Assembly: GCA_963752475.1 (NCBI GenBank)
Contig: CAVVYR010000004.1
Location: forward strand, 160,001-224,000
Direction of reading: 5' to 3'
Length of the DNA stretch: 64,000 bases
Origin: an uncultured Chloroflexia bacterium
GTDB lineage: Bacteria; Chloroflexota; Limnocylindria; Limnocylindrales; CSP1-4
Shown here: positions 1 to 64,000 of the stretch, piece by piece
Numbering within the stretch: the first letter of the stretch is position 1
How the letters are laid out: every line of letters begins with the position of its first letter
Translations under genes and position numbers: made by a program
The notes under the pieces: model-generated
Told to the model about the DNA's origin: nothing
Database searches by the model: none
The model's input: the letters and a program-made list of their open reading frames with translations, nothing else

Positions 1-2255
1 TGCCAGCGGTTGGGGTCGGTCATGACCGTGCCCGGCTCCTGCACGATCATCGGCTCGTTCACCGCGACGTAGTCGCGCGTGGTGTAGCCCTGCTGCTCCA
101 GCGCGCCGTCGTCCATGGTGGCCTCGATGACCGTGGCCGCGATGCGGTTGCCCAGCGTGGCCGGGGTCGCATCGTCGGCGGCCTCGATCTCCCACGGGTA
201 GCAGAGCTCGGCCATGAGCTGGTCGAACCGGCGCAGGGACTGCGCACCTCCGGCGCTGTCGCGGTAGCGGTGCGACAGGACGCGGTAGGCGGCGTAGCTG
301 ACGGCCTCGTCGCGCGCGGCCGCGACGTCGTCGGCGGTGGCCTTGCCGCCATAGAAGACACCATCGGCGGTCGAGTCGTAGGCGGCCCAGGCATCCCACA
401 TCGCAGCCGACGCGTGGTAGAGGTTGCGCGCGTGCACGGTGGGGGCCGGGAAGTCACGGCGGATGGCGTCGAGCAGGGCCTCGTCCCAGAGGCGGGCGAC
501 CGAGTGCTCGCGGTCAGCGCTCGGCACGCAGGTGGACGGGTCCACCGACGGGACCGGCGGCAGCTCGGGCCCGGCCTCGCTCTCGCGCACCAGGGGCAGC
601 GCACCGGTCATCTCGGTCGCGCTGGTCAGGGCCACCGGGCTCATCCCGCCACGCTCGATACGGATGCGCTGGTCGGCGCTGACCGGGGTCCACTCCCCAG
701 CCTCCCCATCGGGCCAGGTCACGCGCACCTCGGCCTGCTCGGCCGGGCCCAGGCCGAAGTGGGTCGGGCCCAGCTGGCCCGAGATGTGGCCGCCGCCCAC
801 GGTGACCTCGCGCCGCTGGATCCCGCCTTCGGCCTTGATCTCGATCCAGGCGCCGATCGCGTCGGCGTTCGGCCCTTCCTCGTGCAACTCGACGGCCAGC
901 CAGTGGCCCATCGGTGCGGGCTCGGTGGCGGTGCCCGCGCCGGCGTTGCGCCAGATGCGCACCGGCACCTCGCGGTTGACCTCGACGAGGTCAAGCAGGC
1001 CATCGAGGTTGAGGTCGGCCAGTGCCGCCCCGCGGGTCTTGTCGAAGTGGACGATACCGGCTTCGATGGCACCCTCCGTCCACGTGCCGTCGCCCTGTCC
1101 GATGAGCAGGTTGGACGGGTCGTCCGCGGCATGGTCGGGCATCTGCTCGACGTTGCCCTTGGCCACGTAGAGGTCGGGCACGCCGTCGTTGTTGACGTCG
1201 TCCCACTCCGCGTGCCAAGCGGTCGAGGGGAGGTCGATGTCGCCCGCGAACGGCTGCGGCGCATCAACGCCTGCGGAGTAGGCCATATCGCCGAAGGTCG
1301 GCTGGTGGGGATCGCCAGTCAGGCTGCGCAGGCGGTTGCCGGCCATGGTCGAGATGTAGTACTCGGGATAGCCGTCGTCGGTCACATCCTGGCCCGCGAT
1401 ACCCATGCCGAAGACCGAGAGATGCTCCCAGCCGTCGTCGCGCGTGAACGCGTTCGCGGGAGCCTCCGCGCCTACCTGCCAGAGCTGTTCCTCGCCCTCG
1501 CCCGGGCGGTAGTACTGGCGGTCGTTGGAGACGCGCAGGTCGCGCCGGCCACTGCGATCCCAGTCGCTGAAGAGCATCGAGAGCGTGCAGTGCCCGGGGA
1601 TGACCTCGGGCTCGCCGTAGCCGTCGCCCTGCGCGCGGTAGATGGCATTGGCGTCGCATTCGGGCGTCTGCCCGGCCTCGGTGATGGTCAGGTAGTCGCC
1701 CACGGCCAGGGTCGGGAAGCCCCCGCCCGGCTCCCACTTCGCGCTGAGCGCGGTCGACCAGTCGTCGTCGCCATCGAAGCCCCAGGCCTCGTTGGTCCGC
1801 TCGAAAGCGCACTCGCCGAGCCCGCGCAACAGGACGTTCTCGCCCCGGCGCAGCACGGCCAGGTCGGTGATCCCGTCGGCATCGACGTCGAGGGGGTAGG
1901 CGCCGGTGACCTCGGTCAGATCGGTCGTCTCGCTCGCGAGCTGCTCGAAGGCCAGCGGCCCACCGAGATCACTGCGGTTGCGATACAGCCCAGCCGGGTC
2001 GGCGCCGCCAGCGAAGTAGAGATCGGGCAGCTCGTCGTCGTCGCAGTCGAGGACGGCCACGCCGCCACCGGTGAAGAACTGCCAGGAGCCGGCATAGGTG
2101 TGATCGACACCGGTACCCGCCTCCTCCACGAAGAGCGGCACGGCCGGGGCGTCGGCCGGGGCGACCTGCTCTCCACCGCCGGTGGCCGCGACGGTGGAGG
2201 TGGCCATCGCCATGGTCAGGAGGGCCGCGATGGTGGCACGCACGGTCTCGGACAT
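1..2255 (-). CDS. Secreted ASPIC/UnbV (CRTAC1-like, FG-GAP repeat) protein fused to an N-terminal vanadium-haloperoxidase-like region; runs off the left edge
   Basis: Not in the ORF track because there is no stop in the window. Hand translation from ATG 2255 gives a signal peptide (MSETVRATIAALLTMAMA) and FG-GAP motifs (DCDDDELPDLY, DVNNDGVPDLY, ADLNLDGLLDL). It continues with ASPIC/UnbV (NADAIGAWI...GGGHISGQLGPTHFGLG...VTWPDG), then SVARLWDEALLDAIRRDFPAPTVHARNLYHASAAMWDAWAAYD...MTDPNRW. The start and left edge are in the same frame. Confidence 0.8.
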   Translation of the reverse strand, partial: MSETVRATIAALLTMAMATSTVAATGGGEQVAPADAPAVPLFVEEAGTGVDHTYAGSWQFFTGGGVAVLDCDDDELPDLYFAGGADPAGLYRNRSDLGGPLAFEQLASETTDLTEVTGAYPLDVDADGITDLAVLRRGENVLLRGLGECAFERTNEAWGFDGDDDWSTALSAKWEPGGGFPTLAVGDYLTITEAGQTPECDANAIYRAQGDGYGEPEVIPGHCTLSMLFSDWDRSGRRDLRVSNDRQYYRPGEGEEQLWQVGAEAPANAFTRDDGWEHLSVFGMGIAGQDVTDDGYPEYYISTMAGNRLRSLTGDPHQPTFGDMAYSAGVDAPQPFAGDIDLPSTAWHAEWDDVNNDGVPDLYVAKGNVEQMPDHAADDPSNLLIGQGDGTWTEGAIEAGIVHFDKTRGAALADLNLDGLLDLVEVNREVPVRIWRNAGAGTATEPAPMGHWLAVELHEEGPNADAIGAWIEIKAEGGIQRREVTVGGGHISGQLGPTHFGLGPAEQAEVRVTWPDGEAGEWTPVSADQRIRIERGGMSPVALTSATEMTGALPLVRESEAGPELPPVPSVDPSTCVPSADREHSVARLWDEALLDAIRRDFPAPTVHARNLYHASAAMWDAWAAYDSTADGVFYGGKATADDVAAARDEAVSYAAYRVLSHRYRDSAGGAQSLRRFDQLMAELCYPWEIEAADDATPATLGNRIAATVIEATMDDGALEQQGYTTRDYVAVNEPMIVQEPGTVMTDPNRW

Positions 2256-2325
2256 GGTCCCGCCAGTCTAGCGATGCTTGGTCGAGGCGGGCCGACTATC
2301 GGATGGCCCGGCGCCCATGCCTAGC

Positions 2326-3484
2326 TGTCCTTCCCGGGGTTAGTGAGACATCAGGTCATGCGGCCATCAACTCGGTCAGCCAGTCCTGGAGGTGCTGGAG
2401 CGCTGGCACGTGCTCGAAGCCACGATCGGTGAAGGGCGTGCCGTCGTAGCGCTCAGCGGGAGTCTGCCAGTCGAGTTCGCCGTGGAGCCGGTGATAGTCG
2501 TAGTAGACCGCGAAGCGCATCAGTCCCTCGTCCGCGGCCTCGGGCGTGGGGAACAGCTCGCGGTCGAGCAACTCCGCCTGGAGCACGCCCCAGAAGCGCT
2601 CGATCTTGCCGTTCGTCCAGGGCGAGTTGACCTGCGTTCGGACGTGGCGGATGCGCAGCTGCTCGAGGGTCTTGCCGAAGAGCGTCAATACCCCCGGCAT
2701 CCAGGTCGCGAAGGGGCTGCCGTTGTCGCTCATGACCTCGAGCGGGATGCCCACCAGCTCGAGGCACTCGTCGAACCAGGCGAGGATGGGCTCGGTGGCC
2801 GGCCGGGGCAGCACCCGCAGGCCGATGAGGTAGCGGCTGTGGTCGTCGACGAGCCCGACGATCCAGACCTTCGTGCGCTCGTGCTCCGACCGTCGGAGCC
2901 AGAAGGGACCCTTGATGTCGATGTGCCAGAGCTCGTCGGGCCGGGAGCGCTCGTACGCGGGGCCACGTGGGCGGTGGACCCCGGGCCGTGCGGCACCGTA
3001 CTCGCCGAGCAGCGTGTCTACCGCGTGGTGGCGCAAGGGGTAGATGCCCCGACGGGTGAACTCGGCGGCGAGGCGCTTGCTGTTCCAGTACGTCAGGAGG
3101 CGCACCACGATGACCGCCCGCTCGATCGGGGCCGGGAGCCGCTCCGGGACCGGACCGCGCCGTTCGTGGCGCAGGGCCTCGATGCCACCGTCCGCGTAGC
3201 GTCGTCGCCAGCGATGGAGGCTGGCTCGGCTGGCCCCGAGCGCGAGGGCCGCGGCGATGCCCTCGGTGAGGGCGGTCCGGACGCAGCGGATGCGGAACCG
3301 GAGGCCCTCGAGGTCCTCACGCTGCGGCGGTCCCGGCGGCCGTCCGCCGCTCGTGGCGAGGAAGAGGAACCCGGGTCCCTCCTGGTATCGGTTGCGAAGT
3401 GGACGACGGTGCCGGTCGGAGCGTGTCATCCGGCAACGCTAGATACCCCTGCGACCCGATGTCTCACTAACCCCGGGAACTACA
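2326..3484 (-). mobile_element. IS481-family insertion sequence
   Basis: 27-bp terminal inverted repeats: TGTCCTTCCCGGGGTTAGTGAGACATC (2326-2352) and the reverse complement of 3458-3484, 25/27 identical, with TGT...ACA ends. Flanks are CCTAGC and CCTAGG (NCTAGN target). Confidence 0.9.
2356..3429 (-). CDS. IS481-family DDE transposase (rve integrase core)
   Basis: HTH (SRASLHRWRRRY), WHIDIK, VDDHSR, SDNGSPF, PWTNGKIERF, TPAERY. Confidence 0.9.
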   Translation of the reverse strand: MTRSDRHRRPLRNRYQEGPGFLFLATSGGRPPGPPQREDLEGLRFRIRCVRTALTEGIAAALALGASRASLHRWRRRYADGGIEALRHERRGPVPERLPAPIERAVIVVRLLTYWNSKRLAAEFTRRGIYPLRHHAVDTLLGEYGAARPGVHRPRGPAYERSRPDELWHIDIKGPFWLRRSEHERTKVWIVGLVDDHSRYLIGLRVLPRPATEPILAWFDECLELVGIPLEVMSDNGSPFATWMPGVLTLFGKTLEQLRIRHVRTQVNSPWTNGKIERFWGVLQAELLDRELFPTPEAADEGLMRFAVYYDYHRLHGELDWQTPAERYDGTPFTDRGFEHVPALQHLQDWLTELMAA

Positions 3485-3489
3485 CCTAG

Positions 3490-5338
3490 GAGACTGGTGT
3501 GAAACCGGCCACTCACGGCCTGAGATAGTCCGGTGGATGGCCTCGCGCCGTGGTGACCGGACCTTCAGCGGGTCGGTCGGAACGGTCCGCCGTGGCCCGG
3601 CCGGGTCCCCGTGGCGATCAGGGCCGGCCTGGGCGGCCGCAGGGGGTAGCCCCCGGTCACCCGCTCCCCGTCATCGGTGCTCAGCCGGCCTGCGCGGTCT
3701 CGGTCGGTCCTGGACCGAGGACCCCGAGCACCGCGAGACGGGCCAGGTTGACCGCGGCCGCGAGCAGCGAGAAGTCGGCCGCCACCTTCGGTCGACCCCG
3801 CACCCGGGCGCGACGGCCACCGTGGTGACGACGCACGAGCTGGGCGATGCGACGCTCGACCTTGGGTCGGGTGGCCCGGTAGTCGGCCAGCCAGGCGGGA
3901 TCCCGGCGCGCGGCGCGGGCCCGGACGAGCGCGGCCTCGTAGGGTCCCACCGTGATGCTGCGTCCATCCTTCGCGGTCGTGCAGCGGGCGCGAGGGGACA
4001 GGCGGCACAGGCCGACCCGAAGCTGGCCTCGGCCGCCCGGCGGCGTCGGGCCCGCAGCGGGACGGTCAGCCCGGCCGGGCAGGTGACCGTGGCCGCCTCG
4101 CGGTCGATGGCGAAGTCATCCTTGCTGAAGCGGCCACCCAGGGCGACCGACGGCTGCACCTTGATGCGCGGCTCGGCCCCGGCGGTCTCGAGCGTCTCGA
4201 GCAGTGCGCCACTGCCGTAGCCGGCATCGCCGTAGACGACGGGTGGCACGCCGGGGCCGGGCTCGCGGGCTTCGAGCTCGGCCTCGAGCAGCTCGGGTGC
4301 GACCGCCGCATCGCCGCCGTTGCCCGGCGTCACGGCCGTCGCGGTCACGATCTCGCTGTCGGGGTCGATCGCGACGTGGCCCTTGTAGCCGTCGAAGCTG
4401 CGGGCCTGGGTCTTGTGCCCGTGGCGGGCATCGGGATCGACCGTGCTGACGATCCGGTCGGGCGCCACCCGCCGGGCGATGCGGAAGGTGCCCTCGCCGT
4501 CGGTCTCGAGGTCCTGGCCCAGCAGCGTCGCGAGCAGCGCGGCGGCCTCGGCGAGGGGCGCGTCGATGGCCTCGCCCTCGAGCGCGACGAGCAGCGCGCT
4601 GGCATCGGTCGCGACGCATCGATGAGGGCCTCGCGCGCTGCGGCGTCCTCCCAGTCGATGGCGGGCTTGCCGCCGCTTCGATAGTCGTCGTCACGCCCGA
4701 GGAGGGAACGGAGCTCGTCCTCGCGCTCGCCCGCGACCCGGAGCAGGCCGCGGATGCCCGAGCGCAGGAGCGTGACGGTGTCCATCGTGGCCACCGCGTC
4801 ATAGAGCGGCGTCGAGTCGAGCACCGGCGGCGACCACGAGGCCGGCCTCGCGGGCCGCGCCGAGGGCGACCTCGAAGATGCGCTCCGGATGTTCGGAACC
4901 CGCGAGGCGGGCACGCATGTCCACGAGCACGGTGTGGCTGAAGCCGGGATGGTCGAAGTCGAGCCCACCGCAGGCGTACTTCCAGCGTACGTCGAAGCTG
5001 AAGCGCTCGACAGCCTCACGGTCGGACAGGCCCTCGAGGCGCTGGAGCACCATCACCACGGCCACGATCATCGGTGGCACCGAGCGCCGCCCGACGTCGG
5101 TGAAGAGGTCCGCGAAGGCCTCGTCGGGGAAGAGTCGGTGGCACTCACGGTGCAGCAGGGCGTAGACCGAGTCGGGTGCGACCCGACCCTCGCAGTAGCT
5201 CGCACTGGAACGGAAGATGTCGGCCTGGGTGGGGCTGTGTCCGAGCGTCATGCCGCCAGATTCCCAGATCCCCGCTTCGATCGCCGACCGATCTCGCATC
5301 TCCAGGCGGTCAGGACGGCGGCACGAAAGACACAGCTC
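3490..5338 (-). mobile_element. IS1182-like insertion sequence
   Basis: Bounded by CTAG direct repeats (3486-3489, 5339-5342). The ends are imperfect inverted repeats (GAGACTGGTGT vs GAGCTGTGTCT). It encloses a transposase. Confidence 0.75.
3681..5251 (-). pseudogene. IS1182/IS5-type transposase with at least 3 frameshifts (real decay or sequencing indels)
   Basis: Pieces in different frames: GRRSVPP...LQRLEGLSDREAV...RWKYACG; LDSTPLYDAVAT; DRIVSTVDPDARHGHK...FDGYKGH; YGDAGY; YRATRPKVER. Confidence 0.8.
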
Positions 5339-6259
5339 CTAGGCCATGTCGATGGTCACGTCGTCGGCCACGCCGCCGAGCATGGTGTAGTCGGTGGGCG
5401 CCGTCTGCAGCAGTGAACCGGGCACGAACTCGCTGACCGGACCGTGGGCCACGAGGCGGGCGATGAAGCGCTGCCAGCTGACCCCGCCGCCGAGATCGCC
5501 GTCCAGCCAGAACGAGCGTCGGGCCGCGCCGAGGATCTCGGCGGGGCCGATGGTGGCAGCCTTGGGCGGCACGTTGGACCAGTCGCCGCCGAATGAGTGC
5601 AGCGCATTCTGCATGATGGTCATGGGGTTGAGCTCCACGATCCGCGGACCGGCAGCCTTGTAGGCCTCGAGGTCACCACCAAACTCGTGGCCAAGGTGTG
5701 ACTCCCAGAAGGCGATGTGGCCACACCAGCCGATGCCGCCATAGCAGGTGTCGGCGCCACCAAGCTCCGCGATCGCCTCTCCGTACCCTTCGATGGTCTC
5801 GGTGGAGGGGAAGTGGATCTGACCTTCGGGCGGACGAAGCTCGGCGTCGATACGGTCCCAGAAGACCTCGTACATCGCGCGCTTGAAGGAGCCCTCCCAG
5901 GTGACCGGGGCGGTGTTGCCCTCCTCGTCCGCGTACTCGTCCATGTTGAAGGTGTGGACGTGGTCCATGGTCAGGCCGCGCTCGTTGATCATGGCCACGG
6001 CCTTGGTGAACTGCGGTACGGGGCCCACCGGCAGGATGAGCACGCAGCGGCGGCCCTCCTCGCGGGTGGTCTCGATGCGCGCGACGATGTCATTGGCGAA
6101 GGCCGTGTAGAAGGCGTCCACGTCGTCCTCGACCCGGATGCGGAACTCGGGGTTGGGATGCTGCGTGATCTCCGCGCGCGTGATGGCGCGAACTCGCGCG
6201 AGCTCGGCCCGGTCACGGAACTCGATGAAGTTGGCGAGGTTGTAGGTGAACGTGCTCAT
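5339..6259 (-). CDS. Glucosamine-6-phosphate deaminase/isomerase (NagB)-like protein
   Basis: LPVGP, HTFNMDEY, GGIGWCGHIAFWE, GPVSEFVPGSLLQ; probable start MSTFTY at 6259. Confidence 0.75.
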   Translation of the reverse strand: MSTFTYNLANFIEFRDRAELARVRAITRAEITQHPNPEFRIRVEDDVDAFYTAFANDIVARIETTREEGRRCVLILPVGPVPQFTKAVAMINERGLTMDHVHTFNMDEYADEEGNTAPVTWEGSFKRAMYEVFWDRIDAELRPPEGQIHFPSTETIEGYGEAIAELGGADTCYGGIGWCGHIAFWESHLGHEFGGDLEAYKAAGPRIVELNPMTIMQNALHSFGGDWSNVPPKAATIGPAEILGAARRSFWLDGDLGGGVSWQRFIARLVAHGPVSEFVPGSLLQTAPTDYTMLGGVADDVTIDMA

Positions 6260-6581
6260 GTCCGGCCAGGACGCCGAAGGTGCGGCTCTGAACCGCATCG
6301 CCAAGGGCACGCAGACTCAGACCGTCTGGGTCGACGCACGCGTCCTGGGCGAGGCTGCCGCCAACGTGGCCGTGGCCCTGGCCGGTGGCGCGGCCCTCGA
6401 CGAGATCGAAGGCTCAGCCATCTTCTCCGATGGCCCCAACGGTGTGGACATGAACTCCGTGCTGCTGACGCCGGTCTCGGTCACCCAGGACAACCTCGGC
6501 GAACTGGTCGAGGCTGGCTGGATCACCGAGGAGGAACTGTGCGCGGGCGTGGAGGCCGGCTCGATCGCCGCTTGCCCGTAG
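6258..6581 (+). pseudogene. Orphan C-terminal third of a XylF-like sugar-binding protein
   Basis: SGQDAEGAALNRIAKGTQTQTVW...[16 protein letters not shown] aligns with the C-terminus of 6929..7981; the N-terminal part is absent. Confidence 0.85.
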
Positions 6582-6600
6582 TCGATATCCGGTAGCCGCA

Positions 6601-6640
6601 CGAACGCCCCGCCACGGCCAGAACCGTGGTGGGGCGTTCG
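6601..6640 (+). terminator. Stem-loop after the xylF fragment
   Basis: CGAACGCCCCGCCACGG-6 nt-CCGTGGTGGGGCGTTCG. Confidence 0.65.
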
Positions 6641-6770
6641 CATTCCCGGCGCGAGGAGCCCTGACAGATCCGAGCAAGGCTGGAGACCGTGGAGCTGCAG
6701 GGTCTCGGGCTGCCCATGCGCTCGACCTGATGTAATCGTTTGCTGCCAAGTCCGCAGCCGGATCCGCTCC

Positions 6771-6784
6771 TGTAAGCGGTTTCA
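6771..6784. promoter_or_regulatory. LacI/cre-type operator
   Basis: TGTAAGCGGTTTCA fits TGWNANCGNTNWCA; a weaker copy TGTAATCGTTTGCT lies at 6731. Confidence 0.55.
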
Positions 6785-6803
6785 GATTCTTGGCTCCAGC
6801 TAT

Positions 6804-6832
6804 TTGACAGGTGCGCCACGGCGTGCGGTAAT
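6804..6832 (+). promoter_or_regulatory. Putative sigma70 promoter of the sugar ABC operon
   Basis: TTGACA, 17-nt spacer, then TGn-GGTAAT. Confidence 0.45.
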
Positions 6833-6928
6833 CCCTCTGCGAAAGGAACGACATCGTTCCGCGCGGGGGACAGCCTTGTTCCCGAAAGAAGGAACGTCCC
6901 CCCGTTCCACATAGGAGGAGGACCGCGA

Positions 6929-7981
6929 ATGCGGAATGCCAAGATTGGCGTAGTTGGCGCGCTTGCCCTGTCCCTGACTGCCGCCTCGTTCGGCGCAGCT
7001 CTCGCGCAGGACGATGAGGTCGTCGTCGGTGTGTCCTGGAACAACTTCCAGGAGGAGCGCTGGGCGCTGCGTGACGAGCCGGCGATCAAGGCCGTGCTCG
7101 ACGAGGCCGGGGCCCAGTACATCTCGACCGACGCCGCGTCGTCCGCCGAGAAGCAGGTCTCCGACATCGAACAGCTCATCACGCAGGGTGCTGACGCTCT
7201 CATTATCCTGGCCCAGGACAACGAGGCGATTCTGCCCGCAGTGCAGGATGCGCTCGACCAGGGCATCCCCGTGGTCGCCTACGACCGCCTCTTCGAGACG
7301 GAGGCCGATGGCGCCTACTACGTCACGTTCGACAACGTCGAGGTCGGCCGCATGCAGGCGCGTGCGATCCTCGAGGCGATGCCGGCTGGCAACTACGTCT
7401 TCATCAAGGGCAACTCGGCTGACCCCAACGCAGACTTCCTGCGCGGCGGCCAGCAGGAAGTCCTGCAGGAGGCCATCGACGCTGGCGACATCGTCAACGT
7501 CGGCGAGCAGTACACCGACAACTGGGATCCGGCTGTTGCCCAGCGCAACATGGAGCAGATCCTGACCGACAACGACAACATGGTCGACGCGGTCGTGGCT
7601 TCGAACGACGGTACCGCCGGTGGTTCGATCGCAGCCCTCGCCGCCCAGGGTCTTGACGGTGTGGTTCCGGTCTCCGGCCAGGACGCTGAGAACGCGGCCC
7701 TGAACCGTGTGGCGCTCGGCACCCAGACCGTCACGGTCTGGAAGGACGCCCGCGAGCTGGGCAAGGCTGCAGCTGAGCTGGCCCTGCAGGCTGTCGACGG
7801 CATGGTCGAAGGCACCACCGAGTTCGCTGATGGTCCCAAGGGCATCGCCATGGAAGCGATCCTCCTGGCCCCGACCCCGATCCAGCAGGACAACCTGCAG
7901 CTCGTGGTCGACGCCGGCTGGATCAGCCAGGAAGAGCTGTGCGCAGGCGTGGAGGCCGGCACGGTCGAGGCCTGCGGCTAG
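6929..7981 (+). CDS. xylF: Xylose-type sugar ABC transporter substrate-binding protein
   Basis: Signal peptide, [37 protein letters not shown]; AGGAGG RBS. Confidence 0.85.
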
Positions 7982-8003
7982 TCCTAGCTCACTCGTAACC
8001 GTC

Positions 8004-8041
8004 ACGCGCCCTGTGCAGGCAGCGAGCCTCACAGGGCGCGT
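8004..8041 (+). terminator. Intercistronic stem-loop after the binding-protein gene
   Basis: ACGCGCCCTGTG...CACAGGGCGCGT. Confidence 0.55.
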
Positions 8042-8092
8042 ACTCTATTCCGGTCCGCGACATGACCACCATCGGAGCTGGGGAGAACCCGA

Positions 8093-9505
8093 ATGAGTGA
8101 CACGCCGGCGACCCCTGCCGAGAAGACACCGGCAGCAGGTGGGCCGCAGCCAGGCGGCGGCACCTTCAATGAGTTCAAGCGCGCCGGCGGTGCGCTCTAC
8201 CGCGCCACCGAGGTGGATGGCCGACTGCTCGGCCTGATGATCGCGCTGGCCGTCGCCTGGATCATGTTCGACATCCTGTCCAGGATCTACGGACAGGGCG
8301 GCGACTCCATCTTCGGCGGCAGCTTCCTGACGCCGCGCAACCTCTTCAACCTGTCGGTCCAGACCGCCTCGGTCGCGGTCATGGCCACCGGCATGGTGCT
8401 CATCATCGTGTCGCGCAACATCGACCTCTCGGTCGGCTCCATGCTCGGCTTCCTGGCCATGGTCATGGCCATCGTGCAGAAGGAGATCCTGCCCGACTTC
8501 ATCGGGTTCGACAATCAGTTCACCTGGCTCATCGCGCTGGCCGTCGGCATCACCATGGGCGCACTCATCGGAGGCGGCCAAGGCTTCCTCATCGCCTTCC
8601 TGGGGATTCCGGCCTTCATCGTGACCCTGGGCGGCATGCTCGTCTGGCGTGGTGGAGCATTCCTGCTTGCGAGCGGACGGACGATCGCGCCGCTCGACGA
8701 GAACTTCAGCCGCATCGGTGGTGGCACGGAAGGTGCGCTGGGCTTGCTCGGGATGGACCTGGGCATCGGCTCTTCGACCTTGAGCTGGATCCTGGGCTTC
8801 CTCGTGGTCGGCGGCCTCGTCGTCCTCGTGGTCATGGCTCGCCGGCGCCGGCAGGCCTTCGACTTCCCCACCCGTCCGAGGTGGGCAGAGGCCCTCATCA
8901 TCGGTATCGGCACCGTGCTCGTGCTGGGTGGGGTCTGGGTCGTCAACAGCTACAACTGGCCCATCCGCGTGGCCCAGCGCTACGCTGAGGCCAACGGCAT
9001 CGAGATCCCCGAGGGCGGGCTGATCCTCTCGACCGGCATCGCCTACCCGGTGCTCATCATGATCGCGGTCGCCGCGGTCATGACCTGGATCGCACGTCGC
9101 CGCCAGTTCGGCCGCTACGTGTACGCCATCGGCGGGAACCCTGAAGCAGCTGAGCTCTCAGGCATCAACGTGCGCCGCACGCTGATGCTGACGTTCGCGC
9201 TCATGGGTGTGCTGGTGGCCATCAGCGCCGCTATCACCTCGGGTCGCCTGGACGCGGCCACGAATGCGCTGGGGCAGTGGAACGAGCTCTTCGTCATCGC
9301 TGCGGCCGTCATCGGTGGCACCTCGTTCGCCGGCGGCATCGGCACCATCCCAGGCGCCATCCTGGGCGCACTCTTCATGCAGACCCTGCAATCGGGCATG
9401 GTGCTCATCGGCTTTGACACGGCCCAGCAGAACATCGTCGTCGGCATCGTCCTGGTGATCGCCGTCGGCATCGATACCGCCTATCGCAGGAGGGCATCCA
9501 CATGA
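8093..9505 (+). CDS. xylH: Sugar ABC transporter permease (XylH type)
   Basis: [42 protein letters not shown]. Confidence 0.85.
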
Positions 9506-10365
9506 CCGCCGAAGAGACCGCCATGGCGGCTGCTCCCGAGCCCACACCCGAGCCCGAGGCAGAGCCTGAGACCCGAGCCCGCATCTCCACGAGCGGAACG
9601 CCGCTCGTGGAGATGCGCAAGATCAGGGTCTCCTTCGGCGGCGTCCACGCTGTCGACGACGTGACCATCGACCTCTACCCGGGCGAGGTCATGGGCCTCG
9701 TGGGAGGCAACGGTGCCGGCAAGTCGACGCTGATGAAGTGCCTGTCGGGCGCGCGCCCACCCGATTCGGGGTCGATCCTCGTGGACGGCCAGAAGGCGGA
9801 GATCAACAACCCGCGGCAGGCCAAGAAGTACAACATCGAGACCATCTACCAGACGCTGGCCCTGGCCGACAACCAAGACGCGCCGGCGAACATGTTCCTG
9901 GGCCGCGAGCTCAAGACGCGACTGGGCAATCTCGACGACGCGTCGATGGAGTCCGCTACGCGCGAGGTCATCGCCCGTCTGAACCCCAACTTCCAGAACT
10001 TCAAGTCACCGGTGAAGTCCCTGTCCGGCGGCCAGCGCCAAGCGGTCGCCATCGCGCGCGCCGTGCACTTCAACGCCAGGATCCTGATCATGGACGAGCC
10101 GACCGCAGCGCTTGGTCCGGCGGAGACGGCCCAGGTGCGCGACCTCATCAAGCAGCTCGAGAAGGAAGGCATCGGTATCTTCCTCATCAGCCACGACATC
10201 CATGACGTGTTCGACTTGTCGCATCGCATCGCGGTCATGTACCACGGCCGGATCGTGGGCATCGTCAACCGCGATGACGTCACGCCCGACGATGTCCTGG
10301 GCATGATCATCATGGGCAAGTCGCTCGAGGAAGTCACCGAGGAGGAGCGGGCCACGCTGCACTAG
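9502..10365 (+). CDS. Sugar ABC transporter ATP-binding protein (single domain)
   Basis: [22 protein letters not shown]. Confidence 0.9.
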
Positions 10366-10405
10366 CCGGCTGACACGGCAGGCTCGGTCCAGCGCGGCAA
10401 GTGCC

Positions 10406-11083
10406 ATGCTGAAGGTGTTCGTCTCGGTGTGGTCTACCGACCTGCTAGCGATGGGTGCCTCGCTCGACCCCATCGCCGATGTGGTCGACGGGCTCCACGT
10501 GGATGTCACGGACGGCCACCTGGTGCCCGAGTTGCTCTTCGGGCCGGACCTCGTCAGCGCACTCCGCGGGCGATATCCCGATCTGCCCATCGAGACGCAT
10601 CTGATGGTGGCCGAAGCGGATGCCTGGATCGAGCGGATGGCCAGGGCGGGCGCCTCGATGGTCACGATCCATCCACGCAGCTGTCCCGATCTCGGGAGTT
10701 CGCTCGCTCTCCTGGCCGGTACCGGCGCGCAGCCCGGTATCGCGCTCGAGCTGGAGGATCCGATCGCCACGGCTGCGGGGCACATCGAGGATGTCGATCG
10801 CATCCTGCTGATGGGGACGGAGATCGGCATCAAGGGCGTGGAGATCGACGACCGCGTGTACGACCGCGTTCACCAGGCGATCGGGCTTCGCGAGGCCAGC
10901 ACGCGCCGACCCGAGGTCTACGTGGACGGCGGCATCCGCCCCCACACCGCTCCGCTCATCGACGCCGCCGGAGCGGACGGCGTGACCCCGGGTTCACTGA
11001 TCCTCTCGGCCCCCGATCCATGCGCCGCGATCGAGGCGCTGCACACGGGTCCCTCGCTGTCGACGGCGGCTAGCTCGGTCTAG
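10406..11083 (+). CDS. Ribulose-phosphate 3-epimerase family protein
   Basis: HVDVTDG, ETHLMV, VDGGI metal-binding motifs. Confidence 0.8.
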   Translation: MLKVFVSVWSTDLLAMGASLDPIADVVDGLHVDVTDGHLVPELLFGPDLVSALRGRYPDLPIETHLMVAEADAWIERMARAGASMVTIHPRSCPDLGSSLALLAGTGAQPGIALELEDPIATAAGHIEDVDRILLMGTEIGIKGVEIDDRVYDRVHQAIGLREASTRRPEVYVDGGIRPHTAPLIDAAGADGVTPGSLILSAPDPCAAIEALHTGPSLSTAASSV

Positions 11084-12000
11084 CTCTCCCGGCGCGAAGC
11101 GATCCAGGCGCCGGCCATCACCAGCAGCACGCCCGCGAGCGCGATGGGCGCGACGGTCTCGCCGAGGATGAGCACGCCCAGCACGATGGCCACGATGGGC
11201 AGGAAGTAGATGGCGACGCTGGCCCTGGGGCCGCCGACACGGCCGGTGAGCGTGCCCATGAGCACGAAGGCGGCGCCGGTACCCAGCACGCCGACCGGGA
11301 TCATGGCCAGTGCCGATTCCCACGACCAGCTCGAGCCAGGGATCTGCCACAACCCGATGGGCGCGACGATGAGCAGTGCCACCAGCTGCGCCCGGAAGAC
11401 CACGGGCACCGCGCCGTACTTCTGTGACAGCGGGACCGAAAGGTTGGCCGCGAGTCCGTAGAACGTCACCGCCACCACCACCAGCAGCGCGCCCAGGAGC
11501 TGGTCACCACCGACCTCCAGCTCCGGCACGAACACCAGCAACATGCCCGCGAACCCGAGGCCGATGCCGAGGAGCTGTCGCCAGCCGGGCAGCTTGCGCA
11601 TGAGGTAGATGGCCCAGAGCACGGTGAACACCGGCATGGCCCCGTTGATCATCCCCGTCACGGCCGAGCTGATCCACTGCTGAGCGACCGGGAAGATGAG
11701 CAGGGGGATCGCGATCCAGACCGCGCCGAGCACCGCGATGCGCGGCCAGTCCTCACGCTCGACACCGGCGCGAGCCTTGGAGAAGAGCGCCAGCGTGGCT
11801 GCGCCCAGCCCGATCCGCGCGAGAGTGATGGCGCCGGGCTCGAACGAGCGCAGGCCGATCTCCATGAACAGGAACGAGGAGCCCCAGATGAGCGCGATCG
11901 CCGCCAGCAGGCCCCAGTCGAGCGGCGCGTAGGCGTACACGTTCGTGCCGCCGGCGGTGGCAGGCAGGGACGAACGCGGGATGGTCCTCGGGGAACTCAC
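11080..12000 (-). CDS. DMT/EamA family transporter
   Basis: IWGSSF, about 10 TM segments, LGVLILGE. Confidence 0.85.
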   Translation of the reverse strand: MSSPRTIPRSSLPATAGGTNVYAYAPLDWGLLAAIALIWGSSFLFMEIGLRSFEPGAITLARIGLGAATLALFSKARAGVEREDWPRIAVLGAVWIAIPLLIFPVAQQWISSAVTGMINGAMPVFTVLWAIYLMRKLPGWRQLLGIGLGFAGMLLVFVPELEVGGDQLLGALLVVVAVTFYGLAANLSVPLSQKYGAVPVVFRAQLVALLIVAPIGLWQIPGSSWSWESALAMIPVGVLGTGAAFVLMGTLTGRVGGPRASVAIYFLPIVAIVLGVLILGETVAPIALAGVLLVMAGAWIASRRES

Positions 12001-12074
12001 GCCTTCATCGTAGTCGGGCCGAGGGCGGTGTCGGGGGATCGCTCTGCACGTCTTCCCCGTGGTCGAGGTCTAGC

Positions 12075-13940
12075 TCAGCCGGCCTCCGCGGTCGTCTCGG
12101 GGGTGCGCTCGGAGAGCTGCAGCCGCCACAGGCGGGCATAGAGCCCATCGGACGCGAGCAGCTCCTCGTGCGTGCCCAGCTCCAGCAGCCAGCCATCGTC
12201 GAGGACGGCGATGCGGTCGGCTCCGCGGATGGTCGAGAGCCGGTGTGCCACGACCACGGTCGTGCGGCCCTCCATCAGCCGTGACAAGGCCTCCTGCACC
12301 AGCCGTTCGGACTCGTTGTCGAGCGACGAGGTGGCCTCGTCGAGGATGAGGATGGGCGCGTCCTTGAGGATGGCGCGGGCGATGGCCACGCGCTGGCGCT
12401 GGCCACCGGAGAGCCGCGTGCCACGGTCGCCGATGACGGTCTGGTAGCCCTCCGGCAGGGCGCTGATGAAGTCGTGGGCGTTGGCCGCGCGCGCGGCCGC
12501 TTCCAGCTCCTCATCGGTAGCCTGGAGCCGGCCGTAGCGGATGTTCTCCTCCAGGGTCCCGCCGAAGACGCCTGCATCCTGGGGTACCAGCGAGACGGCC
12601 TCGCGCAGCGAGCGCAAGCGGAGCTCGCGGACGTCGTGCCCATCGACCCTGACGCGTCCGTCGGTCACGTCCCACAGCCGTGGGATGAGGTTGCAGAAGG
12701 TGGTCTTGCCGGCGCCCGACGGCCCCACCACCGCGAGCACCTCACCCGGCGCGATCCGCAGCGAGATGTCGCGCAGGACGGGCCGCTCGGGGTCGTAGCC
12801 GAAGGACATGCCCTCGAAGCTGATGGCGCCGCGGGTCTGCCGCAGCTCGGTCGCGCCGTCAGCGTCCTTGATGGTCGGTCGCTCGTCGATGATCTCGAAG
12901 ACGCGCACGACCGCGCCGGCACCCTCCTGGAACTGCCCGTAGATGCCGGCGATGGTCGAGAGTGACGTGCCGATGGTGATGCCGTAGAGCAGGAAGCTCG
13001 TCAGCGCGCCCAGGCTGATGGTGCCGTCGATGACGCGGTGGCCGGTGAACCAGAGCAGCACGATGAGCGTGCCGAAGCCGAGGATGAGCATCATCGAGCC
13101 GAAGAGCCCGCGGTAGGTCACGAGCCGGGTGGCCATGCTCACCACGCCCCGCAGGTCCTCGCCATAGCGGTGCCGCTCCCACTCCTCTCGGCCGAAGGAC
13201 TTGACCACGCGGATGCCGCTGAGCGCCTCCTCCGCGGTCGTGGTCGAGGCCGCGATCGAATCCTGCACGCGGGTCGAGAGGCGACGCAGCGGCCGGGCGA
13301 AGACGACTGCGAGGATGACCATCGCCGGCGCCAGCACGAGGATGACGATGAGCAGGTCCGGGCTGAGCAGGAAGAGCACGACGATCGAGCCGATGAGACT
13401 GAGCACCGACGAGAGCAGCGAGGTCAGCGTCTGCGTCAGCATCATGCGCACCTGCGTCACGTCGCTCGAAAGGCGGCTGATGAGCTCGCCCACCCGGCGC
13501 TTGACGTAGAAGTCGAGCTCCAGCGTCACGAGCCGGTCGAACACCTGCGCCCGCAGTCGCGCCACGATGCGCTCGCCGATGACGCCCAGCGACCAGGTCT
13601 GGGCGAAGCCGGCCACGGCCAGCACCAGCGTGATGCCCACGAGCATGAGCAGGATCTGGTCAAGTCCGGCGGCGTCGCCGGCGGTGACGACCTCGTTGAC
13701 CAGTCCGCCGATGACCAGCGGCAACAGCAGCCCGAAGGCGGTCGAGATGAGCAGCGCCACGACGGCCACCGCGAACAGCTTCGAGTGCGGACGCAGGTAG
13801 CCGAAGAGCCGCCCCCAGGGGATGCCGGTCAGTCGGGTGGCCCCGCTCTCCTCCTTCTCGTCGAGTTCGCGGTTCGGGTCACGAGCCGGACCGCGTCGGC
13901 GACGCCGACCGCCGAAGAACGAGCGCTGTGTGAATGCCAG
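12075..13940 (-). CDS. MsbA-like ABC exporter (fused TMD and NBD); probable CTG start
   Basis: GPSGAGKT, LSGGQRQR, ILDEATSSLD, VAHRLST. The frame stays open upstream of GTG 13769 to CTG 13940, which has AAAGGAGG 8 nt upstream. Confidence 0.85.
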   Translation of the reverse strand: MAFTQRSFFGGRRRRRGPARDPNRELDEKEESGATRLTGIPWGRLFGYLRPHSKLFAVAVVALLISTAFGLLLPLVIGGLVNEVVTAGDAAGLDQILLMLVGITLVLAVAGFAQTWSLGVIGERIVARLRAQVFDRLVTLELDFYVKRRVGELISRLSSDVTQVRMMLTQTLTSLLSSVLSLIGSIVVLFLLSPDLLIVILVLAPAMVILAVVFARPLRRLSTRVQDSIAASTTTAEEALSGIRVVKSFGREEWERHRYGEDLRGVVSMATRLVTYRGLFGSMMLILGFGTLIVLLWFTGHRVIDGTISLGALTSFLLYGITIGTSLSTIAGIYGQFQEGAGAVVRVFEIIDERPTIKDADGATELRQTRGAISFEGMSFGYDPERPVLRDISLRIAPGEVLAVVGPSGAGKTTFCNLIPRLWDVTDGRVRVDGHDVRELRLRSLREAVSLVPQDAGVFGGTLEENIRYGRLQATDEELEAAARAANAHDFISALPEGYQTVIGDRGTRLSGGQRQRVAIARAILKDAPILILDEATSSLDNESERLVQEALSRLMEGRTTVVVAHRLSTIRGADRIAVLDDGWLLELGTHEELLASDGLYARLWRLQLSERTPETTAEAG

Positions 13941-14153
13941 GGATCAGGCCTCCTTTGAGCCGTGAGGTCGTCGGCCCACGGTAGCGCCTGTGGCGGGATG
14001 CGGCTGCGAGAGCCACGAAGGAGCGCGGAGAAGTCCGCTGTGCCCGACGCCACGACATGGCTGCTAGGGTTGCCGCCGGTGCCGGTCCGTCGCGAGGCAA
14101 GAGGAGACTACTCGCAGCCGGCCACCCAGCGGGGGGAGCAGGGAGGTCCCGTG

Positions 14154-14666
14154 ATGGGACTCAAGACCACACTCATCGCCGCGGTCGCTGTCGGCCTCGT
14201 GGCAGGTTCGACGATCGGTGCCGTGGCGCAGGATGACTCCATGGCGCCAGCGGCGGTGACCGGCACGAGCACGGGCTTCGAGAAGCTGACCGAAGGCTCC
14301 AGGGAATGGGTCGATGGCGCACTCCGTGGTGAAGGGCTGATGTACGCCACCACATGGGAGGCGAGTGACCCGCGCCTCAGTGGCGCGGTTGCTCTCACCG
14401 CCAACCGCGACGAGTACGACCAAGAAGAGATGGCTGTCATAGCGGCTAGTGCGGCGGTCGAGAATGATGACGGTCGATGGGCCGGCTCCGGGACCTATCT
14501 CGAAGGTGAGGAGCTCGGCGAGACCTGGACCTTGGTCATGCAGGGTCAGGACGCATACGAGGGCCTGACGGCGCTCGTCGTGATGGGCCCCGGGGGCCGG
14601 TCGTTCGCTGCCGCCATCTTCCCTGGCGAGATGCCGAAGCTCCCCGAGGAGCCGCCTGCCGAGTAG
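14154..14666 (+). CDS. Secreted hypothetical protein
   Basis: GGAGG RBS, signal peptide ending AVA-QDD, acidic beta-rich body. Confidence 0.7.
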   Translation: MGLKTTLIAAVAVGLVAGSTIGAVAQDDSMAPAAVTGTSTGFEKLTEGSREWVDGALRGEGLMYATTWEASDPRLSGAVALTANRDEYDQEEMAVIAASAAVENDDGRWAGSGTYLEGEELGETWTLVMQGQDAYEGLTALVVMGPGGRSFAAAIFPGEMPKLPEEPPAE

Positions 14667-14690
14667 CGGGCTGACCCCGCGAGGCTGTGG

Positions 14691-17339
14691 CTAGGCCTTG
14701 GCCAGCAAGCGCTTGAGCTTGGGTACCGCGGCGAGGGCCGTCGGCGAGTCACGCATGGGCAGGTCGGTGCGGCGCTTTCCATCGAAGGCGTAGAGCGCGC
14801 CGGCCACGGCCGCCGCCGTGGGCACCAGCACCGCTTCGCCCATGCCCTTGGCGCCATAGGGGCCCTCCGGCTGGAACTCCTCCACCAGGATCGTCTCCAC
14901 CGGCGGCATGCCCGACGCGGGGATGATGTTGAGCGACTTCAGCTTGTCGGTGGTGGGGAAGCCGCCCTCGGTCTCGAACGTCTCGCTCAGCGTGTGACCC
15001 AGGCCCATGTGTACGCCGCCCACGACCTGGCCCTCGAGCATCAACGGGTCGAGCGCCTTGCCCACGTCGTGCGCGGCGATGAACTTCTCGATCGCGCCAT
15101 CGTCATCGAGGATGCAGACCTGCGTGGCCCAGCCGTAGCCGAAGTGCGTGATGGGCTCCTCGACGCTCTCGTCGCCCAGCTTGGTCGTCCAGTCCACGAC
15201 GACCTCGGCCCCGAAGGACTCGCCGGCAAGGTCGTCCAGGCGGCACCGTCGCGTGACCATCTCCTTGCGCAGCTTCTCGCAGGCCTGCAGCACTGCCCGA
15301 CCACCCAGCATCGTGGCGCGCGAGGCCGTGGTGATGCCGGTGTCGAGCTCGTAGCTCGTGTCGACGCGGACCTCGATCGACTCGGGCGGCAGGTCCAGCT
15401 CGTCGGACGCGATCTGGCGCATGACCGTGTGGGTCCCCTGCCCCATCTCCGTCCACGAGTGGTAGACCGTCAGTCGGCCGTCGCCCTCAGGCCGCACGAC
15501 CGCTCGCCCGAACTCCTTCATGCCGTTGCCGATGCCCGTGTTCTTGGCACCACAGGCGATGCCGGCGTACTTGGCGTTCCTGTACTGGTCCTTGACCGCC
15601 AACAGCGTGTCCTTCAGGCCCACGCCCGGGCCCAGCTTCTGGCCGGTGCCGAAGCGCTTCCCCTCTTCGAGTGCGTTGCGCCAACGGATCTCCCAGCCGT
15701 CGATGCCCACCGCCTCCGCCAGTCGGTCGAGCAGCGTCTCCATGCCGAAGTTGGCCTGGTTGGCACCGAAGCCGCGCATCGCGCCACAGGGCGGGTTGTT
15801 GGTCAGGATGGCGTTGGCCACCACGTCGACGTTGGGCACCTCGTACGCGCTGCAGGCGTGACCCGCGGCACGCTCGAGCACCTTGGCCCCGACGCTGGCA
15901 TAGCCGCCGTTGTCGCCGATGAAGCGCGCCTTGACGGCGGTCAGCTTCCCCTCGGCGTCACAGCCGACGGTGTACTCCATCCAGAAGCGATGGCGCTTGA
16001 TGGAGAAGCGCAGCGAATTGGCGCGGCTGAGCGCCAGCAGCACCGGGCGATCGGCCGCCAGTGCCAGCAGCGCGGCGTGGCCCTGGACGTTGAGGTCCTC
16101 CTTGCCGCCGAAGGCGCCGCCGGTGGCGACCTGCGTGACCAGCACGTCACCCTGCTCCCAGCCGAGGAGCGAGGCGATCTGGCGTCGGTCCTCCCACGCG
16201 CCCTGGCCCTGCGAGAGGACGTGCATACGCGGTCCCTCGCCGTTCTGGGGTACGGCCAGCGAGGACTCGGGCTCCAGGTAGGCATGCTCGATACCGGCGG
16301 TCTTGAAGGTGTCGGTGACGACGTGCGCGGAGCTCGCCAGCGCGGCCTCCGTGTCTCCGCGGGCATAGGCCGATTCGGAGAGCACGTTGCCCTCGGGTGC
16401 GATCTGCGGGGCACCGTCGGCCATGGCCTCGAAGGGGTCGGTCAAGGGCTCGAGCACCTCGTACTCGATCTCGACCAGCTCGGCCGCGGCACGGGCCTGA
16501 GCGCGTGTCTCCGCCGCTACCGCCGCGAGCACGTCACCGACATAGCGTGTGGTCTCGCCCTCGGCGACGAGCTGCCGCCAGTCATCGGTGATGAGACCCT
16601 GGTTGCGCTTGCCGGGGACATCGGCCGCGGTGATGACCGCGACCACGCCCGGAGCGGCCTCGGCCGCAGAGGTGTCGATCGACTTGACCACCGCTCGCGG
16701 ATGGTCGCTGAAGCGCAGGGCGCCGTGGAGCATGCCCGGGACGATGTGGTCGGCCACGTACTCCTGCATGCCCAGCACCTGCTCGCGCGAGCGGTACTTG
16801 GGTGCCGGATCGCCGACCGCGGCGCCCGGATGCGGCGCCGGCCGAGGACCGCCATTGCGTGCCACAGCCACCTGGCCGATGGCGTCGACGATCGAGAGGT
16901 AGCCCGTGCAGCGGCAGAGGTTGCCGGCGAGGGCCTTGGTGATGGTGTCGCGCTCGGGCTCGGCATCCTTGCGCAGCAGCGCCTCCGCCTTCATCACGAT
17001 GCCCGGGGTGCAGTAGCCGCACTGCGAGGCACCGGTGGCGCTGAAGGCATCGGCCCACAGGTCGCGCGAGTCCTCGGGCAGGCCCTCGAGCGTCTCGATC
17101 TCCTTGCCCTCGAAGCGCTCCGCCGGCTGGGCACACGAGACGACGGGACGGCCGTCGACGATGACGGTGCAGGCGCCACAGGAACCCTCGGGCGCACATC
17201 CATCCTTCATCGAACGCAGCCCGAGCTGGTTGCGCAGTAGGTAGAGCAGCGAGGTGCCCGCCTCGAAGTCGACCGAGCGGTCCTGTCCGTTGAGGGTGAT
17301 GTCCACGAGTCCTGCCATCCGTGCGTGAAGCGGTGCCAT
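14691..17339 (-). CDS. Xanthine-dehydrogenase-family Mo hydroxylase with fused 2Fe-2S and Mo-binding domains (resembles selenium-dependent Mo hydroxylases); start may be 17318
   Basis: KDGCAPEGSCGACT, QCGYCTPG, NLCRCTGY, GGAFGGK, AMRGFG, GAKGMGE. Confidence 0.85.
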   Translation of the reverse strand: MAPLHARMAGLVDITLNGQDRSVDFEAGTSLLYLLRNQLGLRSMKDGCAPEGSCGACTVIVDGRPVVSCAQPAERFEGKEIETLEGLPEDSRDLWADAFSATGASQCGYCTPGIVMKAEALLRKDAEPERDTITKALAGNLCRCTGYLSIVDAIGQVAVARNGGPRPAPHPGAAVGDPAPKYRSREQVLGMQEYVADHIVPGMLHGALRFSDHPRAVVKSIDTSAAEAAPGVVAVITAADVPGKRNQGLITDDWRQLVAEGETTRYVGDVLAAVAAETRAQARAAAELVEIEYEVLEPLTDPFEAMADGAPQIAPEGNVLSESAYARGDTEAALASSAHVVTDTFKTAGIEHAYLEPESSLAVPQNGEGPRMHVLSQGQGAWEDRRQIASLLGWEQGDVLVTQVATGGAFGGKEDLNVQGHAALLALAADRPVLLALSRANSLRFSIKRHRFWMEYTVGCDAEGKLTAVKARFIGDNGGYASVGAKVLERAAGHACSAYEVPNVDVVANAILTNNPPCGAMRGFGANQANFGMETLLDRLAEAVGIDGWEIRWRNALEEGKRFGTGQKLGPGVGLKDTLLAVKDQYRNAKYAGIACGAKNTGIGNGMKEFGRAVVRPEGDGRLTVYHSWTEMGQGTHTVMRQIASDELDLPPESIEVRVDTSYELDTGITTASRATMLGGRAVLQACEKLRKEMVTRRCRLDDLAGESFGAEVVVDWTTKLGDESVEEPITHFGYGWATQVCILDDDGAIEKFIAAHDVGKALDPLMLEGQVVGGVHMGLGHTLSETFETEGGFPTTDKLKSLNIIPASGMPPVETILVEEFQPEGPYGAKGMGEAVLVPTAAAVAGALYAFDGKRRTDLPMRDSPTALAAVPKLKRLLAKA

Positions 17340-17499
17340 GTGGCACTTCCGACACCCTACCCTTATCAGACACCGTTAGGCTAGGTGAACCTGCCGGCAG
17401 CGCTGCCGCCCAGATCCAGGCACGTGCCGCAGGCCCGTCGCACGTCGAGGCGAGACCCCTGTTCGGCGACGGTTACGACGAACAAAGTGGAGGCGACGT

Positions 17500-18983
<1,484 letters not shown>

Positions 18984-18987
<4 letters not shown>

Positions 18988-20360
18988 TCGCGAGCCGCCT
19001 CGTCTGCGCCGGTTGCGGCGCTGAGGTGCCTGCCGAGACGCCCATCGTGTGGGCTTGCCCGGCAGCAAGGGACGGCGACGATATCGACCACGTGCTGCAG
19101 CGGATCGTCGAGCCCGCGGCTGCCGCTGGCGAGCCGGACGACGAGCCCAGCCCGAACCCCTTCCTGCGCTATCGCCGGCGCTTCCACTCCTATCACGTGG
19201 CCATGGCCGCAGGCTGGAGCGACGAGCGCTTCACCGATCTGGTCGTCAGCCTCGATGAGGCCATCGCGGCGGTCGACGGCACGGGGTTCCGGACCACGCC
19301 CCTGGTGCGTTCCGCCGGGCTCGACGCTGAGCTCGGCTTCGGACCCGACGGCGGCGTCTTCGTGAAGGACGAGACCGGGAACGTGTCGGGCTCACACAAG
19401 GCGCGCCACCTCATGGGCGTGATGCTCGCGCTCAAGGTGGCCGAGGACATCGGTGCCGCCGACCCGGAGACCCCGCTGGCCATCGCCTCGTGCGGCAATG
19501 CCGCGCTGGCGGCGGCGGTCGTGGCCAGGGCGGCCGAGCGTCGCCTGCGTGTGTTCGTGCTACCCGGTGCGGAGCCGGCGGTCATGGCTCGCCTCGAGGC
19601 GCTGGGCGCGGAGCTCGAGGTCTGCGAACGACAGCCCGGTCGCTCGGGCGACCCCTCGGTGCATCGGCTGATGGACGCCATCGCCGACGGTGCGGTCCCC
19701 TTCACGGTGCAGGGCAACCTCAACGGACTCGCCATCGAGGGCGGGCAGACGCTGGCCTGGGAGCTGCTCGACCAGCTCAAGGACGAGGGGGTCGAGCTCG
19801 ACCGGCTCGTCATCCATGTCGGCGGCGGGGCCTTCGCCTCGTCCGCGGCCCAGGCTCTCGAGGAGGCCGTGGACGCCCGCGCCATCGCGGCGGTACCGGT
19901 CATCGACACCGTCCAGACGCAGGGTGGCCATCCGCTCAAGCGGGCCCATGACCGCGCGCTCGACCACCTCGAGGCCCAAGCTGGCACTCCGGTCGACCCC
20001 AAGCAGGTCGCCGGGGCCATCTCACAGGCGGTGCATCACCGCTCGGACTACATGTGGGCGTGGGAGACCGAACCGGTGTCGGTCGCTCACGGCATCCTCG
20101 ATGACGAGACGTACGACTGGGCAGCCGTCGTCCGTGCCATGCTCATCAGCGGCGGGCGTTCGCTGGTGGTCGACGAGGCCACGCTCGAAGCCGCCAACGC
20201 CCTGGCACTACCCCGGGTCGGGGTCGATGCCGACCACACTGGAACCGCCGGCCTCGCCGGCCTCATCCAGCTCACCCGCGACGGGATCGTCAGCCCGGAC
20301 GAGAACGTGGCAGTGATCTTCAGCGGGGCCCGACGCTCGTCGGACGCCCCCAGCAGCTAG
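18984..20360 (+). CDS. Threonine-synthase-like PLP enzyme with N-terminal Cys motif
   Basis: CAGC...WACP, KDETGNVSGSHKAR, ASCGNAA, VGGG; GTGA overlap with the upstream gene. Confidence 0.8.
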
Positions 20361-20382
20361 CAACAGGAGGAACACACCCCCG

Positions 20383-21339
20383 ATGAGAAGCTTTGCCGGC
20401 CGCGACATCCTGTCGCTCAAGGACATGACGCGCGACGAGTACCTGCGCATCTTCCAGGTCTGCGACGACCTGGCCCCGATCGCACGCGATCGCCGCAACA
20501 CCGACCTCCTCAAGGACAAGACGCTGCTGACCGCGTTCTATCAGCCGTCCACCCGAACGCGCCTCTCGACCGAGGCCGCGATGCACCGCCTCGGTGGCGC
20601 TGTGCAGGGTTTCAGCGACGCCAAGATGACCCGCGCCGGCGACTTCTACATGGAGTCGCTCAAGGACACCTTCCACATGCTGGAGTACTACGGCGACGTC
20701 ATCGCCATCCGGCACTACCAGCAGGGTGCGCCGCACGAGGCCGCCAAGTGGTCGTCCGTGCCCATCATCAACTGCGGCGACGGCTGGGGCGAGCACCCCA
20801 CGCAGGTGCTGACCGACCTCTACACCATCTGGAAGGAAAAGGGCTCGCTCGACGGGCTCAAGGTCATCCTGGTCGGTGACATGCGCATGCGCACCATGCA
20901 CTCGATCCTCTACGCCATGTCGCGTTTCGACATGGAGGCCATCATCATCGGCCCCGATGAGATGAGCCTGCTGCCCGAGTTCAAGGCTGAGCTCGACGAG
21001 CGCTCCACCTACTACCGCGAGGTCGGCGATATCCGCGATGTCATCGGCGAGGCCGATGTCATCTACATGGAGCCGGTCGTCCAGGCCGACTACACCAAGG
21101 GTCGCGTGGATGAGAAGGACGTGGAGAAGGGCCTCACCCCGCCCGAGTACGTCGTCAACCTCAAGCTCCTGCACGAGAAGGCCAAGCGCGACGCGTTCGT
21201 GCTGCACAGCCTGCCGCGCATGGACGAGCTCACCCAGGACGTCGACGAGACCCGCTTCGGCCGCTACTGGGTGGAGGCCTTCAACGGCGTGGTCATGCGC
21301 ATGGCGCTGCTGACCCTCGTCCTGGGCAAGGCCGAGTAA
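20383..21339 (+). CDS. Aspartate-carbamoyltransferase-like protein with altered substrate site
   Basis: FYQPSTRT, INCGDGWGEHPTQVLTD, HSLPR, NGVVMRMALL; lacks TRxQxER. Confidence 0.8.
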   Translation: MRSFAGRDILSLKDMTRDEYLRIFQVCDDLAPIARDRRNTDLLKDKTLLTAFYQPSTRTRLSTEAAMHRLGGAVQGFSDAKMTRAGDFYMESLKDTFHMLEYYGDVIAIRHYQQGAPHEAAKWSSVPIINCGDGWGEHPTQVLTDLYTIWKEKGSLDGLKVILVGDMRMRTMHSILYAMSRFDMEAIIIGPDEMSLLPEFKAELDERSTYYREVGDIRDVIGEADVIYMEPVVQADYTKGRVDEKDVEKGLTPPEYVVNLKLLHEKAKRDAFVLHSLPRMDELTQDVDETRFGRYWVEAFNGVVMRMALLTLVLGKAE

Positions 21340-21350
21340 GGGGCCGCACG

Positions 21351-22328
21351 ATGCAGACCGGACTTCGTGGGCGCGACCTCATCGCGCTTTCGGACTGGAC
21401 CAACGAAGAGATCGAGACCGCGCTCGACGTGGCCTTCGAGCTCAAGCGCAAGCGCGCACTCGGCGAGCGCCACGCCTACCTCCTGGACAAGACGCTGGCG
21501 ATGCTGTTCTTCTTCAGCAGCACCCGCACGCGTGCCTCGTTCGAGGCGGGCATGGCCCAGCTCGGCGGGCACGGCATGTTCATGGAGAGCCGCACCACGC
21601 AGATCGCTCACGGCGACACGGCCACCGAGATCGGCGAGATCCTGGGCCGCTACAACGATGGCATCGCCATCCGCCACGTGACCCCGGGCGAAGGCAACGA
21701 GTACATCCGCGCGGTGGCCGAGGCCTCGCGCGTGCCCGTGCTCAACATGCAGTGCGAGACGTACCACCCCTTCCAGATCCTCGCGGACCTGATGACGATC
21801 ATCGAGAAGAAGGGGCAGCTCAAGGGCCAGTCGATCACCATCAGCTGGGCCTACGCATCCTCGTACCAGAAGCCCATCTCGGTGCCGCAATCGCTGCTAC
21901 TGGCCGCGACGCGCTTCGGCATGGACGTCAAGCTCGTGCACCCGCCCGAGTTCAAGCTCATGCCGCAGATCATGGAAGAGGCCCGCGCCAACGTGGCCAG
22001 GGCCGGTGGCGCCTTCGAGCAGCTGACCGACTTCGATGCCGGCTTTGACGGTGCCGATGTGGTCTACGCCAAGTCGTGGGGCGCTCACACCCTGGGTGTC
22101 TCCGACGAGGAGGGCGCCAAGATCTCCGGGCAGTACACCGACTGGATCTCCGATGAGCGGCGCATGGCCATGACGGCCGACGACGCAATCTGGATGCATC
22201 CGCTGCCGGCGGACCGTGGCGTGGAGGTGGCCGATGCGGTCATCGACGGGCCCAAGTCCGCGGCCTTCGACGAGGCCGAGAACCGGCTCCACGCCCAGAA
22301 GGCGGTGATGGCCCTGACCATGGGCTGA
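21351..22328 (+). CDS. YgeW-like (knotted, OTCase-family) carbamoyltransferase
   Basis: SSTRTR, HPFQILAD, SWAYASSYQKPISVPQS, YAKSWG, HPLPADRG, EAENRLH. Confidence 0.8.
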   Translation: MQTGLRGRDLIALSDWTNEEIETALDVAFELKRKRALGERHAYLLDKTLAMLFFFSSTRTRASFEAGMAQLGGHGMFMESRTTQIAHGDTATEIGEILGRYNDGIAIRHVTPGEGNEYIRAVAEASRVPVLNMQCETYHPFQILADLMTIIEKKGQLKGQSITISWAYASSYQKPISVPQSLLLAATRFGMDVKLVHPPEFKLMPQIMEEARANVARAGGAFEQLTDFDAGFDGADVVYAKSWGAHTLGVSDEEGAKISGQYTDWISDERRMAMTADDAIWMHPLPADRGVEVADAVIDGPKSAAFDEAENRLHAQKAVMALTMG

Positions 22329-22353
22329 TCCCCGCGCTCACCACGCGATACTT

Positions 22354-22389
22354 GAAGGCGCGGCACTCGGGAGAGGGTGCCGCGCCTTC
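22354..22389 (+). terminator. Stem-loop closing the carbamoyltransferase operon
   Basis: GAAGGCGCGGCAC...GTGCCGCGCCTTC. Confidence 0.65.
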
Positions 22390-22643
22390 TTGCGTCACTC
22401 AGCCTGTTTGCGTCGCTCGGCGTTCGGCAGCTCGCAGGTGTGCGTGGTGCTGTGCTCGGCCGACGTGCTGGATCTGGGCGCAGGAATGCGCCACACCCCG
22501 AGGAGGCGGCGCGCTTGGTACGAGTCCGGGCGCCCTCGATGGCGCCGACTCACACTCGACCGCCGCGAATGGTCGGTGGTGCCGACCGGCTCTAGACGCG
22601 GCGTCCTCGACTCGCCACACTGGCCTCCTGAGGAGGTGCGCTG

Positions 22644-23066
22644 ATGCGAGTGGTGCGAGGGGCGGCCAACGCCGTCCTGATGGTGACGTTGATCAAGCCG
22701 CTGGCGCGGCTGATGGTGGGCAGATGGCGGAAGCAGGTGCAGGAGTCGCCAGCGGCCTCGCTCGGCATCCCCATGCAGGAGATGTTGGAGGCTGCCCTGG
22801 TCGAAGAGTTGGGGCCGGCTACGACTGAGAGTCAGGCAGCGGAGCTCGAGGCGGCCGTGACCGAGGCAGGACGGAGCACGCTCCGGCTGCTGCTTCTGGC
22901 AGGGATCGTGATCGCGGCCACCACGGCCACGGCCTACGCGGTGGCGAGCTACATCGGCCGACGGCGCAAGGCGCAAGCCGAAGAGCACAAGCTCGTGGCC
23001 GTGTCCATCGAGACCGACTCGCCGCAGCCGATCGAGGATGTGGCCCAGGAGGCGCTGTCCGGCTGA
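22644..23066 (+). CDS. Hypothetical membrane-anchored protein
   Basis: AGGAGG RBS, one hydrophobic segment followed by RRRK. Confidence 0.6.
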   Translation: MRVVRGAANAVLMVTLIKPLARLMVGRWRKQVQESPAASLGIPMQEMLEAALVEELGPATTESQAAELEAAVTEAGRSTLRLLLLAGIVIAATTATAYAVASYIGRRRKAQAEEHKLVAVSIETDSPQPIEDVAQEALSG

Positions 23067-23079
23067 GGCCGCGCTCGGA

Positions 23080-24339
23080 CTATGGCGTGGCCTTGACGTG
23101 GAAGGCCGCGAACCCCTGCGTGGCCGGCCGCTGACGGCCGTCCGAGGGCTTGTTGGCGACCACGAACTTCGTGGTGCGCTTGTCGAAGCGGGCCATCACC
23201 GAGGAGCCGCCACCGTCGAGGTTGAAGGCCTGTTCGGCCCCGAGTGCCACCATCAGGTGACCCATCTCGCCGAGCGTCACGCCACGGCTGCCCCTGCGCC
23301 GACCGTCGACGACCACCATCAGGACCTCACCGTCCGCGGTGATGCCGAGGCCGGTGCGCGGGTGGCGCTGCCAACCGGGAGGGTACGCCTCTCGGCCAGG
23401 CACCTTGGTGACGCCGTCCTTGACCGTGCGGCGGTTACCGCCCTGGGCCTCGACGATCCCCTCCCAGCCATCAGCGGCCTTGACCTTGCCACCACAGGAC
23501 TTGTCGACCCGCCTGACCACCTGCGTCTGGAGCGTCAGGTACTGGCCCTGGGCGAGGTCGTAGACCCAGGTGTCCTCGGGGTCGTTCACCGATAGCACAG
23601 CCATGCCCTTGGGGATGCGCGTGTTGCCCGCACCCGGGAGCACCCGCATCACCCGGACCGTCTGCGTGCCGTTGGCGAGGACGCGTCCTTCGAGCTTGAG
23701 GATGACCTCGACGCCACCCCGCTTCGTCCGAGTCGACCTGGCGAATCGTTCCGTGTAGAGCACGACCGCACCGTCATCGCGATGGGTGTTCAGGCGCTCG
23801 ATCCGTCGCGGTTCGGTCTCGCCGGGCAGCGTCAGGGTGATGTGCTCACGCACGTTGGCGATCCGCGCGGTGCCGTCGCCGTCGACGCCGAGGATCGGCT
23901 TCACGCATTGGAAGGCCGCCAGCAGCTCGCGGTTCGAAACGGCCATCGAGCGAGGCGCGGCATAGGCGTCCTCGCGACCACGGACCGCCATGTCGCCGTT
24001 GACCGCCACCATCGGGCGGAAGCCGGGACGACGTCGCTCGTCGACCATGCGGCGAACGACCAGCTTGCCCACCACCTTGTCGTCCGAGAGCACGGTCTTG
24101 AGCTTGACATCGGGGCGCGAAGGCTGGATGCGGGCGATGTGCACGGCCTGTCGTCGGTCACCCGAGGTCCAGAAGACCCCGCGTTCGTAGCTGACGCCCG
24201 GCCAGAGATCGGTCTTGAACGTGGGCGTGTACGGCGTCGTGATGGCCGCCTCGACGGGCGGGGAGGCCGATGGCACGAGCAAGAAGACGGCCAGGACCGT
24301 CGCGGCCATCGATCGTACGGGGCTGATGGAGAAGACCAT
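23080..24339 (-). CDS. Secreted phosphodiester glycosidase (NAGPA) family protein
   Basis: Signal peptide, AVNGD, HPRTGLG, VVDGR, NLDGGGSS. Confidence 0.85.
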   Translation of the reverse strand: MVFSISPVRSMAATVLAVFLLVPSASPPVEAAITTPYTPTFKTDLWPGVSYERGVFWTSGDRRQAVHIARIQPSRPDVKLKTVLSDDKVVGKLVVRRMVDERRRPGFRPMVAVNGDMAVRGREDAYAAPRSMAVSNRELLAAFQCVKPILGVDGDGTARIANVREHITLTLPGETEPRRIERLNTHRDDGAVVLYTERFARSTRTKRGGVEVILKLEGRVLANGTQTVRVMRVLPGAGNTRIPKGMAVLSVNDPEDTWVYDLAQGQYLTLQTQVVRRVDKSCGGKVKAADGWEGIVEAQGGNRRTVKDGVTKVPGREAYPPGWQRHPRTGLGITADGEVLMVVVDGRRRGSRGVTLGEMGHLMVALGAEQAFNLDGGGSSVMARFDKRTTKFVVANKPSDGRQRPATQGFAAFHVKATP

Positions 24340-24380
24340 GGCCGGGAGTCTACGCAGCCATCACGAGCCTGTCGACGGCG

Positions 24381-25395
24381 CTAGTAGTCACTCGTGGCGA
24401 CGCGCCGACCGCTCTCGAAGGACTCGATGACCGCGTGCGCCAAAGCCAGGGCGCGGCGGCCGGCACGCGCATGCACCGGCGGCTCTTCCCCTGCCCGGAG
24501 GGTATCGAGGAAGGCGTCTGCGTGGCGATCGAAGATGCGGTGGAACATGCGCTCGCTGTCATTGAAGTAGCCGGCCTGCCAGACCTGCGCGATCTCGTCG
24601 CCGGCGCGGTTGAAGGTGTAGCGGCGGACGGTGTCCTCGATGAGTACGCGACCGTCGCGGCCGTTCACCTCCAGCAGGTGGGTGCCGGGATAGGCGTACG
24701 AGGAGTCGTACGAGCCGACGAGGCTGCCGACCGCCCCTGATGCGAAGCCGAGTGCGACCGACATCGTGGTGTAGCCACGGCCGGCCGGGTCGGTCATCTG
24801 CGCCATCACGGTCTCGATGGGGCCACAAAGGTGCTCGAGCATGTCCAGCCCGTGGCACTGCGTCTCGATGAGGCTGGCGTGCGCGTGCTCGCTGTCGCCG
24901 ATCTCGCCCCCGAAGCGCCAGGTGGCGAAGTTGATCGGCCCCAGCTCCCCGGCGTCGATGGCGGCCTTGGCCAACTGCACCGGCTTGGCGTACCGATGGT
25001 TGAAGTTGATGCCGAACCAGAGGTCACGCTCAGCGGCCTCGGCGAGCAGCGTGTCCGCCTGTGCCAGGTCGAAGACGAGCGGTTTCTCGACCAGCAAGGG
25101 CACGCCCGGCACGGATGATGTCGAACGTCGTCTCGAAGTGGGCCTCGTTGGGCAGACACACGGACATCAGGTCCGGCTGGCGCTCGTCGAGCAAGGGTGC
25201 CAGCTCGGTGTAGCCGGCGACCCCGAACTCCGCCGCTCGTGCCCGGGTCTTGTCGGTCGTTCGGCCGAGGATCGCCACGAGCTCCGTGTCGGGGCGCGAG
25301 GCATACAGGCGGGCGTGCTCGCGACCCCACCACTCCCCGGTGCCCACGACCGCGACCTTCAGCACACGCTCCTGCTTCATCCCGACCTCGTTCAT
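24381..25395 (-). CDS. Gfo/Idh/MocA oxidoreductase with one frameshift near 25110
   Basis: VAVVGTGEWWGREH...CLPNEAH in one frame; LLVEKPL...NFNHRY...ETQCHGLD in another. Confidence 0.8.
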
Positions 25396-25598
25396 CACCA
25401 GAACATCTCGTAGAAGACGAGCGCCACGAACCCAAGCACCACTCCGAAGGCGAAGGCGCCCTCGACGATCGCGGTGTTGGACCAATCACGCTTGCCGAAC
25501 GCGCGAACGACAAAGCCGGCGGCGCCGGCCACGACGGCGACGACGAGCACGAAGGCCGCCCACGTGATGACCAGCTCGATGATGTGACCCAACGGCAA
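25395..25598 (-). CDS. Small two-TM membrane protein
   Basis: Two hydrophobic stretches; TGATG coupling to the oxidoreductase. Confidence 0.55.
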   Translation of the reverse strand: MPLGHIIELVITWAAFVLVVAVVAGAAGFVVRAFGKRDWSNTAIVEGAFAFGVVLGFVALVFYEMFW

Positions 25599-25740
25599 CT
25601 CCCTATCGCGATCGCCGACGGATCGACCCTAGCACCGGATCATTCTGTCACCACGGCAAGGAACCGGAGGGGCGGCAGCAGCGTCTCAGGGGTGACGCGT
25701 GCCCGTACGTTCCGGCACGCCCTGAGCGAAGGAGCCCCAG

Positions 25741-26892
25741 ATGCGTGCCTTGCGAACCCCGGTAGCAGCGATCATCAGTACCAGCGTCCTCGTCGGCGCC
25801 ACGGCCGGCGCCACGAGCGCGGCCATCGACGACGCCATCAGCTACACCAGCGCGCCCGACCGCGTGGCGGTCTTCCTCAACAACGTGGCCTACGCCCGTG
25901 ACGAGGTAGCGCTGCCCGGCGGCGTCGACGTCAAGATCGTGCTCCCGCAGACGGTATACCCCGACACACTCGTGCTCCGCGAGAACGGCGAGCGCGTCGC
26001 CAACTACCGGCTCAACTGGAACACCGGGCAGCCGACGATCAAGTGGCAGTCGGCGACCGAGACCGATCTGCGCGACATCTCCATGGAGTACCTGCTCGGT
26101 GGCGTCAGCTGGCGCCCGACGTACGACATGTGGGTCGGTGCCGACGCCGACGAAACCGTCGGCTTCGACTACTTCGCCGAGATCACCGACAGCTCGCTCG
26201 AGCTCGAGGACGTGGAGACGCAGCTGGTGGCCGGCATGGTCGACCTCAACCGGCCCATCGCACCCGCTGCCGAGCTCTCGGTCAACCAGAAGATCGCCGG
26301 TTTCGAAGCGGCGGATGCGCTGGTCGTGTCAGCGCCCGTCGGCCAAGTCGATATCCAGCACACCTACGACATCGGACAATTGACCGCGGACCCAGGTGAC
26401 ACCATCTACTCCCAGCTCGTGGGCCAGGAGCTGCCGGCTCGCCGCCTGCACATCTGGAACGCGCAGACGGACCAGCAGGTCACGGTCATCTACAAGGTCA
26501 AGAACGAGAGTGACCAGCCCTTCAGCGAGGGCGTCGTGCGCAACTACCAGGACGGTCTCTTCATCGGCAGCGACTTCATCGAGCTCACGCCGGTCGGAGG
26601 TGAGGGCAGCGTGACCATCGGCCACCTGCAGGACGTGCGCGTGAAGCGCGAGCAGACGCAGGCTGCCGTGGACATGGGGCGTTTCGACTACCAGTACGAG
26701 ACCACGCTGACGATCGAGAACTTCACCGACACGACGGTGCACATGGACGTCGTCGACTACCTCCCACCGAACGCGGAGGAGCTGAAGGCGTCGATCGAGC
26801 CGCAGCTGGAGCCGGGCAACCTCATGCGCTGGCCCATCAGCGTCGAGCCCGGCGACGAGATGGTCATCACCTACGAGTACCTCGTGGACTGA
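25741..26892 (+). CDS. Secreted DUF4139/DUF4140-like protein
   Basis: Signal peptide, YLLGGVSWRPTYD, C-terminal TLTIENF...V.VVD.LP...LMRW; AAGGAG RBS. Confidence 0.7.
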   Translation: MRALRTPVAAIISTSVLVGATAGATSAAIDDAISYTSAPDRVAVFLNNVAYARDEVALPGGVDVKIVLPQTVYPDTLVLRENGERVANYRLNWNTGQPTIKWQSATETDLRDISMEYLLGGVSWRPTYDMWVGADADETVGFDYFAEITDSSLELEDVETQLVAGMVDLNRPIAPAAELSVNQKIAGFEAADALVVSAPVGQVDIQHTYDIGQLTADPGDTIYSQLVGQELPARRLHIWNAQTDQQVTVIYKVKNESDQPFSEGVVRNYQDGLFIGSDFIELTPVGGEGSVTIGHLQDVRVKREQTQAAVDMGRFDYQYETTLTIENFTDTTVHMDVVDYLPPNAEELKASIEPQLEPGNLMRWPISVEPGDEMVITYEYLVD

Positions 26893-26897
26893 CCGGC

Positions 26898-27030
26898 CTA
26901 CAAGGCCTCTACGTAGACACCGCGGCCGGCTTCGTCAGCGTCGACAAGCCGGCCGATGTCGCCTGGGTCACTAGTCAGGATGGTCGTCAGAGCCTTCGCT
27001 GCTTCAGCCACGACGATGGCGTCGGCTCGA
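26898..27030 (-). pseudogene. C-terminal fragment of a PIN-domain-like protein (repeated at ~28269-28400)
   Basis: DAIVVAEAAKALTTILTSDPGDIGRL, no N-terminus. Confidence 0.45.
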
Positions 27031-27079
27031 CATGCGTCCGCCGGAGCAGCGCGGCGAGCGCCTCCAGCGTTGGGAGGAT

Positions 27080-27210
27080 AGGCTGGCTCGATTCGAGCGT
27101 CCGCTGGAGGAAGTCCGAGATCAGGGGGTCGATGACATCGGGTCGCTGTAACCCCATCAGGTGCCCCACATCCGGCAGGACCTCGACTTCGGCCGAAGGG
27201 ATCCGTGCGC
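27080..27210 (-). pseudogene. C-terminal fragment of an alpha/beta hydrolase
   Basis: RIPSAEVEVLPDVGHLMGLQRPDVIDPLISDFL (catalytic-His region). Confidence 0.55.
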
Positions 27211-27219
27211 AGCTCCACG

Positions 27220-28263
27220 AGCGCGCCGACCGCGTGGCGGTCTGCCTCGACGACGTGGACTACGACCGTGACGAGGTAGCGCTGTCCGGCGGCGTCGACG
27301 TCAAGATCGTGCGGCACGCAGGCGGTCTACCCGATCACGCTCGTGCTTCGCGAGAACGGCGAGCGAGTCGCAACTACCGGCTCAACTGGAGCACCAGCTG
27401 CCCACCATCAGAGTGGCAGTCGGTGACCGAGACCGATCTGCGCGTCATCGCCATGGAGTACCGGATCGGTGGCGTCAGCTGGCGCCCGACGTACGACATG
27501 TGGGTCGGTGCCGACGCCGACTAGACCGTCGGCTTCGACTACTTCGCCGAGCTGATCGACAGCTCGCTCGAGCTCGAGGACGTGGAGACGCAGCTGGTGG
27601 CCGGCATGGACGACCTCAACCGGCCCATCGCACCCGCTGCCGAGCTACTCGGTCAACCAGAAGATCGACGGTTTCGAAGCGGCCGATGCGCTGGTCGTGT
27701 CAGCGCGCGTCGGCCAAGTCGATATCCAGCACACCTACGACATCGGACAATTGACCGCGGACCCAGGTGACACCATCTACGCCCAGCTCATGGGCCAGGA
27801 GCTGCCGGCTCGCCGCCTGCACATCTGGAACGCGCAGACGGACCAGCAGGTCACGGTCATCTACAAGGTCAAGAACGAGAGTGACCAGCTCTTCAGCGAG
27901 GGCGTCATGCGCAACTACCAGGACGGTCTCTTCATCGGCAGCGACTTCATCGAGCTCACGCCGGTCGGAGGTGAGGGCAGCGTGACCATCGGCCACCTGC
28001 AGGACGTGCGCGTGAAGCGCGAGCAGACGCAGGCTGCCGTGGACATGGGGCGTTTCGACTACCAGTACGAGACCACGCTGACGATCGAGAACTTCACCGA
28101 CACGACGGTGCACATGGACGTCGTCGACTACCTCCCACCGAACGCGGAGGAGCTGAAGGCGTCGATCGAGCCGCAGCTGGAGCCGGGCAACCTCATGCGC
28201 TGGCCCATCAGCGTCGAGCCCGGCGACGAGATGGTCATCACCTACGAGTACCTCGTGGACTGA
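27220..28263 (+). pseudogene. 5'-truncated degenerate second copy of the DUF4139 gene
   Basis: Direct repeat of ~25850-26892, offset 1371 bp. It has TAG at 27522-27524 and indels in the 5' half; the 3' half is near-identical. Confidence 0.85.
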
Positions 28264-28407
28264 CCGGCCTAGCAAGGCCTCTACGTAGACACCGCGGCCG
28301 GCTTCGTCAGCGTCGACAAGCCGGCCGATGTCGCCTGGGTCACTAGTCAGGATGGTCGTCAGTGCCTTCGCTGCTGCAGCCACGATCAGGATGGGCGTCG
28401 GCTCGAC

Positions 28408-29229
28408 TCATGCGTCCGCCGCTGCTGCGACGGCTGCGCGGATCTCGTCACGCAGCGCCCTGGCCTCGGCGGCGGGGTCGTCCGCGAAGATGACCCCTCG
28501 CGACGAGTTGATGAGCAGCCCGCGCCCGTCAGCGGCAAGCCCGTTGGACACGACCGTTGCGGCATCGCCACCTTGCGCCCCGACGCCTGGCACCAGGAAC
28601 GTCAGGTCGGGACAGAGCTCGCGCACGCGGGCCAGCTCCGCGGGGTAGGTCGCACCCACCACCAGCAGACAGTTCCCGTTCGCGTTCCACTCGTCGCGGA
28701 CCCGGGTGGCCACCCGCTCCCAGAGCGGGGCGCCGCCGACATCGAGATCCTGCAGCTCGCCAGCACCGGGGTTGCTCGTGCGGCAGAGCACGATGCAGGC
28801 CTTGTCCTGCCGCTCGAGGAACGGCGTCAGGGCCTCCGCGCCAAGGTAGGGGTGCAGCGTCACCGCATCGAACCCCAGCTCGTCGAAGAGGGCTCCGACA
28901 TAGCCGGCGTTGGTGGAGCCGATGTCAGCGCGCTTGGCGTCGGCGATGGTGAAGACGTCCGGTGCGATCGAGAGCAGCAGCTCCATCGTCTGGGCCAGCT
29001 CGTCCCAGCCCTTGGCGCCGCGGGCCTCGTAGAAGGCGAGGTTGGGCTTGTAGGCCGCGGCGTACGGCAGCGTCTGCTCGATGACCCAGCGATTGAACTC
29101 GAACTGTGGGTGGTTCTCCTTGCCGAAGCGCCCGGGAATGCGCTCGATGGCGCTGTCGAGCCCGACGCACACGAGCGAATCGATCGCGTCCATGCGCGCT
29201 TGGAGCCTAGCCAGCGCCAACGCCGTCAT
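28408..29229 (-). CDS. pyrF: Orotidine-5'-phosphate decarboxylase
   Basis: CVGLDS, YKPNLAFYE, DAKRADIGST, RTSNPG, PGVGAQGG, INSSRG. Confidence 0.95.
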   Translation of the reverse strand: MTALALARLQARMDAIDSLVCVGLDSAIERIPGRFGKENHPQFEFNRWVIEQTLPYAAAYKPNLAFYEARGAKGWDELAQTMELLLSIAPDVFTIADAKRADIGSTNAGYVGALFDELGFDAVTLHPYLGAEALTPFLERQDKACIVLCRTSNPGAGELQDLDVGGAPLWERVATRVRDEWNANGNCLLVVGATYPAELARVRELCPDLTFLVPGVGAQGGDAATVVSNGLAADGRGLLINSSRGVIFADDPAAEARALRDEIRAAVAAAADA

Positions 29230-29858
29230 CGACCGCCCCAAGCATGGGGGTCGGCCAGCCACGAGCGGACCGACTGGGCCTGGCGCTCGTCGATGGTGCC
29301 GGCGGCGAGGGCCTCGGCGACGACGACCTCGAAGGTAGTCAGCGTGGTCAGCCTCACGCCGGCTGCGTCGAAGGCCTCTGTGGCCTCGCTGAAGCCGTAG
29401 GTGATGATGGCGAAGCAGTCGGCGATCTCCGCTCCGGCGTCGCGCAGTGCCGCCACGGCCGAGAGGCTGGAGCCGCCGGTCGTGACCATGTCCTCGACGA
29501 GGATGGTGCGCCGGCCGCCGACATCGCCACCCTCGATGCGTCGACCCAGGCCGTGGCCCTTGGCTTCCTTGCGCACGAAGACCGAAGGCATGCCGGCCGA
29601 GAAGGCCAGCGCGCTACTGTGCGGGATGCCAGCAGATTCCACGCCGGCGATGACAGGCCGACCCCTGGGCAGCGCGGCGGCGAAGCCGTCGATGATCACG
29701 CGCCACGGACCGGGCTCGAAGATGAGCTTGCGGTTGTCGACGTAGACGGGTGAGCGCAGGCCGGACTTGAAGGTCACCGGCTCATCTGGGGAGATGCCGA
29801 CCGTGCCGGCATCAAGGAGCGCAAGTGCGACCGCGCTGGAGCGGCTGTCGTCAGGCAT
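29226..29858 (-). CDS. pyrE: Orotate phosphoribosyltransferase
   Basis: FKSGLRSPVYVDNR, VRKEAKGHG, LVEDMVTTGGS. Confidence 0.95.
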   Translation of the reverse strand: MPDDSRSSAVALALLDAGTVGISPDEPVTFKSGLRSPVYVDNRKLIFEPGPWRVIIDGFAAALPRGRPVIAGVESAGIPHSSALAFSAGMPSVFVRKEAKGHGLGRRIEGGDVGGRRTILVEDMVTTGGSSLSAVAALRDAGAEIADCFAIITYGFSEATEAFDAAGVRLTTLTTFEVVVAEALAAGTIDERQAQSVRSWLADPHAWGGR

Positions 29859-30984
29859 CTGGCTCTCCCTCTGGCTCTCCCATTTCGGCCTCTCGCAAGA
29901 TCGATGCCGCCGCGAGCGGTCCTCGCAGCACCATCGCGGTGTAGAGCATCGCCGCCCGCGCGCCGGCAGCCCGGAACGCGAGCAGGTCCTCTCCGTTGAG
30001 GATGCCGCCCCCACCGACGATGTCCAGCCTCAGCCCGGAGACATCGATGGTGCGGTGCAGTCGCGAGACCACGTCGAGCGCACTCGAGCGCAGGCGCGAG
30101 CCACTGACCCCGGCGACCCCGACGCCCTCCGGCGTCGGCTGAGCCAGCGTGTTGGTCGCGACGACGGCGCGTACGCCGGCCTCTCCGAAGGCCCCGACGA
30201 TCCCGGTCAATTGTTCGTCCGAGAGGTCGGGACCGATCTTGACCCAGAGTGGCACATCGACCGCCTCGACGAGGGCCGCGCAGAGCTCTCGCGCCAGCTC
30301 GGCGGACTGGTTGCCTAGCGGGTCGTCCTCGGTATTGGGGCAGGACAGGTTGAGCGTCAGCCACGACGGTCCGGCCTCCAGCCCGGCGAAGGCAGCGGCG
30401 AAGATGCGGGCGGCCTCGACGAGCTCGGTGCGGCTCTGGGCGGCGTCGGTGACACCGGGGCTGACGGCGAGGTTCAGACCCCACGTCGGCGGCAGGTCGC
30501 CCGCATGCCGCGCGAGGTAGGCTGCGGCCGCACGCGCGCCAGGGTTGCGCAGGCCGACCCGGTTCTGCATCCAGCCGGCCGCACTGTCGCGCCAGAGCAC
30601 GCGTCCGCGGTTGCCGAGGCGTGGGTGTCGCGTGTAGGAGCCGAACTCGACGGGGCCGGCCAACGCCGCTGCCGAGCGCCAGCCCGGGATGATGTCCCGC
30701 CCGTCGCGGACCGCGTCCATCGCCTCCTCCTCGGTCGCGAAGCCGTCACCCTTGACCAGGCCGGCAGCCAGGATCGTGGGGTACGGCAGGTAGACCCCGC
30801 CGACGAAGACCGACCGCTTGGGCAGGACCGCCTCGCTCAGGGCCTGAGCCACCGTCAGGAGCGGGCCGGCGCCATCGAGGGTGCGCATCAACGACACCGT
30901 GCGGGCGTGTGCGGTCGTGGCGTCGGTGCGGGCGATCATCGCCGCCGCCGGTCGCCAGGCCAGCTCGTACAGCCGCAGCATCAC
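29851..30984 (-). CDS. pyrD: Dihydroorotate dehydrogenase (divergent)
   Basis: LAAG, NRVGLRNPG, NLSCPNT, VKIGPD, ATNT, GVSG; lies within the pyr operon. Confidence 0.8.
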   Translation of the reverse strand: MMLRLYELAWRPAAAMIARTDATTAHARTVSLMRTLDGAGPLLTVAQALSEAVLPKRSVFVGGVYLPYPTILAAGLVKGDGFATEEEAMDAVRDGRDIIPGWRSAAALAGPVEFGSYTRHPRLGNRGRVLWRDSAAGWMQNRVGLRNPGARAAAAYLARHAGDLPPTWGLNLAVSPGVTDAAQSRTELVEAARIFAAAFAGLEAGPSWLTLNLSCPNTEDDPLGNQSAELARELCAALVEAVDVPLWVKIGPDLSDEQLTGIVGAFGEAGVRAVVATNTLAQPTPEGVGVAGVSGSRLRSSALDVVSRLHRTIDVSGLRLDIVGGGGILNGEDLLAFRAAGARAAMLYTAMVLRGPLAAASILREAEMGEPEGEPDA

Positions 30985-32054
30985 GGAACCAGCCGCCTCC
31001 CCTCGCCCGGCTGCGCCAGCACCTTCTCGCCGTCGAAGGCGACGCGGCCCCGGATACGGACCTCGGTGACGCGACCCCAGACGCGCACGCCCGAGTACGG
31101 CGACCAGCCCGGGCTGCAGTGCAAACCATCGTCGCTGATGACGTAGCTGCTGTCGAGATCGAGCAGCGTGTACGTCTCGGGCGGCGGCACCAGGCCGAAG
31201 ATGCGCTGGGCGTTGATGGCGACCAGCTCCACGAGGCGTTCCGCGGTCAGGCCGCGCTCGCGCATGGCCAGCCCCAGCAGCGGGATGCTCGTCTCGAGGC
31301 CCGGCAGCCCGAAGGGTGGGTTCGCCGACTCCTTCTCCTCGCGAGTGTGTGGCGCGTGGTCGCTCTCGATGGTATCGACGGTGCCATCGAGCACGCCCGC
31401 CCAGAGGGCCTCCTGATCGGCCGGCGTCTTCAGTGGTGGCTTGACCATGGCGAAGCCGCCGAGCCGATCCCGGTCGGACCCATCGAGGTAGAGGTGGTGC
31501 GGCGTGACGCCGATGCTGATGGGCACGCCATCGGCCTTGGCCTCGCGCAGCAGCCTCAACTCGGTGGCCATCGAGACGTGGCAGAAGTGGGCTCGCACAC
31601 CCGTCTCGCGGACCAGTCGCAGGGTCGCCGCGAGGGTCTCGCCCTCAGCGTGCAGGGCCACGGGCTTGTCGGTCGCGCCTGCCCAGGCCAGCAGGTGACG
31701 GCGTCGAGACACATCGTCGTCGAGCAACAGCGTACCGGTGGTGTGGTCGCAGTACATCTTCAGGCCGGCCGCGTCTGGCGCACCGGCCTCGTACTCCGAG
31801 CCATCGGCCGACTGGTCGGCACCCATGTAGAGCCCGAAGTCACAGCGGGCACGGGCAGCGACGAAGTCGTACTTGGACCGCAGGCGCTCCGCGGTCGTGG
31901 TGTTGGGTGGCGTGTTGGGCATGTCGAGCACGGCCCAGTAGCCGCCCGCGAGGGCTGCTGCGGTCTCGCGCTCGACGGTCGCCTTGTGCGCCCAGTCCAG
32001 GTCGCGCAGATGGACGTGCGGGTCCACTGCGCCGGGTATCCGAAGGGTCGTCAC
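30981..32054 (-). CDS. pyrC: Dihydroorotase (compact, CAD-like type)
   Basis: DPHVHLRD, DMPNTPP, HFCHVS, TPHHL, VKPPL, SDHAPH, PGLET. Confidence 0.9.
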   Translation of the reverse strand: MTTLRIPGAVDPHVHLRDLDWAHKATVERETAAALAGGYWAVLDMPNTPPNTTTAERLRSKYDFVAARARCDFGLYMGADQSADGSEYEAGAPDAAGLKMYCDHTTGTLLLDDDVSRRRHLLAWAGATDKPVALHAEGETLAATLRLVRETGVRAHFCHVSMATELRLLREAKADGVPISIGVTPHHLYLDGSDRDRLGGFAMVKPPLKTPADQEALWAGVLDGTVDTIESDHAPHTREEKESANPPFGLPGLETSIPLLGLAMRERGLTAERLVELVAINAQRIFGLVPPPETYTLLDLDSSYVISDDGLHCSPGWSPYSGVRVWGRVTEVRIRGRVAFDGEKVLAQPGEGRRLVP

Positions 32055-32081
32055 GGCCCGTCGCTCCTGGTGACTCGACCG

Positions 32082-33143
32082 CTATTCGTCGTGGGCGCCG
32101 AGCACGCCGGCCAGCAGTGCCATCCGCATATACATGCCGTTCTGCATCTGGTGGAAGTAGACCGAGCGCGGGTCGTTGTCGAGGACCGCGTGATCGATCT
32201 CGGTACCCATCTCGTGCTTGCGCGGCAGCGGGTGCATCAGGATGGCCTCGTCGGAGGCCCTGGCGAGGACATCGGGCGTCATCACGAAGTCGCCCGCGAT
32301 GGCGTCGTAGTCGGCCACCTCCTCGAAGCGCTCCTCCTGGACACGGGTCCAGTAGATGACATCACTCTGGCCGATGACCGAGTCGAGCGAGCTCGTCTCA
32401 TTGACCTCGACGCCGCGTCCCTTGACGAAATCGATGACGCTCTGCGGTGTGCGCAGCGACTCGGGCGAGACGAGGTTGATCTTCAGATCCTCGGCACCGT
32501 AGAGGGCGAGGATCTTGGCCAGCGAGTGGACCGTACGACCGTGAGCGAGGTCGCCCACGAGCGTCACGGACTGGCCGTCCGCGGTGCCCTTGAAATCGAC
32601 GATGGTGAAGAGGTCGAGCAGAGCCTGTGTGGGGTGCTCGCCGATGCCGTCGCCACCGCTGACCACGACCGAGCGGGTGCCGAGTCGGGTGGTCAACTGG
32701 TCGAGCGCGTAGGCGGCCTCGTACGAAGAGCGGACCTCCGGATGGCGGAGCACGACGACGTCGGCATAGCTGCCGGCCGCGCGCACGGAGTCGGCCAGGT
32801 TCTCACCCTTGTAGACCGAGCTGAACTTGACACCGCCGGCGGTGGCCACGACCTCGCCGCCGAGGCGGAGCATGGCCGCCTGGAAGGACATGTCGGTCCG
32901 TGTGCTGGCCTCGAAGAAGAGCGTCGCCATGATGCGACGCCTGCAAAGCTTGAGTACCGACTGATCGCCTGTCCTCACTCGGGACCGAAGATCGCCGGTG
33001 ACCCGGATCAACTCATCGAGGTCCGGCCTGGCGAACTGCTCCACCGAGACGATGTGCTTCCCGGCGAGGGTGCCATCGATGGCGGGCGGGGTGAAAGCGG
33101 CAGAGCCGGTGGACACGCCGACACTGTCGAGCGCAGAGGACAT
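32082..33143 (-). CDS. pyrB: Aspartate carbamoyltransferase (canonical)
   Basis: FFEASTRT, SSVYKGE, GDGIGEHPTQALLD, TRVQEER, HPLPR. Confidence 0.95.
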   Translation of the reverse strand: MSSALDSVGVSTGSAAFTPPAIDGTLAGKHIVSVEQFARPDLDELIRVTGDLRSRVRTGDQSVLKLCRRRIMATLFFEASTRTDMSFQAAMLRLGGEVVATAGGVKFSSVYKGENLADSVRAAGSYADVVVLRHPEVRSSYEAAYALDQLTTRLGTRSVVVSGGDGIGEHPTQALLDLFTIVDFKGTADGQSVTLVGDLAHGRTVHSLAKILALYGAEDLKINLVSPESLRTPQSVIDFVKGRGVEVNETSSLDSVIGQSDVIYWTRVQEERFEEVADYDAIAGDFVMTPDVLARASDEAILMHPLPRKHEMGTEIDHAVLDNDPRSVYFHQMQNGMYMRMALLAGVLGAHDE

Positions 33144-33455
33144 GAGGCTATCTCCCGAGGGCACTACGGGTATGGGGATTGGGGTCCACGCAGAGTCTAT
33201 CCGACCGTTGCGTCCACGCACCACCCCACGTCTCGCATGGCGGGCGCGAGCGGAGGCCTCGAACGGCGCGCTGTTCAGCCCCTGAGCAATCTCGACCAGC
33301 ATGCGCCGGATCCTGCAGGTCTTGCTCCCCTGCTGGGCACGAGTGCCACCAATGTCCTCGGCAAGAGCAGGAATGACGGATTCGGTGTCGCACGAGCCAA
33401 GATCGCACGCCTGGTGAACATCGGGCTTGCGCCTCGCTATGGGCTTGCGCCCTCG

Positions 33456-34255
33456 CTATCGCCGGCGCACGTGGTCGGGCAGGACGGCTTCGAGCTTCGG
33501 GTAGAGCGACCTCGTTGGCCGCGATGATGGGCGCGCCCACTGAGCAGCGACTCCTCGGTGAGGAAGTCGTTCACGGTGCCACCGGCGGCTTGCACGATGG
33601 CCACGCCCGCAGCGCCGTCCCAGGAGTTGAGGTGCGACTCGATGTAGCCGATGAGCCGGCCGGCAGCGACGTAGGCCAGCGACAGCGCGCCCGAGCCCTC
33701 GCGGTAGTAGACGACGCCCTGTCGCAGCAGCGCGTCGACGATGGGTACGATCTCGTCGGCCCCGATGCGCGGGCTCATGCCGATCGAGAGCAGTCCATCG
33801 TCGAGGCTGGTGCTGTCCGAGACACGGATGGGCCGGCCGTTGAGCGTGGCCCCGTGGCCGACTCGCCCGACGAAGACCTCGTCGCGCGCGGGTGCAGCCA
33901 GGAACCCCATCTCCAGCCGGCCGCGGTGGGCGAAACCGATGGACACGCACCAGGAAGAGAGCTCCTTGAGGAACGGCTGCGTGCCGTCGATGGGATCGAC
34001 GATCCAGAGATCATCGGCAGCGGCCTTGTTGTGCCCGAACTCCTCACCGAAGAAGGCGTCGTCGGGGAAGCGCTCCTCGATGGCCCTTCGGATGAGCTGC
34101 TCGACCTCGGTATCCGCCTCCGAGACCACGTCTTGCGTGCCCTTGGAGCGAACGGTCAACGACTCCTGACCCTCGAAGTAGTGCTGCGCCAGGGCGGCCG
34201 CCTCGACGATGAGCTCCTGCCCGAAGGCGTAGCGGTCGCTCAGGGGATCGGTCAT
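33456..34255 (-). CDS. Inositol monophosphatase family protein (indels near the 3' end, ~33510-33540)
   Basis: DVVSEAD, FGEE, WIVDPIDGT, WDGAAG. Confidence 0.85.
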
Positions 34256-35160
34256 GCACTCTCCTCTGCCCACAGCCAGGCCGCACCACGCACGCCGCTG
34301 CTGTCGCCGTGCTTCGACTTCACGATGGGCGTGGTGAAGACGGTGGTGAAGGTGTACTGCAGGATCTCGCCCGGCAGCCGCTCATACAGCTCGTCCACGT
34401 TCGACATGCCCCCGCCGAGCACGAAGACGTCAGGGTCGAGCACGTTGACGATGACGGCCAGCCCCCGGGCCACACGGTTGATGTAGCGATCGAGGAGCCC
34501 TGCTGCGAGCGAGTCACCCGCGCGCGCAAGCTCGACGATATCGGAACCGTGGCGCCGCTCGCCGGCGGCCGCTTCGTACTGGGCCTGGAAGGCACGGCCG
34601 GAGACCCATGTCTCCATGCAGCCGTTGAGGCCGCACCAACAGCTCGGGCCCGGGAGCTCGTCCTCTTCCGGCCAGGGCAAGGGGTTGTGGCCCCAGTCAG
34701 CAGCGTTGTTGTTGGGTCCGTGGTGCGCCACTCCATCGACGGCCACACCGGCCCCCACGCCGCTGGCGAAGTTGGCGGCGTAGACCACGCGGTAGCCGGC
34801 ACCGGCGCCGTCGCGCGCCTCAGACGCGGCCAGCAGATCGGCATCATTGACAGCGCGGATCTCGCGGCCGGCGAGCGCCTCACGCAGGTCCTTCTCCACG
34901 GGCTGTCCGATCATCCAGGTGGAACTGGCGCCCTTGCCCAGCCCGGTCTCCGGGTCGATGGACCCAGGGATGCCGATACCGACGCGATCGACGCGGCCGA
35001 CCGCCGCTTCGGCACGCGAGACCATCTGCGCGATCGCCACGAGGCAGGCGGCGTAGTCCCCGCGCGGCGTGTCCACCCGCTCGCGGAAGTGCTCGACGCC
35101 CTCCGCGGTCATGGCCACGGCCTCGATCTTGGTGCCACCCCAGTCGACTCCGACAAGCAT
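34252..35160 (-). CDS. ROK-family sugar kinase (fructokinase/Mak-like)
   Basis: GVDWGGTKIE, CWCGLNGCMET, LGGGMSN, HGDSSGVRGAAWLW. Confidence 0.85.
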   Translation of the reverse strand: MLVGVDWGGTKIEAVAMTAEGVEHFRERVDTPRGDYAACLVAIAQMVSRAEAAVGRVDRVGIGIPGSIDPETGLGKGASSTWMIGQPVEKDLREALAGREIRAVNDADLLAASEARDGAGAGYRVVYAANFASGVGAGVAVDGVAHHGPNNNAADWGHNPLPWPEEDELPGPSCWCGLNGCMETWVSGRAFQAQYEAAAGERRHGSDIVELARAGDSLAAGLLDRYINRVARGLAVIVNVLDPDVFVLGGGMSNVDELYERLPGEILQYTFTTVFTTPIVKSKHGDSSGVRGAAWLWAEESA

Positions 35161-35212
35161 GGCTCTGAGTATGCACGGTCGCGCTCCCTGAGACGGCCGT
35201 CGGACGCGAGCG

Positions 35213-35833
35213 CTAGCCGGTCCCAGGCTCCACGATCCGTAGCAGGTCGACGCTCAGCCGCTGAGCCAGGAGCCCCGGGTCGACGTCCGGCCGGCGCGCC
35301 AGCTCAGCCCCGGCGAAGACCGCCCGGTAGAGGATCCGGCCGTCCAGTTCGGGGTCGAGATCGGCCCGGAAGGCCCCGGTGGCCAGCCCTCGTCGCAGGA
35401 GGTCCGCAACGATGCCCTCAGCTCGTTCCTCGTGGGCCTGCATCGTCGCGCGCAGATCCGCGGGCAACGCGGCCGTGAGCGCACTGAGCGAAGGATGTCC
35501 GGCCCTGATCGACTCGACGGCGGCGCTCACGAGCAGCCCGAACGCAGCCCGCGGGTCGTCCTCGCTCGCGAGCTGCCGAGCCAGCTCCTCGGTCCCGACA
35601 TCGCCCAGCTCGACCATCCCGGCCAGGACGGCATCCACGTCCGGCCAGTAGTTGTAGAGCGTCTGCCGGGAGACCCCGGCGCGCGCGGCCAGCGCCGACA
35701 TCGAAAGCCCGGCGAGGCCCTCCTCGCTGACGATGTACATGGCGGCCACGAGGATGCTGGTGCGCGTGCGGCTGCGCCGTTCGCTCAGCTGCCCAGTCGC
35801 CGCCATCGTGACCGTGCCCTCGCTGTCCATCAT
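35213..35833 (-). CDS. TetR/AcrR family regulator
   Basis: HTH LSMSALAARAGVSRQTLYNYW. Confidence 0.9.
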   Translation of the reverse strand: MMDSEGTVTMAATGQLSERRSRTRTSILVAAMYIVSEEGLAGLSMSALAARAGVSRQTLYNYWPDVDAVLAGMVELGDVGTEELARQLASEDDPRAAFGLLVSAAVESIRAGHPSLSALTAALPADLRATMQAHEERAEGIVADLLRRGLATGAFRADLDPELDGRILYRAVFAGAELARRPDVDPGLLAQRLSVDLLRIVEPGTG

Positions 35834-36583
35834 GGCCGACGATACGCGCGAGCGGCAAGCGCCGCGAAGACGACCGTCAGCCCGACGATCCAGGCGGACG
35901 ATGCGAGCAAGAGGCGGCCCGCCGGCTCGCCGGCTGCCAGCGCCCGCGCGGTGTCGCTGACGACGGAAATCGGCTGCACCTCCGCAAACAGGCGCACCAG
36001 GTCATGCATGCCATCGGTCGGGACGAAAGCGCTCGAGGCCAGCATGAGTGGGAAAAGCCAGAACATCGAGAGCATGCCCACGGTCTCGGCGTTGCGCACC
36101 CGTGCGCCGACCCAGGCGCCGACCCAGGAGAAGGCATAGCCGAGCCCAACGACCACGATGATCATGCCCACGGCGCCGGCGAGGGACTCAGCTCGAAAGC
36201 CCATGACGTAGCCGAGCGCGATCACCAGTAGTACTCCGACCGAGTTGCGCACGGTGTCCGCCAAGGTCCGGCCGGCAATGACCGCGATCTGGCTCATCGG
36301 TAGGGAGCGAAAGCGGTCGACGACCCCGGCTGAGAGATCGAGGGCCAGGCCGGTGCCGGTCTGCTGCGCACCGTTGACGACGGTGATGACGAGCACGCCG
36401 GGCAGCAGGAACTGGAGGTAGTCGACCCCGGAGCCGGCGGCGATGACGCTGCCGAAGACGTAGTAGAAGAGCAGCAGGAAGAAGATGCCCATGATCACCG
36501 AGAAGGTGAGCTGCTCCGGCAGCCGGGCGGTGCGGATGAGGTCGCGCCGGGCGATGTTCAGGCTGTCGATGACGCCTGATCAC
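35830..36583 (-). CDS. ABC-2 (DrrB-like) permease; probable 1-nt indel just after the GTG start
   Basis: YLQFLLPG, DRFRSLPM, SSAFVP; upstream in-frame GVIDSLNIARRDLIR. Confidence 0.8.
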
Positions 36584-37572
36584 GCGGCCACCTCCTCGCT
36601 CGCCTCGGACTCCGTACCGGTCGGGCGCCCAGTAATCTCGATGAAGACGTCGTCAAGGGTTGGACGACGCAGCTGGAAATCAGCGAGGGCGATCCCGTCC
36701 TGGTCGAGTCGCCGCAGGGCCACAAGGCTCTCTTCGGTGTCGGCCACGGCCACGTGCAGGGTGCGCTCGTCGACGGCCACCGCGGTCAGCGGCTCGATGG
36801 CCGAACGTGCCGCCGGCACCTGCGCCGCGTCCGCCACGCTGACCTCGAGGACATCCCGTCCCAGACGGGTCTTGAGCTCCCGGCTGGTGCCCTCGGCCAC
36901 GACCGTGCCGTGGTCGATGATGATGATCTGGTCGGCCAGCTGGTCGGCCTCCTCGAGGTACTGGGTCGTGAGCACGACGGCAGCGCCGGCGTCGCGGATG
37001 GCGCGGATCTCGTCCCAGATGGCGGCGCGGCCGCGAGGATCGAGCCCAGTGGTGGGCTCGTCGAGGAAGATGGCCGGCGGTTCCGCGATAAGGGCCACGA
37101 CCAGATCCAGGCGGCGTCGCTCGCCCCCCGAGAGAGTCGCCGCGAGGCGACCGGCGTACGCCTCCATCCCGAAACGCTCGATGAGTTCGGCCACGCGCGC
37201 GGCGCGCCGTGGCCCAGGCAGGTGGTAGAGCCGCCCGAACAGGTCCAGGTTCTGACGCACGCTGAGCATGTCGTCCACGGCCGCACTCTGGCCAGCCAGG
37301 CCGATGCTGCCGCGGACGGCCGAGGGGTCCGTGGCGACATCGTGTCCGGCTACGCTGGCCCGGCCAGCGTCGATGGGCAACAGCGTGGTCAGCAGCTTCA
37401 CGGTGGTGGTCTTGCCAGCGCCGTTGGGACCGAGGACTCCGAGGACCGATCCAGCCGCGACGGAGAAGCTCAGACCGTCCACGGCCACGACTTTGCCGAA
37501 TCGCTTGCGCAGCTCCTCGGCCTGGATCACCGGCGATGCAAGGGCGGTGGTTGCGCGTTCGTAGGTTGACAT
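36580..37572 (-). CDS. DrrA-like ABC exporter ATP-binding protein
   Basis: GPNGAGKTT, LSGGERRR, FLDEPTTGLDP, LTTQYLEEAD, PTLDDVF. Confidence 0.9.
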   Translation of the reverse strand: MSTYERATTALASPVIQAEELRKRFGKVVAVDGLSFSVAAGSVLGVLGPNGAGKTTTVKLLTTLLPIDAGRASVAGHDVATDPSAVRGSIGLAGQSAAVDDMLSVRQNLDLFGRLYHLPGPRRAARVAELIERFGMEAYAGRLAATLSGGERRRLDLVVALIAEPPAIFLDEPTTGLDPRGRAAIWDEIRAIRDAGAAVVLTTQYLEEADQLADQIIIIDHGTVVAEGTSRELKTRLGRDVLEVSVADAAQVPAARSAIEPLTAVAVDERTLHVAVADTEESLVALRRLDQDGIALADFQLRRPTLDDVFIEITGRPTGTESEASEEVAA

Positions 37573-37607
37573 ACTGTCAATCTAGACAATGATTGACAGG
37601 TTGTCAA
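37566..37607 (-). promoter_or_regulatory. Leaderless sigma70 promoter overlapped by two palindromic operators
   Basis: Minus strand reads TTGACA-17-TAGATT-6-ATG. TTGACA-N3-TGTCAA occurs at 37566-37580 and 37593-37607. Confidence 0.8.
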
Positions 37608-37648
37608 CCTAGGCCATCCGTTGCTGGGCACCCTAGAGTGGGTCCGAC

Positions 37649-38569
37649 ATGACCTCGCCCATCGAACGACTCCGCGTGACCGTCGTCAGCCGCACGACGG
37701 GTCTCTTCGCCCACGGCAACGACCCCATGGCGCACACCATGGACTACGCCGGCGACCCTGGGCTCTTCGGCCCCGACTCCATCACCTGGGAGGTGATGGG
37801 CGACGTCTCCGGCTTCGTGGCCGGCATCCGGGCGCTGCTTATCCAGGCCGCGCATCCGGAGGTCGTCGCCGGTGTGGCCGACCACTCGCGCTATCGCGAG
37901 GATCCGCTGGGCCGGCTGTCGCGTACGTCCGACTACGTCACCGCTACCTCCTATGGCGCGATGCCGGAGGTCGAGCAGGCCGTGCGCATCGTGCGGGCCG
38001 CCCACCGGCGTGTGGTGGGTATCTCGCATCGCGGCCTGGCCTACCGCGCCGATGACCCACCGCTGGCGGCCTGGGTCCACAACTCCCTGACCGACAGCTT
38101 CCTGGCCTGCCATCGGGCCTATGGCGCGCGCCAGCTGAGCCAGAAGGAGGCGGACCAGTTCGTCTGGGAGCAGATGCGGATCGGCCGGCTGCTCGACGCC
38201 GATCCGCTGCCTGAGACGGAGGCGGAGCTGTCTGAGTGGGTCGCCGAGCATCCCGCGGTGGGGCCGTCGCCCGGCATGCGCGAAGCCGTCGGCTTCCTGC
38301 GTCAGCCACCGCTCGACCCGGCCGTGCTGCTGGCCTACCAGGTGCTGGGCAGCGCTGCCATCGAAGTCGTGCCACCACGTATCCGGGCCGCCTTGGCGCT
38401 GAAGCCACGCCCGGGCGCGTGGCAGGTGGGTCGGGCATCCACGACCGCCATGCGCTGGGCGCTGGCGGCATCACCCCGCTGGCGTCAGGCGCTGTTGCGC
38501 GTGGGCGCGCCGGTCGACGAGCGACGCTTCAAGCAGAAGGCACCCTTCGAGACGCTGGAGAAGACATGA
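37649..38569 (+). CDS. MpaB/DUF2236 oxygenase-family protein
   Basis: GLFGPDSITW, LLIQAAHP.V.AGVADHS, YRADDP..AAWVH. Confidence 0.85.
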   Translation: MTSPIERLRVTVVSRTTGLFAHGNDPMAHTMDYAGDPGLFGPDSITWEVMGDVSGFVAGIRALLIQAAHPEVVAGVADHSRYREDPLGRLSRTSDYVTATSYGAMPEVEQAVRIVRAAHRRVVGISHRGLAYRADDPPLAAWVHNSLTDSFLACHRAYGARQLSQKEADQFVWEQMRIGRLLDADPLPETEAELSEWVAEHPAVGPSPGMREAVGFLRQPPLDPAVLLAYQVLGSAAIEVVPPRIRAALALKPRPGAWQVGRASTTAMRWALAASPRWRQALLRVGAPVDERRFKQKAPFETLEKT

Positions 38570-39423
38570 CCGATCTGGAGCTGTACGAGACCCTGGAGCG
38601 CATCGGTCAGAAGCCGGAGGTCTACTCGCGCTACACGGTAGATGCGCTGTGGTCCTCTCCGGACATCTCCGAGATGATGCTCAGCTACCACCTCGACGGC
38701 GAACTCGATCTGGCCTCGCGGCGCATGGAGTTCATCGAGCGCTCGTTCGACTGGCTCACATCCAAGTTCGAGCTGAGCGATGGCTCACACGTCATCGACC
38801 TCGGCTGCGGGCCTGGGCTCTACGCCAACCGGCTGGCGCGTCGCGGGGCCACCGTCACCGGTGTCGACATCTCCCCACGCTCGATCGAGTACGCCCGCGA
38901 GCAGGCGGCGGCGGATGGGCTGGAGATCGACTACCGCCTCGGTGACTACCTCGAGATCGATCTCGGCTCAGGCTACGACCTGGTCACGATGATCATGTGT
39001 GACTTCTGTGCCTTCTCACCCGAGCAGCGCGGACGGATCCTGCGACGTGCCGGGGAGCTGCTGGCACCTGGCGGCGCCTTCCTCTTCGACGTCTACTCGG
39101 AGGCCTACTACGAGACGTGGGACGAGCACGTAGCCTTCGGCGAAGGGATGATGGACGGCTTCTGGTCGGCCGAGCCCTACTTCGGCTTCCTGCATACGTT
39201 CCGCTACGACGAGCAGAAGGTGGCGCTGGAGAAGTACTTCATCGTCGAGCGCGATAGGCAGACCGAGTACTTCAACTGGTTCCAGCACTACTCGCTTGCG
39301 TCGCTCACGGCGGAGGTCGAAGCGGCCGGACTGATCGTGGATGAGGCGTTCGGCGACGTCGCCGGCGAGGAGTTCGACGCTTCGCTGCCAGAATTCGCGG
39401 TGGTGGTGCGTCGGCCGGCCTAG
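38566..39423 (+). CDS. Class I SAM-dependent methyltransferase
   Basis: IDLGCGPG, GVDISP; ATGA overlap. Confidence 0.85.
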   Translation: MTDLELYETLERIGQKPEVYSRYTVDALWSSPDISEMMLSYHLDGELDLASRRMEFIERSFDWLTSKFELSDGSHVIDLGCGPGLYANRLARRGATVTGVDISPRSIEYAREQAAADGLEIDYRLGDYLEIDLGSGYDLVTMIMCDFCAFSPEQRGRILRRAGELLAPGGAFLFDVYSEAYYETWDEHVAFGEGMMDGFWSAEPYFGFLHTFRYDEQKVALEKYFIVERDRQTEYFNWFQHYSLASLTAEVEAAGLIVDEAFGDVAGEEFDASLPEFAVVVRRPA

Positions 39424-39746
39424 TGTCCTCGGCGCAACCGCGCCAAGGCTCGCACCGAGCCCGACCAGGCGATGAAGGTCCAGCCGACGAGCAGGGCGAT
39501 GATGAGCCCGAACCAGATGGGCTCCAGTTCGGCATGCCAGGCCCAAAGGAAGACCCCCAGAGGCAGGATCGCGATCCAGGCGATGACCGCAGAGGCCATG
39601 TCGAGGCCCTCGAGCCAGGCCCACGTGTCCGCCGGCAGCGTCGACTCCGTGAAGGCGGCCAGCGCCACATAGACCCAGACGACCACGAAGACGATCGCGG
39701 CCAGGATCGGCAGCACGGTGTCGAGAAAGCGGCCAAGACGGCTCAT
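39420..39746 (-). CDS. Small membrane protein
   Basis: Three hydrophobic segments. Confidence 0.65.
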   Translation of the reverse strand: MSRLGRFLDTVLPILAAIVFVVVWVYVALAAFTESTLPADTWAWLEGLDMASAVIAWIAILPLGVFLWAWHAELEPIWFGLIIALLVGWTFIAWSGSVRALARLRRGH

Positions 39747-40001
39747 CGGTCGATGGTAGATCCCGCCGATGGCACGTGGAGATCGGGTCGCCACTCGCAT
39801 CGGCGCTTGCATCCCGCACTTGCGTCCGATGCAAGAGATCGATCGGCCGATCGGTTGGAATGTCCATCCCTTGCTCGGTGGTGCACGCGGCTGTCGGCAG
39901 CTTGCAGGTCCTGCAAGGAACCGGCAGAACACCAGCCGAGGCTGGCCCGGTCTTGCGCGTGATGCCAGGCCACAGCCCGCAGGCTCTCGGAGCGCCGCCT
40001 G

Positions 40002-40970
40002 TCAGATGCGATATCGCGGATGCTCTCGGTACCAATCGAGAGTCAGTGCAAGAGCATCCTCATGGGGCGTCGGGCTGGCCCCGAATGCGTCCTCGAAGCG
40101 CTCATGAGAGACGTGAAGGGGCCGCTCGAAGAGGTAGAGCATCTCGGCCACCTCGGCCGTGTCGGGCTGGAACAAGCCGAGGAACCTGATCACGCCGCCG
40201 CTGATGCGGGAGGCGCGGACCTTGGCCTCGACGCCAACGTGCTTGCCAGCGGTCACGAGCAACTCGCGGTGCGATCGAGCGGGCGCCGCGGGCAGGTGCC
40301 AGATCCGACCCAGGGCGTCCGGCTCCCGACCCAGCACCGCCAGACCCCGAGCGACGTCGTCGATGAAGGCGTAGGCATGAGGGACATCGGAGTTCCCGAT
40401 GACGTTGACGGTTCGGCCATCCATGAGCGGGTAGAAGTGCCGCTGCCCGAAGGTGGACCCGAAGGCGGAGTTGAGAGCACCAGGACCGTACAGATCCGCC
40501 GTCCGGCCGATAGCTCCCTCGAGCCGCCCCTCGCGTAGCGCGGTCATGAACGTGGCCGACATCTCGGCTCGCAACCGACCCTTGCGCGTCGCGGCGGTAG
40601 CTCCTGACTCCTCCGTCAGCTCGCCGTCTACCTGACCGTAGACATAGACGGAATCGTGATAGATGAGCCGTGCGCCGACCGCGGCCGCGGCACCGATGGC
40701 AGCGACCAAGCGAGCGGGAAAGAGCGCGTACCAGTCGACATAGTGGGCGTTGAGGAGCAGATACACGACCGATGCGTCGGCGCAGACGGCCGCCAGCGCG
40801 GCCGCGTCTGCTCCATCCACGGCTCGCGGTTCGCTGTCGGGCATGTCATAGGCCCGGTCGCCCATGATGCTCCAGAGATCGGCGTCGATCCCGACAGCCC
40901 GAAGCTGGGCCTGCAGCGACACGCCCAGCGGGCCTGCCCCAAGGATGACCTGACGCCCATCACCTCTCAC
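40002..40970 (-). CDS. NAD-dependent epimerase/dehydratase (atypical SDR)
   Basis: ILGAGPLG, VYVYG, KGRLR, DLYGP. Confidence 0.8.
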   Translation of the reverse strand: MRGDGRQVILGAGPLGVSLQAQLRAVGIDADLWSIMGDRAYDMPDSEPRAVDGADAAALAAVCADASVVYLLLNAHYVDWYALFPARLVAAIGAAAAVGARLIYHDSVYVYGQVDGELTEESGATAATRKGRLRAEMSATFMTALREGRLEGAIGRTADLYGPGALNSAFGSTFGQRHFYPLMDGRTVNVIGNSDVPHAYAFIDDVARGLAVLGREPDALGRIWHLPAAPARSHRELLVTAGKHVGVEAKVRASRISGGVIRFLGLFQPDTAEVAEMLYLFERPLHVSHERFEDAFGASPTPHEDALALTLDWYREHPRYRI

Positions 40971-41186
40971 GTCTCACCTTTACATGCGCCTTGCGACCCA
41001 ACGTCTTCGGACCTAGTCTCCACGCGGGGCAATGATGCAGACCGTCTAGGGAGCCAGCAAGTGTGCTCGCAACCATGTCTGTCGACATCGAGGCGCCACC
41101 CGAGCGCGCGTGGAGTTCCTCTTCAGCTGAAGCGACTGGCTGAAGCGACGAAGGGCGCGAGGGCCCACCGGTGAAGGGGACGCTGC

Positions 41187-41660
41187 ATGACGGCACAGCG
41201 CGAACGCCCATCGAGGCTCGCCAAGCTCGGCTTCAAGGTCCCGGTTTGGCTCTATCGCGCGCATCTCGGCTTCCTCTTCGGGGGCCGGATCTTCGCCATC
41301 GTCCACCACGGCCGCAAGTCGGGGAAGCGCTACGTGTCCGGCCTGGAGGTCCTCGCCCGCCGCGGTGGCGAGCTCTTGGTCTTCTCGGCCTGGGGCACCA
41401 AGGCCGACTGGTATCGCAACATCGAAGCCGGTGGCATCGATGAGCTCTGGGACGGTCGTGCTCGCTACCCCGGGGCGGAGTTCCGCCGGCTCGAGCCAGA
41501 TGAGTCCGATGAGGTCATCGCCGCTTACGAGCGCGAGCACCACGGCACGGCGAAGCGGACGCTGCCACGGATGCTGGAGGGCTACGACTTCAGCGACGAG
41601 ATGCGGTGGGAGTTGGCCAAGGCCGGAACGATCATCGCCTTCAGACCCAAGGTGGTGTAG
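41187..41660 (+). CDS. Deazaflavin (F420)-dependent nitroreductase family protein
   Basis: HHGRKSGKR, ADWYRNI. Confidence 0.8.
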   Translation: MTAQRERPSRLAKLGFKVPVWLYRAHLGFLFGGRIFAIVHHGRKSGKRYVSGLEVLARRGGELLVFSAWGTKADWYRNIEAGGIDELWDGRARYPGAEFRRLEPDESDEVIAAYEREHHGTAKRTLPRMLEGYDFSDEMRWELAKAGTIIAFRPKVV

Positions 41661-41788
41661 TCAGCGAGCTGGTGCCGACCGGCACCGGTTACTTCGTACC
41701 AGGGTCGAATCAGTACTTGAGGTATGGCACGGTGGGGACCTTCGGATGCACCAGGGACGGTTTGGTGCACCTCTCCACCGGAGGACCC

Positions 41789-42604
41789 ATGGCCATCAAG
41801 CGACCCGGCGGGAAGCTCAAGCGCACACTCGCGGCGGCGGTTGCGGCTGCGCTGTTGGCCGCCGCGCTGCCCGCAGGCATGACGGCCGCGGCCAAGGCCG
41901 ACGATAGCTGCAAGGTCCACAACCTGGGCAAGGGCATCGATCGCGACTCGCTTCAGAAGGCGGTACGCGCCGCCGACCCCGGAGACGCCCTGCTGGTACA
42001 AGGTCGCTGCGCCGGGCCCGCGCTCATCGACAAGGACCTCGACATCAGCTACATGGGCTGGGCTGGTGCGCCGATGCCGCTCGGCAGCCAGTACGTGGCC
42101 GAGCCGCGCGGACGTATCGTCACCGATGGCTCTGGCCCGGCGCTCGTCATCGACCCCGACGTCCCCGGACTGACCATCAATCCCGGACTCGCAGTCAAGG
42201 GCGGCATCGTCATCGGCGACGTCAAGACCTGGCACGACACACTGCCCTCGGTCATCGCCACGACCGCCGGCACCAGCCTCAGCGACTGCCACCTCCGCAA
42301 CGACGACACCGCGGTGGAGTTCGCGGCCAGCCAGGCCGCTCTCGACGCAGCGAGCGCCGGCGACGACCTGTCGATCCGCGGGACGTGTACCGGTGAGACC
42401 GTCATCGACGAGGCGGCCCGCGTTGCCGGTTGGCGTATCGCCATCTCGGCACTGACGTTGGGCGAAAAGCCTGCCGGCACCGACGACTCGGGTCCGGCCA
42501 CGCTGGAGCGGGTCACCGTCGACACCGGCGTCGACAGCCTCGTGCTCAAGGACGTGCGCATCACCAACGGCTTCAGCATCCGGGACCTGACGCCGGCGTC
42601 CTGA
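41789..42604 (+). CDS. Secreted hypothetical protein with two internal repeats
   Basis: GGAGG RBS, signal peptide, two C..N...Q.A..AA..GD.L...G.C.G...ID units. Confidence 0.7.
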   Translation: MAIKRPGGKLKRTLAAAVAAALLAAALPAGMTAAAKADDSCKVHNLGKGIDRDSLQKAVRAADPGDALLVQGRCAGPALIDKDLDISYMGWAGAPMPLGSQYVAEPRGRIVTDGSGPALVIDPDVPGLTINPGLAVKGGIVIGDVKTWHDTLPSVIATTAGTSLSDCHLRNDDTAVEFAASQAALDAASAGDDLSIRGTCTGETVIDEAARVAGWRIAISALTLGEKPAGTDDSGPATLERVTVDTGVDSLVLKDVRITNGFSIRDLTPAS

Positions 42605-42670
42605 CGAGCGACACCGGATTCGGGACCAAGAGCCCTGTCGCAGGAACCACCACGGCCGCACGCTGTGTAG

Positions 42671-43723
42671 ATGGAGAGTCTCGAACGCATCCGCGGGCTC
42701 ATCGCCGGCGAGCCCGTCGATCACCTGCCCGTCCAGCCACTCATCATGCAGTTGGCTGCGAAGCACGCCGGCCTCGGCTACAACGACTACGTCACGCACG
42801 GTGAACGCCTCGCAGAGGCGCAGCTGTCGCTAGCGCAGGAGTACGGCATCGACTGCTTGATGCAATGCTCCGATCCCGCGCGCGAGCTCATCGACATCGC
42901 GGGTGGGGACGATTCGAGCGTGGAGTGGGCCGCGACCGGTCCGGCCATCGTGGAGTCGCGAGCGCTCGTGCGTGACAAGGCCACGCTGGGCAGGCTGCGA
43001 GTCCCCGACCCCCTCGCGCCAGGCAGGATGCGGGACCGCATCGAGTCGATCGAGACCATGCGCCGGCTGGCGGGACCCGATGTCTCGGTCGTGGGCTGGG
43101 TCGAGGGGCCGCTGGCGCTCGGCGCGGAGATGCGTGGTCTCTCGATGGTGATGATGGACACCTACGAGGATCCGGGCTTCCTCGACGAGCTGTTCGACTT
43201 CACTTCCCAGGTCGCGCGGACCTACTGGAAGCCACAGGCGGAGGCCGGTGCCGACACCATCGGCATGAGCGATGCCGCAGCCTCGATGATGAGCCCGGCC
43301 CACTACGAGCGGTTCATCTTTCCGGCCCAGCTGCGCGTCGTCGAGGACATCAAGGCGACCCGACCGGACGTCCTGATCCGGCTGCACATGTGCGGCCGCA
43401 CCGACGACCTGCTGCCGCTGATGAAGGAGCTGCCGGTCGACATCTGGGAGCTCGACTTTCCCGTCGACCTGGCCCGGGCACGCGAGGTGCTGGGACCGGA
43501 GCGCGTGATCCTGGGCAACGTCAACACGGTCGAGGTCATGCTCACGGGCACACCCGATGACGTCTACGCCGCGGCAGCCGAGTGTCACCGCATCTGCGGT
43601 GCCAACCATGTCGTCGGCACCGGCTGCGAGGTCGCACCCGAGACGCCGCCGGAGAACCTGCACGCACTGGTGGCCTACGCCCGCGATCACCGGCCGAGCG
43701 ACCCCGCTCCCGCCGGCGCCTAG
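42671..43723 (+). CDS. UroD-fold MtaA/CmuA-like protein
   Basis: EGPL, EAGAD, LHMCG, LGNV, GTGCE...TPPEN. Confidence 0.8.
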   Translation: MESLERIRGLIAGEPVDHLPVQPLIMQLAAKHAGLGYNDYVTHGERLAEAQLSLAQEYGIDCLMQCSDPARELIDIAGGDDSSVEWAATGPAIVESRALVRDKATLGRLRVPDPLAPGRMRDRIESIETMRRLAGPDVSVVGWVEGPLALGAEMRGLSMVMMDTYEDPGFLDELFDFTSQVARTYWKPQAEAGADTIGMSDAAASMMSPAHYERFIFPAQLRVVEDIKATRPDVLIRLHMCGRTDDLLPLMKELPVDIWELDFPVDLARAREVLGPERVILGNVNTVEVMLTGTPDDVYAAAAECHRICGANHVVGTGCEVAPETPPENLHALVAYARDHRPSDPAPAGA

Positions 43724-43776
43724 CACGGCATCAGCGCCGGCAGCGCACTGCCCGGTCTGACGGCATCATTGGGGCG

Positions 43777-44259
43777 ATGAACCCGTCACCCGTCGCGCAG
43801 CCCATCGAGCCCGAAACGCCGCCCGATCCGTCGACCGTCTCGCCGGTGTGGCGTGCGGTGCTGCTCGTCGTGGGCACCGCCAGCCTGGTGCTGGGCGTCA
43901 TCGGCATCGTCCTGCCTGTCCTGCCGACCACGCCGTTCCTGCTGGTCACGGCCGCCTGCTACGCCCGCGCCTCGACGCGGCTCTACACCTGGCTGCTCGG
44001 CCAGAGGTCCCTGGGGCCGATCATCGCCGAATGGCGGCGGTCGCGTTCGTTGCCGCCCGGTGTCAAGACGCGGGCGCTCGTGGTCGTGGCCATCACGTTC
44101 ACGGTCTCGGTCATCCTCGTCGACGCGCTCGTGGTACGACTGGTCCTGATCGCCATGGGCGCCATCCTGGCCACGTTCCTCTACCGCATCCCCACGGCGC
44201 AGAAGGAACCGGCGTCGGTCACCATGGGCGCCACGCCGCCACAGGAGGAGCCCCGTTGA
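43777..44259 (+). CDS. YbaN/DUF454 membrane protein
   Basis: GVIGIVLPVLPTTPFLL.AAC. Confidence 0.85.
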   Translation: MNPSPVAQPIEPETPPDPSTVSPVWRAVLLVVGTASLVLGVIGIVLPVLPTTPFLLVTAACYARASTRLYTWLLGQRSLGPIIAEWRRSRSLPPGVKTRALVVVAITFTVSVILVDALVVRLVLIAMGAILATFLYRIPTAQKEPASVTMGATPPQEEPR

Positions 44260-45401
44260 GCGAGCACCGCCGCCCAGTGCTCTTCGACACCCGACGCGAC
44301 CGTCAGCTGCGTGCTGCCGGCATCCGCGCCTGGGCCATCGTGGGCATCGTGGCCGTGGCCGTGGTGGCCTACACCGCCTTCTCGACGTTCAGCACGTTCA
44401 TCCTGCCGCTCATCGTCGCGGCCGTCCTCGGCATCATCTTCGAGCCGGTGGCCTCGCTCTTCGCGCGCTTCATGCCCCGCCAGGTGGCCTCGTTGCTGGT
44501 GCTTGTCGGCATCTTCGTGCTGGCCATCGTCATCGTCGCGGTCGTCGTCATCGCCATCGTCGACCAGGGCTCGGAGATCGTGGATCAGACGCAGGCCGCT
44601 ATCGACACGGGTCGCAACTGGCTTGCTGACCAAGGCATCACGGTCGTCGTCATCGACGACGTCCAGGCCCAGTTGTCCGACTTCGTGGACGAGGTCCTGC
44701 CCGGCCTACTGTCCTACGTGCCGGGTGCCTTCTCCGGCATCAGCAGCTTCCTCGTGGGCGCGTTCATCGCGCTCTTCATCCTGTACTACGTCATCGCTGA
44801 GTGGGAGACGCTGACCAGCTGGGTCGGTTCCAACCTGGGCGTCCCACAGGACCTCGGGGAAGGCATCGTCGAGGACGCCACGCGCTCGTTCCGGGACTAC
44901 TTCTACGTGCTCACCGTCGCCAGCCTCCCGGTCGCCGGCATGGTCTGGCTGGCGGCGGTGCTGATGAGCGTGCCCTTGGGCTTCACCATCGCCCTGGTCA
45001 CGTTCGTGACCTCGTACGTGCCCTACATCGGCGCGCTCATCTCGTCGGTCTTCGCCCTGCTCATCGCCTTCGGAGCCGGCGGCATCGTGCCCGCGCTCGT
45101 CATGCTCACCGTCATCCTCGTGGCCCAGAACGTGGTCCAGCCCATCGTCCAGCGCCAGATGGAGCGCAACGCGCTGGACCTGCACCCGATCGCCGGCTTC
45201 GGTTCGACCATCATCGGCTCCGTCCTCTTCGGCATCATCGGCGCCACGCTCTCGGCCCCGTTCGTAGCCATGGCCATGCGCGTGCGCGAGCGTGTGCAAG
45301 CCTTCGAGCGCGGCGAGGTCGAGATCCCGGTCACCGGCGGCGAGACGAGCGAGGCCGAGTCGGACGAAGCCGAGGCAGAGCCGGACGTCGAGGGCGCGTA
45401 G
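44256..45401 (+). CDS. AI-2E family transporter
   Basis: TTG start after AGGAG, YVPYIGA, QNVVQP, LHP. Confidence 0.85.
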   Translation: MSEHRRPVLFDTRRDRQLRAAGIRAWAIVGIVAVAVVAYTAFSTFSTFILPLIVAAVLGIIFEPVASLFARFMPRQVASLLVLVGIFVLAIVIVAVVVIAIVDQGSEIVDQTQAAIDTGRNWLADQGITVVVIDDVQAQLSDFVDEVLPGLLSYVPGAFSGISSFLVGAFIALFILYYVIAEWETLTSWVGSNLGVPQDLGEGIVEDATRSFRDYFYVLTVASLPVAGMVWLAAVLMSVPLGFTIALVTFVTSYVPYIGALISSVFALLIAFGAGGIVPALVMLTVILVAQNVVQPIVQRQMERNALDLHPIAGFGSTIIGSVLFGIIGATLSAPFVAMAMRVRERVQAFERGEVEIPVTGGETSEAESDEAEAEPDVEGA

Positions 45402-45465
45402 GCCTCCGCAGCCCGAGGGCGCGACCGCGTCGTGCTCCTGCACACGGTCGCCGAACACCGAGGCC

Positions 45466-46440
45466 CTAGAAGCCCATCTCCATCACCACCGCGTCATGGC
45501 CCTCGAAGGCCGAGATGCTCGATGAGGCCGGCACGATGGCGGTCGTGCCCTTCACGAGTTCCAGGTCACCCAGTCGGACCACGCCGCGGGTGACGTTGAG
45601 CACGACAGGGCCGGGCGTCCTGGCCACAGCGCTGGTCCCGCCGTCGACGCGGTGTTCGCGCATCCAGTAGTAGTCGGTCGCGACGAGATCGCGGACACCC
45701 GGCGTCTCGGTCGTGTCGAGCGAGAAGGCGGACGGCTGATCCAGGATGATCGAAGCCATCGACTCCGCGGCATGCAACTGGCGCGGCGCGCGGCCGTATT
45801 CGACGGCCCAGTCGTAGATGCGATAGGTGGTGTCGCTGGGGGTCTGGACCTCAGCTACGAAGGTGCCCGCGCCGAGTGCATGGATGCGACCGGCCGGCAC
45901 GTGGTGGAAGGCGCCAGGAACGGCCGGCTGCTCGCCGAGGAGCGACACGATGCCCGGGGTACCCATGACCGACTCGACATCGGCCATCGTCGTGCCGGCC
46001 ACGGTGTCGAGGTAGAGCACCGCGCCTGGGTCGGCGTCGACGATGTACCAGGACTCCGTCTTGAGACGCGCCTCAGGGTGTTGGGCCACGTAGTCCTCGT
46101 GCGGGTGGACCTGGACCGAGAGGTGCTCGCGGGCGTCAAGCAGCTTGAAGAGCAGCGGGAACCGGCCCTCCCTCGTCGGCACTACGGGGCCCAGGAGGTC
46201 TTCGGTCCGCTCAGCCACGACCGTGCGCAGCTTGGCTCCGGCATACGGTCCGTCGAGCACGCCACTGCTGGGGTCGTCGACGTGAGGCACGACCTCCTGC
46301 GGCAGGTCGCAGAGCTCCCAGCTCTCGCCGATGTTCACGCCCTCGGGCAGCGTCTTGCCGTAGGCCGTCAGCCTGGTGCCGCCCCACGGGCGCTCGACGA
46401 GGACGGGATCAAGGCGGAAGGGTGCGAGCTCGGTGGTCAT
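45466..46440 (-). CDS. manA: Type I mannose-6-phosphate isomerase
   Basis: PWGG, GESWE, FPLLFKLLDA, LSVQVHP, KTESWY, EVQTPSDTTYRIYDW. Confidence 0.85.
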   Translation of the reverse strand: MTTELAPFRLDPVLVERPWGGTRLTAYGKTLPEGVNIGESWELCDLPQEVVPHVDDPSSGVLDGPYAGAKLRTVVAERTEDLLGPVVPTREGRFPLLFKLLDAREHLSVQVHPHEDYVAQHPEARLKTESWYIVDADPGAVLYLDTVAGTTMADVESVMGTPGIVSLLGEQPAVPGAFHHVPAGRIHALGAGTFVAEVQTPSDTTYRIYDWAVEYGRAPRQLHAAESMASIILDQPSAFSLDTTETPGVRDLVATDYYWMREHRVDGGTSAVARTPGPVVLNVTRGVVRLGDLELVKGTTAIVPASSSISAFEGHDAVVMEMGF

Positions 46441-46528
46441 GGCGGAAGGGCGCGAGCTCGGTCATGGCCGGTCGCTCGAGTGCTGAGGCCGGCCAAGAGC
46501 CGCAGAGACCGTCCTAGCCGCTCCGGGG

Positions 46529-53043
<6,515 letters not shown>

Positions 53044-53336
53044 CAAACCCTTCCGATCGCTTCTCGGGTTCGCGTTCCAGAACTCAGTCTCACGTCGTTG
53101 ACATGACGGTCGCTCGCGGCGCGAGCGCGGGCGGGCCTAGGGTAGCGGCTTGCGGGATATCTGTGGTCCTGAGATGAATGGTCTGCTGCGGTACGGTTCG
53201 ATAGCACCAGATCGCACCTGGGGATACATATGGGCCACGTTTTCGGCAACGTTCGGGCGCGATGTGACCTGCGGCCCTTCACGCTAGTGGCGGTGGTGGT
53301 TTAGGGTGTGCGCTCCCGACCCACGAGGAGACCCCG

Positions 53337-54443
53337 ATGGCCGACCTGTCGACTACCTTCACCGGCATCCGCTTCCCGAACCCCTTCATGCTCGCCTCGG
53401 CGCCCCCGACCGAGTCCGAGTCGAACATCCGCCGCGCCTACGACGCCGGCTGGGGTGGCGTGGTCACCAAGACCATCGGCCTGCACCAGGTCACCAACGT
53501 GCGCGGCCCCAAGACGAAGTTCCTGCGTCTTGACCACAGCGGGCGATACAAGACGATGGCCAAGCTCGGCGACTCGGCGGTGATGGCGTCGTGGAACTGG
53601 GAGCTCATCAGCGACAAGCCGCTCGACTGGTGGATCGGCAAGCTCAGCGCCATCAAGCGCGACTATCCCGACCACGTGCTGGTGGCCTCGGTCATGGCCG
53701 GATCGGGCAGCGACGAGGAGATGCGCAGCTGGCAGACGCTGGTGCAAGGGGTGCAGGACGAGGGCGTCGACGCGGTCGAGCTGAACTACAGCTGCCCGCA
53801 CATGGATCGCGACGACATGGGCTCGGGGCTGGGTAAGGACGCGGCGCTCGTCTCGACCACGACCCAGGCGGTGAAGGAGGTCGCGAGGATCCCGGTGTGG
53901 GCCAAGCTCACCCCGGCCACGGCCGACATCGCGGAGGAGGCCGGAGCTACGTTCCGCGGCGGCGCCGACGCCATCACCTCGTCCAACACGTTCCCTTCGC
54001 TGCCGCCGATCGATCCCGAGACACTCGACTTCGAGATCAACGTCGACGGCTTCGTCTCACCGGGCGGGCTGGGTGGACCGGCCATCCTGATGCAGTCGCT
54101 GGCCAAGATGGCGCAGATGACGCAGGCCTATCCCGAAGGCGCGTTCTCCGGTGTCGGTGGGATCTCGACCTGGGCCGATGCCCTCTCCTTCTTCATGCTC
54201 GGCTGCGGCACGGTACAGGTCGCGACCGCGGCCATGCTGGACAAGGCCATCGGGCCGAACGTGGTGGCTGGACTCATCGAGGGCATGGACGCCTTCCTCG
54301 ACAAGCACGCCGATCGCGGCTGGTCCACGCTCGATGACTTCCGTGGCCTGCGCCGCGACGCGATCGTGGCCCAGTCACAGATCGCTCGTCCCGAGCAGCG
54401 GGGCCAGGACCCCGAAGACGCGCGCGAGGGCTACTCGGGGTAG
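53337..54443 (+). CDS. preA: Dihydropyrimidine dehydrogenase PreA-like FMN subunit (no C-terminal ferredoxin)
   Basis: NPFMLASAPPT, GWGGVVTKT, NWELISD, ELNYSCPH, WAKLTP, GVGGI, VQVAT. Confidence 0.8.
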   Translation: MADLSTTFTGIRFPNPFMLASAPPTESESNIRRAYDAGWGGVVTKTIGLHQVTNVRGPKTKFLRLDHSGRYKTMAKLGDSAVMASWNWELISDKPLDWWIGKLSAIKRDYPDHVLVASVMAGSGSDEEMRSWQTLVQGVQDEGVDAVELNYSCPHMDRDDMGSGLGKDAALVSTTTQAVKEVARIPVWAKLTPATADIAEEAGATFRGGADAITSSNTFPSLPPIDPETLDFEINVDGFVSPGGLGGPAILMQSLAKMAQMTQAYPEGAFSGVGGISTWADALSFFMLGCGTVQVATAAMLDKAIGPNVVAGLIEGMDAFLDKHADRGWSTLDDFRGLRRDAIVAQSQIARPEQRGQDPEDAREGYSG

Positions 54444-54682
54444 GCGAGCCACTCCGCGAGAGCGTCGGCGGGTAGCGCACCGGCCGCCACCAGGATGGCG
54501 GCGACCTGATACTGCAGTGAGGCGATTGACAGGATGAGTCCACTGTCTGATGCACGTGCCGTAGCGACAGTAGACGATGAGAGCACGGTCGAGTGCTCGT
54601 GCCCCAGCCCTGCGGCGCCTGGCGCTCGTTCGGCGCCGGACCCTCGTCGCCGTCGACCACGGCGTTGTGGAGGAGGTGCGTG

Positions 54683-55873
54683 GTGGCGAGGCATCAGCCT
54701 GGAGCACGTGTCGAAGCGATATGGTGACGTTGAGGCTGTCCAGGATTTGAGTCTGGATATCGCTGATGGCGAATTCATGGTCATCGTCGGGCCGTCAGGC
54801 TGCGGCAAGACGACTGCACTGCGGCTGATCGCCGGCCTCGAACAGCCGGACACCGGTAGATGTGCGCATCGATGGCCGGCTCGCGACCGCCATCCCACCG
54901 GCCGAGCGCAACGTGGCCATGGTCTTCGAGGACTTCGCGCTGTACCCCCACATGAAGGTGCGGGACAACCTGGCCTTCCCGCTACGCGCTGCGCAAGACC
55001 CCCGCGGAGGCCATCCGGCGTCGCGTCGCCGAGGTGGCCGACGCGACCGAGATCGCGCCCGTCCTTGCGCGCAAGCCAGGTGAGCTGGCCGCGGGCGAGG
55101 CGCAGCATGTGGCGGTCGGGCACGCGGTCGTGCGTGAAGTCACGCTCGGCGTTCCTGCTCGACGACGCCCTTTCTCACCTCGACGCCCACCAGCGGCTCG
55201 AGGCGAGGGCAGAGTTGGCGCGCCTGCACCGTGAGCTTGGAGCCGACCATCGTGGCCGTGACGCACGACCAGGCGGAGGCGATGGCGATGGGAACACGGG
55301 TGGCCGTCATGGCTGACGGGGGATTGCGTCAAGTGGCCACGCCACGCTGGCTCTACGAGCGTCCGGCCGACACCTTCGTGGCCGGCTTCATCGGCAATCC
55401 GCCGATGAACCTTCTCGAGATGAGCGTGGAACCCGACGACGGCCTCCGGTCGCGGCATGGTGCGTTGACATGGCCTCTACCGAAGACTGGGCTGCTGCGC
55501 AACCTCGCCGGCAGCGAGTCGGTGGTTGTCGGCTGCCGCCCTGAGCACATCCGTGTCGGGGCGACCGCGGGCCCGGACGAGGTCGGCTTCGAGGCCACGT
55601 GCGACCTCGTCGAGTACCTCGGCCATCGCCGCCTGGTCCACCTGCACGCCGCTGACCTGCTGACTCGTGGCCTCGATCGGAACAGCCGGCGACCTGACCG
55701 CTGGCGAGGTCGTCGAGTGTGCGGTGCCGGGGGCACGGCTGCACTTCTTCGATGACTCGACCGGGCTCGCCCTCGATCCGCGCTACGATCAGCGTGTCGA
55801 GCCCAGGTCGACGCCGGGTGCAGGCGCCTGGCTGCGGACGAGCCGAGGGAAGACCGGCGCGAGGGCGCGATAG
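54683..55873 (+). CDS. MalK-type sugar ABC ATP-binding protein, multiply frameshifted (ends approximate)
   Basis: [46 protein letters not shown]. Confidence 0.75.
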
Positions 55874-57253
55874 GTCTCGAGGTAGACGGTGTGGAGTTCG
55901 TCCGCGCGCTGTCGTTGTTCGCCGCGAGGCTCTACCGTGCTCGCGATCGATACGCGCTCCTCGGCGAGCGTCTGGCACATCCGGGCCGAGTCCGGCTGCG
56001 ACCATGCCCATGAGCGCCGCCCCGGTCACACCCGCGTCGAGGTCAGCGAGCACCTCCACCGGGCGGCCACTGATATCGGCCTTGACCTGGTTCCAGAGCT
56101 GACTCCGGGCACCGCCACCTGCGACTCGGAAACCTGCGACTCGGAGGCCGGCAGCGCGCTCGCAGCCCTCGAGCAACATGCGCACGGCGTGCGCCACGCC
56201 TTCGAGCGTCGCCAGCACCATATGGCCGGCTTCGGTCGCCGTGGTCAGGCCCAGGAAGACGCCTCGGGCGTCAGGGTTCCAGTAGGGCGCCCGCTCACCT
56301 GCCAGATGCGGCAGGAACACCAGCCGCTGCGGATCGCCAGCTGCTGCCTGGGCCAGGCTCAGCGCCTCCGGCACGGACAGGCCGACCAGCCGCGCGACCC
56401 ACTCGAGCGCTGAACCTCCAGCCTGCGTGGGTCCGGCATGGACGTGCATCCCGGCGACCGGAGGGAACGACACGACCCCAGGCTCCGCAGTCGCGCTTCC
56501 CGAGGCCACGCCCACGACCTCCGAGGTGCCCGCCAGGTCGAGGGCCCGACCCTCGCGCATCAGGCCGGCGCCGAAGAAACTGCCCCACGCATCCATGCTG
56601 CCGACGGCCACGGGCACGCCACTCGGCAGGCCCACGGCGTTGCCCGGCCGCGTGCGACCAAGCTGGCTGGTCATGCTCGCGGAGTGGCGGCAGGAGCTCA
56701 GCGGCGCCGTCGACCAGGCCGAGCACGTCTTCGAGGTAGCGCCCGTCGTCGCCGACCAGGCCGACCGCGCTCAGCGGGTCCGTGGCGATCTCTCCGGTCA
56801 ACTCGGCGAGGCAGTAATCCTTTGGCAGCAACAGCCAGCGTGTGGCCGCACGCACCTCCGGCTCATGTCGCTCCAGCCATGCGAGGCGCGAGAGGGAGAA
56901 CGAGGCGTCCTTGCCAAGCTCAGCCGAGGCTTCGGCGGCGCGCACGTCCTGCCAGGTGATGGCCGGTCGCAGTGGCTCCAGGTCGGCATCGACGAAGAGA
57001 TGGGTGTTGGCCTGCGAGCAGAGCCCGACCGAGCGCAGCTCGACGTCGCCCGCAGTAGCCTGCAGCTCTGACCAGCAGGCGGCCATGGCTGCGATCCAGT
57101 CGCGCGGGTCCTGCTCGACCCACCGGTGCGTGGCCGCTGGGTGGGGTACGGATGGGACACCGTCAGCATCGGTGCGTCGCTCTCGAGCCAGAGCAAGCCG
57201 GCCTTGACCGTTGACGTGCCGACATCGAAGCCGAGCGCCGCGGCGCGTGTCAT
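55789..57253 (-). CDS. FGGY carbohydrate kinase (xylulokinase-like), frameshifted
   Basis: GFDVGTSTVK, WVEQDP, ITWQDVR, LLPKDY, FLPHLAGERAP, GGGARS. Confidence 0.8.
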
Positions 57254-57342
57254 CGGCCCTGCCCCACCGGCGGGACATGAATCGACCGCCGTCGGGCCTC
57301 GGTGGGAGGCATGGACGGCGGCCGTGACCGACTCCGACGAAG

Positions 57343-58296
57343 TTACTGCGCGCTCTCCGCGGTGATGAGGACGCCAGGGACCAGCACATTCGGGTCCTCC
57401 GGGTCGGTGCCCGCGAAGTGGCCGTCGATGACATCGGCCAGGGTCGAGGTGATGCGTGCCCCAGTCCTGCTCCACGGTGGCGATCCAGTTGAGATCCTTG
57501 GCTACTTCGGCCTTGGCGAAGTCGGTGCCGTCGACGCCGGTCACGAGCACCTCGTCTCGCCCGATCTCCTGCGTGGCCTGGAAGGCGCCCCAGGAGGTGG
57601 CGTCCCAGCCACCTCAGACCGCGTCGAGCTCGCCCTCGGGGTACTTGACCGGGCGGTCGAGGACCGTGGCCTTGGCGAACCTGGTGGGATCCTCGGGGCT
57701 GCCCTCGATGTACTCGATGATCTCGATGCCGTTCTCCTCGAACAGCTCGCGAGCCGTGACGGCACGCAGCCGGACCGGCTCGAACGGGTCGAAGTGGATC
57801 ATGGCCACCTGGCCCTCGCCGCCGAGCGCATCGATGATGGCCTGGGCGGAGAGCGAGCCGAGATCGCCCGGATCGGTGGTGACGTTGGCCAGCATCGGCT
57901 CGAAGACGCCGCCGGCGTCAAGCCCGAAGACGGGGACCTCCGCCTCGCCCGCGGTCGCGAGGCCTTCGCCAAGCTCCCGAGAAGGCGAGCGGCCATGACG
58001 ACATCGAAGTCTGCGACGGCCGAGGCGATCTCGCCGTTGACCGCGGCATTGTCCCGGCCGTGTCGACGAGCTTGGTGTCGTAGCCGCGATCGCGTCGCCT
58101 CGGCGATGAAGAGGTCGACCGCCTGGGTCGTGGCGGGCTGGTTGGCATAGAACGGGGTGATGACGATGATCGACTTGCCGTCCTCGCGCTCATCCGTCCT
58201 GGGCCAGTGGCGGGACCGGCCAGCGCACCGGCGGCGAGGGCGAGGGTCGCGGCGGTCATGATGATGCTGGTGCGCAGGGAACCGATCGGTGTGCAT
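57343..58296 (-). CDS. Ribose-type sugar ABC substrate-binding protein, frameshifted
   Basis: AGGAG RBS and signal peptide; GEGQVAMI, VTGVDG, ATVEQD. Confidence 0.7.
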
Positions 58297-58364
58297 GGCG
58301 CGCTCCTCCTCTGGTGTGGGCCGTCGAGTGTGCCCTACTTCGAGCGTAGCCGGTACAGGCCGAC

Positions 58365-59360
58365 TCAGCGCTGCGGCCGAAGCCTGGGGATCGGCGGTGG
58401 CAGCACGGCCAGCACGATGACCAGCCCGCGAGATGGCCGACTGGATGGCGTCGGGGATGTCGGTGAAGTTCGAGACCGTTGTCGATGCACGCGCAGGAGG
58501 ATCACGCCCAGCACGGTGCCCGGCAGATTGGGCCGGCCGCCGCGGAACATGGCCATGCCCGATGAAGACGGCCGCGATCGACTGCAGCATCCAGCGGCTG
58601 GGTAGCCGCGGTGTTGGCGGCGTGAGCGTGCTGGCCGACTGCAGGATGCCGGCAGCGGCGGCTCCCACGCCCACAGAGCGCGAAGGCGATGAGCCGGATG
58701 CGCTTGACGTCGATGCCGCGAGTAGCGCGAGGCCTCGGCATTGCCCCGACCGCGTACATCCTGCGGCCCAGGGTCGTGCGGTCGAGCAGGAACCAGATGG
58801 CACCGGCGATGAGCAGCGCGATCCAGACCTTGTTGGAGAGGCCCAGGGTCGAGCTGCGGGCGACCTCCACGAAGCCCTCCTCGACGAGCCCGTAGACCGT
58901 GCGGCCCTCGACGCGGAAGCGCGCGAGGTTGGTGAAGACGACGGACATGCCCAGGGTGGCGATGAAGGCGAGGACACCGAGATAGGCCACGAGGACGCCG
59001 TTGAGCAGCCCACCGAGAGGCCGACCGCGAGGCCGATGCCGATGGCCAGAGGCACGAAGCCGGGGTCCTGCGCCTCACCGCCGAGGTCGTGGTCGGTGAT
59101 GAGCGCGGCCGTGAACGAGGTCGCCAGTGCGGCCAGCCCGCCGACCGAAAGATCGAAGTCACCGACGACCATGACGACGGTCTGAGCGGCGGCCACGATG
59201 ATCAGGAACGAGACGGTGTCGAGGATGTTGACCAGCAGGTTCTGCTGGGAGAGGAAGGTGCTCGGGTAGAGCGCCCGAAGAAGGCGATGAGCACGATGAG
59301 CACGAGCTGGGCCCACGAGCGGGCGCAGGCGCCGTATGGCAGCCAGACCGCGGCGGTCAT
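58365..59360 (-). CDS. Ribose-type sugar ABC permease, frameshifted
   Basis: [32 protein letters not shown]. Confidence 0.75.
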
Positions 59361-60875
59361 GACGGCCCTCCCGTAGCAGACGCGCAGCAGCTCTTCTTCG
59401 CTGGCCTCGCCGTCGGCTCGAAGCGGCCGGCGATGCGACCCTCGTGCAGCACCAGGATGCGGTCACACAGGCCGATGAGCTCGACCAGCTCGGAGCTGAC
59501 CACGAGGACGGCGGTGCCCTCGGCCGCGAGCCGACGGATGAGCGCGTAGATCTGGGTCTTGGTGGTCATGTCCACGCCGCGCGTGGGCTCGTCGAGCAGC
59601 AGCACCCGCGGACGCCAGCGCCAGGAAGCGGGCGAGCACGACCTTCTGCTGGTTGCCACCCGAGAGCGTGAGCACCTCCTGCTCGAGCGAGCGGGCACGC
59701 ACATCGAGCTGGTCCCACAGCTCGCTGCGCGTGCTCGTGCTCGCGACGTGCGGCGAGGCCACGAAGCGCGCGCGACGTGCATGCTGGTCGATGACGTGGC
59801 GTTGAGGTTGCGCTCGACGCTGTCGGGGATGCAACGCCTGCGAGCGACGCTCGGGCGGCACCAGCACCACGCCCTGAGCCTGAGCGTGGCCGACGCTGCT
59901 GGGCTCGTAGGCCGACCCATCGAGTGTGAGCTCGCCAGTCTGCGCGCCGAGATGCCCCGGCCAGCGAGGCGCAGCAGCTCGCTGCGACCCGATCCGGCCA
60001 GACCGGCGACGCCCAGCACCTCGCCCGCCCGCAGCTCGAAGGACGCATCACGGATGCGGCGACCCCCGAGCTCGCGCACGCCCAGGCGTACCTCGCCCGA
60101 CTCGTTCTCGCCACTGCAGGGAAGACGGCGTCGATGGGTCGGCCGGCCATGGCTGCGATGACGCCCTCGACGCTGGTGTCGCGCAAGCTCGCCTTCGTCG
60201 ACCTTCTGGCCGTTGCGCAGGACGGTGAAGCGGTCGGCGATGCCGAAGACCTCCTCGAGCCGGTGCGAGACGTAGACGATGCCGATGCCCTTGGCCCTTG
60301 AGCCGCTCGACTGGCTCGCGAAGAGCTGAGATGGTCTCGGCATCGGTGAGCGCGGCCGTGGGCTCGTCGAGGATGAGCAGCTTCGACTCTTGCGACAGGG
60401 CGCGCGCCAGCGCCGTCATCGTCTTGCCCACCGGGGAGAGCCGATCGGCATCTTGGGTCACGTCGATGTCCTGGCCGAGCGTCTCGAAGAGCTCACGCGC
60501 CCGATCGTTGAGCTGCACGCCAGCGGACGACGCCGAGGCGCGAGGGCGTGGGCCGCCCCAGGAGCACGTTCTCGGCCACCGACAACCCGCCGACGGTCGA
60601 GAGCTCCTGGAAGAGCGTGGCCACACCGATGTGCATCGCCGCCTGCGGAGAGCCGAAGCGGAGCGCCTGCGCCGTCGATCGCGACGGAACCCTCGTCCGG
60701 CGATGACCACGCCCGAGACGATCTTGATGAGCGTCGACTTGCCCGCGCCGTTCTCGCCCAGCAGCGCGTGGACCTCGCCGGGTGCGACCTCCAGGTCGAC
60801 CGCATCGAGCACCCGCGCGTCACCGTAGGTCTTGGAGAGGCCCCGGACGTCGAGGACGGGAGCGGGAGCGGTCCC
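59357..60875 (-). CDS. RbsA-type double-domain sugar ABC ATP-binding protein, frameshifted
   Basis: [44 protein letters not shown]. Confidence 0.8.
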
Positions 60876-62231
60876 CTAGTTCCCGAGGGCGCGCAGCGGT
60901 GGCGGCACGTGGCCGCCGCGATCGACGACGCCGACGTTGGCGCGGTCCCGCACATCGATCACCGGGGCTCGACCGAGCAAGCCGCCCCAGTCGACCCAAT
61001 CGCCCGGCACGGCTCCCGGTACCGGGATCAACCGCGCAGCCGTGGTCTTGCTGTTGATGATGCCGATGGCGGCCTCGTCGGCGATGATGGCCGCGATCGT
61101 GTCAGCCGAGGTCGCGCCGGGCAGCGCGATCATGTCGAGCCCGACCGAGCAGACCGCGGTCATGGCTTCGAGCTTCTCGAGCACGAGGTGTCCGTCCGCC
61201 GCGGCGGAGGCGAAGTTGGCGTCCTCGCTGACAGGGATGAAGGCCCCCGAGAGCCCGCCGGCACGCGAGGTGGCCATGGCGCCACCCTTCTTGACCGCGT
61301 CGTTGAGCATGGCCAGCGCGACCGTGGAACCGGGGAGCCCCACGCGCTCGACGCCGATGATCTCGAGGATCTCCGCCACCGAGTCACCGGGTGTCGAGGT
61401 CGGGGCCAGCGAGATGTCCACGACCCCGAAGGCCACGCCCAGCCGGCGCGAGACCTCGCGGCCCACGTGCTCGCCGACGCGCGTGATCTTGAAGACGGTG
61501 CGCTTGACCTCCTCGGCCAGCTCCTGCAGCGGGGCCCCGGGTGGCAGCCGGCGGAGCGCGTTGGCCACCACACCCGGCCCGGAGATGCCGACCGAGATGG
61601 CCGCGTCACCCTCCCCGAAGCCATGGAAGGCGCCGGCCATGAAGGGGTTGTCGGGCACCGCGTTGGCGAAGACGACGAGCTTGGCGCAGCCGATGGCCGA
61701 TGCATCCGCGGTGCGGGCAGCGGTGTCCTTGATGACCTCGCCCATGAAGGCGACCGCGTCCATGTTGATGCCGGCGCCGGTGGTGGCCACGTTGACCGAG
61801 CCACAGACACGCCTCGTCTCCGCCAGCGCGGCCGGCAATGCCGCCATGACCTCTTCGTCGATGCGCGAGGTGTTCTTCTCCACCATCGCGCTGAAGCCAC
61901 CGATGAAGTCGACCCCGACGGTGGTGGCCGCCTCGTCGAGCGCGCGGGCCAGGTCCAGCAGCAGCTCCTGGTCCGGCCGATCGGCGACCCAGGCGACGGG
62001 CGTGACCGAGATGCGGCGGTTGACGATGGGGATGCCCGTCTCGGACGCCAGAGTGTCGGTGATGGGGATGAGATCGCCGGCCGTATCGGTGATGTGGCGG
62101 ACGACATCCTCGGGCGTCCGGCAGCCCCGCAGGTTGATGCCGAGCGTCACGGTGCGGATGTCGAGATGGTCACGACCGACCATCCCCACCGACTCGAGGA
62201 TCTCATCCATGCCCAGGGGGCCACGGGCCAT
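60876..62231 (-). CDS. DUF711/UPF0210 (PFL/RNR-like fold) protein
   Basis: LDIRTVTLGINL, RRISVTP, GCAKLVVFANA..DNPFMAGAFHG, GGLSGAFIPVSED, CSVGLDM. Confidence 0.9.
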   Translation of the reverse strand: MARGPLGMDEILESVGMVGRDHLDIRTVTLGINLRGCRTPEDVVRHITDTAGDLIPITDTLASETGIPIVNRRISVTPVAWVADRPDQELLLDLARALDEAATTVGVDFIGGFSAMVEKNTSRIDEEVMAALPAALAETRRVCGSVNVATTGAGINMDAVAFMGEVIKDTAARTADASAIGCAKLVVFANAVPDNPFMAGAFHGFGEGDAAISVGISGPGVVANALRRLPPGAPLQELAEEVKRTVFKITRVGEHVGREVSRRLGVAFGVVDISLAPTSTPGDSVAEILEIIGVERVGLPGSTVALAMLNDAVKKGGAMATSRAGGLSGAFIPVSEDANFASAAADGHLVLEKLEAMTAVCSVGLDMIALPGATSADTIAAIIADEAAIGIINSKTTAARLIPVPGAVPGDWVDWGGLLGRAPVIDVRDRANVGVVDRGGHVPPPLRALGN

Positions 62232-62252
62232 CGCTGCTGCTCCTCTGCGCCG

Positions 62253-62684
62253 CTAGATGCGGTGCATGGCCTCGTACACGGAGTAGAGGCGCACGCTGAT
62301 CTCCATGCCCAACTCCTTGCCCACGCGCTCGAGGCCGGCCACCAGGGCGTCGTAGCCGTCGGTACCGGTAAGGTCGACGACCAGCACCATCACGAACACG
62401 CCCGCAAGGATCGTCTGCGAGAGGTCGGTCACGTTGCCGTGCTGACGGGCGACCTCGCTCGCGACGGTGGCGATGATGCCCGGCTTGTCGATGCCCTGGA
62501 CGGTGATGACGACCAGGTTCTCGGCCGCTGCCGCCGCGGCGGCGCGCGACTCCTCGCCCCCGAAGCTCACGCGGTTGCGGCGCAGGTACTCGAGCGCCGA
62601 GGGTGCCAGGGTCCACCCTTCCTCGACATCGAGCACGCCGTCCTTGACGTAGGCGGCGACGTTCTCGGAGGTGATGGTGCGCAT
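62253..62684 (-). CDS. ACT-domain protein (UPF0237-like) with an N-terminal extension
   Basis: VITVQGIDKPGIIA...DLSQTI...AMHRI. Confidence 0.85.
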   Translation of the reverse strand: MRTITSENVAAYVKDGVLDVEEGWTLAPSALEYLRRNRVSFGGEESRAAAAAAAENLVVITVQGIDKPGIIATVASEVARQHGNVTDLSQTILAGVFVMVLVVDLTGTDGYDALVAGLERVGKELGMEISVRLYSVYEAMHRI

Positions 62685-62743
62685 GTGGCAACTGTGACAT
62701 GCCCGTGGCCACGCCGCGACTCGCCTTCGGTCACCATAGGGGC

Positions 62744-63358
62744 ATGAGCGTTTTCGATGACAAGGCTGCCGAGTGGGACTCGCCAGAGCACCTCGAGCGG
62801 GCCCGAGACCTGGCCGAAAGCATCCGCCGACACATCCCGCTGACCGCGGGCATGCACGCGATCGACATCGGGGCCGGTACCGGGTCGCTCGGCCTGGAGC
62901 TGCTGGCCGACATCGACTCGGTCGTCCTGAGCGACCCGTCCGAGGGGATGATCGACGTGGCCCGCACGAAGATCGAGGCCGAGGGCATCGTGGACGCCCA
63001 GGCCATCGTCCTCGACTTCCCGTCCGATGAGCTGCCGCCGGGCGCACCCTTCGACCTGGCGGTCTCGATGATGGCACTACACCACGTCGAGGACACCGAG
63101 GCCACGCTGCGCTCGATCGATGCGGCACTGGCACCCGGTGGCTGGATCGGCCTCATCGACCTCGACAAGGAGGACGGCTCCTTCCACGACCCCGATCAGC
63201 CGGGCATCCACCACCACGGCTTCGACAGCGCCACGCTCATCGCGGCGGCCACGGCGGTGGGCTTCGTGGATGCGCGGACGCGCATCGTGTCGGCGGTCAC
63301 GCGGGAGGACGGGCGCAGCTATCCGTTGTTCCTGCTGACGGCGCGCAAGCCGGAGTAG
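62744..63358 (+). CDS. Class I SAM-dependent methyltransferase
   Basis: IDIGAGTG, MALHHVED, DLDKEDGSFH. Confidence 0.85.
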   Translation: MSVFDDKAAEWDSPEHLERARDLAESIRRHIPLTAGMHAIDIGAGTGSLGLELLADIDSVVLSDPSEGMIDVARTKIEAEGIVDAQAIVLDFPSDELPPGAPFDLAVSMMALHHVEDTEATLRSIDAALAPGGWIGLIDLDKEDGSFHDPDQPGIHHHGFDSATLIAAATAVGFVDARTRIVSAVTREDGRSYPLFLLTARKPE

Positions 63359-63361
63359 CGG

Positions 63362-64000
63362 CTACTCCACCCCGCTGATCGCGACCTTGCCGCCGGGGCT
63401 ACCGGTCTCGACAAGGTCGACCGCGAAGCCAGCCTCCTCGAAGGGCACGGTGGTGTCGATGACCGGCCGGAGCTCCCCGGCCTCGACCATCTCGCGGATC
63501 GCATCGAGGGTCGGAGTGTCCTCGCGCGTATTCACCAAGGTCAGCTTCTGGCTCACGAAGCGGTTCATGGCCACCGCGAGGATCATGTTGAGCCCGGGCC
63601 CCAGGAAGCGATCCCCATCTCCGGCACATTGGACCAGCGTGCCGTCATCGGCCAGCACTCGGCGGATGGCTCGCGGGCCCTCAGTACCTCCAAGCTGGAA
63701 AACGAGGTCCCAGCGCCCGTCGCCCCGCGTGTAGTCGTCTCGTGTGTAGTCGATGACCTCGTCCCCGCCGAGCGAACGCACGAGCTCGACGTTGCGCGTG
63801 CTGCAGACCCCCGTCACGTGCGCGCCCCAGGCCTTCGCCATCTGGACCGCGAGCGTGCCGACGCCGCCGGACGCACCCACGATGAGCACACGTTGTCCAG
63901 CCTCGATAGTGCCTTCGTCCCTGAGCCCCTGCCAGGCCGTGGCGGCTGCGAGCGGCAGGGACGCGGCCTCCTCCCAGCTCAGGCCGGCCGGCCTTCGCGC
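63362..64000 (-). CDS. MDR-family NAD(P)-dependent oxidoreductase (quinone-reductase-like), 5' end outside the window
   Basis: GASGGVGT.AVQ.AK, VIDYT, LRPVID, GKVAI. Confidence 0.85.
   Translation of the reverse strand, partial: ARRPAGLSWEEAASLPLAAATAWQGLRDEGTIEAGQRVLIVGASGGVGTLAVQMAKAWGAHVTGVCSTRNVELVRSLGGDEVIDYTRDDYTRGDGRWDLVFQLGGTEGPRAIRRVLADDGTLVQCAGDGDRFLGPGLNMILAVAMNRFVSQKLTLVNTREDTPTLDAIREMVEAGELRPVIDTTVPFEEAGFAVDLVETGSPGGKVAISGVE

Follow-up and report, generated by a model that had tools for sequence, protein, structure and literature searches.

A conserved pseudo-aspartate carbamoyltransferase from a Chloroflexota bacterium and its proposed role in reductive urate degradation

Introduction

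Aspartate carbamoyltransferases (ATCases) use L-aspartate, whose β-carboxylate is bound by Arg229 and Gln231 in the RxQxER stretch of the 240s loop, and in PyrB the 80s loop of the neighbouring subunit contributes Lys84 (and Ser80). The residue roles adopted here, with Arg167 for the α-carboxylate and Arg229 as the anchor of the β-carboxylate, follow the text and Table 1 of Shi et al. 2015. Under the name of pseudo-ATCases, Barba et al. 2013 (PMC4016543) set apart ATCase-annotated paralogues devoid of the R230-Q232 motif and bearing a variant H-x-L-P, which branch near ATC II and have the P. abyssi ATCase as their closest genuine ATCase. One of them, from Nocardioides sp. JS614 (subgroup 2 in the text of the same paper), is encoded next to a ygeW homologue and close to xdh and hyuA.

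The reductive (2,8-dioxopurine) pathway of urate degradation, with its two ureido cleavages, was published in 2025 by Li et al. and Liu et al. Its gene clusters, through which urate is broken down to pyruvate, are marked by a molybdenum enzyme of the XdhD/XdhAC type, the amidohydrolase SsnA together with a dearomatising reductase (YgfK, UacX or F420 LLM), a YgeW-type carbamoyltransferase with a carbamate kinase, the hydrolase YgeY and the diaminopropionate ammonia-lyase YgeX. In the account of Li et al., Chloroflexota clusters carry an F420 luciferase-family reductase, and E. coli YgeW cuts the 2-ureido group to yield albizziin, which was detected from UMH with HyuA, YgeW and phosphate. Liu et al., on the contrary, give the opposite order, with the 3-ureido group assigned to YgeW, and describe the pathway intermediates as (R)/D-configured.

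Organization of the Locus

The transcarbamylase gene under study, TC1, is the third in an operon of the order PALPa, PALPb, TC1 and TC2, from which the gene for a selenium-type xanthine dehydrogenase (XDH) diverges (Table 1); the window, that is, the whole stretch of DNA analysed, comprises 64,000 nucleotides. A promoter and terminator scan of positions 17200-22800 gave no signal exceeding shuffles. The TC1 reading frame starts with ATG and encodes 318 amino acids with the Pfam domains OTCace_N (1.9e-43) and OTCace (5.1e-22).

Table 1. Features of the TC1 locus and the pyrB comparator, with positions in the window
Feature	Position	Strand	Evidence and remarks
XDH, fused 2Fe-2S and molybdopterin dehydrogenase of the selenium-dependent xanthine dehydrogenase type	14691..17339	-	TIGR03311 915.3 bits (cut-off 830.45); Pfam
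PALPa, fold-type II PLP enzyme, distantly cysteine-synthase-like	17500..18987	+	CysK-like 62.8 bits; PDB CysK E 1.4e-14
PALPb, fold-type II PLP enzyme, distantly threonine-synthase-like	18942..20360	+	Pfam PALP 4.3e-32
Shine-Dalgarno-like AGGAGG	20365..20370	+	Sequence inspection; 12 nt before the TC1 start, 5 nt past the PALPb stop codon
TC1, pseudo-ATCase (ATCase-fold transcarbamylase without Lys84 and Arg229)	20383..21339	+	ORF, Pfam, NCBIfam, motif alignments, model, tree
TC2, short YgeW-like transcarbamylase	21351..22328	+	Starts 11 nt past TC1
Canonical pyrB (comparator, outside the system)	32082..33143, or to 33302 with an upstream start	-	TIGR00670 283.8 bits

TC2 shares 35% identity (121/347, E 3e-59) with E. 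coli YgeW, including the stretches QIAHG-T and WAY-SY-KP-SVPQ, and clusters with it in the tree, scoring under all NCBIfam cut-offs. In PALPa, whose Pfam PALP score (33.8 bits) lies under the 35-bit cut-off, the HK pair at 111-112 is invariant in the alignment and a STGNY-RGG loop is present; in PALPb the candidate PLP lysine, located by eye, lies in a GSHKAR motif, and the NCBIfam and PDB matches are weak. Markers of reductive clusters are found in the genome to which the window belongs, including the XDH over its cut-off, the YgeW-type TC2, an SsnA-YgfK reductase pair on another contig (C6:730146-734237), in which the SsnA-like frame matches only positions 57-339 of a 441-position model, and a carbamate kinase; the kinase, the sole one in the genome, is a 36-39% homologue on contig C29, with none near the operon.

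Sequence, Fold and Phylogeny of TC1

Aligned with the PyrB of E. coli and that of the window, TC1 retains STRT(R), R105-H106 (in IRH), HPTQ and HSLPR (HPLP in PyrB), and the equivalent of Arg167 is preserved in VGDMRM-RTMHS, with a one-residue deletion. The two specificity loops, in contrast, are altered, since the 80s loop reads MTRAGDFYMES, against S..KKGE or SSVYKGE in ATCases, with Tyr for Lys84 and RAGD as an insertion relative to PyrB, and the 240s loop reads YMEPVVQADYTKGR, against YMTRVQKER, with Thr228 replaced by Glu, Arg229 by Pro, and an insertion of 4-5 residues. The initial annotation, which described an ATCase paralogue that keeps the carbamoyl-phosphate motifs and the Arg after VGD but has lost the binding motif of the aspartate side chain and lacks SSxxKGE, is thus borne out by the alignments. 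Its further statement that YMEPVVQ occupies the place of TRxQxER stands as regards Arg229; the loss of Arg229 and Lys84 is unambiguous, whereas that of Gln231 is ambiguous, since a one-residue shift could put the Gln of VVQ at the Gln231 position. The same changes were seen in every full-length family member inspected, at 66-96% identity and across phyla; they are no product of chance decay.

The canonical pyrB of the window keeps both motifs, as FSSVYKGE and WTRVQEER, and is accompanied by pyrC-, pyrD-, pyrE- and pyrF-like genes at 28408-32054 (Pfam), so that a normal pyrB inside a pyr operon covers pyrimidine synthesis and TC1 is dispensable for it, as had been claimed. TC1 itself reaches 241.6 bits with TIGR00670, just above the cut-off of 236.95, and 222.9 bits with NF002032, under the cut-off of 263. 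The prediction from its motifs that TC1 is not a working aspartate carbamoyltransferase very probably holds, and the name of aspartate carbamoyltransferase that public databases attach to the family is almost certainly a systematic mis-annotation.

The AlphaFold model of TC1 has a pLDDT of 93.3, with lower certainty confined to the 80s and 240s (specificity) loops, and its best fold match is the PALA-bound ATCase of P. abyssi, 1ml4 (TM 0.89), also the best PDB sequence match; PyrB and TC1 have the same fold (TM 0.89-0.92) at 38-42% identity. From the fold, TC1 is presumably a homotrimer. A quick IQ-TREE tree of 96 rows was built from the proteins of 290-360 amino acids among 150 representatives, after removal of three broken rows (P0135, P0149 and P0170). 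In this tree TC1 and its relatives form a clade of their own (9 rows, SH-aLRT 96), as the initial annotation had proposed to check, nested in a 39-row clade (SH-aLRT 95) whose ATCase-like members carry RAGD in the 80s loop and have lost the RxQ motif; genuine ATCases fall outside the larger clade. The RxQ-type 240s motif, defined by a regular expression, is present in 43/96 rows, TC1 excluded, with 4 changes on the tree. Identity to TC1 drops, among 50%-identity representatives, from 74-76% to at most 49%. The contigs of one genome per species gave 587 candidate relatives, of which the best 80, taken as species-level loci, are 73-96% identical to TC1 and come from several phyla, and within the phylum, orthologues (at least 66% identity) occur in 8 of 151 sampled genomes, the denominators and tallies including genomes G145 and G038. 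G145 has SsnA and YgeY matches, with the TC1 orthologue absent. Fodinibacter luteus JCM 17809 is among the cultured carriers of TC1.

Comparison with Known Systems

By its sequence and gene context, the TC1 family belongs to the pseudo-ATCases that Barba et al. described in 2013: TC1 shares its genome with a genuine pyrB but lies in a different gene context, with the carbamoyl-phosphate motifs and HSLPR and with no RxQ. The neighbourhood of TC1 is like that of the Nocardioides sp. JS614 protein, and in a Nocardioides locus of our set (L065) TC1-TC2 is accompanied by HyuA and an XdhA-like gene. Its apparent TC1 orthologue falls in a 90%-identity cluster with ABL81144.1/WP_011755091.1, which is 73% (233/318) identical to TC1 and encoded on a replicon of 4,985,871 bp. 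From gene context and the size of the JS614 chromosome, ABL81144.1 is presumably the pseudo-ATCase of that strain described in 2013. In the text of Barba et al. 2013 the subgroup consists of one organism and is given no function, whereas TC1 is found in at least 80 species-level genomes and a pathway role is proposed here. A match of TC1 to a row of Table 1 of Barba et al., in which HSLP corresponds to row 3, was rejected, because the row numbers seem not to follow the text: a subgroup made up of one organism could not show the alternative H[ST]LP, and T298 is the residue that Shi et al. list for the ureidoglycine carbamoyltransferase (UGTCase). The assignment of TC1 is based instead on HSLP and on the gene context given in their text.

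UGTCase of Rubrobacter xylanophilus (Rxyl_2847) resembles TC1 in its place in the ATCase branch, the absence of RxQ, the H(T/S)LP motif, the adjoining carbamate kinase and the connection to purine catabolism, but differs in its oxidative pathway context (uricase, allantoinase), in its subgroup and in the 80s-loop lysine K106*. Comparison with the residues suggested by Shi et al. for binding in UGTCase (S102*, K106*, R189, S258, K261 and T298) gives Arg at R189 and Ser at T298 in TC1, and no lysine in the 80s loop. The substrate proposed for TC1, 2,3-diureidopropanoate, is one carbon longer than the allantoate of UGTCase.

The YgeW/YgeY/YgeX/YqeA module of E. coli follows the same logic of a transcarbamylase, a carbamate kinase and a PLP lyase. 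Nevertheless, TC1 belongs to the ATCase branch and shares only 23% identity with YgeW (257 residues aligned), the clusters of TC1 carry two unrelated PLP enzymes instead of YgeX, and YgeY is missing from the type of cluster found in the window, although it lies next to TC1 in another type.

Conserved Gene Neighbourhood

The neighbours of TC1 were identified with Pfam and NCBIfam in the best 80 of the 587 relatives. TC2 is present in 57/80 loci and immediately downstream of TC1 in 54/73, PALPa and PALPb in 59/80 and 55/80, respectively, XDH in 49/80 and a carbamate kinase, 44-55% identical to YqeA, in 45/80; SsnA (37/80), an F420 LLM reductase (24/80), an FAD subunit (18/80), an 8-oxoguanine-deaminase-like protein (17/80) and hydantoinase (12/80) follow. 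At least one marker of the urate pathway occurs in 60/80 loci, and a single short-flank locus (1/80) is devoid of markers, PLP genes, kinase and TC2. Neither uricase nor allantoinase is among the annotated conserved neighbours. In the phylum sample, a match to the SsnA family (E<=1e-60) was obtained in 8/8 TC1 genomes versus 39/151 overall, and in the nearest sampled relative, G088, an XDH-SsnA-YgfK set diverges from PALPa-PALPb-TC1-TC2. A nucleoside ABC transporter and deaminases are also among the conserved neighbours of TC1.

The 19/73 loci in which TC2 is not directly downstream had been considered as cases where TC1 might be the sole decarbamoylase and would then have to release the α-amino group for PALPa and PALPb. 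This argument was dropped, since a TC2 homologue (50-54% identity) was found in 5/5 re-checked genomes, in four of them on the same contig at about 1.5-4 kb from the fetched flank; two of these four loci were annotated, one with a carbamate kinase adjacent to the TC2 homologue.

Proposed Role and Alternative Explanations

From the observed sequence features, fold, clade and neighbourhood we infer the pathway role, direction, regiochemistry and substrate of TC1. The reading that we favour, at chances slightly better than even, is that of a catabolic transcarbamylase phosphorolysing the 2-ureido (N-α) group of 2,3-diureidopropanoate or of 3-amino-2-ureidopropanoate to carbamoyl phosphate. TC1 would belong to the reductive pathway in the form that Chloroflexota and Actinomycetota have, where urate would be converted into 2,3-diureidopropanoate by the XDH homologue, a reductase of the YgfK or F420 type, SsnA and a hydantoinase. 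With phosphate, TC1 would then split off the 2-ureido group to leave albizziin or, alternatively, convert 3-amino-2-ureidopropanoate into 2,3-diaminopropanoate, and the YgeW-like TC2 would cleave the other ureido group. The carbamoyl phosphate of both reactions would be used by carbamate kinase to form ATP, and the degradation of the released α-amino acid would be completed by PALPa and PALPb.

This role is supported by the retention of the carbamoyl-phosphate residues and Arg167 together with the replacement of Arg229 and Lys84, a Glu lying beside the lost Arg, by the PALA-bound ATCase as best fold match, with the specificity loops less sure, and by the precedent of UGTCase, the sole assayed pseudo-ATCase, whose phosphorolysis of allantoate removes a ureido group from the carbon that bears the carboxylate. 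The initial annotation had guessed an N-α-carbamoyl amino acid whose side chain ends in an amino or ureido group, a guess that fits the substrates indicated by gene context, namely 2,3-diureidopropanoate, albizziin and 3-amino-2-ureidopropanoate of the reductive urate pathway; beyond it come the name of pseudo-ATCase, in use since 2013, the likely catabolic direction, with phosphorolysis and carbamate kinase, and the conserved purine-degradation operon. Several observations count against the favoured reading: the intermediates are reported as (R)/D-configured and ATCases act on L-aspartate, TC1 lies just above the TIGR00670 cut-off, and the genome of the window has no nearby kinase and a partial SsnA. 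The 2-ureido cleavage that Li et al. describe for YgeW and the presence of YgeY beside TC1 in some genomes also weigh against it.

Within the same pathway, the tasks of the two transcarbamylases could be exchanged, TC2 removing the 2-ureido group and TC1 phosphorolysing the 3-ureido group of albizziin to 2,3-diaminopropanoate. If the 2-ureido cleavage described by Li et al. for E. coli YgeW, with albizziin formed from UMH, also holds for its homologue TC2, then TC1 would have the 3-ureido group, and the frequent adjacency of TC1 and TC2 (54/73), with both in 5/5 re-checked genomes, agrees with such a division. We nonetheless hold this exchange to be unlikely, given that the carboxylate of albizziin in an ATCase-type site would take the place of the β-carboxylate, for which TC1 has neither Arg229 nor Lys84, that TC1 keeps Arg167, the binder of the α-carboxylate, that Liu et al. 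give the 3-ureido group to YgeW, and that ureido groups on side chains are typically cleaved by members of the OTCase branch, to which TC2 belongs. A different pathway would be implied if TC1 were a UGTCase like Rxyl_2847, phosphorolysing allantoate in oxidative urate breakdown. Both proteins belong to the same pseudo-ATCase group of the ATCase branch, with H(S/T)LP, and carbamate kinase is adjacent in 45 of the best 80 TC1 loci, among purine-catabolic neighbours; these neighbours, however, are markers of the reductive route (SsnA, the YgfK/F420 reductase, the YgeW-like gene), and in the genome of the window, 88.8% complete, no uricase domain was found and the best allantoinase reaches 262 bits against a cut-off of 357.85. 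Together with the missing counterpart of K106* (Shi et al.) and the separate subgroups in which the text of Barba et al. 2013 (PMC4016543) places UGTCase and the Nocardioides protein, this makes an allantoate-cleaving TC1 quite improbable.

Two further proposals are hardly credible, each to a similar degree. The view that TC1 is a second genuine ATCase, or a catabolic one, would account for the TIGR00670 score just above the cut-off, the database name and the ATCases as best PDB matches, but not for the absence of Arg229 and Lys84, the separate clade outside the RxQ-bearing rows, the location outside the pyr operon, the presence of a canonical pyrB, or the NF002032 score below 263. As for a biosynthetic carbamoyltransferase that supplies a ureido amino acid, such as a natural-product precursor, the equilibria of transcarbamylases favour carbamoylation, and antibiotic clusters do contain diaminopropionate and diaminobutyrate transcarbamylases; these known biosynthetic enzymes, however, belong to the OTCase branch and bear HDLP, no NRPS/PKS genes are found among the annotated conserved neighbour clusters, and the neighbours of TC1 (carbamate kinase, XDH, SsnA, deaminases, nucleoside ABC transporter) are catabolic.

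A broader and more tentative proposal, which we regard as possible but doubtful, is that in Chloroflexota and Actinomycetota of soil and water both ureido groups would be phosphorolysed, the N-α group by TC1 and the N-β group by TC2, and that PALPa and PALPb, two PLP enzymes new to the literature, would replace YgeX; two carbamoyl phosphates per urate would mean two ATP, an energy-maximising form of the pathway. The placement of TC1 in the reductive pathway offers a testable function for a pseudo-ATCase subgroup unassigned since 2013, and TC1 with PALPa and PALPb would extend a pathway published only in 2025; in the literature surveyed on diureidopropion- intermediates, no characterised ATCase-like enzyme was found. 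TC1 also bears on the question of which enzyme cleaves which ureido group, presented as disputed by Percudani 2025, and if it is specific for the N-α group, it would support the order of Liu et al., with YgeW acting on the 3-ureido group. The reductive urate pathway is under study for urate-lowering probiotics, for which a phosphorolytic, ATP-yielding second decarbamoylase could have practical use.

YgeY and the PLP Enzymes of the Clusters

Neither YgeX nor YgeY was found in the genome of the window, so that another enzyme must free the α-amino group and deaminate the product; YgeX was likewise not over the cut-off in five TC1 genomes. YgeY is present in only 2 of the best 80 loci, yet six of the eight TC1-bearing genomes sampled in the phylum have it; the gene order is YgeY-TC1-TC2-CK in 4/4 YgeY-bearing TC1 genomes annotated, and in a fifth (G012) YgeY and TC1 are neighbours according to their coordinates. 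A general displacement of YgeY by TC1 is ruled out by this frequent presence; since YgeY directly adjoins TC1 in some genomes, TC1 is no simple replacement, and in clusters with YgeY, TC1 and TC2 there are three candidate enzymes for the cleavage of only two ureido groups. The displacement idea still holds for the genome of the window and for G088, where YgeY was also not found.

PALPa and PALPb were rejected as homologues of YgeX, given BLASTP E values to the E. coli protein of only 0.003 and 0.08, respectively, and would be analogues at most. Homologues of PALPa (46-49% identity) also occur in type-B genomes, where they are stand-alone genes at both loci inspected.

Active site of TC1

The reading frame of TC1, the pseudo-aspartate carbamoyltransferase (pseudo-ATCase) under study, has an AGGAGG 12 nt upstream of its start, and both transcarbamylase domains are matched in Pfam. 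In alignments with E. coli PyrB, the window's PyrB and six relatives, and separately with 90 other family members, STRT, Arg105-His, HPTQ, the Arg167 equivalent and H-x-LPR are retained, in agreement with the initial annotation, which had read the carbamoyl-phosphate motifs and the Arg after VGD as kept. Its further reading, that the aspartate-binding motifs are lost, also holds: the 80s loop is TRAGDFYMES versus S..KKGE in ATCases, and the 240s loop is YMEPVVQADYTKGR versus YMTRVQKER, so that Lys84 and Arg229 are gone, Thr228 is replaced by Glu, and the 240s loop is 4-5 residues longer; a stand-in for Gln231 by the Gln of 'VVQ' depends on the alignment. RxQxER is common to all known ATCases, Arg229 and Gln231 binding the β-carboxylate and Arg167 and Lys84 the α-carboxylate, according to Shi et al. 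(2015). To judge from these residues, the site keeps binders of carbamoyl phosphate and the α-carboxylate, lacks the cationic β-carboxylate pocket, and has gained Glu and Asp nearby. The AlphaFold model (pLDDT 93.3, pTM 0.92) is confident except in the 80s and 240s loops, and its best fold match is the PALA-bound P. abyssi ATCase (TM 0.89/0.92, 42% identity).

TC1 scores 241.6 bits with TIGR00670, barely over the 236.95 cut-off, versus 283.8 for the canonical pyrB, and falls under the cut-off of NF002032. The canonical gene, where both aspartate motifs were read as annotated, neighbors pyrC-, pyrD-, pyrE- and pyrF-like genes; with Lys84 and Arg229 lost from TC1, the earlier view that TC1 is not an aspartate carbamoyltransferase is almost certainly right, and its proposal of an N-α-carbamoyltransferase for a non-acidic amino acid is plausible. 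The pyrB frame can be extended 53 codons upstream (32082-33302; 406 versus 353 aa), the family models matching the long form from residue 81 only, and either start may be the true one.

Coordinates of the features in the window, and number of the 80 best species-level TC1 loci in which each was counted
Feature	Coordinates	Strand	Description	Loci (of 80)
PALPa	17500-18987	as TC1	fold-type II PLP enzyme; distant cysteine/threonine synthase similarity	59
PALPb	18942-20360	as TC1	fold-type II PLP enzyme; distant cysteine/threonine synthase similarity	55
TC1	20383-21339	+	ORF, 318 aa, ATG start	
TC2	21351-22328	as TC1	35% identical to E. coli YgeW, signature stretches in common	57
Canonical pyrB	32082-33143	-	SSVYKGE and TRVQEER present	
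XDH (xanthine dehydrogenase homologue)				49
Carbamate kinase				45
SsnA				37
F420-type LLM reductase				24
FAD subunit				18
8-oxoguanine-deaminase-like				17
D-hydantoinase				12
YgeY				2
YgeX				1

Family and subgroup

Its homologues indicate that TC1 represents a conserved family and not a decayed copy. In a search of 5.8 billion proteins, at least 120 clusters among the matches listed are 76-97% identical to TC1, named, where a name is given, aspartate carbamoyltransferase. A pattern search of contigs from one genome per species gave 598 matches, of which 587 encode a relative; the best 80 of the 587 (73-96% identity) come, by record title, from Chloroflexota, Actinomycetota (Acidimicrobiales, Nocardioides, Fodinibacter luteus, Frankiaceae), Planctomycetota, Myxococcota, and others. 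Among 50%-identity representatives, the full-length hits show a gap, identities of 76 and 74% being followed by 49% or less. A quick IQ-TREE tree of 96 rows places the TC1 rows, among them the Nocardioides protein and those of a second operon type, in a clade of their own (SH-aLRT 96); it is nested in a 39-row clade (SH-aLRT 95) of ATCase-like proteins that share a 'RAGD' 80s loop, lack RxQ, and are separate from genuine ATCases. TC1 falls on the ATCase branch and TC2, the YgeW-like transcarbamylase, on the OTCase/YgeW branch. A large, diverse ATCase-like set (representatives P0126-P0257) has a T-R-A/S-G-D 80s loop, R-x-R replacing KYGR, and highly variable 240s loops; the T-R-A/S-G-D loop occurs in about 30 rows of the 39-row clade, mostly 50%-identity representatives, which suggests that pseudo-ATCases have many substrate specificities still to be assigned.

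ABL81144.1/WP_011755091.1 falls in the same 90% cluster as the Nocardioides orthologue (locus L065) and is encoded on a 4,985,871-bp replicon that we take to be the Nocardioides sp. JS614 chromosome. With 73% identity to TC1, and with both HSLPR and YMEPVVQADYT in its sequence, this protein places TC1 in the Nocardioides subgroup of the pseudo-ATCases, ATCase-annotated paralogues without the RxQ motif that Barba et al. (2013, PMC4016543) named and described in three subgroups. In their account, Rubrobacter Rxyl_2847 (UGTCase) phosphorolyses allantoate to ureidoglycine and carbamoyl phosphate, and another subgroup, from JS614 alone, adjoins a ygeW homologue, xdh genes and hyuA and was left without a function. 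The family is known by name, not by function; in the literature searched, the term 'pseudo-ATCase' occurred in Barba et al. only, and the portions covered from papers mentioning diureidopropanoate yielded no ATCase-like enzyme. Subgroup numbers in their Table 1, which assigns degenerate motifs to the one-organism subgroup 2, seem not to follow the text and the Figure 5 legend; Shi et al. put T298 (H[ST]LP) in UGTCase, which is subgroup 1 in the text of Barba et al.

Gene neighborhood and the reductive urate pathway

In the reductive urate pathway, described in two 2025 preprints (Li et al.; Liu et al.) and a commentary (Percudani), XdhD or XdhAC reduces urate to 2,8-dioxopurine, YgfK or UacX dearomatises it, SsnA and HyuA open the rings to give 2,3-diureidopropanoate, YgeW, working with the ATP-forming carbamate kinase YqeA, and YgeY remove the two ureido groups, and YgeX converts diaminopropanoate to pyruvate. 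Chloroflexota SsnA clusters have a luciferase-family F420 reductase in place of YgfK, and any PF00185 neighbor is called 'YgeW' (Li et al.). The TC1 loci are these clusters. In the window, PALPa, PALPb, TC1 and TC2 are co-directional with tiny gaps, and a fused 2Fe-2S/molybdopterin enzyme, transcribed divergently, matches the selenium-dependent xanthine dehydrogenase equivalog (915 versus a cut-off of 830 bits). Upstream of the cluster, the stretch 8093-10365 encodes a BPD_transp_2 permease and an ABC ATPase.

Across the 80 loci, in which ORFs were called and clustered, recurrent clusters named by Pfam and NCBIfam, and counts made at fixed identity thresholds, at least one urate-pathway marker was found in 60, and TC2 lies directly 3′ of TC1 in 54 of the 73 with sufficient flank; only one locus (L041, short flank) lacks markers, PLP genes, kinase and TC2 altogether. 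A PnrA-type nucleoside ABC transporter, adenosine deaminase and an Amidohydro_3 protein also recur. PALPa and PALPb, nearly always paired upstream of TC1, are conserved families without a close characterized relative (best PDB E 1.4e-14 and 1.4e-10).

Of 151 genomes sampled from the phylum, 8 have a TC1 orthologue, and all eight show an SsnA-family match at E≤1e-60, versus 39 of 151 overall, these genomes being related and not independent. G088, the closest sampled relative, has XDH-SsnA-YgfK divergent from PALPa-PALPb-TC1-TC2. In the genome to which the window belongs, which is 88.8% complete, an SsnA-like and YgfK-like pair is on contig C6, the former 82% identical to SsnA of locus L010, together with a hydantoinase candidate adjoining pyrimidine-catabolism-like genes; the sole carbamate kinase, a 36-39% homologue, lies on contig C29, and YgeX and YgeY were not found. 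At C6:730146-734237 (locus L087, 7889-12382), the SsnA-like ORF covers only positions 57-339 of the 441-position model, a short form also seen in G088, and the YgfK-like protein beside it matches the YgfK model over its C-terminal half alone (407-912 of 1012).

Proposed roles of the two transcarbamylases

TC1 would remove the 2-ureido (Nα) group, from either 2,3-diureidopropanoate or 3-amino-2-ureidopropanoate, TC2 would remove the 3-ureido group, carbamate kinase would be fed by both, and PALPa and PALPb, candidates for a new diaminopropanoate or albizziin lyase, would stand in for YgeX. This division is suggested by the TC1 site residues, the separate branches of the two proteins, and the precedent of UGTCase, an assayed relative that, in a diureido acid, cleaves the ureido group attached to the carbon bearing the carboxylate; the carbamate kinase and catabolic neighbors point to the catabolic direction. 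Against it, the pathway intermediates are reported to be (R)-configured (Liu et al.), in contrast to L-aspartate. If TC2 instead acts as reported for E. coli YgeW, which gave albizziin and hence 2-ureido cleavage (Li et al.), TC1 would need albizziin as its substrate, a poor fit to the TC1 site; the opposite cleavage order was found by Liu et al. The assignment of TC1 to the pathway is new as far as searches reach, and directly testable.

TC1 is not a simple YgeY replacement, since YgeY is present in six of the eight TC1 genomes of the phylum sample and four annotated loci (L090-L093, in G085, G043, G055 and G067) have a second operon type, YgeY-TC1-TC2-carbamate kinase, which gives three candidates for two ureido groups. 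TC1 is there 66-68% identical to that of the window, with an 8-oxoguanine-deaminase-like gene nearby and SsnA and the LLM reductase elsewhere in the genome. That TC1 is the sole decarbamoylase in some operons was likewise rejected, a TC2 homologue being present in all five re-checked genomes, in four on the same contig near the fetched flank.

Other features of the window

Within the otherwise 68% G+C contig, about 2.2 kb (50750-53000) of T/G-rich degenerate repeats is nearly devoid of C, which is absent from several 250-base bins. It has no ORF of at least 150 aa inside and has the appearance of an artefact of assembly or base calling, or of strand-specific C-to-T hypermutation. Two DUF4139 ORFs with a weak Top6b_C match (25741-26892 and 27697-28263), about 800 bases apart, may be a single interrupted gene or a duplication.
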